In this document: positions 1 through 56,853 of the stretch, in pieces
Position numbering within the stretch: position 1 is the stretch's first letter
How the letters are laid out: the number at the start of each line of letters is the position of its first letter
DNA from: Verrucomicrobiia bacterium
GTDB lineage: Bacteria > Verrucomicrobiota > Verrucomicrobiia > Limisphaerales > JAJOIW01
Length of the DNA: 56,853 nucleotides
NCBI GenBank assembly: GCA_030425355.1
Contig: JAUIAG010000002.1
Location: forward strand, 1 to 56,853
Direction of reading: 5' to 3'
The notes under the pieces: model-generated
Seen by the model: only the letters and a program-made list of their open reading frames with translations
What the model was told of the DNA's origin: nothing
Databases searched by the model: none
Program-made: the position numbers and the translations under genes

Positions 1-104
1 TCACTGGTAAGCCAGAGGATGTTGGGACGATCAGCTGCTGTGAGGAAGCCGACAGCACCGGTGGTCAGTGAAAGAAAAAGCAGCCGAAACGCTGCTCCCC
101 TCAT
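1..104 (-). CDS. Sulfatase, N-terminal fragment (runs off window edge)
   Basis: Minus frame from the ATG at 104 reads MRGAAFRLLFLSLTTGAVGFLTAADRPNILWLTS. This is a signal peptide followed by the RPNIL-W-LTS opening typical of arylsulfatase-family proteins. The fragment is too short to appear in the ORF track. Confidence 0.5.
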   Translation of the reverse strand, partial: MRGAAFRLLFLSLTTGAVGFLTAADRPNILWLTS

Positions 105-254
105 CCATGGCATTCGGGTGCAGTGAGGGAAAATGGTTGATTTCATGGTGAGCACTGTACGGGACTGTGCGTTTTGAGGCGAGGAAATCATGACAGGTGT
201 GGACTTGATTGAGGGGATACCAGGGGAATATTTATCCGTGAAGTTCCGAAGACA

Positions 255-1388
255 TCAGCCGGGCCTGCGTGGTGTATGTGTGAGGCGGGCGACTGCCTCT
301 GCGGTGAGGCGGTCCATGCGCTCTGCTGCTGATGCCGCGATGTTCCTGTAATCCGGTATTCGACCGGCGACCGCCGCCACCATGGCAGCCATGCAGGCAG
401 CGTCCGTGATTGAAACGTATTCCTCGGCGATCCTGTCCCGGGGACCACAGTTGTGATAATTGCCGAGTGGAATGCACATGGCGGCTGAGGTGAGTCCATG
501 ATGCTGGAAGGCTGAGGCCTCACAGGCTCCCCCCGGCATCAGGGCCTTCTGAAAATCAAATTCTGCAACAGCGTCCTTCAGCTCCTCAGCCACTCGCGAA
601 AGGAAATAAACAGTGGCGCTGTCGAACTGCGAGATTCTGTCTCCGGAGCGGATGATGACTCCGCGGCCAATTTTGACAGGTGGCAGTTCCCGGCTGTTCT
701 CGAGACTGATCATGACGGCATTTTTCGGGAGTATGGACGAGGCGGCGCAGGCAAGGGCCCCGTGAAAGCCGACCTCCTCGGCGCGGGTGACCAGTCCGTA
801 TGCCGCAACGCCGGAATCTGCGCGGGCATGAATGACAAGTCCGGCAAGCAGCGAAGCCAGGCCCATGAGATCGTCACATGCACGGCCGCGAATACGGTCC
901 CCGCGCATTTCGAAGCCCTTCAGATTCCATACAGCGATCTCCGGCTTCGTCCCGTATCCTCCGGGGATATCCATTGAAAAAACCTTTTTTCCGGGAAGCT
1001 TTTCTCCGAGTGTCCCCTTGATATTCCCCGGGTGGGCAACAAGCGGAATTCCGGGTCTGAAATACCGGTCAGGGACACCACCGAGGAACCTGATTCTGAG
1101 CCGGTTTTTTCCGCGGTTACCGGAGAGGACTTCAAACCCCGGATGGTCCATGTGGGCCACAAAATAGAAAGGCCGGTCCGATGATTTCCGTGAGGAGCGC
1201 CGATTTCTGCCACTGCGGATATGAAAGTTTCCAAACTGGTCAGTGTCGCAGGGCAGCTCATGTTCACTGCAGATTGCGGTGACGACGGCGGCGACGCGAT
1301 CCTCGTGGTAGGCGACGGAAGGCTCATTCATGAGCCTTGCAGCAAACTCGGGAACAAGGGCGCGGGCTTCGGAAACAGTGTTCTTCAT
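255..1388 (-). CDS. M42-family metallopeptidase (glutamyl aminopeptidase / FrvX-like)
   Basis: Motifs AHMDHPGF, GRACDDLMG and TRAEEVGFHGA resemble the M42 metal-ligand blocks. The ATG at 1388 is preferred over the TTG at 1427. Confidence 0.6.
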   Translation of the reverse strand: MKNTVSEARALVPEFAARLMNEPSVAYHEDRVAAVVTAICSEHELPCDTDQFGNFHIRSGRNRRSSRKSSDRPFYFVAHMDHPGFEVLSGNRGKNRLRIRFLGGVPDRYFRPGIPLVAHPGNIKGTLGEKLPGKKVFSMDIPGGYGTKPEIAVWNLKGFEMRGDRIRGRACDDLMGLASLLAGLVIHARADSGVAAYGLVTRAEEVGFHGALACAASSILPKNAVMISLENSRELPPVKIGRGVIIRSGDRISQFDSATVYFLSRVAEELKDAVAEFDFQKALMPGGACEASAFQHHGLTSAAMCIPLGNYHNCGPRDRIAEEYVSITDAACMAAMVAAVAGRIPDYRNIAASAAERMDRLTAEAVARLTHTPRRPG

Positions 1389-1547
1389 CGGCAGGAATGT
1401 GTTGGGTCCTTGATTTGCGTTTGGCAAGTGACTTTCAGAATGACAGGAGGGCTGACAGGAGGATCAGGACCAGTGGATTTCCGTGCTGCATCAGGAAAGG
1501 AAAGTCAGATACAGTGGCCGGTTGCGGTGGAAGTCGGAAGAAGCGCA

Positions 1548-2789
1548 TTATCCGGTCACTAGAAATTCCATGGCCACGGCATCCGCGAAGCGAAGCCCTG
1601 TGGGAGTGAGAAAGAATCTCCCGTCCTTGTGACTCATCCACCCACAGGAAATGAAATTCCGGATCGGCTGTTCCCACTGGCTGGTGAGGTTGAAGCCGGT
1701 GCGCTGGCGGAATTGTTCCGCGTCCCAGCCATGGGCGGTACGGAAGCCGAACGCGGCAAGCTCGCCAGCCCTTGCCATGGGGCTGAGCTGTTCCTTCCAT
1801 TCCATCGCATTGCGGGTTGAGCCCATCAGTTCGGCGTAACGCCGGGTGTTGGCGACATTCTGATAGCGGATATCCCTGATGAATCCGTTGGCAGCGGGAC
1901 CGAGCCCGAGGTAGCTGCCACCATGCCAGTAATTCAGGTTATGCCGGCAGGCAAAGTCCGGAATCAGCGGGATGTCCATGGCGTCATCCGCGCGATCCCT
2001 GGCAAAATTGGCGACTTCGTACTGCCGGAATCCGCGTTCCCTGAGAAAATCTATCAGGTATTCGTACATGGCCTCTGCGAGTTCCTCATCCGCTTCGCTC
2101 AGTGTGCCGTCCTTAAGTGACTGGAAAAGCGGGGTATCCTCTTCGTATATGACTTCATAGCACGACAGATGCTCGCTGCCCATGTCCGCGATCTGCTGCA
2201 GGGACGAATTCCAGTGAGACATGGTCTGGCCGGGAATGGCGAACATCAGGTCGAGGTTGATGTTGTCAAAGCCGGCGTCGCGCAGCTGATCGAAGGATCG
2301 ATGCACCATTTCGACCGTATGAATCCGGCCCAGAGTCTCGAGCAGCTCGGGCTCCATGGACTGGACGCCCATGCTGATACGATTGACACCGTAGTCGCGG
2401 AACAACCTGATTTTTGCTGGATTCAGAGTGGCGGGGTTGCACTCGACAGTCCACTCCTCAGCTCCGGACCATCCGGCTTTTTCAATGGATTCAAAGATCC
2501 GCTTCAGGTGGACCGGAGGCAGGATGGACGGGGTGCCTCCGCCGAAGAATATGGTGCGCGGGCCGGCACTGGGCCCAGCGGCCTCAATCTCGGCGCATAG
2601 GGCCGTCACATAATCCTCGATGGTCTGACGATCCGGCTCTTTGGAATAAAAGGCACAGTAGTGGCATTTGACGGCACAGAAGGGCACGTGGATATAGATA
2701 CTCTGGATGCTTCTGTCGCATGGGGCGAAATCGAGCCATGGTGAGGCGGCGCGCCCGGAAACAGAAGCAGATGTCGTCATGGTGCTCAT
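1548..2789 (-). CDS. hemW: Radical SAM heme chaperone HemW / oxygen-independent coproporphyrinogen oxidase-like
   Basis: Carries the radical SAM motif IYIHVPFCAVKCHYCAF (CxxxCxxC) and a HemN/HemW-like body. The internal ATG at 2789 avoids overlap with the divergent nnr gene. Confidence 0.85.
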   Translation of the reverse strand: MSTMTTSASVSGRAASPWLDFAPCDRSIQSIYIHVPFCAVKCHYCAFYSKEPDRQTIEDYVTALCAEIEAAGPSAGPRTIFFGGGTPSILPPVHLKRIFESIEKAGWSGAEEWTVECNPATLNPAKIRLFRDYGVNRISMGVQSMEPELLETLGRIHTVEMVHRSFDQLRDAGFDNINLDLMFAIPGQTMSHWNSSLQQIADMGSEHLSCYEVIYEEDTPLFQSLKDGTLSEADEELAEAMYEYLIDFLRERGFRQYEVANFARDRADDAMDIPLIPDFACRHNLNYWHGGSYLGLGPAANGFIRDIRYQNVANTRRYAELMGSTRNAMEWKEQLSPMARAGELAAFGFRTAHGWDAEQFRQRTGFNLTSQWEQPIRNFISCGWMSHKDGRFFLTPTGLRFADAVAMEFLVTG

Positions 2790-2922
2790 GAGATAGGTTG
2801 GAATTCCCCGCAAATCCCCTCCAGCAAGCCTAGCTGCGGCTTGAGGGGGTGGCGAGCGGAAATGCAGGACGGCGGAGTCCCCGCTTTTCCTCCTGAGGCG
2901 TGTAGGATAAAATCCGGATATT

Positions 2923-4407
2923 ATGCCAGTGCCGGTTATATCAGTGAAGGAGATGCGGGAATGGGAATCCCGCACATGGGATTCGGGCATCCGGGAAAAG
3001 GATGTGATAGATCAGGTGGGAAGGCGGATTGCCGGATGGATTGGTGATCATATTCCGTCCGGCAGTCGCATTGTGCTGCTGGCGGGCAAGGGAAACAACG
3101 GGGCAGATGTGAGGGCTGCTTCCGAGGCACTTCCGGATGACATCTTCCAGGTCCTGACTCTGGAGGCCAGGGAACCGAAGGCTGCCATTCAAAGACTTGA
3201 GTCGCTGAGACAGACTCCGCCGGATCTGATCGTGGATGGATTATTCGGCATCGGCCTGAATGGCGGACTGAGCGGTGAATGGAAAAAGCTGGTTGAACTG
3301 ATCAACTGGTTTGAGGTGCCGGTGCTCAGTATAGACTGTCCTTCGGGTCTGAACACGGACAGCGGCGAAGTGGAGACAGAGGCTGTTCGCGCCACATGGA
3401 CGCTGACGATCGGAGCGGTCAAGGAAGGACTGGTCAGCCCGAAAGCGGCACCCTGGACCGGCCGGCTTCTCCTCGCCGCACACGTCGGGCTGCATCCCGA
3501 CGGCCCCAAATCACACTCAAAACTTTCATGGACCTGCAATGAGGACTTCGCGGAGCGGCCAGCTCACCACCATCGGGCCATTCAGGGCCACAAGGGCAAC
3601 TACGGTCATGCCCTGATTGTTGCCGGAAGCCCGGGATACAGTGGCGCGGCCGTTCTGGCCGCACGGGCGGCCCAGGTGACTCAACCGGGGCTTATCTCAG
3701 TTCTGACCGTCGGTGACTCATGGATCCCGGTGTCCTCCAATCTCCTTGCGCCAATGGTCCACCGATTCACCCCTCATATTCTGGATGAGGTGCGGACGAG
3801 GGCGACATCGATTCTCATTGGCCCGGGACTGGCAAGCCCGGAAGCGAGAAACTATGTCTACCCGGCACTGCAGGACATCTGGACACATGCGGACATCCCG
3901 GTGGTGGTCGATGCCTCGGCGCTGGACTGGATCCCCAGCGGCCCGGTGGAAACGGACTCACTTCGGGTCATCACGCCGCATCCCGGGGAAGCTGCACGAA
4001 TGCTTCACCGCTGCGGTGATACAGAATCGACGCCGAACGCAGACCGCCTACACACGGCTGAAAGCCTTTCATCGCTGTTTGGTTCAGCGACCGTGGTGTT
4101 GAAGGGAAACCAGACCCTGACCTTCTCGCCCGCTCACCAGCGCACCTTCATCAACCCGACAGGAAATCCACACCTTGCTCAAGGCGGGGCAGGAGATGCT
4201 CTCGCCGGGCTGATTGCCGGCGCACTGGCGCATCCGGCGACGCGGATGGACAGAGACCTTTCCCTGCACCAGATCCTGCGATCCGTATGGCTCCATGGGG
4301 CAGCCGCCGACTCACTGCAATTCGAATCACTGGCCTGGACCATTGACGATCTGCTGGAACAACTCAAGGTGCCACCCATTCAGCAGGTCATGGTCTCCCC
4401 GGACTGA
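2923..4407 (+). CDS. nnr: Bifunctional NAD(P)H-hydrate repair enzyme (epimerase + ADP-dependent dehydratase)
   Basis: YjeF N-terminal motif GKGNNGADV. C-terminal carbohydrate-kinase motifs HKGNYGHALIVAGSPGYSGAAVLAARAA and GGAGDALAG. Confidence 0.9.
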   Translation: MPVPVISVKEMREWESRTWDSGIREKDVIDQVGRRIAGWIGDHIPSGSRIVLLAGKGNNGADVRAASEALPDDIFQVLTLEAREPKAAIQRLESLRQTPPDLIVDGLFGIGLNGGLSGEWKKLVELINWFEVPVLSIDCPSGLNTDSGEVETEAVRATWTLTIGAVKEGLVSPKAAPWTGRLLLAAHVGLHPDGPKSHSKLSWTCNEDFAERPAHHHRAIQGHKGNYGHALIVAGSPGYSGAAVLAARAAQVTQPGLISVLTVGDSWIPVSSNLLAPMVHRFTPHILDEVRTRATSILIGPGLASPEARNYVYPALQDIWTHADIPVVVDASALDWIPSGPVETDSLRVITPHPGEAARMLHRCGDTESTPNADRLHTAESLSSLFGSATVVLKGNQTLTFSPAHQRTFINPTGNPHLAQGGAGDALAGLIAGALAHPATRMDRDLSLHQILRSVWLHGAAADSLQFESLAWTIDDLLEQLKVPPIQQVMVSPD

Positions 4408-4442
4408 GACTTTTATTCCGACAGGAACTACAATTTTAATCG

Positions 4443-5330
4443 ATGGAAAAAGGAATGCACAATTCCGGAGGGGACAGTCGGACAGTCCTTGTCGGGCTCA
4501 TGGCCAACATCCTCCTTGCCTGTATTAAACTGATTTCAGGGATCCTTGGCCATTCCTACGCACTGGTTGCGGATTCCGTGGAATCACTGGTGGATGTTCT
4601 CGGATCGATAGTGGTGTTCGGCGGTATCAAAATTGCCGAGAAGGATTCCAATGATCAGTTTCCATATGGTCTTGGAAAGGCAGAGGGTCTGGCGGCATTT
4701 GTCGTGGGGCTGATTGTCATCCTCGCGAGTATCGGCATTGCGGTTGAAGCCATCAGCGAGATCCTGCGCCCGCACCAGGCTCCGGAGCCGTGGACATTGA
4801 TTGTTCTGATTGGTGTCATAGTGACCAAGGAAATCCTCCATCTGCTGGCACGTCGGGCCTCGCGGAAATCCGGAAGCCTTGCCATGAGCGCTGACGCCTT
4901 TCATCACAGAGCTGACTCATTAACCTCGATGGCCGCGGCGATCGGGATTTCAGTAGCGATTTTCGGTGGCCCGGAATGGGCGGCAGCGGATGACTGGGCG
5001 GCTCTCTTCGCTTCAGCCATCATCCTCTATAACGGAATCTCCATCGCCAGAAGCGCCTCACTTCATCTTCTGGATACCAGCGCGGATTTGGAAACGATTG
5101 AATCCATCCGGGCCGCCGCTCATGGCGTTGATGGAGTCATCGATATAGAAAAACTTCTGGTGAGAGCCTCTGGAACAAAACTCTTTGTCGACATCCACGT
5201 CCACGCCGACCCTGAAATGACACTCGCCGCAGCGCACCGCCTTGGCGGTATCGTCAAGTCCGCCATACAGGCTTCCCGAAGCGATGTTTCAGGGGTCCTT
5301 GTCCATATGGAACCTGCTGGAGAAGAGTGA
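4443..5330 (+). CDS. Cation diffusion facilitator (CDF) family metal efflux transporter
   Basis: Six predicted TM segments, with ALVADSVESLVD and HHRADSL metal-site motifs and a C-terminal cytoplasmic domain. Confidence 0.85.
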   Translation: MEKGMHNSGGDSRTVLVGLMANILLACIKLISGILGHSYALVADSVESLVDVLGSIVVFGGIKIAEKDSNDQFPYGLGKAEGLAAFVVGLIVILASIGIAVEAISEILRPHQAPEPWTLIVLIGVIVTKEILHLLARRASRKSGSLAMSADAFHHRADSLTSMAAAIGISVAIFGGPEWAAADDWAALFASAIILYNGISIARSASLHLLDTSADLETIESIRAAAHGVDGVIDIEKLLVRASGTKLFVDIHVHADPEMTLAAAHRLGGIVKSAIQASRSDVSGVLVHMEPAGEE

Positions 5331-5338
5331 AAGGCACA

Positions 5339-6250
5339 TCAGGGGTTGCTCCCAGAATCAGGATAAAGACTGGATTCAGTTCGATAGGCAGTTATTTCAA
5401 TTGGACTGGTTTCGTCACTGAGGAGCGTGAACAGTTCAGGGTCCCGGAGGATTGACTGAATGGATGTCGGGCTGCCATCGAGGAGGCACGAATCAGCGAT
5501 AAGCCGGATGCCATGGCTGTAGTCGGCGTACCAGATGACATGCCCGGCATAGACTGGTTGGATCGGTCTGCCGCCAGGGAGATGCCATCCGTATATCACC
5601 ACACGATCCTTCCGGTCATGGATCATACCGGCAAGAACAACGTCCTTTTTGTGGCCGGCGATGATGGAACATGACTCCCGGTCAGGGCCCATGGCTTCCA
5701 TCTGTTGGTGAATGATCCGGTTGTGTTGCACGAAAACCGGAACGGTTGTCATTTGTGGACCTGGAGGAATTGGCTGCGGCTCAAGCTTGCAGGTAGAGGC
5801 CCTGTAGATTTCATCGACAATCACCCGTGTCGGCAGAGTGCAGCCCAAACGGTCAGCCAGTTTCTGGCCAAGAATGGGCGTCATGGGAACAAGCAGATAG
5901 TCTTCATCGGATCCAAGGCACATATAGTCAGGGGCCACTTTGATATTCACCACTCTCGCCACGCCGTTCTTATCGGTACGGTGAATCAGAATGGATCTGA
6001 AATCACGCAGAAACTCCGGGACATTGCCCCTGATGAATTCCTGGAAGAGACGCTGCTCCCTTTGTTGAAGGGGGAGGTCCTGAAGAACTCCGGACAGTTC
6101 AGCGCCGCCGGCAGCACCGGCTGGCCGGTCCGGAATGTCAAGGCGCCAGACCGGACTTTCCGATTGTGCTCCCGCTCCGGGGATGCCAAAGGCACCGACG
6201 ACAGCAGGCATCAGGAGCGCTATCAGTTTGTTTGTGAACCGTGTGAGCAT
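5339..6250 (-). CDS. Hypothetical exported protein
   Basis: 303 aa ORF with an N-terminal signal-like segment (LIALLMPAVVGAFGIPGAGAQ). No family recognised. Confidence 0.55.
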   Translation of the reverse strand: MLTRFTNKLIALLMPAVVGAFGIPGAGAQSESPVWRLDIPDRPAGAAGGAELSGVLQDLPLQQREQRLFQEFIRGNVPEFLRDFRSILIHRTDKNGVARVVNIKVAPDYMCLGSDEDYLLVPMTPILGQKLADRLGCTLPTRVIVDEIYRASTCKLEPQPIPPGPQMTTVPVFVQHNRIIHQQMEAMGPDRESCSIIAGHKKDVVLAGMIHDRKDRVVIYGWHLPGGRPIQPVYAGHVIWYADYSHGIRLIADSCLLDGSPTSIQSILRDPELFTLLSDETSPIEITAYRTESSLYPDSGSNP

Positions 6251-6808
6251 TTTCTGATTCTTCTCTCTCTACAATGGTATATCCATTCTAAAAACATCTT
6301 TCCAGAGGGGGAATGGCAGGAATGGGTGCGCTGAAGCAGATTCCTTCCAATTGCTGTCTGGGTTACCCGTACTATTCTGGCCTGAGTGGTGTTAATGGCC
6401 ATGGAACCAGCGGTGATGGATGTGACCCACAGACCGGCGAGGCACTCTGAAAATCCGGGCAGGTCAATTGGTTCTGTGGCCCTGTGATGACCACGCCCAG
6501 GCAGGAGGCACAAACCGACAAACAGACATCATCGAACCGGTTACAGGGCCAGGAACCACGGTATAGGAGAAACTGGGATCAAGACGACCACCTCCAGGCC
6601 CCATCCAGAGTAGGGTGAGGTTTTCAGAGATGGCGGGAAAACACTCATCTGAATCTCTTTTTAAGGCTGAGCGATTGAAAGGGGCATACGGGTGGCCCAA
6701 TCGTCATGTGGAATACAGCGAATCCGGTATGGAGGGAAGAGAGAAAGGCCCGCACCGCCATGAAGTCGGCACGGGCCATTTTGGGGACGGACAGTCCCGG
6801 ATGATGCC

Positions 6809-6828
6809 CAGGTGCCGTGTGGCACCTG
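6809..6828 (-). terminator. Perfect 8-bp hairpin downstream of the oxidase operon (possible terminator, no U-tract)
   Basis: CAGGTGCC-GTGT-GGCACCTG, about 30 nt after the stop of the last operon gene (6860). Confidence 0.35.
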
Positions 6829-6859
6829 TATAAGATGAAAAGGAATTTAAGATCCGTGA

Positions 6860-7087
6860 TCAGTCGTCGGAATCGGAAAGGCTGTGCTGCTTGCGCACCA
6901 TGGCAACTTCAGCGGCGTAGGTGTCATTGCGGACTTCCTTGAGAGCCATTCCCGAAAGGACCAGGCAAACAGCCCCCGGGATGTGGAACATGACGACCAG
7001 TTCCGGATGCCCCATGAGTCTCTTTACGCCGACACCGGCAAGGATCAGGAGCACAAACATGGAAAACCAGAAGGTGAATTTTTTCAT
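6860..7087 (-). CDS. Small two-TM membrane protein, last gene of the oxidase operon
   Basis: 75 aa with two hydrophobic helices. ATG start lies 38 nt after the upstream stop on the same strand. Confidence 0.5.
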   Translation of the reverse strand: MKKFTFWFSMFVLLILAGVGVKRLMGHPELVVMFHIPGAVCLVLSGMALKEVRNDTYAAEVAMVRKQHSLSDSDD

Positions 7088-7125
7088 AATCAGAATGGCA
7101 GAGGGTTGGAATGCGGGGAGGACTT

Positions 7126-8040
7126 TCAGTGAGTAGAGGAAGAGGATGCGAGTTTTTCAAGCTGTTGCCCGGACGGTTCATCGGTGGCGGACTTGCCGGC
7201 AAGGAATCGGGTCAGTGCGAAGTATAGCAACGCCACAATGACACAACCACCAACAAAGATCCCGAACTCACGTCCGAAGTTCAGATAATTGTATGGATTA
7301 AGTTCAAGGGTGGTGGATTCAAGTGCCATGCCTCTGCCATCGCTGTCGACAACGTGAATATCGAAAGATCCGGCGATGGGAATGTTGATTCGCCATTCGA
7401 TGAGACTGGCATCCCACCAGTATCCCTCGACACGAAATGGATCCACCGCAAGTGCCGCCTCTGTGCCCTTGTGAGGCCGGACTTCGAGCGAATGAGCCGA
7501 CTTAAAAAGTTCCGGCAGATCTGCATCAGGGTTCGAAGGGACGAATTCCAGGAAGTAGCTGACCTGAATAAGCGCCAGAGGCCGGGACGGGTTCCGGTAA
7601 AAGTTCAGAGTGCCCTCACTGAGCTCTTTGGACCAGCAGAGTTCCCCGCCCCTGTAATCGGGTGGCTCCGGGGATGCGCCGGCGGCGGCTGTTTTCTGAT
7701 CCGGGAAGGCTAGAGCCAGTCCGAGAATCGCCAGAATTCCCGCCACGAGGCTGAGTCCGGTTTTGCCACTCATGATGGACGGAGCGGCATCCGCCGTGAC
7801 TTCCGGTTCAACCTTTCTGTCCCCGTCGTGATGGTGATGTTTTCCGCCGTTGCCGCAGCCGGATTTGGCACAGTTGGAACATCCGCCACATCCACGGACC
7901 GGCAGGGGAGCAGGCTCTGTGGCAGGAGGCCTGACTGCTTGGGATTCAGCCCTGCGGCGACTCATTTTCACCGCGAGAGCAAAGGCGAGGATGCCGCAGA
8001 AAAGAGCGACGTGGAGGATGGTAACAAAAAGGTCAAACAT
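7126..8040 (-). CDS. Membrane protein with a Cys4/His4 cluster and a large extracytoplasmic domain
   Basis: 304 aa with an N-terminal TM. The loop reads RGCGGCSNCAKSGCGNGGKHHHHDGD. A second TM, a soluble domain of about 150 aa and a C-terminal TM follow. Confidence 0.65.
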   Translation of the reverse strand: MFDLFVTILHVALFCGILAFALAVKMSRRRAESQAVRPPATEPAPLPVRGCGGCSNCAKSGCGNGGKHHHHDGDRKVEPEVTADAAPSIMSGKTGLSLVAGILAILGLALAFPDQKTAAAGASPEPPDYRGGELCWSKELSEGTLNFYRNPSRPLALIQVSYFLEFVPSNPDADLPELFKSAHSLEVRPHKGTEAALAVDPFRVEGYWWDASLIEWRINIPIAGSFDIHVVDSDGRGMALESTTLELNPYNYLNFGREFGIFVGGCVIVALLYFALTRFLAGKSATDEPSGQQLEKLASSSSTH

Positions 8041-8087
8041 GTCGTGTAACTTTGAGCCTGACCGTGACCGGGGTCACGATTCGGGAT

Positions 8088-8684
8088 TTACATATGCAGC
8101 AGGTAGAGCCAGAGCAGTGATGTTGCCAGGCCGACCAGGAAAAAGGGCAGCGCCAGCTTCACCTTCGGACGGACTCTCCCATCGATCTGGAAGAGGAAAG
8201 CCGTGGTCGGCATCCTCAACCGGTAGACCATGAACGAGGTCCAGATTGCCGAGGATCCATAGCAGAGCAGGCTGCTTATGGCGGTCCATGAGAGCCCGTG
8301 ACTGAAACTCTGCCAGACCTCGAAGCCGACAGCGAGAGGCAGGTAACCCATTCCGAACCATGCAACCGCCACCGCGGCAAAGAAAGCGAACGGCTTGCGG
8401 TTTTTCTCATGAAAGAGAAACATGAACTGGAAATGGTACAGATACCAGAGCCCCAGCTCCATTCCCTCGAAGGAATGGTCCTCTTTGAGAATATAAAGGG
8501 CGACCGGGATAAGAAATTTGTGCAGAAGCACGTATATCCCGATGAAGAAGTTGAAGCCCACGAGGGCGCCAAACCGCTTCTTGCCCTTGAGTGTCGGGTA
8601 GTGGTGGACACCTTCAGGAAGCTCTTCGTGAAGGTGGTCCAGCCACTTCAAAGGTTTATCAAGTATTTTCAGTGATTTAACCAT
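8088..8684 (-). CDS. His-rich polytopic membrane protein, uncharacterised
   Basis: 198 aa from the ATG at 8684, which overlaps the upstream stop by 16 nt. About 5 TM segments and many conserved-looking His residues (HLH, HHYP, LLHK, FLFHEKN, SFSHG). Confidence 0.6.
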   Translation of the reverse strand: MVKSLKILDKPLKWLDHLHEELPEGVHHYPTLKGKKRFGALVGFNFFIGIYVLLHKFLIPVALYILKEDHSFEGMELGLWYLYHFQFMFLFHEKNRKPFAFFAAVAVAWFGMGYLPLAVGFEVWQSFSHGLSWTAISSLLCYGSSAIWTSFMVYRLRMPTTAFLFQIDGRVRPKVKLALPFFLVGLATSLLWLYLLHM

Positions 8685-8881
8685 TGTTGAAGGTTGGGAA
8701 GCCCGTACCTCATGAAGTAGTAGATGTAGAAGATGATATTCACCGTCCAGATCATGAAGAGGAACCATGGCATTTTGCCGTGCCCGGACTGCGGGGTGAT
8801 TTCCGCCTCCGGTTCAATATAAACTTCGTCTTCCAGGGACTGTGGTGAGGGTGTATCCGGTTGTTTTTCCATAATATTCAA
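8669..8881 (-). CDS. Small membrane protein resembling the N-terminal (FixP_N) segment of CcoP
   Basis: Acidic N-terminus followed by GKMPWFLFMIWTVNIIFYIYYFMRYGLP, similar to the P-x-WW...F...Y...Y-P helix of FixP_N. Start is TTG 8881 or ATG 8872. Confidence 0.5.
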   Translation of the reverse strand: MNIMEKQPDTPSPQSLEDEVYIEPEAEITPQSGHGKMPWFLFMIWTVNIIFYIYYFMRYGLPNLQQWLNH

Positions 8882-8972
8882 ACTGCAGAATTATTAGACA
8901 AATGATTCAGAAGCCACGCCACACGCCACACGGCCGTGAGTCGCGGGCGCGTGGCCTGATGGCCGTCAGAGT

Positions 8973-9221
8973 TCATGCCCTGTCGCCCGATGGCGAGTGT
9001 TCAGGGTCCATGTCTTCGAGTTCATTTTCCAGGATGGAGAACTTGACGGACTCACCGCTCCCGCCTTTCTTGCCGATGGACCACACGAAAAACGCGGCAG
9101 TCGCGAGGATCATGCTGGCGACAAAAAAACTGACAAAAAGAATCAGTATTTTTGAATCGATGCCACAGAAGAAGCAGCCGATCAGCGGTGCGGTGGAGGC
9201 GTGAATCAGAGTTGGAGTCAT
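8973..9221 (-). CDS. Small two-TM membrane protein
   Basis: 82 aa. AAGGAA lies upstream of the ATG, and the start is 15 nt after the upstream stop. Confidence 0.45.
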   Translation of the reverse strand: MTPTLIHASTAPLIGCFFCGIDSKILILFVSFFVASMILATAAFFVWSIGKKGGSGESVKFSILENELEDMDPEHSPSGDRA

Positions 9222-9236
9222 AGAGTGATATATTCC

Positions 9237-9548
9237 TTATTCCCTGGATGTTGTGGTGTGATTGTTGTCTTCCAGCTGGAAGATCTGCATTTTCGGGTCT
9301 TCGATTTCGCGGGCACCGCCGAGGTGTCCGGATATGAACGCCCATGCCATCACGCAGAGGAACGCGAAGCTGAGAATCATATAGATGAGCCCGGCGACGG
9401 TGATGATACTGGTGAGTGAGTCGTTCAGTACGGCGAAAACAGTCATACCGCAAAGGAAGACCATGGATGCGAGGAAGATCCAGAGGACCAGGTTATAGAA
9501 ACCACGGTCTGTTGAGGATTGTTGTGATGTGGTGTTGGCGCTGCTCAT
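9237..9548 (-). CDS. Small membrane protein (position analogous to CcoQ)
   Basis: 103 aa with three hydrophobic helices. AGAAAGG RBS lies about 9 nt before the ATG, and the start is 39 nt after the ccoO stop. Confidence 0.5.
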   Translation of the reverse strand: MSSANTTSQQSSTDRGFYNLVLWIFLASMVFLCGMTVFAVLNDSLTSIITVAGLIYMILSFAFLCVMAWAFISGHLGGAREIEDPKMQIFQLEDNNHTTTSRE

Positions 9549-9587
9549 GATGTACGTGCCTTTCTGTATTGATGTGTCGGAGACGGG

Positions 9588-10169
9588 TTATTCCCCGTCG
9601 GCAACCGGCTGACCAGTCTGTTCAACCTGCGATCCCAGCCACTGCAGATAGGCAACCAGGGCCACAGCCTCGGGCTTGGGGTTCTTTTCCTTGTCGAAAT
9701 ACCACGGATAACCGGGCATGACGGACTGGGGAACTACATCGCGGGGATTGTAGAGGTGGACAAAATGCCAGTCATTCGGGCGCTTTCCGCCCTCCCTGGA
9801 CAGATCCGGTCCGACGCGGCGCGTTCCGAAGAGCTGGGGAAGGTTGAGTGAGTTGTCGTATTCGCCTGGCGTGGAGACCGGGCCATAGCGGAGCGCTTCA
9901 TTGCCTACAGGACGGACGTACTGGCTGTGGCAGTGCCAGCAGGCTTCCTTGACGTAAATGTCGCGGCCTTTGTAGAGGGCTGCTTCATATTCTTCAAGCG
10001 TGCTGTAGTGTTTGGTGAAGTTGTCGGGAATCTCCGTCGGGTGATAATCGATAGCCCCGAGGGACTTGGTCATCATCGCGGGGATCAGGCCAAGGGTGAT
10101 GAAGGCCGTCACCAGCAGTCCGAGTCCGGCAACAAGGAAGATGAAGTTGAATTTTTCAAGGAATTTCAT
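9588..10169 (-). CDS. ccoO: cbb3-type cytochrome c oxidase subunit II (monoheme CcoO)
   Basis: N-terminal anchor, the CWHCHSQYVRP heme motif, RVGPDLSREGGKR and the HLYNPRDVVPQSVMPGY block. Confidence 0.85.
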   Translation of the reverse strand: MKFLEKFNFIFLVAGLGLLVTAFITLGLIPAMMTKSLGAIDYHPTEIPDNFTKHYSTLEEYEAALYKGRDIYVKEACWHCHSQYVRPVGNEALRYGPVSTPGEYDNSLNLPQLFGTRRVGPDLSREGGKRPNDWHFVHLYNPRDVVPQSVMPGYPWYFDKEKNPKPEAVALVAYLQWLGSQVEQTGQPVADGE

Positions 10170-10208
10170 GATCTCTTTCTTCTATCTGGAGTGGATGATG
10201 GTGATGGA

Positions 10209-11639
10209 TTACTTCCCGGATTCGGGGGCAGTGGATCGGGTGAGCGGCTCATTGAGTTTCTGTTCAGAGAATGCCTGTCTGCGGTATTTCCAGGTCATGT
10301 AGATATTGACCACGAAGACAAACTCACTGACGAGGATGGCTGTGCCGGCGAGGGCACGGGTCCACCAGAACGGTTTGGTGGCTTCGACACTGCTGATGAA
10401 GGGAACGAGGTTTTTCCACATATATCCCTGCATGACGCCTGCGGCGAGAAGGTCCATCCACATGACCAGCACACCGACGGTGGCGAGCCAGAAGTGCCAT
10501 TCACACATGGTTCGGGAGTAGAGTTCGGTCTTGAAGATCCGTGGCCACAGGTAATAGATCCACGCGTAGAGCCAGAATGAGAAGGTTCCGAAGAGAACCA
10601 GGTGGGCATGACCGGGCACCCAGTCGGTGAAGTGGATGATTTCCTGGGCGCTCATTGTGACGTGGATGGCGCACTGGATACAGGTGAGGAGGTAGCAGAT
10701 GGATCCCACGGCGATAAAGCGGACCGGGATGGATGAGACGATCTTGCGGTATTCGCCCTGCATGGTGGCGAAGTAGTTGAAGATCACGGTGTAGACCACC
10801 ACGTGAATACCAATACTGGCAACGATGGCGGCATATTGAGACCACATGGGGATTGGGCTCTGCAGGTAGTGGTGGGCACCGTTCATCGGGTAGAAGAACG
10901 CCAGTCCCCAGAAACCGGTGAGAGACAGTGCGTGGCTGTAGACGGGCTTTTTGAGCAGTACCGGAAGGAGGTAATAGACCAGACCAACGCCCAGCGGGGT
11001 GACAAAGAGACCGACGAGGTCGTGGATATACATGGATGTGATGGCGGCGCCACCGCTTCCTGGCATCCAGTACTGCGGAATGAAGTTACCCATGACGTAG
11101 ACAAGTGGCAGCCAGACAAGGGCGGCGGTGATATACCAGACGGTCACGTAGAAGGACTTGTTGCGGGCCTTCCAGATGGGAGCCAGGAAGTTGAAGACGG
11201 CCAGCACGCCGGCAATGGCGATCAGGGGGTCCAGTTCCTTGGGTGTTTCACCCCATTCGACGGCCTGCCCGAAACCGGCAAGGATCATCAGCTCGGAGAG
11301 GACCACCAGCGCGTTGAAAACCCAGAAACAGATCCATCCAAGCTTCTTGGAGAAGGTGGCGTATCCTGTGAGTTTGGGAATGACGTAGTGGAGAATGGCA
11401 AAGAACCCGTTGGCGAGCCATCCGTAGGCCACCGCCATGGTGTGGGTCATCCGCACCCGTCCGGGAGAAAGCAGTTCCACACCGGGGAACGGGTAGAGGT
11501 TGAGGAACTGCAGCGCGTAGGACATCCCTGACAGCACGACGATCAGGGAATAGACGATGGCAGCGATGAAATGGGCTTTGACCAGATCCTCGTAAATTGG
11601 GAACTGCCTGCCCGCTGTCTGTGGGTTATTCGAATTCAT
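10209..11639 (-). CDS. ccoN: cbb3-type (C-family) heme-copper oxidase subunit I (CcoN)
   Basis: Twelve or more TM helices, with His-ligand blocks MYIHDLVG, NGAHHYLQSP and FTDWVPGHAHLVLFG. The ATG at 11639 overlaps the upstream stop by 14 nt. Confidence 0.9.
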   Translation of the reverse strand: MNSNNPQTAGRQFPIYEDLVKAHFIAAIVYSLIVVLSGMSYALQFLNLYPFPGVELLSPGRVRMTHTMAVAYGWLANGFFAILHYVIPKLTGYATFSKKLGWICFWVFNALVVLSELMILAGFGQAVEWGETPKELDPLIAIAGVLAVFNFLAPIWKARNKSFYVTVWYITAALVWLPLVYVMGNFIPQYWMPGSGGAAITSMYIHDLVGLFVTPLGVGLVYYLLPVLLKKPVYSHALSLTGFWGLAFFYPMNGAHHYLQSPIPMWSQYAAIVASIGIHVVVYTVIFNYFATMQGEYRKIVSSIPVRFIAVGSICYLLTCIQCAIHVTMSAQEIIHFTDWVPGHAHLVLFGTFSFWLYAWIYYLWPRIFKTELYSRTMCEWHFWLATVGVLVMWMDLLAAGVMQGYMWKNLVPFISSVEATKPFWWTRALAGTAILVSEFVFVVNIYMTWKYRRQAFSEQKLNEPLTRSTAPESGK

Positions 11640-12510
11640 TCTCGATTGCAATATTGGATGTTTCGGTCGTGGTGGACTGTTTCGGTTCCGGAAGAGCCAT
11701 GGACGGGTTCTTGTAGGAGCGGCGGAGGAATTTGACGTAGGCCACAACTTCCCAGCGCTGATCATCGGAAAGCGTCGAGTTGTAGCCAATCATGGGGGTG
11801 CCGGCGAGGCCGGTGGTAATTGCCTTGAAAACATCTTCCAGTGCGGGACCACTGCCGATGTCATGGGCTTTGCGAAGGTCTGCGGGTTTGACCGGATTCA
11901 TCCAGTTGTCGACCAGGGCCGCGCCGCCCACGCCGTCGCCAGCACCGGTGGATCCATGACAGGTGACACAGAACTGATCGAAGGTCACTTTCCCAAGTGC
12001 CGCCTTGTTGAGCCACTCGTCCTTTTCATGCATCCATGCCGGCGCGGGGGGGAGAGTCAGCTGAACCGGCCTTTCGTCCCACTTCCCGGACTTGTCAAAG
12101 ACCTTGAGATACTGGGCCATGGCCTTGATGTCGTTTTCGGCAAAAAGCCGGAAGCTTGGCATGGAACTGCCGTAAATACCCTCGCGGATGGAGCGTTCTA
12201 TGTCTGCATCAGTGGGGATGCTGTCATAGGCCGTCGAACGGAACTTGAAAACCGCCTTGGTGAAATCCCTTGGCTTCGGATCCAGGCCATAGGCTCCGGG
12301 GCCCTTGCCATTACCTTCCATTCCATGACAGCCGCTGCAGTGATCCGCATACAGTTTCTTGCCCTGTTTGATAAACTCGGGCTTCAGCTTCCCAGCTCCC
12401 TCAAAGTCGGGGAGAGCATAATCCTGGGATGATGCGGTATGATGGGTGCCAATGACCAGTGCCGTTGCCAGCAGCACTTTTGCCCATTTTTTGAAATACC
12501 AGTTATTCAT
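11626..12510 (-). CDS. Membrane-anchored diheme cytochrome c (CcoP-like soluble domains)
   Basis: Two CxxCH motifs (CSGCH and CVTCH) and an N-terminal anchor. The ATG at 12510 is preferred over the TTG at 12540. Confidence 0.85.
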   Translation of the reverse strand: MNNWYFKKWAKVLLATALVIGTHHTASSQDYALPDFEGAGKLKPEFIKQGKKLYADHCSGCHGMEGNGKGPGAYGLDPKPRDFTKAVFKFRSTAYDSIPTDADIERSIREGIYGSSMPSFRLFAENDIKAMAQYLKVFDKSGKWDERPVQLTLPPAPAWMHEKDEWLNKAALGKVTFDQFCVTCHGSTGAGDGVGGAALVDNWMNPVKPADLRKAHDIGSGPALEDVFKAITTGLAGTPMIGYNSTLSDDQRWEVVAYVKFLRRSYKNPSMALPEPKQSTTTETSNIAIENEFE

Positions 12511-12699
12511 TCCGTCGAGATCATCGACGTATGACCCCAATTCCGCATTACCGCAATTGACTCTGACTTACCAATTCTTGCCCTTTATCGCAGGATTGGT
12601 GGAAATCCCCGGAAACTGACGTACGCTGGGATGTTCGAATGGCGCAGAGGCGGGCGTTGCGCCGGGATGGAGGAGAATGAGAAGGGAATGAGGGGGATT

Positions 12700-13191
12700 T
12701 CAGCGCGGGCTGAACCGGTCACCCGGGGCGGCATCCCTGACCCAGGCAAGGAAATCGCCAGCGTCGGGAGAGCCCTCCATGGGGGCCCAATCAGCAAAAA
12801 CAGCCGGATTCTGTGAATCGTAAGGCCCTTCCTTGAACTCGAGGATGGCGGCTTCGGCAGTGAGGGGCAAAACCGTGTGGCAGACATTGGCGGGGATTTC
12901 CATACCCTTTGAGCCGTCGGAATCGGCAAACTCGAAAACCCGGCTCACCGCTCCCTCCGGGTCAAAGAGCACGACGCGGACCCGTCCGCGCAGAACGAGC
13001 ATCACTTCCCATTTATTGGCCTGTGGATGCCGGTGCGGCCGGACGTATGTGCCGTCGACGAGGCCGATGCACAGGCGCTGCACGGCGGATTCGGGGCCGT
13101 CGTGGAAGTTGAGGTGGCTGCGGCGGCGGGGACTGGCAGCCGCCTGCTTCAGAAGCCCGTCCAGCAAATCGTTATTTATGACCTTCTCCAT
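12700..13191 (-). CDS. WbuC-family cupin-fold metalloprotein
   Basis: SPRRRSHLNFH ... GTYVRPHRH ... KWEVMLVLRG matches the WbuC cupin signature as I recall it. Confidence 0.7.
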   Translation of the reverse strand: MEKVINNDLLDGLLKQAAASPRRRSHLNFHDGPESAVQRLCIGLVDGTYVRPHRHPQANKWEVMLVLRGRVRVVLFDPEGAVSRVFEFADSDGSKGMEIPANVCHTVLPLTAEAAILEFKEGPYDSQNPAVFADWAPMEGSPDAGDFLAWVRDAAPGDRFSPR

Positions 13192-13268
13192 ATTGGAACT
13201 CCATGATTCTTGAACTCACCGACATATCCCCCGGGGTCGGCACAGCGCCCGTCATACGGGAGTGAGGG

Positions 13269-15308
13269 TCACGAGAATCTGATGCGTGTCGGTTTGCCCT
13301 GGTCCCATCCGCGGGGTTTGGAATCGGAGACCGACTTTATTTTCTTGATTGAAACCTGATTCCCACCGGCTTTTGTGGAGCGGAGCTTGAGGTCGCCGGT
13401 TTCGATGAACTGCTGGTTGACTTTCTGTTTCGGGGAAGGGGTGTATTTGATGTACAGGGTCCCCTCAAACCACGGATTCAGATAGAGCACTTTCGCCCCC
13501 TCGGGAACATACCGGTAGACTTTGTTGAGGATGGTTCCGCCGAACTGGAAGCGTTTGACATAACTCATGGTCTTGAGGTTGTAGACCACGAGCATTTCCT
13601 GTTCCCGGGAAGCGGGGCCGACAAAAAGGACCTCGTTGCCGACAAAGGCTTTCTCCTCGACCTGAGTGACCCGGAAGGTCCCGTCCGCCATCACGATGAC
13701 GATCTTGTCGAGCTGGGACACGGCAAACTGGAACTCCGCACCGTTGACTTTGTATCCAAGGTAGCCTTTTTCGCGGTCGTAGCCGAGTTTGAAGGCCCGG
13801 TGGACGACCTCCTTGGCTGTCACCGTCTCGAAGGAGGTGATCTCCGTCAGCCGCGGAAACTGATCGCGGTACTTTTTCACCAGTCCTTCAAGATGGGAAA
13901 TTGAATACTTGACGACATTCTTGAGGTGTTTCTGGGTCTGTTCCAGTTCCGCCTGGACCTTTTCAAGTTCCTGTTTGTGTTTATTGATATCGAAGAGCGA
14001 AATGCGGCGGATGGGGACCTTGAGCAGCATTTCGACATCATCATCCTTGAGCGGGCGCCACAGATCCTTTTCGAACGGCTTGAAGCCCTTGTAGATATTG
14101 GAGGAGACTTCTTCTGCAGAACTGGCGCTTTCAATTTTCTTGTATATGCGTTCCTCGATAAAGATGCGGACGATGGTGCGGAAGTATATATCCTCGAGCA
14201 GTTTCCCTTCGCGGATGCGGAGTTCCTTTTCGTGCAGTTCGACAAGCCGCTGGGTGTTGCGCTGAAGGACCTCGCTGACCGTCATTTCCACAGGGCGGTT
14301 CCCGTCGATGAGGATGACCCGGCTGGAAATCGTGGTCTCACATTCGGTGAAAGCGTAGAGGGCCTGCATCGTCTTTTCCGCATCGATGCCGGGAGCGAGC
14401 TTCAGTTCGATTTCAATGGTGCTCGAAGTGAAGTCATTGATGGCCTTGATCTTGATTTTGCCCTTTTTGGAGGCGTCCTCGATGGAGGCAATGATCGACT
14501 CGGCGGTGCTTGTCTGGGGAATTTCGCGGATGACCAGCGTTGAAGCGTCCTCGATGTCAATGCGGGCGCGGATCTTGACAGAACCCCGACCGTCATCGTA
14601 GTTCGAGGCGTCCATGAGGGCGCCTTTGGGAAAATCCGGCAGAACTCCAAACGGCTTTTTCCGCAGGATGGCGACCTGTGCCTCGAGGAGTTCAATGAAG
14701 TTGTGCGGCAGAATCCTGGCGGAGAGGCCGACCGCGATGCCCTCGGCTCCCAGCATGAGCAGCAGCGGGATCTTGGCCGGCAGGGTCACGGGTTCTTTCT
14801 CGCGCCCATCATAACGCGGGACAAATTCAGTCAGTTCATCCTGGAACAGTTCTTCACGTGCCAGCTCGGTGAGCCGGCATTCGATGTATCGGGCAGCCGC
14901 GGCGCGGTCACCGGTATAGATATTCCCGAAGTTCCCCTGCCCTTCGATCAGGTATTTCTTGTTGACGAGGACGATCAGTGCTTCAGAGATCGATGCATCG
15001 CCATGAGGGTGAAACTGCATGCAGTTTCCGGTGACGTTGCTGACCTTGTTGAACTTGCCATCGTCCATCTTCTTGAGCACCCACATGATGCGGCGCTGAA
15101 CCGGTTTGAGACCGTCATCGAGATGCGGAATGGCGCGGTCGCGGATGACATAGGACGCATAATCCAGGAAGTTCTGGTTGACCCGCAGCCGGAGGGACTC
15201 CCGGTCTCCATCCGCGGTGAAGGTCCGCGGCGGCTTGTCGTCAAAAAACGGCTTCAGGTCCCTGCCGGAGCCTCTGCGGTTGGAAGTGGTTTTCTTGGTT
15301 GCTGCCAT
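13269..15308 (-). CDS. parC: Type IIA topoisomerase subunit A (ParC-like, short C-terminal domain)
   Basis: DGLKPVQRRIMW and AAARYIECRL (catalytic Tyr). Sits immediately downstream of parE. ATG at 15308. Confidence 0.85.
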   Translation of the reverse strand: MAATKKTTSNRRGSGRDLKPFFDDKPPRTFTADGDRESLRLRVNQNFLDYASYVIRDRAIPHLDDGLKPVQRRIMWVLKKMDDGKFNKVSNVTGNCMQFHPHGDASISEALIVLVNKKYLIEGQGNFGNIYTGDRAAAARYIECRLTELAREELFQDELTEFVPRYDGREKEPVTLPAKIPLLLMLGAEGIAVGLSARILPHNFIELLEAQVAILRKKPFGVLPDFPKGALMDASNYDDGRGSVKIRARIDIEDASTLVIREIPQTSTAESIIASIEDASKKGKIKIKAINDFTSSTIEIELKLAPGIDAEKTMQALYAFTECETTISSRVILIDGNRPVEMTVSEVLQRNTQRLVELHEKELRIREGKLLEDIYFRTIVRIFIEERIYKKIESASSAEEVSSNIYKGFKPFEKDLWRPLKDDDVEMLLKVPIRRISLFDINKHKQELEKVQAELEQTQKHLKNVVKYSISHLEGLVKKYRDQFPRLTEITSFETVTAKEVVHRAFKLGYDREKGYLGYKVNGAEFQFAVSQLDKIVIVMADGTFRVTQVEEKAFVGNEVLFVGPASREQEMLVVYNLKTMSYVKRFQFGGTILNKVYRYVPEGAKVLYLNPWFEGTLYIKYTPSPKQKVNQQFIETGDLKLRSTKAGGNQVSIKKIKSVSDSKPRGWDQGKPTRIRFS

Positions 15309-15421
15309 GCTTTTGCTGTCTGTCGGGGAAAATGTCACACGCCTGAACCAGCTTATGTGTTCACGGAACGCACTGAAAGAAGGTCGGGCGGATGGTGGCT
15401 GTCAGTCACGGAATACCTCGC

Positions 15422-17251
15422 TCAGTCTTCGACCGGGACCACCAGATTATCCATGATAAACGATTTGCGGACCGGGGTGTTCTTGCCCATGTAAAAATCG
15501 AGAATTTCACGGGTATCGGTGCGGCGGGCAAACTCAATCTGACTCAGCCGCATGTCACGGCCGATAAAGGCTCCAAACTCACTGGGGGAAATTTCCCCCA
15601 GGCCCTTGAATCGGGTGATTTCATGGCCGCGGCCCAGCTTTTTAATGGCCTCGTCCTTTTCCTTTTCGGAGTAGCAGTAGATGTTCTCCTTTTTGTTCCT
15701 CACCCGGAAGAGCGGTGTCTCGAGGATGAAGAGATGTCCGCGCTGGATAATTTCCTCAAAAAACTTGAAGAAGAAAGTGATGAGGAGATTGCGGATGTGC
15801 ATGCCGTCGACATCGGCGTCGGTGGCGAGAATGATGCGGGAATAGCGCAGCCCGTCGATGCCATCCTCGATGCCGAGTGCCTTCATCAGGTTGAACATCT
15901 CGTCATTTTTGTAGAGGGCGTCGCGTTTCAGATCCCAGACATTGAGAGGCTTGCCCTTGAGCGTGAAGATCGCCTGGCAGTTGGGATCGCGGTTGGAGGC
16001 GATGGGGCCCGCCGCAGAGGCACCCTCAGTCAGGAAAATCATGGTGTCCCAACCGCGATTCTTTTTGAAGTCGAGATGGTTTTTGCTGTCCCGGAGCTGA
16101 GGGACTCGGATGGCAACAGCCTTGGAACGTTCGCGGGCCATCTTCTTCACCTGCTGCAGTTCCTTCCGCAGCTGCTGGGTGTCCTCGACCTTCTGGATCA
16201 GTTTTTCGGCAACGTCGCGGTTCGTGTGCAGATGCTGCAGGATGATCTCGCGGACACGGTTGACCAGTTCCGTCCGAATTTCGGTGTTGCCCAGTTTGTT
16301 CTTGGTCTGGGATTCGAACATCGGGTCCTGAAGACGGATGGCAATCGCTCCAACCATGGATTCCCTGACGTCGTCCCCCTCGAACTTGCCCTTGGCATAC
16401 TCATTGACTCCTTTGAGGATGCCCTCGCGGAATGCACTCAGATGAGTCCCGCCATCCGAAGTGAACTGGCCATTGACGAAGGATTGAAAATTCTCGCCAT
16501 ACCGGCTGCGGCTGTGCGTGAGGGCAAACTCAAGCGTGCGGTCGGAAAAATAGATGGGCTCGTAGAGCTGATCTCCATCGAGTTCCTCCGCGATGAGATC
16601 CAGCAGGCCCTTTTTTGAATGGAATTTTTTTCCGTTGAAGAGAATTGTCAGCCCGGAGTTGAGATAGGCGTAGTGCCGCATCCGTTTCTCGAGATGCTCC
16701 TCCCGGAAGGCGTATTTTTTAAAGATTTTCGGGTCGGGGGAGAAGCAGACGAAGGTTCCGTCCGGCTCGTGCGCGTCGTCGCCGTCGACCTCCTCCAGCA
16801 GCTCGCCCCGCTCGAAGGTGGCTTCCTTGTATTTGCCGTCGCGGTAGCTGCGGACAATAAACTCACTGGAAAGGGCATTGACGGCCTTGGTTCCGACACC
16901 ATTCAGTCCGACGCTGAACTGAAACACCTCGTCGTTGTATTTTGCCCCGGTGTTGATCTGGGAGACGCAGTCAATCACCTTGCCCAGGGGAATTCCACGA
17001 CCGAAGTCCCGGACCATGACCACCTCGTCCTCAACGGTGATCTCGATCTGCCTGCCGTGGCCCATGATGTATTCATCGATGGAGTTGTCGACGACCTCTT
17101 TCAATAAAATGTAGCAGCCGTCATCGTAATGTGTCCCGTCACCGATCCGGCCAATATACATACCGGTCCGCAGCCGGATGTGCTCCAGCGGCGACAGGGT
17201 CTGTACCTTGCTCTCGTCGTAAACTGCCTTTTTTGCCTTTGCCTCAGCCAT
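15422..17251 (-). CDS. parE: Type IIA topoisomerase subunit B (ParE-like)
   Basis: GHKL ATPase N-terminus (HIRLRTGMYIG, EVVDNSIDE, GLNGVG) and Toprim block (LTEGASAAG, ILATDADVDGMHI). Confidence 0.9.
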   Translation of the reverse strand: MAEAKAKKAVYDESKVQTLSPLEHIRLRTGMYIGRIGDGTHYDDGCYILLKEVVDNSIDEYIMGHGRQIEITVEDEVVMVRDFGRGIPLGKVIDCVSQINTGAKYNDEVFQFSVGLNGVGTKAVNALSSEFIVRSYRDGKYKEATFERGELLEEVDGDDAHEPDGTFVCFSPDPKIFKKYAFREEHLEKRMRHYAYLNSGLTILFNGKKFHSKKGLLDLIAEELDGDQLYEPIYFSDRTLEFALTHSRSRYGENFQSFVNGQFTSDGGTHLSAFREGILKGVNEYAKGKFEGDDVRESMVGAIAIRLQDPMFESQTKNKLGNTEIRTELVNRVREIILQHLHTNRDVAEKLIQKVEDTQQLRKELQQVKKMARERSKAVAIRVPQLRDSKNHLDFKKNRGWDTMIFLTEGASAAGPIASNRDPNCQAIFTLKGKPLNVWDLKRDALYKNDEMFNLMKALGIEDGIDGLRYSRIILATDADVDGMHIRNLLITFFFKFFEEIIQRGHLFILETPLFRVRNKKENIYCYSEKEKDEAIKKLGRGHEITRFKGLGEISPSEFGAFIGRDMRLSQIEFARRTDTREILDFYMGKNTPVRKSFIMDNLVVPVED

Positions 17252-17429
17252 AAACAACTCGACTCGTCAGGGCCGGTTCCAAGGAAATCCGGGAAATTGG
17301 CCCATACCCACATACCCCCGGAAGTCTCGGTCTATCAACACTTTTCTCGCCGCATCCGGATATCCACCATGCCGTCACTGTGAGTGCGGCAGATGATTTT
17401 GCGATTGTTATTACCGGTGGATGTGAGGG

Positions 17430-18743
17430 ATGAATAAGTCCGGCATGAGAATTCTGGTCATAGGCAGCGGAGGGCGGGAGCACGCCCTTACCTGGAAACT
17501 GGCGCAGTCCCCGCGGGTATCGGAAATCGTCTGTGCGCCCGGCAACGGGGGCATGGGGGCGGAGACAGTGAAATCCAGCGGCAGGCAGGTGGTCTGCGAG
17601 GCTGTGGCCGCCACCGACATTGACGGAATGCTCGGGCTGGCCCGGAAAATCCGGCCCGACCTGACGGTGGTGGCTCCCGACGACCCGCTGGCCATGGGTA
17701 TGGTCGACCGGCTCACCGGAGAAGGGTTCCGCGCATGGGGCCCGACCCGCAATGCCGCCCGATTTGAATGGAGCAAGGGGTTCTCGCAGGAATTCATGGA
17801 CCGCCATGGAATTCCCACCGCCAGATCGCAGGTCTGTGAATCCCCCGAAGCAGCGCTGAAATTCGCCGATGAGCTGGAAGGTAAAGTGGCCGTAAAGGCG
17901 GACGGGCTCGCCCTCGGCAAAGGCGTGATTGTGTGTGGATCGGCCGCCGAGGCCCGGGCGGCCATCCAGTCAATCATGGTCGACCGCGATTTCGGAGCTG
18001 CGGGCAGCCGCGTGGTGATCCAGGAGAGGCTGTATGGAATGGAAATTTCTCTCCACGCGTTTTGTGACGGGAGGACATGGAAGGCCTTCCCCTCCTCTCA
18101 GGACCACAAGGCGGCCTATGACGGCGACAAGGGCCCCAACACCGGCGGGATGGGCACTTATTCTCCCGCCCCTTTTGTCGACCCGCACGAATTTGACCGG
18201 ATAGCAGCCGCCATCCTCGACCCGTGGATGGAAGGCTGCCGCAGGGAAGGGATCGACTACCGCGGACTTATCTACCCGGGCATTATGCTCACCGACAACG
18301 GCCCAAAAGTCATCGAGTTCAACTCGCGCTTCGGGGATCCGGAAACACAGTGCTACCTTCCGCGCCTGGAAAATGATCTCCTTGATCTGATGGATGCCTG
18401 CGTCGACGGTACTCTCGATAGCATCCGGGCCGTATGGGCTCCCCATGCCACCGTATGCGTGGTGATGGCTTCCGGCGGTTATCCACAGGCCTACGAAAAG
18501 GGTAAGGTCATCGTGGGAATCGATGAGGCGGAGGCCCTGGACGGCGTCAAAGTCTTTCATGCGGGAACACGGCTGCGCGAGGACGGGGCTCTGGTGACCT
18601 CCGGAGGACGCGTCCTCGGGGTCACGGCAACCGCAATGGGCCTCGAAGCCGCCCGCAACCGGGCCTACGAGGCCGTGGAACGCATCCGTTTCGAAGGAGC
18701 CTTCTATCGCCGCGATATTGCGGCCAAGGCTTTTCAGGGGTAA
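17430..18743 (+). CDS. purD: Phosphoribosylamine--glycine ligase
   Basis: MRILVIGSGGREHAL and an ATP-grasp body, ending GGRVLGVTA. The start could instead be the ATG at 17445. Confidence 0.95.
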   Translation: MNKSGMRILVIGSGGREHALTWKLAQSPRVSEIVCAPGNGGMGAETVKSSGRQVVCEAVAATDIDGMLGLARKIRPDLTVVAPDDPLAMGMVDRLTGEGFRAWGPTRNAARFEWSKGFSQEFMDRHGIPTARSQVCESPEAALKFADELEGKVAVKADGLALGKGVIVCGSAAEARAAIQSIMVDRDFGAAGSRVVIQERLYGMEISLHAFCDGRTWKAFPSSQDHKAAYDGDKGPNTGGMGTYSPAPFVDPHEFDRIAAAILDPWMEGCRREGIDYRGLIYPGIMLTDNGPKVIEFNSRFGDPETQCYLPRLENDLLDLMDACVDGTLDSIRAVWAPHATVCVVMASGGYPQAYEKGKVIVGIDEAEALDGVKVFHAGTRLREDGALVTSGGRVLGVTATAMGLEAARNRAYEAVERIRFEGAFYRRDIAAKAFQG

Positions 18744-18844
18744 ACTTCCGCTCCACGATTCCATTCCGTCGGATGATTTGAATCCGCCGGACGGGGACTG
18801 CCCGGAATTCTTCGATTGCGAAGATTTTGACACAAAACTGACCA

Positions 18845-19933
18845 ATGACTGACATGGAGGGACATTTGCGAAGCATTTTCAACGCACCGGCGATCGCGTT
18901 GCTCTTACTGACACTGACAGCTTCTTCCCGCGGCAGCGCCGCCGAACTGCAGCGATTCGACAATCTGATCCAGCTGCTTGAGAAGAACCTCTACCAGTTT
19001 GACAAGGAAGCAGTGGACAGAGCAGCCGTCAACGGCCTCCTCGCAGAGCTGGACGGTCAGGTCGTGGTGCTTCAGGCGCCGGGCGGTGACACCGGAACCG
19101 GAGCAGGTGACTCCGTTCCGTCACTCCGGAAAAGCAGCCTCCTCGAAGACTCTTTTGTCTACCTGCAGCTTGATTCCATCGAAGCCGGCACCGATCAGGA
19201 AATCCGTCAGGCCCTGACCGAGGCCATGGAGGAAACCCCGGAGACATCCGGTATCATCCTCGATCTCCGCTTCGCGGAGGGCAGAGCCTATGAATCCGTT
19301 CCCTCAGTCATCGGCCTTTTTCACAAGGATCCCAGCCCGCTCTTCAGTATGAAGGGGGAGAATTACAGCAGCCGCCCCTCCGGGGAGACGGTGGATATGC
19401 CGATGGCCATCCTCGTCAATACGGAGACATCGCGGGCTGCCGAGCTGGCGGCCGCCTCGTTCAAGCAGATTCGCAAGGCGATTGTCATCGGTCAGAAGTC
19501 CAGCGGCCAGACCTTCTATTTTGAACAGTTCAATCTGGAAGGCGGCGGCACGATTGAAGTTGCCCGAAGCCCGGTGAACATGGCGGACGGCACACCCCTT
19601 TCCCAGCGCGGCGTCGAGCCGGACATCGCGATCGACGCGCCACTGGACATCCAGCGCAAGTATCTGGACGACCCGTACTACCGCGACCCGGAACAGGAGG
19701 CCCCCGGGAGGTCAATGACGGAAGCGGACCTCATCCGCCTTAAAAATCAGCAGATAGCCCGCGAGGCCGGAGAATTCGAGAAGCTTCAGGAACCCGGCGG
19801 GGAAGCAATGGACCAGGAAGATGACCCTGGCACCGCCCGCAAAACTCCATCCGCCATCACCGACCCCATCCTCGCCCGCGGAATCGACTTCCTCAAGGGA
19901 GTCCGGTTCCTCCGGCAACTGAAAGGACGCTGA
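18845..19933 (+). CDS. S41 (C-terminal processing peptidase)-like exported protein, catalytic dyad apparently degenerate
   Basis: Signal peptide. S41 scaffold blocks GIILDLRFAEGR, AILVNTETSRAAELAA, AIVIGQKSSGQT and RGVEPDIAI. Confidence 0.65.
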   Translation: MTDMEGHLRSIFNAPAIALLLLTLTASSRGSAAELQRFDNLIQLLEKNLYQFDKEAVDRAAVNGLLAELDGQVVVLQAPGGDTGTGAGDSVPSLRKSSLLEDSFVYLQLDSIEAGTDQEIRQALTEAMEETPETSGIILDLRFAEGRAYESVPSVIGLFHKDPSPLFSMKGENYSSRPSGETVDMPMAILVNTETSRAAELAAASFKQIRKAIVIGQKSSGQTFYFEQFNLEGGGTIEVARSPVNMADGTPLSQRGVEPDIAIDAPLDIQRKYLDDPYYRDPEQEAPGRSMTEADLIRLKNQQIAREAGEFEKLQEPGGEAMDQEDDPGTARKTPSAITDPILARGIDFLKGVRFLRQLKGR

Positions 19934-20079
19934 TTCCGTATCAGCCTCCCAGGCACTCCAGTAACCCGCCCCCCGGAAGAAACACGGCAAATGAGGTGTC
20001 CAATATTTGATGTTTGACCCGATCCGGGTTTGTATCATCCAATAGGAAGTCCGTGTGAGTCGGGTCGACGCTGCTCAAT

Positions 20080-22224
20080 ATGAAAACAATTTTATTTGTG
20101 TGTACCGGAAATGTCTGCCGCAGTCCGATGGCAGAGGGATTGTTCAAGAGGGCCATCGCCGACCTCTCCTCAGGTGAATACAGGGTCCTTTCCGCCGGCA
20201 TCGATGCTCTGGATGGCCAGCCCCCTTCCCTCAACGCGGTGGAAGCCACCCGTGAGCTGGACGTCGACATCACCAGTCAGCGCAGCGCCCGCCTCACGCC
20301 CCAGATGGTCCGTGAGGCCGATCTCATCTTCGGGATGACCATGAATCATGTCATGGCCGTCACTCATTTTTTCCCGGAAGCCGCCAACCGCACTTTCCTC
20401 GTGCGGGAATTTGACCAGACCATCCCGGCTTCCGAAAAAGAAATCGCAGACCCCATAGGCGGATCCCTGGAAATCTACCGCCTGTGCCGGGACCAGATAA
20501 ACCAGGGAATCCATTCAATCATTCAAGAACTACAATCATCCTTCTCGATGCAGGAAGCGCCTTCCAACAAAATTGCCATAGGTTCGGATCACGCCGGATT
20601 TAACCTCAAGGAAACCATCAAAAAGCACCTCGCGAAGGCGGGGATGGACATCATCGATGCCGGAACCGGCTCCAGTGAGTCCACCGACTATCCGGATTAT
20701 GCAGCGACTGTCACCCGCCTGATCCGCGACCGCGAGGTCAGCCGGGGGATCCTGGTCTGCAGCTCCGGGATTGGCATGTGCATGGCCGCCAACAAGGCGC
20801 CGGGGATCCGCGCCGCCCTGCCCGTCAATGCTGAAGCGGCGGCTCTGTCGCGCCAGCACAATGACGCCAATGTACTGTGCATCGGCCAGAAGTTCACACC
20901 GGAGGCCGATGCCCTCCAGATGGTCAACGCCTTCCTCAGCTCCGAATTCGAGGGCGACCGCCATTCCCGCCGCATCAGAAAGTTCGGTGATGCGGTCATC
21001 GCCGCTGCCGACCCGGACATGGCGGTTCTCATTGAAAAGGAACGCCTGCGCCAGCAGCATCATATCGAACTGATTGCCAGTGAGAACTTCACCAGCCCCG
21101 CGGTCATGGCGGCTCAGGGATCAGTCCTCACCAACAAATACGCCGAGGGCTATCCCGGCAAGCGCTGGTACGGTGGCTGTGAATTCATCGACGAGATTGA
21201 GACCCTGGCAATCGAACGGGCCAAAGCCCTCTTCGGTGCCGAACACGCCAACGTGCAGCCCCACTCGGGAAGCTCCGCCAATATGGCGGTTTACTTCGCC
21301 TTCCTGAAACCCGGTGACCGTATCCTCACCATGGACCTTTCCCATGGCGGACACCTCACCCACGGCAACGCCGCCAACTTCTCCGGGATTTTCTACGACG
21401 TCATCCACTATGGCGTGCGCAAAGAGGATGAACGCATCGACTACGATCAGCTTGCCGCCATGGCCCGGGAGCACAAACCGAAGATGATCACTGTCGGTGC
21501 CAGCGCCTACCCGAGACAGATCGACTTTGCCCGCATGGGTGAAATTGCCCGCGAAATCGGTGCCCTGCTCCTCGCCGATATCGCCCACATCGCCGGACTG
21601 GTGGCGGCGGGGGAACACCCGTCGCCGATTGAACATGCCGACTTCGTCACCACCACCACCCACAAGACCCTCCGCGGTCCGCGTGGCGGACTCATCCTCT
21701 GCAAGGCGGAACACGCCAAGGCGATTGACTCCAAGGTCTTCCCGGGGATTCAGGGCGGCCCTCTCGAACACGTGATTGCCGCCAAGGCAATCTGTTTCCT
21801 CGAAGCAACCGGCCCGGAATTCAAGGAATACCAGTCGCAGGTCCGCAGGAATGCCGCAGCACTTGCTGACGGGCTGTCCCGCAACGGATTCAGACTGGTC
21901 AGCGGCGGCACTGACAACCACCTGCTGCTCGTCGATGTTCACGAGAAGGGCCTCACCGGCAAAGACTGTCAGATCGCTCTCGACCAGGCCGGCATTACCC
22001 TCAACAAGAACACCATCCCCTTTGAGACCCTTTCACCCTTCAAGGCCAGCGGCATCCGCATAGGCTCACCCGCCGTCACCACCCGCGGCATGAAGGAACA
22101 CGAAATGCTGGCGATCGCCGACATGATCTCCGAAGTCCTCGCCGATATCAAAAACACTGAAACCCAGACAAGAGTCCTCCAGCGGGTGCACGAGCTGACC
22201 AGCAAATTCCCATTACCCTATTGA
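20080..22224 (+). CDS. glyA: Triple-domain fusion: LMW protein phosphatase (YwlE-like) + ribose-5-phosphate isomerase B + serine hydroxymethyltransferase
   Basis: One uninterrupted 714-codon frame. [17 protein letters not shown] at residues 1-150. [23 protein letters not shown] and GDRHSRRI at about 164-303. [26 protein letters not shown] and [11 protein letters not shown] at about 305-714. Confidence 0.85.
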
Positions 22225-22252
22225 CATCTGATCGAGGATTGCCGATAAACCA

Positions 22253-22272
22253 GTTGGAACAGCCGTTCCAAC
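22253..22272 (+). promoter_or_regulatory. 8-bp perfect hairpin in the glyA-rho intergenic region / rho leader
   Basis: GTTGGAAC-AGCC-GTTCCAAC with no clear U-tract downstream. Confidence 0.3.
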
Positions 22273-22347
22273 CACTCACTTGTTTGCAAGGTTTCCCACT
22301 GTACTGAGTGATTCCTCTGCTCCCTGTGCATTTATTCATACCCAAAC

Positions 22348-23988
22348 ATGCCTAAAACCACGACCAAGACAGTTAAGAGAAAAACTGTTACCAAAAAGTC
22401 TGCAGCTAAAATCAAGAATGAGGAAGAGATAGCGGAGCTTCCACTGGAAGGAGTAGAGGAAGCGGATTCCGAAGCAAAGAGCACCCGTACCCGGACGACC
22501 AAAAAGGCGACCCGGAAAAAGTCCGCCCGGAAAACACGGGCCGGCTCAGATGATTCCATCAATGCAGACGATGAGTCGGCGGATGAGGCCGGAGGCATCG
22601 TGGACGGCCCGACTGACATTCCTCCCGGCGTCACCGCCGAAACCAGGGTGAATCCCGAGGAACTGCCATCCGATGACCCGGAGGAGGTGGAGATCAGTCA
22701 GCAGATGGAGCCCACCGATCTGGGCGACCCGAGAACAGTCAATATCTCGGCGCTCCAGAGCATGGCCATCAATGAACTGAATGACATCGCCAAGGACCTC
22801 GGGATCCAGAACTTCGGCACCATGAAAAAGCATGAAGTGATCTTTGCGATCCTTCAGAAAAATGCCGAACGCAAGGGGACACTGTTTGCAGAGGGTGTTC
22901 TCGAAATTCTCCCGGAAGGATTCGGGTTCCTCAGATCACAGAGCTTCAACTACCTCCCCTGCCCGGAAGACGTCTACGTTTCCCCGTCACAGATCCGTCG
23001 TTTTGACCTGCAGACCGGCGACCTGATTGCCGGGCAGATCCGTCCACCGAAGGAAAAGGAACGCTTCTTTGCCCTGCTCAAGGTCGAGGCGGTCGACAAG
23101 GAGGACCCGGAAAAGGCCAAGGACAAAACGCATTTTGATAACCTCACGCCGCTGTTTCCCAATGAGCGTTTCATCCTGGAAACCAGCCCCGAGGATCTTT
23201 CCGCCCGGGTGCTTGACCTTGTCTCACCTATCGGAAAGGGAACCCGCGGACTCATCGTCGCCCCGCCCCGAACCGGGAAAACGGTGCTGATGCAGAATCT
23301 CGCCAACTCCATCCTCAGGAACAGCCCCGAGTGCTACCTCTTTATCCTTCTGATTGACGAGCGTCCGGAGGAAGTAACCGACATGGAGCGCACCTGTAAG
23401 CCCGCCGAAGTGGTCAGCTCCACCTTTGACGAACCGCCGGAACGCCACATCCAGGTCGCCGAAATGGTCATCGAAAAGGCCAAGCGAATGGTCGAACACA
23501 AGAAGGATGTGGTGATCCTCCTGGATTCCATCACCCGACTGGCCCGCGCCTACAACACCGTCCAGCCGCACTCCGGAAAAATCCTCTCCGGCGGTGTGGA
23601 TGCCAATGCACTTCACAAGCCCAAACGGTTCTTCGGTGCCGCCCGAAACATCGAGGAAGGCGGGTCCCTCACCATCATCGCCACAGCCCTGATTGATACC
23701 GGATCAAGGATGGATGAGGTTATTTTCGAGGAGTTCAAGGGCACCGGTAACATGGAAGTCCACCTCGACCGCTCTCTGGTCGACCGCCGAATCTTCCCCT
23801 CCATCAATATCGAACACTCCGGAACCCGTAAGGAGGAACTGCTCTACCATCCGCAGGAATACGACAAGGTCGTCGTCCTCCGCAGAGCACTCACCGGAGT
23901 CCCCGCCGTCGAATCGATGGAACTCCTGCTCAACAAACTCAAGAAAACAAAAAACAATATCGAGTTCCTCCTCAGCCTCGGAAAATAA
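22348..23988 (+). CDS. rho: Transcription termination factor Rho with a long charged N-terminal extension
   Basis: C-terminal RecA-like core ([17 protein letters not shown] and the Walker B-like block [11 protein letters not shown]) and an RNA-binding domain. The first roughly 120 residues are K/R/E/D/T-rich low complexity. Confidence 0.95.
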
Positions 23989-24037
23989 TTGTATTTCCAG
24001 GGAGAGTGACTCTCCACACCCATTTTCCACGCATCAC

Positions 24038-24068
24038 GCCGGTGTCGCCATTCGACACCGGCTTTTTT
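24038..24068 (+). terminator. Rho-independent terminator after rho
   Basis: 10-bp stem GCCGGTGTCG/CGACACCGGC with a 5-nt loop, followed by TTTTTT. Confidence 0.75.
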
Positions 24069-24577
24069 ATTCGCCTCTTATGGCAGGATCCACACCTCCC
24101 CTCCCGCAATACGTGAAGACAAACACTTCCTTACATTTCTAAAAAATTCAATTCTGTATATACTTTGCCGTGCTCATATCCTTCATCCATCTTCAGGAAT
24201 GAATGAACCCGAAAACATTCCGATACCCGATAAAATCAATCACGATTCTGAAGATTCCGGGTTCGATTTCCAAGAGGACAAATCCTGATCACGATAGTGA
24301 AACTCCTCAACGAATGGAAGATACACAGCTCAGTGCAGCCTTGTTTTCAACCGTCGTCATTCCATCAATGGGCACAAATTCATCAGAATTCCAATCGGGT
24401 GCGACAATGACATCCAACACATCCGTAAGTTTTACCGGAAAAGCGGGAGTTACCGGAAGACCCTGTTCTCCGGAGATGTCAGCGAAAAGGCCGATGCCTT
24501 ACACAATTATAGTTTCCGGCCCGGCCTGGTCCTTTGGAGCTTGAGAAAAACTGCTGATCGAGAGTAGTATAAGCAGT

Positions 24578-26296
24578 ATGAATGTCGGGAATGGATCGAA
24601 TCCACATGACACGGCCGTAAAATGGGCATGGCAGGGAATCGGCAAACAGTTTCATTATTGGGTTCTCTTTCTGTTGTTTTCTCTGAGCTGTCTCCTTGCA
24701 GGAAGAACTCTGGCGGTTGAAATTGAATACAGTGGCGCCCTGCTGAATTTGACCGATCTCAGCGGTTCATTTCCGATTGGCAGTCCATTCACACTGTCCA
24801 TGGATGTGGATGAGATGGTGGCGGATACTTCTGAAGAAGCTGATCGCGGTTTTTATCCCGGGTGTATCCGGGCAGTGGAGTTGAGCCTTGCGGATAGTGG
24901 ATTCTCACTGGCGGGGTCGCCCGGAGAACAAAATGAATGGGAAATTCGTCCCGGTGCATCCCTCGGGGAACCCGCCTCAAGGGCATTCTGCCCCATCACC
25001 GACGGCGACGGGCGGATGCTTGAGATAGAGGTCCGGGCCTATCCCAAGGCCGGGCAGCCGCTGGGGACCAAAGCACTGACGGGCGGGTTTGAGGAAGGGA
25101 ATTTCCGACTTGTCGAAGTGATTGTCTATGAAGTGAAAACTGATCCCGTTCTGAGGGCCACCTACAGGGTTACTTACGGTTTCGGGTGGGTTATGGCAAA
25201 TGCTCCAGGCCGGTCAGCAACAGGGCCGGAGCCCCTGGCATCTGATGGCGTGGGATTTGAATTCATGGCTGTCCTCGGAGACTCCTTGTCGGCTTCGCGA
25301 CAGGAGAGGAATTCCACGACCAGGTCTCCTGACTACTTCAATGGTGGCTATACCAACGGTCCGGTATGGGTCCAGTTTCTTTCGTGGGCCCTTGGAATTC
25401 CATACCGGGAGTCTTTGAACTCCTCTTTGTTTCTGGAGTATTCCCTCCCGGTGGATGAAGCCATGGAAACGGTTTCAGGCCTGAATGGACTGGCGGTATT
25501 CTGGGACAACGGATCATTTTATGCGCCAATCATCCTTCTGGCCTTTGGTCTTGATGATCCGGACCTGTTTGAGTCGATTCACGCCGTTGTGCAGCTGAAA
25601 GCCCTGCGGGCACTGGAATGGGCCCACGCCAGCGGCATCGCGGATATTCTTATACTCAAGGGAGCGGATATCAGCTTTGCCCCTGGAATTGTCGACCTCT
25701 TAAGCGAGGAAAACCGGAGCAAGCTGAATGAAACCACCAGCACCAGTAATGAACTCCTCGAACAGTATCTTCAGGAATATGTGCCCGTCCTTCTTCCGGG
25801 CATGCGCATGACAGTTCTCGATCCGAATGAGTATCTCCAGCCCATCCTCAACGATCCCTCTGCCTTTGGGTTTTCGACTGTGAGCGATGTCTACCTGATG
25901 GATCATGAACGCCCTTACGATCAGGCATTTGGTGTTCCGGGTACCGACTATTTCTTCTGGGACAGCCTTGCACCATCCTCAAAAGTTCATTCCCATCTGG
26001 CCCACTTCGTGATGGGAGACGCATTTCCGGACCATCCCTACCACCAGCAGGGGCTGCGGATCAGTGTCCCTATGATAATGGATGAACCTGATGCCGGGAC
26101 AACTCTCTGGCTCTACGGGGCCAATGCACCAATTGATTCACCCCTTCGGCTCCTTCGCACACCTTCCATCGGCTCACAACCCGCCGACGCGGAACAGGAG
26201 AACCTGAGCACTTTCAATAACACTTCTCCGATGATTTTTCTTCAGGCTCCTGTTCCAGAAGAATACTCGTCCGCGTTTTTTCATATTTCAGATTGA
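24578..26296 (+). CDS. Exported GDSL/SGNH-like protein with an N-terminal extra domain (block V His absent)
   Basis: N-terminal TM/signal segment. Block I VLGDSLS, block II GGYTNGPVWVQFLSWALGI, and block V-like YFFWDSLAPS. Confidence 0.6.
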   Translation: MNVGNGSNPHDTAVKWAWQGIGKQFHYWVLFLLFSLSCLLAGRTLAVEIEYSGALLNLTDLSGSFPIGSPFTLSMDVDEMVADTSEEADRGFYPGCIRAVELSLADSGFSLAGSPGEQNEWEIRPGASLGEPASRAFCPITDGDGRMLEIEVRAYPKAGQPLGTKALTGGFEEGNFRLVEVIVYEVKTDPVLRATYRVTYGFGWVMANAPGRSATGPEPLASDGVGFEFMAVLGDSLSASRQERNSTTRSPDYFNGGYTNGPVWVQFLSWALGIPYRESLNSSLFLEYSLPVDEAMETVSGLNGLAVFWDNGSFYAPIILLAFGLDDPDLFESIHAVVQLKALRALEWAHASGIADILILKGADISFAPGIVDLLSEENRSKLNETTSTSNELLEQYLQEYVPVLLPGMRMTVLDPNEYLQPILNDPSAFGFSTVSDVYLMDHERPYDQAFGVPGTDYFFWDSLAPSSKVHSHLAHFVMGDAFPDHPYHQQGLRISVPMIMDEPDAGTTLWLYGANAPIDSPLRLLRTPSIGSQPADAEQENLSTFNNTSPMIFLQAPVPEEYSSAFFHISD

Positions 26297-26314
26297 GAAA
26301 TGTATGAATGAATC

Positions 26315-27799
26315 TCACGGCGTCACCATAACCGGGCCGGGGTGATTCACAGTGGTGGCATTGCGCGATGCACCGGCGAATTCACCGCGCTTGAAATCCG
26401 GAAAGTGCCGGTTTTCATGGATGGGCTGCCGGTCCGGTGTCGGACTGACCGGAACACTGTCGCCGGTTTCATCCACCCACTGACTGAGAAGGTTCCTGAG
26501 GCGGGTCAGTTCGGCGGCAAAGGCGGGATCACCCGCCAGGTTGAAAAACTGATATGGATCCTGCCGCACATGGAAAAGCATTTCCTCCGGCTGAGGAGCC
26601 ACGGTGAGCAGCGCCTGTGCCGGGGTCAGCCGCCCCTCTCCGGCAGCCTCCCAAAGTTCGCGCACCCATCCGTATTTGTAATTTGAAGATTCGCCACAGA
26701 GATTATGGCGTTCGGGCCATGCATTCCAGATGTAGAGCCAGTCTCCAGTGCGGACAGCTCTCGCGTGATTCTGGAACACATGCCAGTTGCGTTCCGCGAA
26801 GGCCACCGTCCGGGTTACTGCCTGATGATTCCCCAGAACCTCCCGGAAGCTCACACCCTGTATGGATTCGGGTTTATCAATACCGGCGAGATCCAGAATC
26901 GTCGCCGGGAAATCAATACTGGAAACAATGGAGGAAGTCCGACCGGCCCTGACGAACGGACCGGCGATGATCAGCGGCGTGCGGATTCCGCTGTCATACA
27001 GATAGGTCTTGCACCGGGGAAAAGGCCGACCGTTGTCGGAACAGTATATAAAGTATGTCTGGCTGCGGATCCCCTGCCCTTCGAGTTCTTCAAGTATCCT
27101 GCCCGCGTAATAATCCGTACGGCTGACCTCGTGGAAATACCCTGCCAGTGCCTCCCGGGTCAGCGGGCCATCGGCCAGCATCGGCGGAACCTCGACCTCG
27201 GAAGGGTCATAGACCGGAGCGAGGTCATTGATCTGGAAGGAATAATGCGCGTCGTGGGAAGCGAACCACATGAAAAAGGGCCGGTCCGCCGGTCTTTCTT
27301 TGAGATGCTTCACCCACTTTTCGCTGCCGGATGGCCCACTTCCGGATGATTCCACGAAGCCAAGCCGTTCGGCCGGCCCCATGTGATTCTTGCCCGAGAG
27401 CACAGTGTGATATCCGCTGTCTTTCAGAAGAGAAACAAATGTCAACTGATCCTCCGGAAGGGTGGTATGCAACTCGGGCGCGCCGGTATTGTGCGGATAC
27501 CGACCGGTGATAATCGAGCAGCGGCTCGGAGAGCAGGATGATATGGTCAGGTAGGCATTTTCGAATACCAGCGCCTCCGATGCCAGGTCATCCAGGTTCG
27601 GAGTGCTCACCCGTGTGTTTCCATACGGACCCAAGTCATCCGGGGAAATGTCATCGGTGATGAAGAAAACGAAATTCGGGCGTGCCGGTTTCGATGGGTG
27701 AGGATCAGGAGCCGCTGCCAGGTCACTGGTCCCCACAATAAAAGCCATGCCAGTCAGGGCTGAGAGCGCCGCCTTCTTCAGGATTGCCGGAGGGTTCAT
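26315..27799 (-). CDS. Arylsulfatase-family sulfatase (formylglycine-dependent)
   Basis: Signal peptide, PNFVFFITDD, and SSCSPSRCSIITGRYPHNTG (C-x-P-x-R motif). Confidence 0.9.
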   Translation of the reverse strand: MNPPAILKKAALSALTGMAFIVGTSDLAAAPDPHPSKPARPNFVFFITDDISPDDLGPYGNTRVSTPNLDDLASEALVFENAYLTISSCSPSRCSIITGRYPHNTGAPELHTTLPEDQLTFVSLLKDSGYHTVLSGKNHMGPAERLGFVESSGSGPSGSEKWVKHLKERPADRPFFMWFASHDAHYSFQINDLAPVYDPSEVEVPPMLADGPLTREALAGYFHEVSRTDYYAGRILEELEGQGIRSQTYFIYCSDNGRPFPRCKTYLYDSGIRTPLIIAGPFVRAGRTSSIVSSIDFPATILDLAGIDKPESIQGVSFREVLGNHQAVTRTVAFAERNWHVFQNHARAVRTGDWLYIWNAWPERHNLCGESSNYKYGWVRELWEAAGEGRLTPAQALLTVAPQPEEMLFHVRQDPYQFFNLAGDPAFAAELTRLRNLLSQWVDETGDSVPVSPTPDRQPIHENRHFPDFKRGEFAGASRNATTVNHPGPVMVTP

Positions 27800-27843
27800 A
27801 TTTCCATCATGAGTGGTGCAGGATGGAATGCCAAGGGATCATT

Positions 27844-28833
27844 TCAGCGAACGCTCTGGCTACTGACGTCCCCGCTGTTCTGACCTCCATTCGAAGCAAC
27901 GACGAGCGCGTTGAACCGCATCAGTGGTGTGGTGACTCCGATGCGGCCGGACTGCACGTCCTCATAGAGCTGGACCAGGCGTTTGGCGAAGGGCTGTGCT
28001 GAAGCGTGTTTCCTGAGGACCACTAATGCCGCTTCATTTCCCTGGAGCGCGAGGTTGCCCAGCGCCTGGCCCGCCATTGACCTCATACCATTTGATTTGT
28101 GATTTATCAGCCCCTCAAGAGTGTCCACCAATTCATTATGATTGACTGCTGTGTCAAAAAAACTGATGCAGGTCAGAACTGAATGGAGCTGAATTTCATC
28201 AGACTCCTCGCGGAGCAGCCGGATAAAGAAATCCGTCATCACGGACTCAAGATCCCCAGTCATGGCGTTGTGCAGAGAGACGATGACCTGCCGGCGGGAA
28301 ATACTTGAAAGTGAATCGAACTCACCGATCAACGCATTGGCCCCTTCTGGACCGATGGCACACAATGACTGGGCCGCATGGACAAGATTCTGTGGATCAT
28401 GCAGCAATTCGAGGAGCCGCGGTATAGCCGGTATGGCATCCGGTCCCAATGCCTTGAATCCAAGGATGCTTTTCATGGGCGTGTAGCCCATCATTTCCCC
28501 GGTCCTGTGGGTGCCAAACAGGAGCAGCACGCGCTTCCGAATATCGGTAACAGGAACCTTCAACCTGTTCAGAAGTGCCGGCAGAGCCTCTTCTCCAATG
28601 GCCTGAATCGCCTCCACCGCATCCGGGGAGAGCTCGTGGCGCTCAAGAAATCGAAAGGGGGAAGCAGAAAATGGCTTTGTCTCCACCCGCTGGTTGAGCC
28701 AGTACCTGAGCGGCTTTCCCTGACTCGTGGGTTCAGATCCGGTGAACTTCGTTACAAAAACGAAGACCATCACGCCCGCCAGGGCCAGCATGACAGCGAG
28801 CCCTGAAAGCACCTTTGGCCATCTCTTTTTCAT
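27844..28833 (-). CDS. Membrane-anchored HEAT/armadillo-repeat protein
   Basis: N-terminal TM followed by repeated helical units (EALPALLNRL, AIPAIPRLLELLHD, and others). Lies directly upstream of the sulfatase on the same strand. Confidence 0.55.
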   Translation of the reverse strand: MKKRWPKVLSGLAVMLALAGVMVFVFVTKFTGSEPTSQGKPLRYWLNQRVETKPFSASPFRFLERHELSPDAVEAIQAIGEEALPALLNRLKVPVTDIRKRVLLLFGTHRTGEMMGYTPMKSILGFKALGPDAIPAIPRLLELLHDPQNLVHAAQSLCAIGPEGANALIGEFDSLSSISRRQVIVSLHNAMTGDLESVMTDFFIRLLREESDEIQLHSVLTCISFFDTAVNHNELVDTLEGLINHKSNGMRSMAGQALGNLALQGNEAALVVLRKHASAQPFAKRLVQLYEDVQSGRIGVTTPLMRFNALVVASNGGQNSGDVSSQSVR

Positions 28834-29210
28834 AAACTGTTTCTTCCTCCCTGTACATTGCTGCCGGCTAGTGCCATGTGTGCGATCGGCTGGCGACAGT
28901 AGCTGACGGATACAAATGTACCAATCCGGCGACGGACGGTTTTTCTGAACAGGTGGCTGAATGTAGTCCGGAACTCTGCCCGGGTCAATGCATTGAAGGA
29001 ATGCAGGGCTGTTGCGTGTTGCCCCATTTCAAGTGCACACGGAAGCGAAGAGAGAAAGAGGGCACTGAGTCTCCCGCTGCCTCATAAATGAGAACACCAT
29101 GGACGGCCATGGCAATCAATGCCACGGGATCAAATTGCTTTACTTCCGGGCGTCCTCATGGGACGTTCTGAAGATTAACCACATTTTTTTGTAACAATCA
29201 GGTGACAACC

Positions 29211-30962
29211 ATGCATTTCAAACAACAACTTCATCGCGATGGCGGCACTTTGCGGTCTGCCCTGATAATTCATGTATGCGCCCTGATCCTCTGGGGCTGG
29301 TCGGGTGGTGTTCGAGGCGAGAAATTTTTTGACTCCGGGCACCTGATGGAAGTGAGGATTTCGCTGCCTGCCGATGACTGGGCTGAGCTGTGCAGCCAGA
29401 CGCGGAATTTCGCACAGGCTTTGAGTGAGGAACGAAAGGATGGCGTTTTCTCTGATCCGTTTTCCTACTTTGCGGCAGATGTGACTATCGACGGGAGGGA
29501 ATTCAAGGGGGTCGGAATCCGTAAGAAGGGCTTTCTGGGCTCACTTGATCCGATAAGGCCCTCACTCAAAGTCAAACTGGATTACGGGGATGCGGATTAT
29601 GAGATCGAGGGGATGGACAAGCTGACTCTCAATAACTGCAAACAGGATGCGCCGATCATCAATCAGTATCTTGCCTATCGGCTTTTCAACGCGGCGGGAG
29701 TCCCGGCTCCGAGGGCCAGCTTCGCGCATGTATGGGTGAATGGCCAGAACCTTGGAATCTATTGCAATGTTGAGTCCATGGAGAAACCCATGATCCGGCG
29801 GCATTTCGGCAATGCGGACGGAGCGTTGTTTGAAGGGACGGCCACCGATTTCTATCCCGGGTGGCAAAGATCCATTGAGCACAAGTTCGGGGATGAGAAA
29901 TGGGGCATGTCCCGTATCGGGGCCCTGATTGAAGCCCTTGAAATGAAGGGCGGCGAATCCCTTGAAGTGATTGAGAAGATTGTGGATCTGGACTCCTTCA
30001 TCCGCTACTGGGCGGTCGAGGGTCTTATTGGGTTCTGGGACGGCTACTCCGGGAACTCAAATAATTACTTTTTTCATATCCCGGAATCCGATGGGAAAAT
30101 GCACTTCATGCCATGGGGCGCCGATTCAGTTTTCACCACCAGGGAGATGTTCCGGCAGAATGTCAGGTATCAGTCAATCAAGACCAGTGGACGGCTTGCC
30201 GGGAGACTGTATTCGTTTCCGGAAATACGTCAACGATATGCTTCCGCGCTGCGGGAGGTTCTTGAGAAGCACTGGGATGAGGAGGCGATGCTGAATGAAG
30301 TCGACCAGTTTGAATCACTGCTTGGACCCCATGTGCACTCAGAGCAGGCCGGATATGATCGCGCGATGGATGAGTTGAGAGATTTTATCCGCAACCGCCG
30401 TGAGTCACTGCTCACCGAGATCGCCGATGGCCTTCCGGATGATGTGGAGGTCCGGGAACAGGAGCCACTTTTCTTTTCGACGATTGCACGGATGGACATC
30501 AAATTTTCCGGAGAATGGCGGGATGGCGGACTGCAATCCGCGAAATCCGCCACCGGAGAAGTGACAGGTTCTGTCACCTACGGAGAGGAAGCGGTGGATA
30601 TGGAAGGCAGCATAGTGGTTGCCGGCCCCGCCCCAAGACGCGGGTTCGGATTCGGCCGCCGCGAAGAACCGGATGAGCCGCCGGTTCAGCTGTCCATTAA
30701 AATACCAGCCGAAAACAGGGACGATTCTCTCACATGGAATATCATGATCGAAGGCGCCAAATTCAAGGTGTCGGACGATGCAGTACCCGGAGGGGGAACA
30801 CTGGTCAAGGGACAGCCGCGCGGATTCTTCTTTGGCCCGGGTGGCTCCATGGTGGAGGCAGAGGTCGTATTCGATGCAGTTTCAACAACAGAAAAAGGGA
30901 GAGTCAGCGGCACTATCAAGGCGCGGGCCATGCAGATGAGCCGGTCTCCATTTTCTCAATAA
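29211..30962 (+). CDS. CotH-family atypical protein kinase-like protein, exported/anchored
   Basis: LTLNNCKQDAPIINQYLAYRLFNAAGVPAPRASFAHVWVNGQNLGIYCNVE and NNYFFHI..MPWGADSVF resemble the CotH domain. ATG at 29211 (the track uses GTG at 29202). Confidence 0.7.
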   Translation: MHFKQQLHRDGGTLRSALIIHVCALILWGWSGGVRGEKFFDSGHLMEVRISLPADDWAELCSQTRNFAQALSEERKDGVFSDPFSYFAADVTIDGREFKGVGIRKKGFLGSLDPIRPSLKVKLDYGDADYEIEGMDKLTLNNCKQDAPIINQYLAYRLFNAAGVPAPRASFAHVWVNGQNLGIYCNVESMEKPMIRRHFGNADGALFEGTATDFYPGWQRSIEHKFGDEKWGMSRIGALIEALEMKGGESLEVIEKIVDLDSFIRYWAVEGLIGFWDGYSGNSNNYFFHIPESDGKMHFMPWGADSVFTTREMFRQNVRYQSIKTSGRLAGRLYSFPEIRQRYASALREVLEKHWDEEAMLNEVDQFESLLGPHVHSEQAGYDRAMDELRDFIRNRRESLLTEIADGLPDDVEVREQEPLFFSTIARMDIKFSGEWRDGGLQSAKSATGEVTGSVTYGEEAVDMEGSIVVAGPAPRRGFGFGRREEPDEPPVQLSIKIPAENRDDSLTWNIMIEGAKFKVSDDAVPGGGTLVKGQPRGFFFGPGGSMVEAEVVFDAVSTTEKGRVSGTIKARAMQMSRSPFSQ

Positions 30963-31032
30963 GCAGCTCGGGTCGGAACCGGCTGCCGGCTGGTTGAATA
31001 CCACCATACCCATTCAATCTGTCAGAGCCGTA

Positions 31033-32055
31033 TCAGGCGGCAACAACTTCGATCTGAAGGAAGCCCGCATTGGCATTGGCTGGTGCGACAATTTGAGGAA
31101 TCCCGTGAAGAATATCAAGTGACTGTCGGTGAATGTGACCCGCGAATACGGCGAGGAGATTCGGGGCACTGAAAACAGCTTCGTGAAAAGCCATGGTGGC
31201 AGGAGTGTGTCCGGCAACCGGCCAGCGGGGGCGTCGTTCAATGAGATAATTTCTGTCGGAGTCATGGCCCCAGTCCGGGTGCCCGCACCCGAATCCCACC
31301 GGCCGTCCAGGGGCATAAAGCGGGATGTGGAGCATGAGTATCAACGGTGCTTTTGTAGAAACCTCTGACTTGAAGAAAGCCAGCTGCTCAGGAGTGATCT
31401 GATAGTCAGAGTTGTCGATGGCAACAATTCGTACACCTTTACAGACCCGGCTGAACATGAGGGGATTGGCAGACTGATAGAGCGGAAGCAGTCTTTTGTT
31501 TATCCACGTTTCTCTTAACTCCTGCAGTGTCCCTGGCATGCCTTCATAGTGCCAGTCGTGATTCCCTGCGACATACAGGTAGTCCATATCAGCATCGGCG
31601 AGCTGACTCTGGACCCACTCGATGGCGGCTTCCGAGGGAAAACTGAATAAATCCCCGACTATGGAGAATAGATCAGAATTATTTTCCTGAGCCAGGTGGA
31701 CAGACTGCCTGAAGCCCGATTCGGGGTCAGTCTGCTCGCCGGTTTTGAAGTGGGCGGTCTGATTGTAGGCTTTGGCCATGCGTGCACTGTATTCGCGATA
31801 CGGATCCCCGCGTTGGTCATCACGGAACAAATGAGTATCAGCAATCATGGTGATGCGCACGGTGTCAGAGAAACCCGCAAGGTATATCTGCACCTTTTGT
31901 TCGTTCATTGAGAAGGAATAGTCGATCCTCTCCTGCGATGGTTGACCAGAGACTTCGTTGCCAGCCCATGAGTGGCTCAGGAAAGGCATTCCGGCAGATG
32001 CGCCCAGTGCACCGGCCGAAAGTCCGGAATGGCGAAGGAAATCACGTCTGTTCAT
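31033..32055 (-). CDS. Tat-exported calcineurin-like metallophosphoesterase
   Basis: Twin-arginine leader MNRRDFLRHSGLSAGALG. Motifs IADTH, GDLF, GNHDW and GHIH. Confidence 0.8.
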   Translation of the reverse strand: MNRRDFLRHSGLSAGALGASAGMPFLSHSWAGNEVSGQPSQERIDYSFSMNEQKVQIYLAGFSDTVRITMIADTHLFRDDQRGDPYREYSARMAKAYNQTAHFKTGEQTDPESGFRQSVHLAQENNSDLFSIVGDLFSFPSEAAIEWVQSQLADADMDYLYVAGNHDWHYEGMPGTLQELRETWINKRLLPLYQSANPLMFSRVCKGVRIVAIDNSDYQITPEQLAFFKSEVSTKAPLILMLHIPLYAPGRPVGFGCGHPDWGHDSDRNYLIERRPRWPVAGHTPATMAFHEAVFSAPNLLAVFAGHIHRQSLDILHGIPQIVAPANANAGFLQIEVVAA

Positions 32056-32186
32056 TAAATCTCTCCATTTATGTTTTAGTGATAATATGCGGCTTCAGAT
32101 CGGGACAATGCTTTGGATGAGAATCCCGCATTGCCCTGCCCTTCCGCGCCCCGGATGAGGGCGGTGAGACTGGTTTGGGAGTGTGG

Positions 32187-34169
32187 TCATGGCCGGACGG
32201 TCTCACCGGTGCCTGCAGTCTGTCGTGCTTCACCCGGACTATGCCACAACTGCTCAGGCAGAAAACGCATTCTTCCGAGTTGTGGATGATAAAAACCGAA
32301 TCCAAAGGATCGGCGATGAGTCTGCTGCAGGGATTTTATATGAATGGAATGGAACCCTTCCTCAAGGACCAGGCTGCAGTTGAGCTGCTTTGAGCCCCTG
32401 GAGGTGAAAACCTTTTTATCATCGACATGTATCTCCAGTCCTTTTGAATCCAGGGCGTAAAAGGTGTAAGTATCAGTGGTCGGCACCTCAAGGTACCCGT
32501 CCACAATCATTCCCCAAAGCGGCGCCCCGTCGGGAGGAAATGATTCAAAGCTCAGGGATGACAGGAGCCCCTGGTCCCTGATATTTCCGTCCCGAAAGAA
32601 ACCTTCCTTCTCTGATTTCCAGTCCCCTTCGTAATACCTGTATGCCAGTCCGGGAAGTCTGCTGCCCAACTGAACCGATGGAAGGGGATGCATCTTTTCA
32701 AACACCCGCGTATTGACTCTTCCAGCTTTGCCGTCATTTGAAAATGAACGGGCTTTGAGGGTGGCTGATTCCCGGAGCTTGATGGGACCTGTGTAGTGGA
32801 TCGAACGGGATGTTGGCTCTGTGCCGTCAAGAGTGTAGTAGATATCGATGTTTTCAAGCCCGGGGTCAATGTGGATTTCTGTCGATTCTTGAAAAACTGA
32901 GAGACTGGACCGTATCACAGGAACTGGTGGTTGAATAACGGAAACCTGATCTGCTTTTTCCTTTTTCAATTCGAAGGCGTCAAAAACCCGGCCTTCATAA
33001 TCAATGGCCTTGAAAACCAGTGTCCTGTCAAAAATTGAAAATGTGCAGAAATGGTGACCGTCGAGCTGTTCAAGGGTGAACCAGTTCCTTGTTGGAGTAA
33101 ACTCCTCGATGTATCCACCGGCTCCACCAGAGTTGATATAAATAGTGCCTTCCTCCTGGTTTATGCGGCCATCTTTCAGGGGCCATGATCGCTCATACAG
33201 ATGAGTATGACCAAACAGACAGAAATCCACATTGTATTGATCGTAAAGAGGCACAAGGTTGCGTGCATGTGTACCGAGAGTCGACAGAGCCTTGTAGCTG
33301 TCTCCATGGTCATTCGAATCCGAGGAATAAGGAGGGTGATGATGAACGGCGATTTTCCATGTTGCAGTGGATTTTGCCAGAGCCTGATCAAGCCAGTTGA
33401 ACTGTTCCGACCCCTCCGACACGTCGCGGTTGGAATCAATCATGAAAAATTCAGCATTCCCATATTGAAATGAATAAAAATACTCCGGCTTTGGATTCTT
33501 CATGTACTGGTAATAAAAGTCGGCATCGCCCTCATGATTTCCAAGAACGGTGAAAATCGGGACCCTGGCCATCAGGGCCTGCCCGCCCGGGAAGAAATGC
33601 TCAATCCAGTCCTCCTTTCTTGGGCCCCAGTCGACCAGGTCTCCGGCCAGGACGACGAAATTCGGGCGTTTCCGCCATATCTGTTTTGATATAACGCTCC
33701 ATGCCCATGGAGTTTCACCGTTGCGCTGCGTATCCCCAATCAGTGCGAACATATAGGCCGTATCGTCATTTACTGCTGTCCTGAATGTATAAGTCGGACT
33801 GATCCATTTTTTACCGGACTCCCACCGGGTGACCACTCTCCAGAAATAATTTGATTCTGCTTTAAGGCCGGTGAGCTCCACCTCATGCATACGCCGATAC
33901 CCATCGATGGATTTCTGTTCGGAAAGGTTGGGTTCTGTTGCATTGAGCAGGGCTTCCCCATATTCCACCGTGGATGTTGCCGGTTCCTCAGTTTCCCATA
34001 AAATGGTCATGCTGTCCCTGGTCGACCATTGCATATAGGGCAGCACGACAATTCCTGGCTCCCTGCCATCCTGCGGCTGTTCCTGTTCTGTTTCCTGTGC
34101 GACAGAATGAAAATCGAAGAGGGACATCAGTGCCAATATAGATAGGAATGCGAGAATTTTGTTCTTCAT
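32187..34169 (-). CDS. Purple-acid-phosphatase-like metallophosphoesterase with C-terminal carbohydrate-binding-like domains
   Basis: Signal peptide from the ATG at 34169. Motifs GDTQ, GDLVDWG, GNHE, HHHPPYSS and GHTHLYER. IYYTLDGTEPT is a chitobiase/FN3-associated motif. A PA14-like tail follows (YRYYEGDW...TYTFYALDSKG). Confidence 0.8.
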   Translation of the reverse strand: MKNKILAFLSILALMSLFDFHSVAQETEQEQPQDGREPGIVVLPYMQWSTRDSMTILWETEEPATSTVEYGEALLNATEPNLSEQKSIDGYRRMHEVELTGLKAESNYFWRVVTRWESGKKWISPTYTFRTAVNDDTAYMFALIGDTQRNGETPWAWSVISKQIWRKRPNFVVLAGDLVDWGPRKEDWIEHFFPGGQALMARVPIFTVLGNHEGDADFYYQYMKNPKPEYFYSFQYGNAEFFMIDSNRDVSEGSEQFNWLDQALAKSTATWKIAVHHHPPYSSDSNDHGDSYKALSTLGTHARNLVPLYDQYNVDFCLFGHTHLYERSWPLKDGRINQEEGTIYINSGGAGGYIEEFTPTRNWFTLEQLDGHHFCTFSIFDRTLVFKAIDYEGRVFDAFELKKEKADQVSVIQPPVPVIRSSLSVFQESTEIHIDPGLENIDIYYTLDGTEPTSRSIHYTGPIKLRESATLKARSFSNDGKAGRVNTRVFEKMHPLPSVQLGSRLPGLAYRYYEGDWKSEKEGFFRDGNIRDQGLLSSLSFESFPPDGAPLWGMIVDGYLEVPTTDTYTFYALDSKGLEIHVDDKKVFTSRGSKQLNCSLVLEEGFHSIHIKSLQQTHRRSFGFGFYHPQLGRMRFLPEQLWHSPGEARQTAGTGETVRP

Positions 34170-34714
34170 ATGCGTGAATCCACAGAAAATCACCCGGTCA
34201 GTGAGTGTTGGAATCAGCGTATCGCCTGCCCGATGTGAGTCAACTCCTATTTGCCCGCAGAACCACGCCACGACTGACAGTAAAGCCTTTATAGCCCGGT
34301 CACCGGGCGATCATGCGTTTACACAAATCAGTTGGTGGAATTGTGTGAGGCAGATTAATTAAGTGAATGAATAAACCAAGGCTGAAGGTGTACCTTCAGG
34401 GCTGTGAACCGGAGATAGATACTGGAAAAACTCTCCTTTACCGGACAGGGGGCATCGATCGGTGTCGTCTCAATACCAAGCACTCTTTGAGCGCGACAAT
34501 GAGTAAAGGGGTTCACACTTCGCGGCACTTCATTGATTACTACTGAAAACCGGAGAAGGCAGGTGTTGGAATCGGAATGAACTCCGATCCTTCCGCTCAC
34601 CTGATGAACAGAGATTGAAGTTGGAAAATGAATGGAAGAAGAGTTCTTTTGATTAACTGTTGAAACTGATTTTGAATCAGCCACATGTGGAATGTTCCGG
34701 ATTGTTCCGCGCAC

Positions 34715-34740
34715 AAAAAAGCCGGTCTACAGGGACCGGC
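34715..34740 (-). terminator. Rho-independent terminator after sdhB
   Basis: On the minus strand, GCCGGTC-CCTGTA-GACCGGC followed by TTTTTTGTG, about 35 nt after the sdhB stop. Confidence 0.7.
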
Positions 34741-34774
34741 CGCTGAATGATGAAATAATATAAACTCGGGAGAT

Positions 34775-35527
34775 TCAGACTCCGACGCCCTTGAGGACGC
34801 CAAGAGCATAGTCCTTGTTGAGCTTGGAGATGACGTCGAGTGGAATTTCCTTGGGGCAGACAGCCGCGCAGGCACCCGTGACGGTGCAGGCACCGAAGCC
34901 TTCGCTGTCCATGGCCTCCACCATGTTGACAGCACGCGTGAAACGCTCCGGATGCCCCTGTGGCAGGACGTTGAGATGGGTGACCTTGGCCCCGACAAAA
35001 AGCATTGCTGATGAGTTTTTACAGGCGGCCACACAGGCGCCGCAGCCAATGCATGTTGCCGCGTCGAAGGCATAATCAGCGTCTATTTTGGCTATCGGAG
35101 TGGCGTTGGCGTCCGGAGCTCCTCCTGTGTTGACGGAGATGTAACCTCCACTCTGGATAACCCGGTCAAAGGCAGTCCGGTCGACGACAAGGTCTTTAAG
35201 CACCGGGAAGGCTTTGGCGCGCCATGGTTCGATGGTGATGGTCTGCCCGTCTTCGAAGGACCGCATGTGGAGCTGACAGACGGTGGTGCCTTTCTGGCCT
35301 CCGTGAGGAATGCCATTCACCACAAGGGAACACATTCCACAGATGCCTTCACGACAGTCAGAATCGAAATCAATCGGCTCATGGCCGCCGGTGATCAAAT
35401 CTTCATTGACGACATCCAGCATCTCGAGGAAAGACATTTCACCCTGTATGTCCTTTGCCTGGTAGGTTTCGAAGCGACCGGCGGTGTCAGGGCCGCCCTG
35501 CCGCCAGACTTTTAATGTGAAGTTCAT
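34775..35527 (-). CDS. sdhB: Succinate dehydrogenase/fumarate reductase iron-sulfur subunit
   Basis: Three Fe-S cysteine clusters: [20 protein letters not shown] and [12 protein letters not shown]. The ATG overlaps the sdhA stop (TAATG). Confidence 0.95.
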
Positions 35528-37437
35528 TATTTGTAGCTCCTTTGTGTCATTTTGACTTCTTCGTAGACCAGAGGCTCCTTCTCTAGTGAGGGACGGGATG
35601 AGTCACCCGTGAAGCCCCAGGCCGAGACGTAGGCGAAATCTTCATCATTGCGCAAAGCTTCCCCGTCAGGTGTCTGGTGTTCGGTCCGGAAGTGCCCGCC
35701 GCAGCTTTCATCGCGCTCCAGGGCATCAAGACACATGAGTTCACCGAATTCGAGGAAGTCAGCCACGCGTCCAGCGTGCTCAAGCGTTTTATTGATGCCT
35801 TCCGGTTCGCCGGTGACCTTCACATTCTGCCAGAATTCCTCGCGGATGGACGGGATGAGTCGGATGGCTTCCTCAAGACCTTCCTTGTTGCGCGCCATGC
35901 CGCATTTGTCCCAGATCATTTTTCCAACTTCCCGGTGGAAGGACCGTACAGTCCTCTTCCCGTCGATGGAAAGAAGCTTCTGGATCCGCTCGTTGACCTG
36001 TTTCTCGACATCGCGGAATTCCTGGCTGGAATCGGATGGACAGTTTTTCGGGGTGGTGGCGAAGTAATGGCCGATGGTGTAGGGAATGACAAAGTAGCCA
36101 TCGGCGAGACCCTGCATGAGCGCGCTCGCCCCAAGCCGGTTCGCACCGTGGTCGGAAAAGTTGGCCTCTCCCAATACGAAGAGCCCCGGGATATTGCTCA
36201 TCAGGTTGTAGTCAACCCACAGCCCTCCCATGGTGTAGTGGACGGCCGGGTAGATCCTCATCGGAGTCTTGTAGGCATTTTCACCGGCAATCTTTTCATA
36301 CATCTGGAAGAGGTTGCCATATCGCGCACGAATGGCATCTTCGCTGTCCCGGCGGATGGCATCTGAAAAATCAAGGTAGACTCCGAGCCCGCCGGGGCCG
36401 ACTCCACGGCCTTCATCGCAGACTTCCTTGGCAGCCCGTGATGCGATATCGCGGGGAGCAAGGTTGCCGAAACTCGGGTATTTCCGCTCGAGATAATAAT
36501 CGCGTTCGTCTTCAGGAATGTCCGAGGCAGCCCGGGTGTCGCCCGGCTTTTTGGGAACCCAGACGCGTCCGTCATTGCGGAGGGACTCTGACATGAGTGT
36601 CAGTTTTGACTGGTAATCGCCATTGACGGGGATACAGGTGGGGTGAATCTGCGTGTAGCACGGATTGGCAAACAGCGCACCGCGTTTGTAAGCCCGGAAG
36701 GCCGCAGTGACATTGCATCCCACCGCGTTGGTGGAGAGATAAAAGGCGTTGCCGTAACCGCCGGTGGCGAGGACAACCGCATCGGCGGAGTGACTGGTCA
36801 CCCTGCCGGTGTTCAGGTCGCGGACCACGATACCTTTGGCGTGACCATCGACAAGGACCAAATCCAGCATTTCGGTGCGACTGAACATCTGCACGGCACC
36901 TTTGGCAATCTGCTTGGCCAGTGCCTGATATGCTCCAAGCAGCAGCTGCTGACCGGTCTGGCCCCGTGCATAGAAAGTGCGGCTGACCTGGGCGCCCCCG
37001 AAGGACCGGTTGGCAAGGTGGCCGCCATATTCACGGGCAAAGGGTACACCCTGGGCCACACACTGATCTATGATGTTGGTGCTGACCTGGGCAAGGCGGT
37101 AGACGTTGGCCTCGCGGGCACGGAAGTCGCCACCCTTGATGGTGTCGTAAAACAGCCGGTAGGTGCTGTCACCGTCATTCTGGTAATTCTTTGCGGCGTT
37201 GATTCCGCCCTGGGCCGCGATGCTGTGGGCTCGTCTTGGGCTGTCCTGATAGCAGAAGCATTTGACCTTGTAACCCAGCTCTGAAAGTGTGGCCGACGCG
37301 GAGGCACCTGCCAGACCGGAACCCACAACAATAACCGTGAATTTCCGCTTGTTGGCAGGGTTGACAAGCTTGAGGTCAAAACGGTGCTTGTCCCATTTCT
37401 GCGCCAGTGGTCCCGATGGAATTTTTGAATCCAGCAT
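35527..37437 (-). CDS. sdhA: Succinate dehydrogenase/fumarate reductase flavoprotein subunit
   Basis: [14 protein letters not shown] fold, [12 protein letters not shown] (covalent FAD His), HYTMGG, and 636 aa length. Confidence 0.95.
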
Positions 37438-37446
37438 ATCTCTGTC

Positions 37447-38136
37447 CTATTTTGGCAAATCTACAAAACCGAGGAGGATCGAAATGGGGATCGCGATGTT
37501 CCCCACAAAGATGACAACCCACGAGACAAGGGCAAACTTGTCGATCAAAGGTTTGTATTTGGAGTTCCGAAGACCCACCGACTGAAAAAGTGCGCTCAGA
37601 CCATGGCTGAGGTGGAGACACAGCAGCACCATGGAGATGATGTAGAAGGCTGAGACCCACCAGATACTGAAGCCCTCGACCACCATGCCGAAGACGTCAT
37701 GCAGTCCCTCCGAATCCTTCATCGCATAGTGATCCGGAAATATGACTCCGCCGGTGAAATGAAGGAGATGGAAGATGATGAAAGCCAGGATGACAAGTCC
37801 GCTCAGCGCCATGCTCCGGGATGCGAAACTCGATCCGTTGTTGGAGGGATTGTCATAAGGATCGTTGCCGCGGGCACGCTTGTTCTCAAGGCTCAATCCA
37901 ATGGCGGTTTTGATGTGCAATACAACTATCGCCAGAAGACCAAGCCTGAAAGCCCAGAGAACCAGAGGTTTGGACTTCAGAAAGTGTGCGTAATGGTTCA
38001 GGGATTCCTGACCAGTAAAAATTTGAAGATTCCCGATCAGGTGGACAACTACAAACCCGTAGAGGAGGAAACCCGTCACCGCCATGAGCAGCTTCTTCCC
38101 TACCGATGTCCTGAAAAAGGCCATGAGTGCTTTCAT
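37447..38136 (-). CDS. sdhC: Succinate dehydrogenase cytochrome b subunit (single-subunit, 5-TM type)
   Basis: 229 aa with five TM helices bearing conserved His residues. First gene of the sdhCAB cluster. Confidence 0.85.
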   Translation of the reverse strand: MKALMAFFRTSVGKKLLMAVTGFLLYGFVVVHLIGNLQIFTGQESLNHYAHFLKSKPLVLWAFRLGLLAIVVLHIKTAIGLSLENKRARGNDPYDNPSNNGSSFASRSMALSGLVILAFIIFHLLHFTGGVIFPDHYAMKDSEGLHDVFGMVVEGFSIWWVSAFYIISMVLLCLHLSHGLSALFQSVGLRNSKYKPLIDKFALVSWVVIFVGNIAIPISILLGFVDLPK

Positions 38137-38440
38137 TTTTTGTGTGATCCCAGGCCGTTGGCGGCCAGTCTCTTGACATTGTTAAATCATCTTCGCCCGG
38201 TCGGCGCAACCAGATAACGGTTTCTGTCTGTTCGGAAATTTATAACATTTCTGTATGCCTTCACAAATCGTGTCCAACTTATGTCAACGCGCTGTTCACC
38301 CTGTCGCGACTTATTGTCAACAAACAAGCTCCAAAGCCAATTTCCGGTCAGGACCGGCCAATTGACGGTGAGCCTGAATGGCCGATATGGGGTCAAAATA
38401 TTAGTCAATCCCCCAACAAAAGGAAAGGAAAGGCACTACC

Positions 38441-38737
38441 ATGAAACCCGCTCCGGAAGAAAAAAGCAGAATATCCACGCCCACACCGGCCAACGTCTCC
38501 GATGCAACGGAAACAGATACTGAGGTCTACACCCGCGCCGGACACGGTCCCGCGGCGGGCGCCGAATCCGGCAGGGAAGACGAATACTGCGAGTGCGCGC
38601 CTGAAGCGGATGTTATCGATCCGGCCCTGACCTGCGGCGCCTGTGGCAAGGAACGCATGATGTGGGAGGATCTGGAGCATCGCAGGGGCAAAATGACCGA
38701 GTTACTCAAGAAGATTCTCAGCACCTATCGGAACTGA
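38441..38737 (+). CDS. Small acidic protein with a CxC...CxxC motif, hypothetical
   Basis: 98 aa. AAGGAAAGGAAAGG lies about 8 nt upstream of the ATG. The motif reads EYCECAPEADVIDPALTCGACGK. Confidence 0.4.
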   Translation: MKPAPEEKSRISTPTPANVSDATETDTEVYTRAGHGPAAGAESGREDEYCECAPEADVIDPALTCGACGKERMMWEDLEHRRGKMTELLKKILSTYRN

Positions 38738-38743
38738 GCGCAC

Positions 38744-38761
38744 ATAGGGCCCTTCGGCCTG
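38744..38761 (+). repeat. 18-nt motif ATAGGGCCCTTCGGCCTG, copy 1
   Basis: An exact 18-mer that also occurs at 49757-49774. It contains a GGCC-CTTC-GGCC mini-hairpin. Confidence 0.6.
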
Positions 38762-38829
38762 ATTCCGGACCGCGATGGCCTGTCTGGATTTCCTTGCGGC
38801 GGTGAGTGTTGCCCGGCACTCTCCGCCGC

Positions 38830-39486
38830 ATGTCTTTCAGGCTGCTGCAGAAGCGATGGTTCATAGCCCTCGAATTCCTGCTATTGTTCATTGGATTCCC
38901 GGTGATTGCCTGGCTTGAATGGTTTCAAGTCAGCATTTTCGTTATCTACCTGATTCCGGTTCTGTGGTCGATTGCCGTCTACTTTATGGTCATCGGGCCT
39001 TCGCTGCAGGATACCGGGGAACCTCCCCGTAAAACTACCTTCCCTGATCCCGGTCAGTGGATTGTAAAAACTGTTTGCATTGTCGGCGGCATCGCCCTGC
39101 TCGCATGGCTGCTGGAGCGTGAGAATTTTCTGGGAATCCCCCGGCACAGACCCGGGCTATGGGCGATAATATTGGTTTTTTATCCGCTTATTTCGGTTGC
39201 ACCCCAGGAGTTCCTTTACCGGGTCTTTTATTTTCACCGCTACAACTCCCTGTTCCCGGGTAAAACGATGCTGCTGGTTTCCAACACCCTGGTTTTTGCG
39301 GGACTGCATGTCATGTATGACAACTGGCTCGCCCCGGCCCTGACTCTCGCCGGGGGATGGCTTTTCGCCCTCAGCTGGCACAGACATCACAATTTTCTGC
39401 TCTTATGGCTCGAGCATGCCCTCTATGGCCTCGCCATCTTCACCTTCGGACTGGGCCGCTACTTCTTTGAGGCACCCGGCCAGTAG
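38830..39486 (+). CDS. CPBP-family intramembrane glutamic endopeptidase (CAAX protease-like)
   Basis: Polytopic. Carries PQEFLYRVF (an EExxxR-like motif) and FAGLHVMYDNW (FxxxH). The ATG at 38830 is preferred over the GTG at 38806. Confidence 0.7.
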   Translation: MSFRLLQKRWFIALEFLLLFIGFPVIAWLEWFQVSIFVIYLIPVLWSIAVYFMVIGPSLQDTGEPPRKTTFPDPGQWIVKTVCIVGGIALLAWLLERENFLGIPRHRPGLWAIILVFYPLISVAPQEFLYRVFYFHRYNSLFPGKTMLLVSNTLVFAGLHVMYDNWLAPALTLAGGWLFALSWHRHHNFLLLWLEHALYGLAIFTFGLGRYFFEAPGQ

Positions 39487-39570
39487 CCCCCCACTCCGCC
39501 CGCTCGAGACCGGACGTCACGTATCACGTACAAAGTGCCTGGCACCTGGCGCGCCGGGGCAGTGACTGTA

Positions 39571-40056
39571 TCAGCCCAGCTGGGATTCCGACCCCTCAGG
39601 AACCCGGTGATCGGGATGGGCTCTGGCACGCGCACGTCTGGACAGCTTGAGCATTCGTCCTGTCAGGATGATGGCCAGAATCGATGGCGCCGCCGCCACA
39701 ATGAACATGAACCACACGCCGCCGGGACTCTCGCGGGGCGATACTGCGACCACAAGAAAGGACAGACCGAGAATAGCGGATGGAATGAGACCGGCAGTGA
39801 GACCCGGGATGAGAATCCAACTGATCCATGGGTGGAGGCGAATAACAGATCGGGGGAGCAGCACAGTGATCCAGAGGCAGACCAGACCGACGACACAGGA
39901 GTAATAGAATGCGGCAAAACCGGGGCCGTGGGAGGAGGCGGGTTTTCCGGCGAGTTCAACACCGAGGGCCAGGCCCCCCATCCCCACGAGACTGGGAAGC
40001 GCGAGGAGTATTTCCCCCGCCCTGGCACACGCTGACTGCCATCTCATGTCGTGCAT
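39571..40056 (-). CDS. Hypothetical 4-TM membrane protein
   Basis: Hydrophobic-helix pattern on the minus frame, downstream of comM. The start is uncertain (40056 or 40047). A competing plus-strand ORF looks non-protein-like. Confidence 0.4.
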   Translation of the reverse strand: MHDMRWQSACARAGEILLALPSLVGMGGLALGVELAGKPASSHGPGFAAFYYSCVVGLVCLWITVLLPRSVIRLHPWISWILIPGLTAGLIPSAILGLSFLVVAVSPRESPGGVWFMFIVAAAPSILAIILTGRMLKLSRRARARAHPDHRVPEGSESQLG

Positions 40057-40178
40057 CCGGAACAGGAGACATCGGCATGAGATGAATATGCTTGAGGGCC
40101 CAGCCCGATGGTCACGCCATAATGATAGAGGACTGGCTCCATGACACCATGGCAACCATGAAAAAACGCGAAACGCGG

Positions 40179-41714
40179 CTAATCCCCCCAAATCTGCCGG
40201 TCCAGGGTCCGGTACTGAACGGCTTCGTAAAGGTGTGGGACGTCAATGTTTTCACTGGCGTCGAGGTCGGCGATGGTGCGGGCAACTTTGAGAATACGGT
40301 CGTAGGCACGGGCACTGAACTTGAGCTGACTCATGGCGGTTTTCAGCTCTTTGAGCACCGCCGGCCCCAGCTGGCAGTGATGCTGGATTTCGCGGGCACC
40401 CATCTGGGCATTGCATCGGCAGCATGGGTTGTCCCCGAACCGCCGGTTCTGAATTTCGCGTGCCCTGATGACCCTTTCGCGGATCTGCGCGGAGGACTCC
40501 CCGTCGGGTCGGGCGGCCATGTCCTGGAACCTCACCTTGGGCACCTCGACATGAATGTCAATGCGGTCGAGCAGTGGACGCGATATTCTGCCAAGGTATT
40601 TCTGGATTTCCCGCGAGGTGCTCCCGGATTCGGCCGGCATCTTCCCATCGGGAGTGGGATTCATGGCTGCCACCAGCATGAATCGTGCAGGGAAGGTGAA
40701 TGTGCCGGCCGCGCGGGATATGGTGACTCTGCCCTCCTCGAGCGGCTGTCTCATGGTTTCCAGGACACTGCGTTTGAATTCCGGAAGCTCATCGAGGAAG
40801 AGAACACCGTGGTGTGCCAGCGAGATCTCGCCCGGAGCCGGGTTTGCGCGCCCGCCGAGGAGTCCGGCGTCACTGGCGGTATGATGCGGTGTCCGGAACG
40901 GACGCCGTGTGATGAGTGGCTGCCTTGTAGGGAGTGTTCCGGCGATGCTGTGCACTTTGGTGGTTTCAAGAGCCTCCATCAGCGTCAACGGAGGGAGGAT
41001 AGTCGGCAGTCGCTTGGCCAGCATGGACTTGCCGGTTCCCGGAGGGCCTATCATCAGTATATTATGGCTGCCGGAGGCGGCGATCTCCATGGCACGCTTG
41101 ACGCTTTCCTGGCCCTTGACTTCACGGAAGTCGAGAGGGCTGTCGGACTGCTCATTCTCAAACAGGCTTTCCACCCGTATTTTAAGGGGCTTGACTTCCT
41201 CGCGGCCGCGAATGAACTCCACGGCCTGCCTCAGGTCATGGATTGGAAAGACATTCAGACCTTTGACCACGGCAGCTTCGGGTGCCTTGGGTGGCGCCAC
41301 AAGCAGACCGCGACAATGATGCCGCCGGGCTTCCAGGGCAACGGGCAGAACGCCCCGGGCCGGCCGGAGGCGGCCATCAAGAGCCAGTTCCCCGAACATC
41401 CACCAGCCCTCCAGATCGGCGTTGGTCAAATGCTGCCCCGTCGCCGCTATCATGGCCAATGCAATTGCCAGATCGAAACACGGCCCCTCCTTCCTCTTGT
41501 CGGCCGGTGCCAGACTTATGGTGGTGTGACCCACGGGGATGGTGAAACCGCTGTTGTTCATGGCAGACAGGACCCTGTCCTTGGATTCCCGAACCGCCGC
41601 ATCCGGCAGGCCCACAACACTTATTTTCGGATCACCACCGGAGACAAAAACTTCCACCTCCACTTCGTAGGCATCCACACCATAGACACTCGCACTCCTG
41701 GATTTTCCCAGCAT
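40179..41714 (-). CDS. comM: YifB/ComM-family Mg-chelatase-like AAA+ ATPase
   Basis: Lon-protease-like N-terminal domain, Walker A MIGPPGTGKSMLA, the GVLFLDELPEF block and a C-terminal ChlI-like domain. Confidence 0.9.
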   Translation of the reverse strand: MLGKSRSASVYGVDAYEVEVEVFVSGGDPKISVVGLPDAAVRESKDRVLSAMNNSGFTIPVGHTTISLAPADKRKEGPCFDLAIALAMIAATGQHLTNADLEGWWMFGELALDGRLRPARGVLPVALEARRHHCRGLLVAPPKAPEAAVVKGLNVFPIHDLRQAVEFIRGREEVKPLKIRVESLFENEQSDSPLDFREVKGQESVKRAMEIAASGSHNILMIGPPGTGKSMLAKRLPTILPPLTLMEALETTKVHSIAGTLPTRQPLITRRPFRTPHHTASDAGLLGGRANPAPGEISLAHHGVLFLDELPEFKRSVLETMRQPLEEGRVTISRAAGTFTFPARFMLVAAMNPTPDGKMPAESGSTSREIQKYLGRISRPLLDRIDIHVEVPKVRFQDMAARPDGESSAQIRERVIRAREIQNRRFGDNPCCRCNAQMGAREIQHHCQLGPAVLKELKTAMSQLKFSARAYDRILKVARTIADLDASENIDVPHLYEAVQYRTLDRQIWGD

Positions 41715-42242
41715 AGATATTCTGTATTCGTTAAAAACGGCCCGCCATCATGCGGTCTCAGATCGTGGAGAATTGCATTCCACTTCCCCAATTGCTCCGA
41801 ATCAGCCGGGTTGACCTGTCAGAAGAGTCAGCCTCCCTTCACTCAGGAATGCATCCGGAAAACAGCATCAAAGTTACCGGATGCAGAGAATCTCAGGAGT
41901 CATGATTGTTCCAATCGAAACACAGGGCACACAGCCAGACTGGTGAACACACCCGCCAAGCTCTTCTCACATCACTCATACACACACGCATCAGAGCATG
42001 TGAATGGATAATAAAATTTGATCTCCGTGTCAATGCCCCCGGCGAATTCAAAATGGTGACAGGTACATTCTTCCTGTGGTGAGGGGTGCTGAATTCCGGG
42101 TTGGGGTTCATGTAACACTTCCCGATTTATGGGGTCTGAATGTTTGAGGTCCACGAAATGGACCGCGATCCAGATCCGCGGCAATGGCTGAATCACCCGC
42201 TTCGGAAACGGAGTGGATTGATTGGTCCGGAAATCGCTCACA

Positions 42243-43784
42243 ATGACAGACATGAAAAACCACAGGCCGAAGGTTTATTTTACCTTCAATTTTTATTTGA
42301 TGATCCCGCTCATCGCGATTGTCTTCGGAACCTCCAGCAGGGCGGATGAAACACCCGCCGAAGGCGACATGGCCCCGGAATTCCACCCCCGGGTGGCCAC
42401 GGTTATTTACGGGAAGTGCAGCCAGTGCCATCGCCCCGGACAGGCGGCACCATTTCCTCTGCTGAGCTACGGGGATGTTTACAAGCGCGGCCGACAGATC
42501 AGAGATGTGGTGGAGTCGGAGTATATGCCGCCGTGGAATGCGGCGAGCCGCGATCTTCAATTCCACGGGGACCGCCGGCTGAGTCCGGAGGAAAAGGCGA
42601 CATTGATTGAATGGATTGACGCGGGAATGCCGGAGGGGGATGAGACCAGAGCTCCCTCACCTCCGGAATTCGCCGACGAGTGGTTTGCCGGGACCCCGGA
42701 CATGGTGGTCAGCATGCCTGAAGCCTTCGAAGTGTACGCTGAGGGCCGCGACATTTACCGGAACTTTGCCATGCCCCTGAACAACGACCGGACCCTGTAT
42801 CTCAAGGCGATTGAAATCCGGCCCTCATCCCGCGCCGTGGTGCACCATGTTCTGTATTTTGTGGACGCCACTGGTGCCTCCATTGCAAAGGACCGGGAGG
42901 ATCCGCTTCCGGGATTTGACGGTATGGGATTCACTTCAAGATTGCGGGGCATTGGGGGCTGGGCTGTCGGCGGAGTCCCGGTGCCACTCCCGGACGGGAT
43001 GGCCCATGAACTGCCTCCCAACTCGACCATTGTGCTTCAGACTCACTTTCACCCGACCGGCAAAGTCGAAAGGGAGTCAACGACCCTGGGCCTGTATCTG
43101 TCTCAGGATCCGCCGACGCGGGACTTCACCGGCATTCAGCTGCCTCCACGGTTCGGTGCCCTCGCGGGTGTGGATATTCCTGCGGGTGAGGCCGACTACA
43201 CGGTCCATGACTCCTTTACGCTCCCCTGTGCAATCGAGGCTTTTGGTGTGAGCGCCCATGCTCATTACCTTGGAAAGGTGTTGAGAATGGATGCCGAACT
43301 TCCGGATGGGAGATCGATCGAACTTCTGCGTATCGACGAATGGGATTTCAACTGGCAGGAGGGTTATCTCTTCGCCGAACCACTTCAGCTGCCGGCGGGC
43401 ACGCGGATCTCGGCCATGGTTTCATGGGACAATTCCGCAGCCAATCCTGCCAACCCGCATAACCCACCCCGCAGGGTCCGGTGGGGGCCGTATTCCTACG
43501 ATGAAATGGGGAGTCTGACACTCAGAGTCAGCCCGATCGATGGAAAAGAAATTTCCACGCTTAGGGCCGCGCTGGCGGACCACCAGACTTACGCGGTGGC
43601 CACCCAGATACTGAAACGCGCGTCGACGCGTGATTCCGATAGACTGAATTTCTTTCAGAAGCGCATACTGCAGTTTGACGTCAATGGAAATGGTCTGTTT
43701 GATCCGGATGAGAAGGATGAGCTTATGTCGGCCATTCGGAGAATGAATCTCCGTCTTGGAGAGAGGCTGAATAACAGCTTTTAA
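42243..43784 (+). CDS. Exported heme-c domain fused to a PHM/DBH-like copper type II monooxygenase fold, with a C-terminal EF-hand loop
   Basis: Signal peptide. CSQCH...YMPPW heme-c module. Copper-ligand motifs VVHHVLYF, VLQTHFH, HAHYLGK and YDEMGS. EF-hand loop DVNGNGLFDPDE. Confidence 0.75.
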   Translation: MTDMKNHRPKVYFTFNFYLMIPLIAIVFGTSSRADETPAEGDMAPEFHPRVATVIYGKCSQCHRPGQAAPFPLLSYGDVYKRGRQIRDVVESEYMPPWNAASRDLQFHGDRRLSPEEKATLIEWIDAGMPEGDETRAPSPPEFADEWFAGTPDMVVSMPEAFEVYAEGRDIYRNFAMPLNNDRTLYLKAIEIRPSSRAVVHHVLYFVDATGASIAKDREDPLPGFDGMGFTSRLRGIGGWAVGGVPVPLPDGMAHELPPNSTIVLQTHFHPTGKVERESTTLGLYLSQDPPTRDFTGIQLPPRFGALAGVDIPAGEADYTVHDSFTLPCAIEAFGVSAHAHYLGKVLRMDAELPDGRSIELLRIDEWDFNWQEGYLFAEPLQLPAGTRISAMVSWDNSAANPANPHNPPRRVRWGPYSYDEMGSLTLRVSPIDGKEISTLRAALADHQTYAVATQILKRASTRDSDRLNFFQKRILQFDVNGNGLFDPDEKDELMSAIRRMNLRLGERLNNSF

Positions 43785-43928
43785 ACCAGATCCTCAGATT
43801 GTCCCGGCGGTCACATGGGGACGACGGATTACGGTGGACAAGGCCCCATGGAGGGATGGGCCTGTTACATATCTTTTACTTGCCTCGTTCAAAACACGGA
43901 CCTACCATGAACTGAATCCACCGATCCC

Positions 43929-44687
43929 ATGAACACAAGGCATCCGTCTGTTGGAAGCTCACGCTTATCGCGAGTGGCATTTACTCTGATTGAGCTACTG
44001 GTTGTCATTGCGATAATCGCGGTCCTCGCCAGCATGCTTCTCCCGGCCATCTCCAAAGCCAAGGAGCGGGCACAAAGAACCAAGTGCGCCAATAATCTGA
44101 AGCAGATCATGCTGGCGACACATCTTTATATGAATGACGCGGAGGACAATGTTCCTCACCCAACATGGGGGTCGAGTGAGTTGAATATTCCCGGCTGGGC
44201 TTATACAGCAACGGTTGTTCCAAGGGATCCCCGATTCAAGGTCGAGCTGGGCCAGCTGTGGCCGATGCTGAGAAACCGGGCTATATACCGCTGTCCTCTT
44301 GACTACACCAACACGGCATTGTTCCGGCTGCGGAACCAGCAGGTAACCAGCTACGTTATGAACGGAGCCTTCTCATCATTCTCAACGGGCATTGATGGCC
44401 GGAAGGGGTTGACCTACAAAGCCACGCTCTTCAACGGAGACGACATCATGTTTTGGGAAACCGATGAGACAACCCCAAGTTTCTGGGACAACGCAGCCAG
44501 CTTCCCGCATGAGGGACTGACCCGACGGCACAATGAGGGAGGCAATGTCGCCTCACTCGGCGGGCATGTCGAGTTCATGAAGACCAGTGAATATTTCAAA
44601 ATCTCGGGTTTTTCCCGTGATTTCGGGGGCCGTCGTCCGGGCAGACTGTGGTGCGAACCGAAGAGCCGACGTGGAGATGGCCGGTAA
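43929..44687 (+). CDS. Prepilin-type N-terminal methylation domain protein, H-X9-DG (DUF1559-like) family
   Basis: [23 protein letters not shown], followed by KCANNLKQI and a C-terminal [16 protein letters not shown]. Confidence 0.8.
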
Positions 44688-44762
44688 TCACCGGACCGGA
44701 TTTCAAAGTTGATATATTGTCCGTCAACCAGTTGCCGCAGATCGTCCTGTAGACAGAAAATT

Positions 44763-45188
44763 ATGCAAACAAGGTTTCAAATTATCAATGCACTGTTCAC
44801 CGGATTCCGGATCCGCGGGATGGCACTGGTGCTGGGCGCGATGATTCTGGTCAGTTGCGGAGGGGAAAAATCCGACCCGCTTGCGGCGATTCCCGAGTCG
44901 ATACCGGCCAGTTCGAAACAGCTTGAAAAGGTCTTCAGTCAGGCGCCGCCGCGGGTTAAATCCCAGTCACAGAAGCTGATTGAGGCGTATCAGCGTGGAG
45001 ATTTTGAAGAAGCGGCGGGGATGGTGGTGCAGATGCAGAATAATCCCGAGCTGGATTTTGACCAGCAGTGGGCCATCCGCAATTCCCGCAGTGCACTGGA
45101 AAAAAATCTCGCCAGAGGTGTGGAGGCCGGTGATCCCAAGGCCATTGCAGCCTTTCGTCGCCTTCAGGGATCGGCTGCCAGCCAGTAG
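44763..45188 (+). CDS. Hypothetical lipoprotein
   Basis: Signal peptide with lipobox ILVSC. 141 aa, helical. Confidence 0.5.
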   Translation: MQTRFQIINALFTGFRIRGMALVLGAMILVSCGGEKSDPLAAIPESIPASSKQLEKVFSQAPPRVKSQSQKLIEAYQRGDFEEAAGMVVQMQNNPELDFDQQWAIRNSRSALEKNLARGVEAGDPKAIAAFRRLQGSAASQ

Positions 45189-45235
45189 CGCACCCTGACC
45201 CTGCAGATACAGAATCCTGTCCGGGCAGATGATTT

Positions 45236-46168
45236 TTATCTGCCGTTCAGATCCGGTTGGGAGTGCGACTGGGTCATGAGGTAGACAATCTCCGAACCAG
45301 GGGGGAAATGCCTTTCACGAATCAGCTGCCGGAGTCCGAACAGTGCTTTGGCGGTGTAAACCGGTTCAGGGCGGATTCCGGTCGAGCCTTCGAACTCTTC
45401 AACGAATTCCAGCAGCTCCGGATGGAATTTGGCGTATCCACCGAAGTGAAATCGTGTCTCGAGTGTCCACGAAGTGCGTGGCAGCCGTGTTCCACTGATT
45501 TCAAGCAGACTGGCGATATCGTGGTAGAGAAATTCGCCGCCACGGAGAGCGGGAAATCCAATGACGAGGGCCTGTCTGCCAATGGCGCTCAGACAGCCGG
45601 CCATGGTGCCCCCCGTCCCGCAGGGAAGGCACAGATAATCGAATGGAATCGCAATTTCCCCAACAAGGCGGGCGACTCCCGGGAGAGCCAGCCGGTTGGT
45701 TCCGCCTTCCGGAATCCAGTAGGTCCCGGGGCCATTCCGGCTGATCCACCGGCTGACAGCGGCGGGGTTGGAACGGTTCCGATACTCCATGCGGGAAAGC
45801 CACTGCAGGGCCATCCCGTTCTTCCTGCATTGCTGCAGGATCGGGCTTGGATGGACGGGGCGTTCTCCCCGGACCAGCGCTGTCGTTTCGAAGCCGAACT
45901 CCCTGCCTGCGGTCGAGACAGCCAGCAGGTGGTTGGACCATGCCCCACCGGGCGTCAATAGTTTCCTGTAGCCGCGACTGGAAGCTTCCAGCAGATTGAA
46001 CTGCAGCTTTCTGAATTTATTGCCGGAAAGCGGCCCCTCAATCCGGTCATCCCTCTTGAGCCAGACCCGCACCCCGCCCCGGAGAAAAGGCGGATAGTGA
46101 CAGAGTTCCAACGGCGAAGCGGGGCTGTGAATGTCGTGAAGCGGAAGCGGGAAGGACGGGGAAGGCAT
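45236..46168 (-). CDS. PLP-dependent ACC deaminase / D-cysteine desulfhydrase family protein
   Basis: SGNKFRKLQFNL (PLP lysine block) and a GTGGTMAG glycine loop. ATG at 46168, 47 nt after the upstream stop. Confidence 0.8.
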   Translation of the reverse strand: MPSPSFPLPLHDIHSPASPLELCHYPPFLRGGVRVWLKRDDRIEGPLSGNKFRKLQFNLLEASSRGYRKLLTPGGAWSNHLLAVSTAGREFGFETTALVRGERPVHPSPILQQCRKNGMALQWLSRMEYRNRSNPAAVSRWISRNGPGTYWIPEGGTNRLALPGVARLVGEIAIPFDYLCLPCGTGGTMAGCLSAIGRQALVIGFPALRGGEFLYHDIASLLEISGTRLPRTSWTLETRFHFGGYAKFHPELLEFVEEFEGSTGIRPEPVYTAKALFGLRQLIRERHFPPGSEIVYLMTQSHSQPDLNGR

Positions 46169-46214
46169 TTTCAGTGGATCCGGACGGAGGTTCAATTGGT
46201 CAGCTGCCTGCCCC

Positions 46215-47027
46215 TCACGCCTCGTCCAGCAGCTGATGCATGCGGTCGATGCCAACCTTCAGCACCTCGAGGGGATCACGGGCCCAAAGGTCGGCATTGA
46301 AGAGTTCAAGGGATACTGTTCCCGAGTATCCGATTTCGCGGAGCACGGCGATCTCACCCTGCAGATCAATCTGGCCTTCGCCAAGCATGACCCGATCCGG
46401 ATCGGTCTGAGTCCCGGCGGGTTTGTCCGGACGGGCATCGTCGATGTGGTAATGACTGATTCGGGACGCGGGAATTTTGCGGAGATCATCCAGAGTCGAG
46501 CCGCTGTTCCAGTTATGGAAGGCATCCAGGATCAGTGTTGCATCGGGATCGTCGGTCTCTTCGACTATCGCCCAGGCCTCGGACAGGCTGCGGACTGATT
46601 TGAAAAATCCGATATATTCGAAAGTCGGTCTGACACCTGTTTCACGACCTATGGCGAGCAGATCCCGGTATCGGCTGGCAATCTGGCGATGATCACATTC
46701 TGATCTGGGTGGGGTGGCCACCAGCCACGGGGAACCGATCCGCGCCGCCAGCTCCATCCGACGACGGACCTCATCAAGCGCCAGCTGGTATTCGGGGCCA
46801 ACCGCGTCTGCCCATTGGCGGCACGCAATTGCACAGGGAACAAAAAGGCCGTTGTCCGAAAGAGCTTTTTCTATGTCACTGACCTCGCCGCCCCGCCCGA
46901 CGTGTTCGTATATGTCATTGATCCACAGTTCCACCCCGACAAACCCCGCCCGGGCCGCCAGTTCAATTTTCTTCAGAACCGGCTGGGGCTTTATAGTGCT
47001 GGTATTCAGACACAGTTTATAGGACAT
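46215..47027 (-). CDS. Sugar phosphate isomerase/epimerase (xylose isomerase-like TIM barrel)
   Basis: Typical pattern: LCLNTSTI, GFVGVELW, FEYIGF, HYHIDD, SLELFN. ATG at 47027. Confidence 0.75.
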   Translation of the reverse strand: MSYKLCLNTSTIKPQPVLKKIELAARAGFVGVELWINDIYEHVGRGGEVSDIEKALSDNGLFVPCAIACRQWADAVGPEYQLALDEVRRRMELAARIGSPWLVATPPRSECDHRQIASRYRDLLAIGRETGVRPTFEYIGFFKSVRSLSEAWAIVEETDDPDATLILDAFHNWNSGSTLDDLRKIPASRISHYHIDDARPDKPAGTQTDPDRVMLGEGQIDLQGEIAVLREIGYSGTVSLELFNADLWARDPLEVLKVGIDRMHQLLDEA

Positions 47028-47216
47028 GGAGGGATTTCCTAGCATATCCGCTGCCGTCAGGCCAGCCTGCTCCCATGGTGCCAGGTACATTATTCCTGCA
47101 CCGGGTGCCATGCACTTTCTGCATGAAGCCCGGGGGTAGGGTTTTGAGGAGAGCTGAAGGAAGAGGCCGGCAGCGGGTGTGCCAGACAGACACATTGTGC
47201 CTGGCACCTGTCGCTT

Positions 47217-48215
47217 TCAGGAATGGCTGCGGTTTCTGGCAGAGAGGTGGTTGAGAGCAGCCTGGGTCATTTCCTGAATCATGCGTTCAAATGAAATGGA
47301 GGGGGCCCAGCCAAGAACGGTCCGGGCGCGTGAGTTGTCACCAATGAGCTTCTTGGGATCCGCCGGGCGCATGAATCGCGGATCGCGCTCGATCAGGTCC
47401 TTCCAGTCCAGGCCAACATAGTCAAAAGCGATTTCGACGATGTCCTGGACCTTGTGGGAGACTCCGGTGGCGATGATGTAATCATTGGCCTTCTCCTGCT
47501 GGAGAGCCATCCACATGGCCCGCACGTAATCGCGGGCATCGCCCCAGTCTCTTTCCGCAGAGGTGTCTCCCATGCGGAGCTTGTCCTGAATGCCGAGTTT
47601 GATCGCCGCGGCGGACTGACAGATTTTCTGAGTGACGAAATTTTCACCGCGACGCGGGGACTCATGATTATACATGATTCCATTGGAGGCGTGGAGCCCG
47701 AAGGAATCTCTGTAGACACGGACCATGCTGGTGGCGAAGGCTTTGGCACATCCGTACGGACTAACGGGCCGGTACGGGGTGTTTTCGTCCTGGGGTGCAC
47801 TGTCCGGGGAACCGAAGATTTCGCTGGAGGCAGCATGAAAAAAGCGGGGAGCACCTGGGAGATCGCGAAGGATTTCGAGAATCCGCAGGGTACCCATGGC
47901 CGTGTCATCGCAGGTGGATTCGGGGATTTCGAAGCTCAGGCCAACGTGGCTCTGGCCGGCAAGGTGGTAAATTTCCTCCGGCGCCACACGCATCAGAAGC
48001 CGACGGAGGTTGGTGACATCGTTGAGGTCGGCGTAATGAAGGTGAAGGCGACTGCCATAGATGGAGGTATCCTGATAGAGGTGCCGCAACCTGGAGCGAT
48101 CCAGACTTGATGTACGGCGCACACTGCCGTGCACTTCATAATCCTTTTCCAGCAGCAGCTCGGTGAGATAGGAGCCGTCCTGGCCGGTAATACCTGTGAT
48201 GAAAGCCTTGGGCAT
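47217..48215 (-). CDS. GDP-mannose 4,6-dehydratase paralogue (divergent copy)
   Basis: [32 protein letters not shown] and [13 protein letters not shown]. Collinear similarity to the adjacent gmd over the full length. Confidence 0.8.
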   Translation of the reverse strand: MPKAFITGITGQDGSYLTELLLEKDYEVHGSVRRTSSLDRSRLRHLYQDTSIYGSRLHLHYADLNDVTNLRRLLMRVAPEEIYHLAGQSHVGLSFEIPESTCDDTAMGTLRILEILRDLPGAPRFFHAASSEIFGSPDSAPQDENTPYRPVSPYGCAKAFATSMVRVYRDSFGLHASNGIMYNHESPRRGENFVTQKICQSAAAIKLGIQDKLRMGDTSAERDWGDARDYVRAMWMALQQEKANDYIIATGVSHKVQDIVEIAFDYVGLDWKDLIERDPRFMRPADPKKLIGDNSRARTVLGWAPSISFERMIQEMTQAALNHLSARNRSHS

Positions 48216-48322
48216 GGGTTAGGAAGCCCCGGAGGGGGATGAGTTGATGAATAAAAATGGAGGCAGCGGGCGAAATGGATCACCCGCGGCAGAATTGCGT
48301 ATGGTCCAGGCGCAGATGGCGT

Positions 48323-49336
48323 TCAGGAGCGGACGGCTATATTGCCTGACCGGTGGTCATGAAGCAGTTTGACATCCGCCTCAACCATGAGTCTGACAAG
48401 GTCGGCAAAGCGTGTTTTAGGCTCCCAGCCCAGTTTTTCCTTCGCCTTGGCATAATCCCCGATGAGGATATCCACTTCAGCAGGGCGGTAATACCGGGGA
48501 TCGATTTCCACATAATCCTGGTAATCGAGGCCGACATGACCGAAAGCGATTTCGAGGAATTCCCGGACGGAATGGGTCTCGTTGGTGGCGACGACATAAT
48601 CATCACCCTGTGGCTGCTGGAGCATGAGCCACATGGCCTCGACATATTCCTTGGCGTATCCCCAGTCGCGCTTGGCGTCGAGGTTGCCCAGGAAAAGTTT
48701 CTTCTGCAATCCGGCTTTTATGTGGGCCACGGCGCGGGTGATTTTTCTGGTGACAAAAGTCTCTCCACGGCGTGGTGATTCATGGTTGAAGAGGATGCCG
48801 TTACTGGCATGCATGCCGTAGGACTCGCGGTAATTCACCACTGCCCAGTAGGAAAAGACCTTGGCGCAGGCATAGGGACTGCGGGGGTAGAACGGTGTGG
48901 TCTCGGTCTGGGGTATTGCCATGACCTTGCCATACATCTCACTGGAGCTGGCCTGGTAAAAGCGCGGCTGGATTCCGGCCTGACGGATGGACTCCAGAAG
49001 ACGGATGGTTCCCGTGCCGTCGACATCAGCGGTGTATTCAGGGGCATCAAAGCTCACGCGGACATGGCTCTGGGCTGCTAGGTTGTAAACCTCATCCGGC
49101 TGAATTTCAGCAATAAGCCGTGAGAGACCACTGCCGTCGCTCAAGTCCCCGTAGTGGAGCTGGAGGTGCCGGCCATGCTTCTGGGGGCCTTCGTAAAGCT
49201 CGTCCAGTCTTCCGGTATTGAATGTGCTCGCTCGCCGGATTATGCCATGGACTTCGTATCCTTTTTCTATCAGAAGTTCCGCCAAATACGATCCATCCTG
49301 GCCGGTGACTCCGGTGATTAGTGCCTTCTTAGTCAT
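48323..49336 (-). CDS. gmd: GDP-mannose 4,6-dehydratase
   Basis: [66 protein letters not shown]. Confidence 0.9.
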
Positions 49337-49756
49337 CTTGGGTCATTCGTTGGAATCCACCTCTGCCGTTTTCTGAACGAAAACCGGCGTGGTTCATTTC
49401 TTTACACTGTATCCTATCGGCAGGCACTCCTACAACCATTAGACCGTTCCCGACAAATGAGTAAGATTTTTTTTTTGCGGTTCTTAGGGTGTTAATTTCT
49501 TGAGGCCGGATGCTTATGGCAAAATAATACCGTATCGATGGCCGCATGGCGGGAAATCGGGGGTCTCCTTGTCTCCGGGTTTGAGAAGACACAAACGACG
49601 CCCGACGAAGGCATTGCACAAACGGCTGGTCAATACGGAAAAAATGTGCCGGTGATATGGTTTGTCTGATTTCTGGACAGTCCGGGAAAAAACTGTTCCA
49701 TTTTGGTGGACAGTCGATGAAGGCGTAAAGATGAAGTGACCACCAGCCGCCAGAAA

Positions 49757-49774
49757 ATAGGGCCCTTCGGCCTG
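49757..49774 (+). repeat. 18-nt motif ATAGGGCCCTTCGGCCTG, copy 2
   Basis: Exact copy of 38744-38761. It ends 41 nt upstream of the MBOAT ATG. Confidence 0.6.
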
Positions 49775-49814
49775 GCGACCGGAATTCCAAGGCACTGAAA
49801 AGCCCGAAAGTCCA

Positions 49815-51254
49815 ATGTTATTCAACAGCCACGAATTTGCCGTACTGTTTCTAGTCACGGCGATCCTGTATTATTTGCCGCCTCTGAGGAAGCTTCAGCC
49901 GGGCATCCTGCTGATATCCAGCTTCATCTTCTATTCGCACCACAATCCCATGCTTCTGGCGCTGCTGATGTTCTCCATCGTGTGCAATGCCCTTGGGAGT
50001 TATGCGATTCTTCGGTATCCGCTGCAGAAGGCGCGGTGGCTGACACTGATTGCGGTATCCGTAAATATCGGCATACTCGGGGCATTCAAATATGCCGGTC
50101 TGCTGGCACGGACACTCTGGGGAGAGACCGCCGATGGGAATCAGTTAGGTCACTTCCTCGTCACCATTCCGCTTCCGCTCGGCATTTCCTTTTTTACCTT
50201 CCAGGGGATCAGCCTCCTGATCGACTGTTTCCGATCGCGTGAATCGGACCAGCTGGAAAGGAAAATCGCCTGCCTCCACGAGATCCATCACAGCGGGTTC
50301 TGGAGGTTCTCACTGGACACGGCACTTTACATCGCTTTTTTCCCACAGCTGGTGGCGGGCCCGATCGTGAAGGCCCGCGACTTCTATTTTCAGATTCAGC
50401 CAAAATACTTTTCCAGGATTCCGTGGGACCACGTCTTCCGGTTCGTGGTGCTGGGCTATTTTCTGAAAATGGTGGTGGCCGACAACCTCAAGGACCGGAC
50501 CTACTATCTGACCTACCCGCTTTTTCTCGAACTGGACTGGATGACACTGCTTTCGCTGCTGCTGGGATACTCGATGCAGATTTTCAGTGATTTTGCAGGC
50601 TACTCGGCCATTGCTATCGGGCTGTCATCATTTTTCGGCTACGTGATCCCCGTGAATTTCCGGAAGCCCTACATCGCGCAGTCGTTTGCCGATTTCTGGA
50701 GCCGGTGGCACATTTCCCTGTCCACGTGGCTCAAGGAGTACCTCTACTTCGGACTGGGCGGCAACCGGAAAGGCGCCGTCCGCACCTATCTGAACCTTTT
50801 TCTGGTGATGTTCCTCGGCGGCCTCTGGCATGGTGCTTCATGGAATTACGCCTTCTGGGGAATTTTTCACGGCCTGGCCCTTGCGACTGAAAGAGCCCTG
50901 CGCGGCTCGCGGCCGGATGACTCCCCCAAGCTGGTGGTTGCGGTGCTCCGGACCCTGTTTGTCTTCGCGTTTGTCACTCACGCGTGGCTGTTTTTCATAC
51001 TCAAGGATTTCAATCAGTATACAGCCTTCTGGAAGGCCATGTTCTCAGGCAATGAGAATCCGAATTTTGTCTGGATTGCCTATGTGCTTATTTATTCGGT
51101 TCCGATTGCGCTTTACCACCTGAAGGACCTTGTCTGGGATTCGATTCCTTCGCGGGCCAAAGCACTTGTAGAGCCGGCGGTATTCGGTGCCATGATCTGG
51201 CTGATAATCTTCAACTCCGGATCGGCCGGTGAATTCATCTACTTCCAGTTCTGA
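49815..51254 (+). CDS. MBOAT-family membrane-bound O-acyltransferase (AlgI/DltB-like)
   Basis: MLFNSHEFAVLF opening. Polytopic. FWSRWHISLSTWLKEYLY and GGLWHGASWNY (conserved His). Confidence 0.9.
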   Translation: MLFNSHEFAVLFLVTAILYYLPPLRKLQPGILLISSFIFYSHHNPMLLALLMFSIVCNALGSYAILRYPLQKARWLTLIAVSVNIGILGAFKYAGLLARTLWGETADGNQLGHFLVTIPLPLGISFFTFQGISLLIDCFRSRESDQLERKIACLHEIHHSGFWRFSLDTALYIAFFPQLVAGPIVKARDFYFQIQPKYFSRIPWDHVFRFVVLGYFLKMVVADNLKDRTYYLTYPLFLELDWMTLLSLLLGYSMQIFSDFAGYSAIAIGLSSFFGYVIPVNFRKPYIAQSFADFWSRWHISLSTWLKEYLYFGLGGNRKGAVRTYLNLFLVMFLGGLWHGASWNYAFWGIFHGLALATERALRGSRPDDSPKLVVAVLRTLFVFAFVTHAWLFFILKDFNQYTAFWKAMFSGNENPNFVWIAYVLIYSVPIALYHLKDLVWDSIPSRAKALVEPAVFGAMIWLIIFNSGSAGEFIYFQF

Positions 51255-51274
51255 GCGAACTGCAGGCATTGCTG

Positions 51275-52255
51275 ATGCCTCCATCCAACAACGCCATGAT
51301 GAAACTATTTGATCAGTTCAATTCCCTGCCAGTCGGAGTCCGTGCGCTGGCCTTTTCACTGCTTTTCACCGCTCTTCACTTTGGAGCGGTTCGTGTCATC
51401 CCCGAAACAAAGCGAATGCCTGAGAGGGACCCCATCGACTGGGCTCAGAAATTTCTCCTTCGTGAGAGCCGGGTTCACACGCTGATTGCCGGCTCGTCCA
51501 TTGCGGACCGGCTGGATCCATTCAATACCGACGATGACACAGTGATGATCACCATCAACGGAGGCAGTGCCTTCGACGGACTTCTGATGCTTGAATCGAT
51601 TGATGGTCAAAACAGCGCGCCGGATATCGTGGCCATCGAAATCAACCGTCTGGTGGTCCTTGACCCGAAGGAGTGGCTTACCGACACCCTGAATCCATAC
51701 TACCGGAAAGCATGGACAGAACTGCCCGTTCTGCGGGAAGCCAACCGGCCGATGTCCATTGCAGCATGGCCGGTTCAGGTCTCTCTCAACAAAGCCCACA
51801 TCACCCTCCGGGATAAACTCAGGACGGATTCGCCCGTGAGTGAAAAAAACGGTGAGCCGGAAAGCCTGGACGAAAAACGTGCCGAACTCCTGCGCCTCAA
51901 TATCCTGGAGCAGAAGCTGGTGCTCGAAAATCCAGTCGACGACCAGACCCTCAAATCAATCGTTGAAAGGCTGAATGAGCATATCGACCGACTGAGGGAA
52001 GCTGGCAGCCTCGTCATCCTCTTCCACATGCCGGTCCACCCTGAACTGCATTTCCTCGATGGTCCCCGATCTCTTCTCACGCACCTGAAAGACGCCTTTC
52101 CGGAGTCAGAGATACCGTGGGTGCCGGAAGTCGATCCCGGTGACTACCAATACAGCGACGCCATCCACATGACTCCCGACTCAGCGCGCCGGTATTTCGG
52201 CTTCCTGACCAATTCCATCCGGACAATTGCTGCCGGAGAACAGGTCAGGGAGTAA
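51275..52255 (+). CDS. Hypothetical membrane-anchored protein, probable partner of the MBOAT acyltransferase
   Basis: N-terminal TM followed by a soluble domain (LIAGSSIADRL near the start, DAIHMTP near the end). Lies 20-45 nt downstream of the MBOAT gene. Start is ambiguous (51275 or 51296). Confidence 0.5.
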   Translation: MPPSNNAMMKLFDQFNSLPVGVRALAFSLLFTALHFGAVRVIPETKRMPERDPIDWAQKFLLRESRVHTLIAGSSIADRLDPFNTDDDTVMITINGGSAFDGLLMLESIDGQNSAPDIVAIEINRLVVLDPKEWLTDTLNPYYRKAWTELPVLREANRPMSIAAWPVQVSLNKAHITLRDKLRTDSPVSEKNGEPESLDEKRAELLRLNILEQKLVLENPVDDQTLKSIVERLNEHIDRLREAGSLVILFHMPVHPELHFLDGPRSLLTHLKDAFPESEIPWVPEVDPGDYQYSDAIHMTPDSARRYFGFLTNSIRTIAAGEQVRE

Positions 52256-52311
52256 ACAGACAGAGTTTAAAGGCATGGCGACTGCATCGTTAAGGCGCAC
52301 TGTTGAAAATG

Positions 52312-52370
52312 AATAAAAAATAAAAAAGATGGACAGGCGCATTTTCGGTGGAAAATGCGCCTGTCCATCT
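52312..52370 (-). terminator. Strong Rho-independent terminator (19-bp perfect stem)
   Basis: Stem 52327-52345 pairs perfectly with 52352-52370 across a 6-nt loop. On the minus strand it is followed by TTTTTTATTTTTTATTC. It lies 16 nt after the stop at 52387. Confidence 0.8.
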
Positions 52371-52386
52371 TTCCGACACGGCTGTG

Positions 52387-52578
52387 TCAGGCCCGGGCGT
52401 CGATGCGGCCGGCGGCCGGATCGACGACTGATTCCTCAATCATTTTTATCATGGCCTGTCCCTGTTCCTCCACGAGGTCATTGGCCTTTTCGAGGGTTCT
52501 CACTCCCATTTCGAATCCGACACCACTGGTGTTGCCGAGGTTGTTTCTTATTCCCTGGGCTGCTGCGGAAATATCCAT
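52387..52578 (-). CDS. YjfB-family small protein (putative motility protein family)
   Basis: 63 aa. MDIS... N-terminus and a central helical VRTLEKANDLVEEQGQAMIKMIE, resembling the YjfB family pattern. Confidence 0.55.
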   Translation of the reverse strand: MDISAAAQGIRNNLGNTSGVGFEMGVRTLEKANDLVEEQGQAMIKMIEESVVDPAAGRIDARA

Positions 52579-52742
52579 AATATCAAACTAATCGCCATTG
52601 GGAGCGGAAGCTTTATGTTCCGATTTGAGGCAGAGGCGTAAGTGCCTCTCCATCAGCGGGATCGGATGACTGGAAAAGGACAAGAACCGGCGGCTTTGCC
52701 GGCAATGGATACGATACCGGGGCTGGTCGGTCAGGATCAGGA

Positions 52743-54566
52743 TCAGGATTCGGGCTTGTCGGGCTTTTTCTGCTGCGGGGCACGCACGTCGATGTAGAGT
52801 TCCCGCAACTGTCGCCGATCGACAGGTCCCGGCGATTCGGTCATGAGGCAGGTTCCTTTTGCGGTTTTCGGGAACGCGATGACATCGCGGATACTGTGCG
52901 AACCAGTGAGAAGAGTAATCAGTCGATCGAAGCCGAGCGCGATGCCGCCGTGTGGTGGGCAGCCGTATTTGAAAGCCTCAAGCATGTATCCGAAGCGTTC
53001 GCGTATGGTTTCCTCGCCCAGCTGAAGAATGTCCTGAAAAATGGTCCGCTGCACATCGGGCTGGTGGATACGGATCGATCCCCCGCCAAGCTCGACACCG
53101 TTGACCACAATATCATAATGCTGGCCGCGCACTTCCTTGGGATCGGACGTCAGCTTGGCAACATCCTCATCAACCGGTGCCGTAAACGGGTGATGGCTTG
53201 AATACCAGCGGTTCATTTCCTTGTCGTAGGCAAGCAGCGGGAATTCGATAACCCACAGGAACCGGAAGTCCATGGGGTCCAGATGCAGCTGTCCTTTTGA
53301 CTGGAGCAACCCGGCATTGTATGTCCGGATCAGTCCAAGAATCTCACAGGCGTTGAGCCACTGATCGGCGGCAAAGAGAATCAGGTCTCCCTCCTCGATT
53401 CCCAGTCTGTCGATAAGAGCCTGCTTCTCGGCGTCGCTGAAGAACTTGGTCACCGGAGACTTCCATTCGCCATTCACAACCTTGATATAGGCGAGGCCTT
53501 TGGCGCCATGACTGATGGCATAATCCGTCATGGTCTCCATCTGTCCCTGGGTGGCATCCGCCATGCCCTTGACATTGAGAGCCTTGACCACCCCGCCCTT
53601 TTCGATGACGGAATTGAACACCTTGAAACCGGAGCCGGCAAAGACATCACTGAAATCGACGATTTCCATTCCATAGCGAAGGTCCGGCTTGTCGGTGCCG
53701 AAGCGATCCATGGCTTCGTGGAAAGTCATGCGCTGGAAGGGTGTCTGGATGTCCATGTTGAGGGCGGATTTCCAGATGCGCCTGAGCAGCCCTTCGATGA
53801 GGGCGTATATGTCCTCGCGGTCGATGAAAGACATTTCGATGTCCACCTGGGTGAACTCGGGTTGCCGGTCGGCACGCAGGTCCTCGTCCCTGTAGCAGCG
53901 GGCAAGCTGGAAGTATTTCTCCACTCCGCCAACCATCAGGATCTGCTTGAACTGCTGCGGACTCTGCGGAAGCGCGTAAAACTGGCCGGGTGCCATCCGG
54001 CACGGAACCACAAACTCACGGGCGCCTTCAGGAGTGGACTTGAAAAGCGTCGGCGTTTCCACTTCCAGGAACCCCTCCTCCTCCATGAAGACGCGGGTTG
54101 CGGTGGCAACGCGGCTGCGAAGCCGGAGATTCCGGATCATTTCAGGACGTCGGAGATCCAGATACCGATGCTTGAGGCGCAGTTCCTCGTTGACCCGGGC
54201 GGCAGCTTCAGGGTCGTCCACCGGAAAGGGAAGCACCTCGGCGCGGTTCAGCACCTCGATCTCACTGGCGAGCACCTCGACCTCGCCGGTGGGGATCTTT
54301 TCATTTTTTGTCCCTTCAGGCCGCAGCCGGACCCTGCCGGACACCCGCACCACCGTCTCACTGCGCACATGCTCGGCAACGGAGAAGACTTCCGCCGGCA
54401 GGTCTGCCGGATCAAATACGGCCTGGGTGCGGCCTTCACGATCCCGGATGTCCAGAAAGATCACGCCACCGAGGTCACGATTTGAATGCACCCATCCATT
54501 GAGCGTGACTTCCAGTCCAATGTGTTCCTGTCGCAGTTCGTTGCAGTGGTGTGTCCGTTTCTTCAT
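52743..54566 (-). CDS. aspS: Aspartate--tRNA ligase
   Basis: MKKRTHHCNELR, VTLNGWVHSNRDLGGVIFLDIRDREG, FYALPQSPQQFKQ, class II motifs and the GGGSIR block. The ATG at 54566 is preferred over the TTG at 54614. Confidence 0.95.
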   Translation of the reverse strand: MKKRTHHCNELRQEHIGLEVTLNGWVHSNRDLGGVIFLDIRDREGRTQAVFDPADLPAEVFSVAEHVRSETVVRVSGRVRLRPEGTKNEKIPTGEVEVLASEIEVLNRAEVLPFPVDDPEAAARVNEELRLKHRYLDLRRPEMIRNLRLRSRVATATRVFMEEEGFLEVETPTLFKSTPEGAREFVVPCRMAPGQFYALPQSPQQFKQILMVGGVEKYFQLARCYRDEDLRADRQPEFTQVDIEMSFIDREDIYALIEGLLRRIWKSALNMDIQTPFQRMTFHEAMDRFGTDKPDLRYGMEIVDFSDVFAGSGFKVFNSVIEKGGVVKALNVKGMADATQGQMETMTDYAISHGAKGLAYIKVVNGEWKSPVTKFFSDAEKQALIDRLGIEEGDLILFAADQWLNACEILGLIRTYNAGLLQSKGQLHLDPMDFRFLWVIEFPLLAYDKEMNRWYSSHHPFTAPVDEDVAKLTSDPKEVRGQHYDIVVNGVELGGGSIRIHQPDVQRTIFQDILQLGEETIRERFGYMLEAFKYGCPPHGGIALGFDRLITLLTGSHSIRDVIAFPKTAKGTCLMTESPGPVDRRQLRELYIDVRAPQQKKPDKPES

Positions 54567-54691
54567 TCGTAGGGTTTCTGCGTTTTTCGGTATTTTTACT
54601 GAATTTCCAGCCAAAAAGGAGACATAGTGTGCTGAGAATCGCGCGAAATGCCAATATTTTCTTTTGGATTCTGATGAGGTATGATGGGCGG

Positions 54692-56662
54692 ATGATCCGG
54701 ATATCGACGAAGTCGGCAGTCATGGCCGCACTGCTGGCCATCATCCATGGCACAGCAGTTGGCGCTGAGATGAAAACTGAGGGGGACCGGATGATGGCGA
54801 GGTACTTCGCCGCCCAGGCCACCCGAATTGCCGATTCGACACTCGCTGAAATCCGCGACCTCAATGACTGGACCTCACGCCGGGATAAATACCGCCTGCA
54901 GCTGGCAGAGATGCTGGGGCTGCATCCGGAGCCCGAAAGAACTCCACTCAACCCCGTCGTCACCGGAGTGGTGAATCAGGATCACTTTGAAGTCCGGAAT
55001 CTGCGGTTTGAGTCGATGCCGGGGCTGTATGTCACCGCCAATCTGTATGTGCCATCCGGTCTGACCGGCAGGGCTCCGGCCGTGCTTTATGTGTGCGGGC
55101 ACGCTCCGGCCAAAGTCGGGGAAATATCCTATGGCAACAAAACGAGCTACCAGCACCATCCCGCATGGTTTGCCTCCAACGGATATGTCAGCCTGGTTAT
55201 CGACACCGTTCAGCTGGGAGAGATCGAGGGCATCCACCACGGCACCTACCGCGAGCGAATGTGGTGGTGGAATTCGAGGGGATATACTCCGGCAGGCGTG
55301 GAGGCATGGAACTGTATTCGGGCCGTGGATTACCTCCAGTCGCTCGAATTTGTGAACGGCGACGCTATTGGAATCACCGGCCGCAGTGGCGGCGGTGTCT
55401 ACAGCTGGTGGGCCGCTGCTCTGGATGATCGGATCAGTGTGGCTGCGCCGGTGGCCGGCATCACCGACCTCCGCAATCATGTCATCGACGGCACCGTGGA
55501 AGGTCACTGCGACTGCATGTTCCATGTCAACACTCACCGCTGGGACTTCGCCATGATCACCGCCCTTGTCGCCCCAAGACCACTCATGATCCTCAATACC
55601 GACTCGGATTCGATCTTCCCGCTGGATGGAGTCTACAGGGTCTTTGAGCAGACCCGGAGGATTTACCGACTCTATGGAAAAGAGGAGAATATCGGACTGG
55701 TGATCACTCCCGGGGGACACCGCGATACTCAGGAACTACGTCTCCCCGCATTCAAATGGTTCAACACCCATTTGATGGACCTTGGCGAGGACATCCCGGC
55801 CGTTACGACAAAGTATTTCGAACCCGGGCAGCTTCGGGTTCTCACAGATGGCATTCCCGGGGACCAGCGGAACTCGATCATTCATGACAGCTTCACCATG
55901 CCACGCATGAAGATGCCCGAGCCGCAGAACCGCACCGAACTCCAGTCGCGTCTGCTGGAAAAATGCTTCGGCGGATGGCCCGGATCAGCCATTCCCCTCA
56001 ACCTGAAGAAGGCACTGGAGGCATCCCGTGACGGCCTGACCCTCACTGCATGGGATTTCGACAGCCAGGAGCATGTGCGGCTGCGGATTTATTCCCTCCG
56101 GGCCACAGAAAAAGAGTCACCGGAGAAGGCGCTGCTCCATGTTCCCGGAAGCCGTGAGTGGTCCCGGTTTCTTAACGCCATGCGCCCGCAGTTTCCCACC
56201 CATCTTGACCAGGAAATCAGGCTGGCCGGTGATCAATTCGCCGGTGCCGGGGCAATCGACACTGAAGCCATCCGCAGCTCGGGCATGGTCCATCTGTGGT
56301 TCGTTCCACGGGCCATGGGAAGGACAACCCTGACAGACGACGAACGGCACCTCACCCATACACGCCGTCGCTTCATGCTGCTCGGGCAGACTCTTGCCGG
56401 CATGCAGACGTGGGACATTCACCGGGCGATTGATGCGACAAGGGAACTCATCACGGCACCGCTTGATGTCGAAGCGTCGGGAACTCTTTCTCTGCCGGCA
56501 CTCCTCGCCGGTCTGTTTCACCAGGAACTGGCGGGTCTGGAGATAGATCCTCTCGGTGACGACGACAAGACCCTGCCGGACATTCTCAATCTCTCACTTG
56601 TGTCCACCCCGTCACTGATCCGGAGATTTGCCGGCCAGTCCTTTCCGGTAACAGTTCGATAG
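54692..56662 (+). CDS. Exported alpha/beta hydrolase (acetyl xylan esterase / dienelactone hydrolase-like)
   Basis: Signal peptide from the ATG at 54692. Nucleophile elbow GITGRSGGG, with downstream D and H candidates (NTDSDSIFP, PGGHRD). Confidence 0.7.
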   Translation: MIRISTKSAVMAALLAIIHGTAVGAEMKTEGDRMMARYFAAQATRIADSTLAEIRDLNDWTSRRDKYRLQLAEMLGLHPEPERTPLNPVVTGVVNQDHFEVRNLRFESMPGLYVTANLYVPSGLTGRAPAVLYVCGHAPAKVGEISYGNKTSYQHHPAWFASNGYVSLVIDTVQLGEIEGIHHGTYRERMWWWNSRGYTPAGVEAWNCIRAVDYLQSLEFVNGDAIGITGRSGGGVYSWWAAALDDRISVAAPVAGITDLRNHVIDGTVEGHCDCMFHVNTHRWDFAMITALVAPRPLMILNTDSDSIFPLDGVYRVFEQTRRIYRLYGKEENIGLVITPGGHRDTQELRLPAFKWFNTHLMDLGEDIPAVTTKYFEPGQLRVLTDGIPGDQRNSIIHDSFTMPRMKMPEPQNRTELQSRLLEKCFGGWPGSAIPLNLKKALEASRDGLTLTAWDFDSQEHVRLRIYSLRATEKESPEKALLHVPGSREWSRFLNAMRPQFPTHLDQEIRLAGDQFAGAGAIDTEAIRSSGMVHLWFVPRAMGRTTLTDDERHLTHTRRRFMLLGQTLAGMQTWDIHRAIDATRELITAPLDVEASGTLSLPALLAGLFHQELAGLEIDPLGDDDKTLPDILNLSLVSTPSLIRRFAGQSFPVTVR

Positions 56663-56679
56663 TCGGGGACGGGGCCCGG

Positions 56680-56853
56680 TTAATCTGACGAATCCGCTAC
56701 ACCGCTTTCATCGGGGACCAGATGAATGTTCCCGACAGCCATTGATTCAACGGGCCTTCTCTGAATCAGAATGGACCGGATCAAGGCTCTGTCCATGTGC
56801 AGATGACCATGGAAACTCCTGTCGCGGGAACTGAACTGCCCCGCCCCCACCGA
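56680..56853 (-). CDS. C-terminal fragment of a protein (possibly a metallophosphoesterase), runs off window edge
   Basis: Open minus frame ...FHGHLHMDRALIRSILIQRRPVESMAVGNIHLVPDESGVADSSD, with the stop at 56680-56682. GHLH resembles the last metallophosphoesterase motif. Confidence 0.3.
   Translation of the reverse strand, partial: SVGAGQFSSRDRSFHGHLHMDRALIRSILIQRRPVESMAVGNIHLVPDESGVADSSD

Follow-up and report, generated by a model that had tools for sequence, protein, structure and literature searches.

Layout of the operon

The stretch of DNA analyzed here (the window, 56,853 nt from a Verrucomicrobiia bacterium) carries nine tightly packed open reading frames on its minus strand, at positions 6860-12510. 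Read 5' to 3', they encode a diheme cytochrome c, CcoN, CcoO, and six small membrane proteins, p103, p82, p67, p198, p304, and p75. The successive spacings are -14, 39, 39, 15, 100, -16, 47, and 38 nt, negative values denoting overlap, so that the genes for the cytochrome c and CcoN share 14 nt and those for p67 and p198 share 16 nt; the gap between p82 and p67 shrinks from 100 to 91 nt if p67 starts at a TTG codon. An earlier note on this DNA had described nine packed minus-strand genes, and our check recovered the same set with matching spacings. The overlaps suggest translational coupling. All nine genes are under purifying selection, with dN of 0.07-0.57 relative to the closest relative, a comparison in which synonymous sites are saturated. 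By hydropathy, p103 and p75 have two transmembrane (TM) segments each, p82 and p67 one each, p304 three, and p198 at least three.

The hairpin that the same note had placed beyond the last gene is also present. Positions 6828..6809 of the minus strand form a perfect 8-bp stem with a 4-nt loop (ΔG -14.4 kcal/mol), 31 nt past the p75 stop codon. It has no U-tract and was not called by a generic consensus terminator scan; it may serve as a terminator or stabilize the RNA.

A divergent catalytic core

The second gene (11639..10209, minus strand) encodes CcoN, the catalytic subunit I, a protein of 476 residues that matches Pfam COX1 with 229 bits. The third (10169..9588, minus strand) encodes CcoO, the monoheme subunit II, of 193 residues, with a CWHCH motif, a single TM segment at the N terminus, and a Pfam FixO match of 144 bits. 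Both fall well below the cut-offs of the NCBIfam equivalog models, CcoN with 219 bits against 583 for TIGR00780 and CcoO with 129 bits against 200 for TIGR00781. In a phylogenetic tree, the variant CcoN sequences form a clade with support of 99/98, set apart from canonical CcoN by a long branch. Identity to canonical CcoN is only ≈28-32%. Sinorhizobium meliloti FixN and a Verrucomicrobial group of fused CcoNO proteins lie on the canonical side. The best PDB matches of CcoN are the CcoN chains of cbb3 oxidases (6XKW and 3MK7). Its six histidine ligands and the cross-link tyrosine of helix VII are invariant across 28 aligned CcoN sequences and identical to those of canonical cbb3, which likewise has a monoheme CcoO. 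On this evidence, CcoN is identified as a divergent C-family heme-copper oxidase subunit I.

The low scores of CcoN and CcoO against the equivalog models, together with the resemblance of the diheme cytochrome to the 6H5L diheme cytochrome c (see below), would fit a nitric-oxide reductase or another non-oxygen heme-copper reductase rather than a cbb3 oxygen reductase. We regard this reading as highly improbable: the cross-link tyrosine and the three CuB histidines are invariant, similarity to the cNOR subunit NorB (E 6e-9) is far weaker than that to CcoN structures (E 1e-46), and CcoO has a clear FixO family match. With every heme and CuB ligand intact, and the cross-link tyrosine too, the variant enzyme should reduce O2.

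A CcoP divided between two genes

The first gene of the operon (12510..11626, minus strand) encodes a diheme cytochrome c of 294 residues with CSGCH and CVTCH motifs, a Pfam Cytochrome_CBB3 match of 85 bits, a signal-like N-terminal segment, and no strong TM helix. It stands first in 31 of 31 nine-gene loci. The earlier reading of the locus as a non-canonical C-family oxidase operon headed by a diheme cytochrome is supported. Its closest solved structure is 6H5L_B (E 1e-34), whereas CcoP is matched only at E 4e-7, and the heme module bears no specific resemblance to CcoP. 6H5L_B is itself a diheme cytochrome c that was deposited as a "conserved hypothetical cytochrome protein." The profile of the cytochrome also matches the diheme domain that is fused to CcoO in a deep sister clade (L070-72). 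We assign the protein as the heme module that stands in for that of CcoP in this oxidase clade.

The membrane helix of CcoP is encoded separately. The p67 gene (8872..8669, minus strand) specifies 67 residues from its ATG, from which the orthologues align, or 70 residues if a TTG at 8881 is used instead. The window's copies of p67 and p82 both lie under Pfam thresholds, and their assignments rest on orthologues and profile comparison. For p67, an orthologue from Bdellovibrionales matches FixP_N with 27.2 bits (cut-off 24.9), FixP_N is also the best match of three others (12.7-15.0 bits), and a profile of 35 p67 sequences aligns to the CcoP N terminus with an hhalign probability of 91.6% (E 8e-7). 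The protein, previously counted as unknown, is thus best described as a free-standing FixP_N helix, the membrane anchor of CcoP as a gene of its own. CcoP has therefore been split and not just relocated.

CcoS-type proteins

CcoS is a maturation factor known from Rhodobacter capsulatus genetics. Although the window's p82 (9221..8973, minus strand) lies under the Pfam detection level, its orthologues score 29.9, 25.7, 23.8-24.8, and 22.5 bits against FixS (PF03597; cut-off 23.1), and the p82 family profile matches canonical CcoS with 86-91% hhalign probability. These scores identify p82 as a divergent CcoS/FixS-type maturation peptide, contrary to the earlier statement that the operon has no recognizable CcoS. 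Like other members of PF03597, p82 has one TM helix followed by a W-x-x-x-x-G-x-F/Y...E..K/P..L tail; unlike them, it carries an N-terminal CxxCGxD extension. This extension, CFFCGID in the window (9156..9176, minus strand), is predicted to be periplasmic from its position N-terminal to the TM helix. The 37 orthologues compared, which come from at least three phyla, all have C16, C19, D22, and F29, whereas canonical CcoS proteins of the same order have no cysteine at all. In the deep clade, the p82-type motif comes after a signal-peptide-like segment.

A second departure from canonical CcoS is the two-TM protein p103 (9548..9237, minus strand), whose gene adjoins that of p82. It has no Pfam or NCBIfam match, and hhalign relates it to p82 with 90-96% probability, compared with 13-26% for canonical CcoS. 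Its CcoS-like module consists of the second helix and the tail, and all of 36 orthologues keep Y56, F63, E83, and K86. We interpret p103 as a two-helix paralogue of p82. Its gene occupies the place of ccoQ in canonical operons.

Three membrane proteins that match no family

The earlier note had called all six small proteins uncharacterized. HMM comparison places p82 and p67 in families, and the description holds for p198, p304, and p75, which match no known family or fold; by these searches, three to four of the six are without known relatives.

The polytopic protein p198 (8684..8088, minus strand) has no Pfam or NCBIfam match, and its AlphaFold2 model (pLDDT 84), which contains five helices, matched no PDB fold at E<1. 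Searched exhaustively with a profile, 1.84 billion representatives yielded just six proteins at E<1e-10, along with about 10 distant proteins of ≈330 residues that share a module with it. Three residues of the first TM helix, Y51, H55, and P60, are near-invariant. Orthologues outside Verrucomicrobiota carry an extra C-terminal domain with two cysteines that are kept in five of six aligned sequences.

From its AlphaFold2 model and hydropathy, p304 (8040..7126, minus strand) has two TM helices with a Cys4/His4 cluster between them, followed by an Ig-like periplasmic β-sandwich and a C-terminal TM anchor. Conservation across phyla is limited to the last ≈120 residues, the sandwich and anchor; there, G224 never varies, and conservation reaches 90% or more at Y226, F255, and E258. 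Over residues ≈131-250, pLDDT mostly exceeds 90 (89-96 per 10-residue block). Foldseek returned only generic Ig-fold matches at E ≈1e-3, CrdA, PmoD, and P19 among them. The architecture, a membrane-anchored periplasmic β-sandwich encoded beside cbb3 genes, recalls CcoH/FixH and the Ig-like C-terminal domain of CcoG, but the likeness ends there: the anchor of p304 is C-terminal rather than N-terminal, 4Fe-4S motifs are missing, and a profile comparison with FixH and the CcoG domain gave no match (hhalign probability <1%), leaving any sequence relationship undetectable.

The Cys4/His4 cluster (CGGCSNCAKSGC...HHHH; 7819..7890, minus strand) is predicted to be cytoplasmic by the positive-inside rule. 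The cluster noted earlier is indeed present in the window, yet it is confined to the window's own small subclade: it occurs in the six closest homologues, with variable cysteine spacing, and is lacking in L004, L019, and L021 as well as in every non-Verrucomicrobial orthologue. In L019 and L021, a CxxC lies within the periplasmic domain instead. A role for p304 as a direct copper chaperone was considered and is argued against by a periplasmic domain without conserved His, Met, or Cys.

The last gene (7087..6860, minus strand) encodes p75, a two-TM hairpin protein with no Pfam or NCBIfam match. K22, R23, H35, and P37 are invariant in 29 orthologues, and outside Verrucomicrobiota its gene overlaps that of the p304 core by 31-43 nt.

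Conservation of the gene set across phyla

The nine genes occur in identical order in 31 loci, seven from Verrucomicrobiota and 24 from other lineages. The same genes in the same order at 31 independent loci place the layout far beyond chance, and this neighborhood comparison upholds the six extra proteins as conserved companions of ccoN and ccoO. It does not uphold the narrower suggestion that they are lineage-specific, as the set recurs in other phyla; we describe it as specific to an oxidase clade that, from these comparisons, is spread over several phyla. Some of the 24 non-Verrucomicrobial loci are labeled Bdellovibrionales. Flanking genes are conserved solely in the closest relative, L003. 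The operon is rare and patchy within Verrucomicrobiota, occurring in six of 201 genomes of the order; p198 accompanies the variant CcoN in all six and is found in none of the other 195.

The set is not always complete. One sublineage (L064, L066-69) lacks p304 and p75 and keeps p198, and p198, p304, p75, and p82 are all missing from L062 and from the Planctomycete locus L006, the latter having p103. These losses indicate that the missing proteins are not universally required.

A probable cbb3-type subfamily with its own accessory proteins

Canonical cbb3 oxidases consist of CcoNOQP and are served by the CcoGHIS maturation genes (Pseudomonas stutzeri 3MK7 and 5DJQ; R. capsulatus 6XKW). In the order to which the window belongs, the canonical cluster reads ccoI-ccoS-ccoNO-65aa-ccoP-ccoG-fixH-DsbD_2 and is complete in 15 of 18 genomes. 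The variant operon shares with it a FixP_N-type helix, a CcoS-type peptide, and a diheme c-type electron-entry module. It differs in dividing CcoP between a first-gene diheme protein and a free helix, in having a CcoS with an invariant CxxC and a two-TM paralogue, in adding three family-less membrane proteins, and in the company it keeps: CcoG, FixH, and DsbD_2 were not found by tblastn in the window's genome, and CcoG (TIGR02745) had no match in 13 carrier genomes, in a search that included no positive control drawn from that order. The earlier observation that CcoG is missing is supported.

We consider it likely that the nine genes constitute a single operon encoding a cbb3-type (C-family) cytochrome c oxidase of a distinct subfamily that spans several phyla, along with accessory proteins peculiar to that subfamily. 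CcoN and CcoO form the catalytic core, the upstream diheme cytochrome c replaces the two heme domains of CcoP, p67 supplies its membrane helix, and p82 is a CcoS-type maturation peptide whose invariant CxxC adjoins the helix. p198, p304, and p75, found only beside the variant CcoN clade, are candidate subunits or assembly and cofactor-insertion factors. The accessory set probably stands in for CcoG and CcoH during assembly, or else contributes additional subunits. Since CcoG was not matched in carriers, and FixH/CcoH and DsbD_2 are missing from the window's genome, all three being carried by canonical clusters of the order, the most likely role of the set is to insert CuB and heme and to stabilize the complex, with the CxxC of p82, H55 of p198, and H35 of p75 as candidate ligand-relay residues.

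Alternatively, all six small proteins could be permanent supernumerary subunits, cofactors being inserted by unlinked general machinery such as P1B-type ATPases, three of which, perhaps including a CcoI, are encoded elsewhere in the window's genome. The strict gene order, the overlaps with structural genes, the homology of p67 to a structural helix of canonical enzymes, and the precedent of CcoQ and CcoM, small extra helices known in cbb3 (PMC4742706), all speak for this possibility. We find it doubtful, given the homology of p82 to the maturation factor CcoS, the absence of p304 and p75 from some sublineages, and the evolution of p304, the fastest-evolving gene of the operon (23-42% identity), at a rate too high for a tightly packed core subunit.

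It seems improbable that p198, p304, and p75 instead form a separate co-transcribed membrane module outside biogenesis, such as a sensor, a transporter, or a docking or electron-input adaptor to a partner such as ACIII. Non-Verrucomicrobial operons do consistently have a larger gap of 87-132 nt ahead of the p304-core/p75 pair, that pair has been lost independently of p198, ACIII genes are present in the window's genome, and the modeled Ig domain of p304 could serve as a docking surface. Against this stand the restriction of the three proteins to the neighborhood of variant CcoN and their lack of transporter, sensor, redox, heme c, or Fe-S motifs.

A related arrangement is seen in L070-72, the deep sister clade. 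Its CcoO carries the diheme domain as a fusion, in place of a separate first gene, and p103, p198, p304, and p75, which the nine-gene operon adds, are absent. The two belong to the same larger CcoN lineage (≈42% identity) and have homologous diheme modules, and the CcoS of the sister clade also contains a CxxC.

Organization of the operon

We consider it likely that the operon at 6860-12510 of the minus strand encodes a C-family (cbb3) oxidase whose CcoP is split and which carries an accessory set of its own. The nine minus-strand open reading frames claimed in the earlier note were all found at their places, and the coordinates used here are those of the most plausible starts. A diheme cytochrome c (12510..11626, 294 aa) is followed by CcoN (11639..10209, 476 aa), CcoO (10169..9588, 193 aa), and six small or accessory proteins that we name by their length: p103 (9548..9237), p82 (9221..8973), p67 (8872..8669), p198 (8684..8088), p304 (8040..7126), and p75 (7087..6860). 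A TTG start at 8881 would give p67 70 aa; its orthologues align from the ATG. The intergenic spacings, in gene order, are -14, 39, 39, 15, 100, -16, 47, and 38 nt. Comparison with the locus of the closest relative (L003; CcoN 91% identical) revealed saturated synonymous sites and low dN (0.07 for CcoN, 0.13 for p67, 0.20 for p198, 0.24 for p75, 0.34-0.37 for p82 and p103, and 0.57 for p304), from which we conclude that all nine genes are real and evolve under purifying selection.

The hairpin that had been reported after the operon is likewise present on the minus strand (6828..6809), with a perfect 8-bp stem, a 4-nt loop, a folding energy of -14.4 kcal/mol, and no U-tract. It is absent from the calls of a consensus terminator scan, and scanning for promoters and terminators gave no signal exceeding chance. 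Between the hairpin and the next gene (5339-6250) lie ≈560 nt (6251-6808) that contain short overlapping ORFs only and no family signal. Upstream of the operon, positions 12700-13191 encode a 163-aa protein that adjoins the operon elsewhere in L003 only, and positions 13269-15338 encode a ParC/GyrA-like protein that is short, at 689 aa.

The core enzyme

Pfam and NCBIfam assign the core genes to COX1/ccoN, FixO/ccoO, and a two-heme cytochrome c. CcoO scores 144.5 bits against FixO (PF02433; cut-off 29.6), and the gene for this monoheme subunit adjoins that for CcoN. Both proteins fall far short of the NCBIfam equivalog cut-offs (TIGR00780, 219 versus 583 for CcoN; TIGR00781, 129 versus 200 for CcoO) and are divergent subfamily members, not canonical equivalogs. 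The window's CcoN and 27 of 27 other CcoN sequences keep all six histidine ligands (two for heme b, one for heme b3, and three for CuB) and the cross-link tyrosine of helix VII, six residues ahead of the HH pair; the ligand positions were also aligned to 6XKW. The best solved relatives are cbb3 CcoN chains (6XKW, E 1e-46), with NorB of cNOR only at 6e-9, and an identity as NOR was rejected on the ligands. The enzyme is a C-family oxidase with intact catalytic ligands. Apart from it, the window's genome encodes a single heme-copper oxidase, which belongs to the A family and lies on a different contig.

The diheme cytochrome, encoded by the first gene, lacks FixP_N. Its nearest solved relative is 6H5L_B (E 1e-34), a cytochrome c that is likewise diheme and that we take to be the Kuenenia protein Kustc0457, and CcoP matches at just 4e-7. 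A single-protein CcoP, in which a FixP_N anchor is joined to two c-type heme domains and encoded after ccoO, was not found in the operon.

p67, p82, and p103

The six proteins encoded after CcoO had been described as uncharacterised, with no recognisable CcoS among them. For the window copies, Pfam and NCBIfam gave chance-level matches only, and a search of the whole own genome with Pfam FixS and FixP_N left the operon's p82 and p67 unmatched. As families, p82 and p67 are recognisable through orthologues that match FixS and FixP_N, respectively.

The p67 orthologue of L063, a locus from a Bdellovibrionales MAG, scores 27.2 bits against FixP_N (PF14715; gathering cut-off 24.9 bits). FixP_N is also the top match of three other orthologues (12.7-15.0 bits), and for a profile of 35 p67 sequences, the match to the N-terminal part of CcoP, taken from 18 canonical proteins, reaches 91.6% (E 8e-7). 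We assign p67 on these matches as a putative stand-alone FixP_N helix, such that the heme module and the anchor helix of CcoP would be separate proteins. That the membrane helix of CcoP is retained though its heme domains are detached suggests a separate role for the helix. In the arrangement that we propose, p67 would fill the site of the CcoP helix on CcoN, and the diheme cytochrome would bind peripherally, as it does in the sister clade, where it is part of a fusion with CcoO, and pass electrons to CcoO.

Orthologues of p82 score 29.9, 25.7, 24.8 (in G441, a surveyed genome of the window's order), and 23.8 bits against FixS (PF03597; gathering cut-off 23.1 bits), and two more lie below the cut-off at 22.5 (L004) and 15.4 bits. 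When the p82 family profile was compared with 18 aligned canonical CcoS proteins from the same order, the match probability was 86-91%. An N-terminal C-x-x-C-G-x-D motif is invariant in 37 p82 sequences, and canonical CcoS proteins of the same order contain no cysteine. The motif is probably periplasmic because in the deep clade (L070-72) it comes after a signal-peptide-like segment.

Two transmembrane helices are found in p103, of which the second, with the tail, gives a match of 90-96% to p82 and of 13-26% to CcoS; we therefore read p103 as a CcoS-like paralogue in the ccoQ position. With its two helices, p103 does not fit CcoQ/FixQ itself (PF05545), a single-TM peptide, the window copy being unmatched and the L004 orthologue reaching an E value of 5.2, and p103 matches the 65-aa protein that occupies the ccoQ position in canonical clusters of the order at only 1-5%. 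To judge from these profiles, a CcoS-type peptide and its paralogue are encoded inside the structural operon. Like CcoS, p82 and p103 may both function in inserting cofactors, and the CxxC might relay Cu(I).

p198, p304, and p75

Searched exhaustively with a p198 profile, 1.84 billion representatives yielded only six proteins at E<1e-10, plus ≈10 further proteins of ≈330 aa, which represent a longer form. The AlphaFold2 (AF2) model is a helical bundle (pLDDT 84) with no fold match in the PDB; no PDB sequence match was obtained either, the profile of the longer relatives included, and the distant relatives have no Pfam match. Three residues of its first helix, Y51, H55, and P60, show at least 90% conservation across phyla. 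The p75 protein forms a hairpin of two helices, in which K22, R23, H35, and P37 are invariant.

In p304, AF2 predicts an Ig-like sandwich at approximately residues 131-250, with pLDDT mostly >90 (89-96 per 10-residue block), to which Foldseek matched generic Ig folds only (E ≈1e-3). An N-terminal helix with a Cys4/His4 cluster is present in the six closest homologues only, with varying cysteine spacing, and two other Verrucomicrobial orthologues carry a CxxC within the Ig-like domain. This apparently repeated, independent gain of cysteine motifs hints at metal handling by a protein whose domain has no conserved ligand residues. A periplasmic copper chaperone is unlikely, because the domain keeps no histidine, methionine, or cysteine, and the Foldseek matches to CrdA, PmoD, and P19 are weak. 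We also considered p304 as a minimal CcoG. CcoG/FixG (TIGR02745; Fer4_18 plus FixG_C) is defined by two CxxCxxCxxxCP motifs and an Ig-like C-terminal FixG_C domain; p304 has no Pfam match, hhalign gives <1%, and its cysteine cluster is not conserved. FixH/CcoH (PF05751) was rejected as well, with no Pfam match and hhalign values of 0.0-0.2% against 15 FixH proteins of the order. FixH has an N-terminal transmembrane helix followed by a periplasmic domain, whereas the anchor of p304 is C-terminal.

All six accessory proteins are labeled "hypothetical protein" at NCBI, and three to four of them appear, from these searches, to be conserved proteins without family, fold match, or annotation. p198, p304, and p75 could be extra subunits or could substitute for CcoG, CcoH, and DsbD_2 in assembly, and we place the assembly reading slightly ahead.

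Conservation of gene order

Profiles of all nine proteins were searched against the fetched loci. The order cytC-CcoN-CcoO-p103-p82-p67-p198-p304-p75 is kept in seven of seven Verrucomicrobiota loci, where the flanking genes are conserved no further than L003. It recurs in L063, L065, L073, and L075 and in 20 of 20 loci from a 201-genome phylum sample, one of which lacks a p304-core match at the threshold used. Conservation of the six ORFs beside ccoNO is thereby borne out, with the nine-gene order present in 31 loci. Overlaps of 16-28 nt (p67/p198) and 31-43 nt (p304 core/p75) accompany this order, and in the non-Verrucomicrobial operons, a constant gap of 87-132 nt lies ahead of the p304 core. 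The p198 of non-Verrucomicrobial loci (L063-L066, L073, and L075) is 302-343 aa long and has an extra, presumably periplasmic, C-terminal domain with two cysteines conserved in five of six aligned sequences. In L063, L065, L073, and L075, p304 consists of the 114-124-aa core alone, a β-sandwich with a C-terminal anchor. A profile comparison showed no relationship between the extra p198 domain and p304, so the domain was not taken as a p304 counterpart.

Shorter versions of the operon also exist. In the sublineage of L064 and L066-69, it stops after p198. The Planctomycete locus L006 retains only p103 and p67 of the accessory genes, and after the oxidase this Planctomycetaceae MAG encodes (L006:12876-16997) a P1B ATPase whose N-terminal head is rich in cysteine, DsbD_2, DUF4405, and a small protein with a CMACH motif; L006 is a different accessory solution in the same oxidase lineage. 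L062 retains p103 alone; the MFS gene adjoining its short operon was not adopted as CcoA, as its motifs did not decide the matter. In the deep clade, CcoN is accompanied by a fusion of CcoO with the diheme domain and by a CxxC-bearing CcoS.

Distribution and phylogeny of the oxidase

The window's order was surveyed in 201 genomes, exactly six of which encode a CcoN at 73-100% identity. The remaining CcoN matches in the order (≈28-32% identity, in ORFs of 720-800 aa) are canonical fused CcoNO proteins. p198 is found in the same six genomes and no others, adjoining the variant CcoN each time, and in a 401-genome phylum sample it is found in the window's genome alone. A CcoN search of a 5.8-billion-protein collection yielded at least 2,000 clusters at E<=1e-60 (2,173 returned); every one of the best 120 of these 2,173 is at least 58% identical, and many of these 120 are named as Bdellovibrionales, Bacteriovoracaceae, or "Deltaproteobacteria" MAGs. 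The variant was detected in 25 of 201 sampled genomes (≈12%) from the phylum of one carrier and, in another phylum, in 6 of 93, plus three of the deep type. Some genomes carry the variant and the fused canonical CcoNO together.

In a maximum-likelihood tree, the variant CcoN sequences form one clade (99/98 support) on a long branch from the canonical group, which is tight and holds both the Verrucomicrobial fused CcoNO and FixN of S. meliloti. The Verrucomicrobial variant sequences are monophyletic within the variant clade (95/92). The Planctomycete CcoN (46% identity) branches more deeply than these, and L070-72 (≈42%) more deeply again. The tree sets the variant apart as an oxidase clade of its own that is not peculiar to Verrucomicrobia. 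The accessory set had been proposed to be lineage-specific, which does not fit the occurrence of the same oxidase clade and operon in several phyla and in just 6 of 201 genomes of the window's order.

One genome of this order has, at L044 (G446:C1:4304228-4305876), a third, strongly divergent CcoN that is not fused (32% identity, end branch 3.7 in the tree); a FixS-family peptide (25 bits) is encoded beside it.

Maturation genes and a possible second assembly route

In the window's order, the canonical cluster runs ccoI-ccoS-ccoNO (fused)-65aa-ccoP (FixP_N; monoheme)-ccoG-fixH-DsbD_2 and is conserved in 15-18 of 18 genomes. With the proteins of this cluster as queries, CcoG, FixH, and DsbD_2 were not found in the window's genome, in agreement with the earlier statement that no recognisable CcoG is present. 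TIGR02745 (CcoG) matched in none of 13 carrier genomes, in a search run without an in-order positive control. The operon has no gene for a CcoI-type Cu-ATPase; three P1B ATPases (25-31% identity) are encoded on other contigs, and sequence cannot separate CcoI from CopA among them.

cbb3 oxidases support bacterial respiration at very low oxygen, and the insertion of CuB and heme into them is understood only in part. The operon type described here is widespread and well defined, and our literature search found no paper on it or on its small proteins. It represents a large natural group of cbb3 oxidases, scattered Verrucomicrobiota and Planctomycetota included, apparently without CcoG and without ccoH beside the oxidase. 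In their place, the group consistently carries a CcoS with cysteines, a paralogue of CcoS, and three "hypothetical" proteins, which make up a compact, defined set of candidates, and family names are possible for five or six "hypothetical proteins" per operon. More tentatively, p82, p103, p198, p304, and p75 might constitute a second route of cbb3 biogenesis that dispenses with CcoG, CcoH, and DsbD_2, a proposal that we regard as rather unlikely; the CxxC motif together with the invariant membrane histidines H55 of p198 and H35 of p75 would then deliver Cu(I), heme b, or both to CcoN, from the side of the membrane or of the periplasm.

Within the canonical clusters, ccoS lies immediately upstream of ccoNO (G414, G402, G442, and others; L043 and L045-L061). 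In the ccoQ position, these clusters encode a 65-aa protein that Pfam does not recognize and that matches the CcoS-like p82 profile at 81%.

Weak FixS and FixP_N Pfam matches in the search of the window's own genome drew attention to another contig, C204. There (C204:3216-5885, covered in part by loci L008 and L014), a 453-aa polytopic protein is encoded right after genes like those of alternative complex III (ACIII), namely ActD-, ActE-, and ActF-like genes. It is a degenerate CcoN homologue, with 65.5 bits against the CcoN profile and no match to Pfam COX1: the first heme-b histidine has given way to another residue, only one histidine of the HH pair is left, and the GHAH region is unaligned. 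Next come genes for a genuine member of the FixO family of cytochromes (52 bits) and for a monoheme cytochrome that resembles CcoP and shows a weak signal for FixP_N. The locus has the appearance of an ACIII to which a ligand-poor "pseudo-CcoN" and its CcoO and CcoP partners are attached.

Follow-up and report, generated by a model that had tools for sequence, protein, structure and literature searches.

Locus organization and domain content

The window analyzed here is a 56,853-nucleotide stretch of a Verrucomicrobiia genome. In it, a single open reading frame (ORF) joins three enzyme domains: a low-molecular-weight (LMW) phosphatase, a ribose-5-phosphate isomerase of the RpiB type and a serine hydroxymethyltransferase (SHMT). 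Coordinates of the ORF, of its parts and of the neighboring genes are collected in Table 1. The ORF list and the translation confirm one frame that opens with ATG and has no internal stop, as a previous sequence-only reading of this DNA had described; the motifs quoted there (CTGNVCRS, DP, the RpiB motifs and THKTLRGP) are all present in the translation.

Table 1. Positions of the three-domain ORF, its parts and its neighbors in the window
Feature	Position	Strand	Remarks
purD (phosphoribosylamine-glycine ligase)	17430..18743	+	Pfam GARS_N/A/C; upstream, co-oriented
Peptidase S41 family gene	18845..19933	+	between purD and the fusion
LMW phosphatase - RpiB - SHMT ORF	20080..22224	+	714 aa; simple arithmetic gives ~78 kDa; stop codon counted in the end coordinate
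LMW phosphatase domain	20089..20511	+	residues 4-144; Pfam PF01451
Phosphatase P-loop C8-T-G-N-V12-C-R14-S15	20101..20124	+	residues 8-15; nucleophile C8
General-acid DP motif D124-P125 (DPIGGS)	20449..20454	+	in the phosphatase domain
Linker 1	20512..20571	+	residues 145-164; length and sequence vary; predicted flexible
RpiB domain	20572..20982	+	residues 165-301; D170, H171, catalytic C227 (nt 20758-20760), H260, N261, R294, R298
Junction 2, FGDAVI	20983..21000	+	residues 302-307
SHMT domain	21001..22221	+	residues 308-714; PLP lysine K529 (nt 21664-21666)
rho	22348..23988	+	downstream, co-oriented

The three domain identities given by the sequence-only reading proved correct: Pfam profiles are covered almost completely, NCBIfam cut-offs are passed, and the scores are far above chance. 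The phosphatase domain matches LMWPc (E = 9.5e-29; 100.9 bits for a cut-off of 23.2; profile positions 1-140 of 144), the RpiB domain matches LacAB_rpiB, PF02502 (E = 9.1e-54; 1-137 of 138), and residues 308-683 match SHMT, PF00464 (E = 1.9e-164; 2-399 of 399). The RpiB domain reaches 170.3 bits with the rpiB equivalog model TIGR01120 (cut-off 138.65; profile 1-139 of 143), and the NCBIfam LacA, LacB and DerI models all stay under their cut-offs on it. It aligns over its whole length with the RpiB of PDB entries 3HE8/3PH3 (E = 1e-40), and C227, S229, D170, H171, H260, N261, R294 and R298 line up with the solved RpiB structures 3HE8 and 1O1X. The catalytic Cys and the Asp-His, His-Asn and Arg ligands presumably have the roles known from E. 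coli RpiB. For the SHMT domain, NF000586 scores 635.8 bits (cut-off 335; residues 311-712, profile 1-403 of 404), the alignment with Staphylococcus aureus SHMT (3PGY) runs end to end (E = 2.8e-164), and the PLP-binding lysine sits in a T-T-T-H-K motif.

The sole strong terminator-like hairpin on the + strand of the region lies at 24038-24062, after rho. An Rfam scan of the whole window at the gathering threshold gave no known RNA element, riboswitches for glycine, THF or ZTP included. The order purD-S41-fusion-rho is kept at six other loci (L081, L083, L002, L003, L005 and L006); at L010 purD and rho are kept and a match to S41 is absent, and at L018 purD and S41 lie farther upstream. As a neighbor, purD also recurs beside unfused versions of the genes.

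Conservation of the three-domain architecture

The sequence-only reading had proposed to look for the same architecture in related genomes, and this search was strongly positive. The best 120 matching protein clusters (90% identity clusters, P0001-P0120) all show the three domains in the same order, with 67-83% identity to the window protein, 98-100% coverage and similar lengths (697-750 aa, mostly 715-725). These clusters are independent, being drawn from NCBI, JGI, ENA and Logan assemblies. Among 80 species-representative genome loci retrieved by a scan of genome contigs, in which 52% was the best junction-region identity among the matches listed, 24 carry the three-domain ORF. Their labels are Pedosphaera, Limisphaera, Verrucomicrobiales, Chthoniobacterales or Spartobacteria, and a few of the loci have labels that look mis-binned. 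The closest relative among the best 120 matches is 83% identical, which places the window in a Verrucomicrobiota species that these collections lack, and the nearest members of this set share the purD-S41-fusion-rho context. In a rough neighbor-joining (NJ) distance tree, whose deep branches give no count of independent fusion events, the window protein groups with the metagenome proteins P0001, P0002 and P0004.

All catalytic residues that were checked are invariant in the 146 fused sequences, the only exceptions being gene calls that are cut short and a single degenerate paralogue. D124 and P125 of the phosphatase are found in 146/146, and the Cys, Arg and Ser of the P-loop in all 140 sequences that cover the site. 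D170, H171, C227, H260, N261, R294 and R298 of RpiB are likewise present in 146/146, position 229 being Ser or Thr. The PLP lysine is kept in 145 of the 146, and the SHMT catalytic residues vary only in the degenerate paralogue (P0234). An apparent loss of the P-loop in the 697-aa relatives P0003-P0005 was ruled out: these forms are short because of gene-call start errors, and an in-frame upstream ATG restores an intact P-loop.

The fusion is thus real and common to many Verrucomicrobia, but it is not new. Hou et al. described the same architecture in 2008 for Minf_1669 of Methylacidiphilum infernorum V4 (Biol Direct 3:26, PMC2474590). The window protein belongs to this Minf_1669-type family, its one ORF carrying these three domains in identical order and aligning with the family from end to end; its likeness to Minf_1669 itself, from an organism of a different order, is taken from the published description. 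The architecture carries little weight as a discovery, having been published in 2008 and being present in many database entries.

The phosphatase domain and its predicted specificity

With its N-terminal CX5R(S/T) P-loop, its DP acid loop and a full-domain profile match above threshold, the first domain is a member of the LMW phosphatase superfamily. Its nearest solved structures are 4EGS (E = 6e-24) and YwlE (1ZGG/4KK3, E = 5e-23); Wzb (about 1e-12) and mammalian LMW-PTP (about 1e-8) match more weakly. In its PDB deposition 4EGS, an LMW-PTP, is called 'Ribose 5-phosphate isomerase RpiB'. By overall sequence the domain is therefore closer to the YwlE clade than to the Wzb/Etp/PtpA type, and to that extent the label "YwlE-like" of the sequence-only reading stands. 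It shares with B. subtilis YwlE and S. aureus PtpB the LMW-PTP fold family, the CTGNxCRS P-loop with its second Cys and the DPxGG acid loop, and the genes of these two proteins also adjoin rpiB or glyA.

The label fails at the residue that sets phosphoarginine specificity. The fifth P-loop position, Thr in YwlE (Thr11) and PtpB, is Val12 in the window protein and Ile or Val in 135 of 140 fused sequences (75 Ile, 60 Val, 4 Thr, 1 Ser). In YwlE this Thr has been identified as the residue that makes the enzyme specific for phosphoarginine rather than phosphotyrosine, and T-to-I mutants lose phosphoarginine activity and gain phosphotyrosine activity (PMC7772506, PMC8001253). Since Val replaces this Thr, the domain is predicted not to be phosphoarginine-specific, unlike protein arginine phosphatases of the YwlE/PtpB type. 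The replacement by Ile or Val in the fused proteins is one small new point of this analysis. It occurs mainly in the fused Verrucomicrobiota lineage; Thr to Val is also seen in an unfused gene of Opitutales (L037). No Pfam match to the arginine-kinase family (the McsB partner) was obtained among the 42 ORFs of at least 150 aa scanned within the 57 kb window.

An arsenate reductase of the pI258 ArsC type was also considered and rejected. The S. aureus enzyme needs a downstream redox pair, Cys82/Cys89; the window protein has no Cys between residues 14 and 135, hence no such pair, and the corresponding models score far below their cut-offs (NF010053, 61.7 bits for 215; TIGR02691, 52.5 for 174.3).

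Linkers and predicted structure

An AF2 monomer model (pTM 0.54) consists of high-confidence domains, with a pLDDT of about 93 for the phosphatase, separated by low-confidence linkers; pLDDT falls below 50 at residues 154-161 (linker 1) and 294-303 (junction 2). A fixed inter-domain interface was sought in this model and no confident one was predicted. RpiB and SHMT active sites are each built across subunit interfaces, and inter-domain contacts formed only in an oligomer are compatible with a monomer model of this kind.

Linker 1 has a column identity of 0.32 at residues 151-160, and from anchor to anchor it measures between 20 and 35 aa in the members of the family. Linker 2 measures 36 aa in 113 of the 146 sequences, the commonest form, and 30 aa in the window protein. 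This shortening by 6 aa distinguishes the window clade (with P0001-P0005) from the other proteins of the best 120, as does the absence of a methionine. The linker 2 consensus of the fused relatives includes KMET, its Met lying roughly where an ancestral glyA would have started; the window protein and its nearest relatives have FGD or LSD/LTD instead.

Origin of the fusion

The Bacillales string ywlC(tsaC)-ywlE-ywlF(rpiB)-ywlG-glyA-upp matches the window ORF in its three functions, their order and their orientation, and Macrococcus psychrotolerans (L072) has the order Sua5/TsaC, LMW-PTP, RpiB, DUF436, SHMT, UPRTase. The Bacillales genes differ in being separate, in the DUF436 gene that follows rpiB and precedes glyA, and in the Thr at the fifth P-loop position of the phosphatase. 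The sequence-only reading had proposed that a conserved neighborhood of adjacent genes is collapsed here into one polypeptide. The string and its order support this; adjacency is only nearly right, given the DUF436 gene that parts rpiB from glyA in Bacillales. The fusion looks like the collapse of an old string tsaC-ptp-rpiB-(DUF436)-glyA.

Partial fusions occur in several lineages. Two-domain PTP-RpiB proteins of Bacillota (L024, L025 and L036) have the same type of PTP-RpiB junction, lack SHMT and keep the P-loop Thr. RpiB-SHMT proteins, found in Akkermansia sp. (L045), Akkermansiaceae (L030), Roseibacillus (L080), Kiritimatiellia (cluster P0124) and Victivallales (cluster P0122), have the same RpiB-SHMT junction as the window protein but not its phosphatase domain; in the rough NJ tree, those from Verrucomicrobiota share an SHMT clade with the window protein. 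Roseibacillus encodes the phosphatase separately, in an upstream gene that keeps the frame and is set apart by one stop codon. Such same-frame junctions split by a single stop codon were found 13 times among unfused genes, the next ATG lying 0-9 nt after the stop in 7/13 and 21-36 nt after it in 3/13; one stop-codon substitution would therefore fuse the two genes. The family is a clean natural case of gene fusion through stop-codon loss in a conserved operon; all the intermediate states can still be seen in living lineages.

The most probable reading, to which we give a probability of about 80%, is that of a vertically inherited Verrucomicrobiota housekeeping gene. Stop codons would have been lost between the tightly packed, co-oriented neighbors tsaC, LMW phosphatase, rpiB, (DUF436) and glyA, and the product would be a single chain of about 78 kDa in which flexible linkers connect three domains, each folded independently and catalytically competent. 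Each domain would run its usual reaction: the N-terminal one as a Cys-based LMW phosphatase, RpiB in the interconversion of ribose-5-phosphate (R5P) and ribulose-5-phosphate, and the PLP-dependent SHMT in that of serine plus tetrahydrofolate and glycine plus 5,10-methylene-THF. The benefit would probably lie in co-expression, at a fixed 1:1 ratio, of enzymes whose products supply nucleotide synthesis, R5P going into PRPP and glycine and C1 units into purines and dTMP. Co-expression is preferred to substrate channelling because RpiB and SHMT have no common intermediate. Other fusion partners of SHMT are DHFR and thymidylate kinase, which fits the nucleotide-synthesis theme.

Functional coupling and other explanations

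The sequence-only reading had seen in the fusion a physical coupling of pentose-phosphate and one-carbon metabolism with a phosphatase, and Hou et al. drew the same functional-coupling inference from Minf_1669 (PMC2474590). In such a selected module the phosphatase would regulate RpiB, SHMT or a partner in cis, or the RpiB oligomer and the SHMT dimer would scaffold an assembly for purine precursors with PurD. That much of the phylum has kept the fusion and all its active sites, that linker 2 is nearly fixed in length and that purD recurs as a neighbor could mark a selected coupling of this kind, and the Thr to Ile/Val change could signal a new substrate. Against this, the change to Val is shared with the unfused Opitutales gene, the two metabolic enzymes have no intermediate to pass on, and linker 1 is variable. 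Metabolic channelling is unsupported by the structural model, since both linkers are of low confidence and no confident packing between domains is predicted. Nor is any pairing obligatory: in Planctomycetota and Omnitrophota the phosphatase has TsaC as its fusion partner, and at the Akkermansia and Roseibacillus loci it is absent or separate. Its union with TsaC elsewhere argues for a fusion of operon neighbors over a specific coupling. The physical coupling of the pathways is therefore not upheld, and we consider a selected functional module unlikely. In the literature searched, no activity, expression or oligomer data were found for any member of the fusion family; only the 2008 genome paper was found.

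A more specific variant, which we regard as improbable, supposes that the phosphatase has been repurposed. Its new substrate would be a phospho-residue on the fused RpiB/SHMT or on PurD, or else a small phosphometabolite, and the protein would be a self-regulating node. This proposal would build on the Thr to Ile/Val switch in a domain that keeps a YwlE-like DPIGG acid loop and lacks the aromatic pair of classical phosphotyrosine phosphatases. If it were true, the three-domain protein would balance ribose-5-phosphate with the supply of glycine and one-carbon units for purine synthesis.

It is less probable still that the genes are fused at the DNA level only, internal initiation or proteolysis in the linkers freeing the phosphatase, RpiB and SHMT. 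The KMET methionine of the relatives, close to the presumed start of an ancestral glyA, would suit such a scheme, as would the finding that linker 2 contains one or more Met residues in 99/146 sequences and the ATG codons at residues 157 and 314 of the window protein, near both junctions. However, the KMET methionine is missing in the window protein and its nearest relatives, M157 is kept in only 11/146 sequences and M314 in 1/146, and neither a Shine-Dalgarno-like sequence ahead of either internal ATG nor a + strand promoter-like site within the ORF was found. Starts at M157 and M314 were rejected on account of this non-conservation.

An assembly or sequencing artefact, in which a lost stop codon or a frameshift falsely merged three genes, is effectively refuted: although errors of this kind do occur in metagenome-assembled genomes (MAGs), as in the frameshift-like break within the SHMT part of MAG locus L015, the architecture is uninterrupted in the best 120 independent clusters and the 24 species-representative loci, a protein with these three domains is described from the complete genome of the isolate M. 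infernorum V4 (PMC2474590), and the GC content across the ORF (0.53-0.64) is uniform and in the range of the flanking genes, with no sign of a chimeric join. The sequence-only reading had also held that the ORF was no simple sequencing error, and the independent assemblies bear this out.

Some consequences concern annotation. The three-domain nature of these proteins explains why they are named inconsistently, as 'ribose 5-phosphate isomerase B' or as 'glycine hydroxymethyltransferase', and why the gene calls of some are about 20 residues short, which drops the catalytic P-loop.

The three-domain ORF and its distribution

The sequence-only reading had described one ORF in which a low-molecular-weight phosphatase (PTP), RpiB and SHMT are fused. 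Both the ORF list and direct translation give an ATG start and 714 codons with zero internal stops, and every motif quoted in that reading was found in the translation. The Pfam and NCBIfam matches agree with the three domain identities; the Pfam profiles are covered almost completely, and scores with the NCBIfam models for LacA, LacB, DerI and ArsC are far under the cut-offs. Coordinates of these and the other features are collected in the table.

Coordinates of features in the window, in the encoded protein and in compared loci
Feature	Location	Coordinates	Remark
Fusion ORF	window, + strand	20080-22224	PTP-RpiB-SHMT
LMWPc	protein	residues 4-144	Pfam, E 9.5e-29
LacAB_rpiB	protein	residues 165-301	Pfam, E 9.1e-54
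rpiB equivalog, TIGR01120	protein	residues 164-302	NCBIfam, 170.3 bits (cut-off 138.65)
SHMT	protein	residues 308-683	Pfam, E 1.9e-164
SHMT, NF000586	protein	residues 311-712	NCBIfam, 635.8 bits (cut-off 335)
Phosphatase catalytic residues	protein	C8, R14, S15, D124, P125	invariant or nearly so, n=146
RpiB catalytic residues	protein	D170, H171, C227, S/T229, H260, N261, R294, R298	invariant or nearly so, n=146
SHMT catalytic residues	protein	Y354, E356, Y364, H425, D500, H528, K529 (PLP), R532, R660	invariant or nearly so, n=146
P-loop position 5 (V12)	window	20113-20115	Val
Sua5/TsaC-PTP ORF	L028, unclassified genome	2975-4168	directly upstream of rpiB
Sua5/TsaC-PTP ORF	L032, Omnitrophota	2836-3870	directly upstream of rpiB
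Sua5/TsaC-PTP ORF	L052, Planctomycetota	2-1099	directly upstream of rpiB
Sua5/TsaC-PTP ORF	L065, Planctomycetota	123-1259	directly upstream of rpiB
Split three-domain ORF	L015, MAG	3695-5879	ORFs 3695-5632 and 5499-5879
Region of the shortened gene call	L081, close relative	4935-5000	upstream in-frame ATG the likely start
Rho	window	22348-23988
Long ORF without Pfam match	window	15392-16618	overlapped by longer opposite-strand ORF 15422-17257
Long ORF without Pfam match	window	16619-17107
Long ORF without Pfam match	window	24578-26296
Long ORF without Pfam match	window	40092-42011
Long ORF without Pfam match	window	42222-43784
GDP-mannose 4,6-dehydratase family	window, - strand	47217-48215
GDP-mannose 4,6-dehydratase family	window, - strand	48323-49336
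MBOAT acyltransferase	window, + strand	49815-51254

A search of 5.8 billion proteins was carried out and the best 120 matches were taken. Their lengths are 697-750 aa, their identity to the query is 67-83% over 98-100% of its length, and each contains the three Pfam domains. Where a name is given, it is "ribose 5-phosphate isomerase B" or "glycine hydroxymethyltransferase"; named sources are Verrucomicrobiota, Akkermansiaceae, Opitutaceae and Limisphaerales. An assembly artefact was rejected on this identical domain set and on the GC content, which is uniform over the ORF and the neighbouring genes. The matches come from independent assemblies (NCBI, JGI, ENA and Logan).

Genomes were then scanned, one per GTDB species, with a query alignment that runs across both junctions; 80 loci were listed and classified by which stop-to-stop ORF contains which window domain. 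The three domains lie in a single ORF in 24 of them (labels Pedosphaera, Limisphaera, Verrucomicrobiales, Chthoniobacterales and Spartobacteria, a few of these labels looking mis-binned). RpiB and SHMT are fused in 8 (Akkermansia sp., Akkermansiaceae, Roseibacillus, others), PTP and RpiB in 3 (Bacillota). Three separate adjacent genes were found in 9 loci (Macrococcus, Marinococcus, Opitutales, Omnitrophota, others) and rpiB directly followed by glyA in 18, from many phyla; the remaining classes are PTP with rpiB only (4) and rpiB only (14). In L015 the three-domain ORF is split inside the SHMT part with a frameshift-like overlap, which probably reflects either faulty assembly or pseudogene formation.

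The architecture is not new. In 2008 Hou et al. (PMC2474590), describing the genome of Methylacidiphilum infernorum V4, already reported the three-domain protein Minf_1669 together with the inference of coupling, so both the observation and the interpretation of the sequence-only reading had been published. No mention of Minf_1669 or of an rpiB-glyA fusion was found in later papers of the literature searched, and the architecture is known and uncharacterised.

Origin of the fusion

Unfused homologues are packed extremely tightly. At 13 unfused junctions both ORFs are in the same frame with a single stop codon between them. The RpiB/SHMT junction of locus L039 reads ...GEAK[TAG]MNEQDRMARPLAEVDPDV, the PTP/RpiB junction of L029 has ...KEEK[TAG], and another example, from L061, reads [TAA]PYMSALTHVDPEIAAAIRRE. 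A single substitution in such a stop would yield a fusion of the window type, and would leave the old start Met behind in the linker. The consensus of fused Verrucomicrobiota has a Met ("KMET...") about 33 residues ahead of IELIASENF, roughly where a free-standing SHMT starts.

The ywlE-rpiB-glyA neighbourhood invoked by the sequence-only reading is present in the same order in Macrococcus psychrotolerans, but the ancestral string is longer; in this species it runs Sua5/TsaC, LMW-PTP, RpiB, DUF436, SHMT, UPRTase, and DUF436 separates RpiB from SHMT. Which neighbours are fused differs by lineage. TsaC-PTP fusions occur in four of the 80 loci listed (table), PTP-RpiB fusions in Bacillota, RpiB-SHMT fusions in Akkermansia and in clusters that bear the names Kiritimatiellia and Victivallales, and the full three-domain fusion in most Verrucomicrobiota. 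In L028 the TsaC-PTP and RpiB-SHMT ORFs share a frame, with a single TAG between them. In a rough neighbour-joining tree of the SHMT parts, whose deep branches we do not trust, the main three-domain and two-domain forms of Verrucomicrobiota make up one clade with an unfused Opitutales gene as sister, and the window protein is nested among three-domain forms with the matches P0001, P0002 and P0004.

Active sites and linkers

The alignment of fused proteins has 146 members, namely the window protein, the 120 matches, 22 ORFs from genomes and three representatives of 50%-identity clusters. All catalytic residues checked are invariant or almost so, with two exceptions. The P-loop columns are absent in six N-terminally truncated gene calls, and the PLP lysine and two other SHMT residues are missing from P0234, a divergent cluster with all three domains. 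This cluster (3 members, 683-702 aa) shows K to A at the PLP lysine and loss of the E57 and R363 equivalents; Pfam scores are normal for its RpiB and PTP domains but weak for SHMT (1e-37), and it may be a pseudo-enzyme paralogue. A true loss of the P-loop in some 697-aa relatives was considered and rejected as a gene-call error: the public calls of P0003-P0005 begin at an internal Met (MAEGLF...) and so lack about 20 residues, the catalytic CX5R P-loop among them; an upstream in-frame ATG, likely the true start, restores the motif.

Linker 1, between phosphatase and RpiB, is the sole poorly conserved stretch (column identity 0.32 at residues 151-160), its anchor-to-anchor length varying from 20 to 35 aa. 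Linker 2, between RpiB and SHMT, measures 36 aa in 113 of the 146 sequences and 30 aa in the small clade of the window. Internal Met residues near the junctions are not conserved (M157 in 11/146, M314 in 1/146). The sequence read contains no Shine-Dalgarno-like sequence ahead of either ATG, and no promoter-like site was found on the + strand within the ORF.

Among solved structures, YwlE and 4EGS are close to the phosphatase domain and RpiB of PDB 3HE8/3PH3 to the second domain, and the SHMT domain aligns end to end with S. aureus SHMT (3PGY). The phosphatase domain is matched best by 4EGS, an LMW-PTP chain deposited as "Ribose 5-phosphate isomerase RpiB"; the name may go back to an annotated rpiB gene that was fused to it or lay next to it. 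An AlphaFold2 model of the window protein (115-sequence input) predicts three well-folded domains joined by low-confidence linkers: pLDDT is about 93 in phosphatase and RpiB, mostly above 85 in SHMT, and below 50 in both linkers and in some SHMT loops, which we infer to sit at the SHMT dimer interface. The pTM is only 0.54, and no inter-domain interface is confidently predicted in this model.

Phosphatase specificity

The label "YwlE-like" holds for the overall sequence, to which YwlE is closest, and for the DPIGG acid loop; it fails for the specificity determinant. YwlE, S. aureus PtpB and Drosophila DARP owe their phosphoarginine specificity to a Thr at P-loop position 5, and replacing it with Ile costs the enzymes their pArg activity and gives them activity on pTyr (PMC7772506, PMC8001253). 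Where YwlE has Thr, the window phosphatase has Val; Ile or Val is also the residue in 135 of 140 fused relatives. Among the 80 loci listed, Thr or Ser occupies this position in 16/18 stand-alone, TsaC-fused or PTP-RpiB phosphatases, and Ile or Val in 21/24 three-domain proteins. Fusion and the change do not always go together, since Val also occurs in an unfused Opitutales gene and Thr in two fused ones; the change thus tracks lineage, and the specificity determinant looks to have switched across the whole lineage. With Ile or Val replacing Thr, the prediction is that the domain does not serve as a dedicated arginine phosphatase. This substitution is the only point found here that is absent from the literature searched.

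Function and genomic neighbourhood

The best-supported reading is that each domain performs its normal reaction and that the fusion fixes co-expression. A thematic link to nucleotide synthesis can be drawn. Ribose 5-phosphate leads to PRPP, SHMT is a source of glycine and one-carbon units, and the purD product uses glycine and the PRPP-derived amine. In the window purD is a co-oriented gene upstream of the fusion; the arrangement purD-S41-fusion-rho is retained by the closest relatives as well as in several further orders. An upstream purD also accompanies unfused versions, and upp follows glyA in Bacillales. The physical coupling of pathways proposed by the sequence-only reading finds no support either in the model, with its lack of a confident interface, or in the known reactions: classical channelling is implausible because RpiB and SHMT have no common intermediate. 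That a repurposed phosphatase regulates the fused RpiB and SHMT enzymes is considered unlikely. Other SHMT fusions were seen in the 50%-identity library, namely DHFR-thymidylate kinase-SHMT (P0134, 811 aa), DHFR-SHMT (P0145, 608 aa) and MeaB GTPase-SHMT (P0200, 728 aa).

Outside the fusion the window looks like any chromosomal region of PVC type. It contains no second SHMT, RPI, LMW-PTP or tsaC, and an Rfam scan of the whole window found no known RNA elements. The N terminus of Rho is extended by about 135 low-complexity residues with much Lys, Thr and Glu, and its Rho_N domain starts at residue 136. For five long ORFs, of 162-639 aa, Pfam gave no match at E <= 1e-5; the candidate among them that is overlapped on the opposite strand is marked in the table. 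Two adjoining GDP-mannose 4,6-dehydratase-family genes lie about 0.5 kb from an MBOAT acyltransferase gene, and may form with it a cluster for deoxy-sugar or polysaccharide modification.
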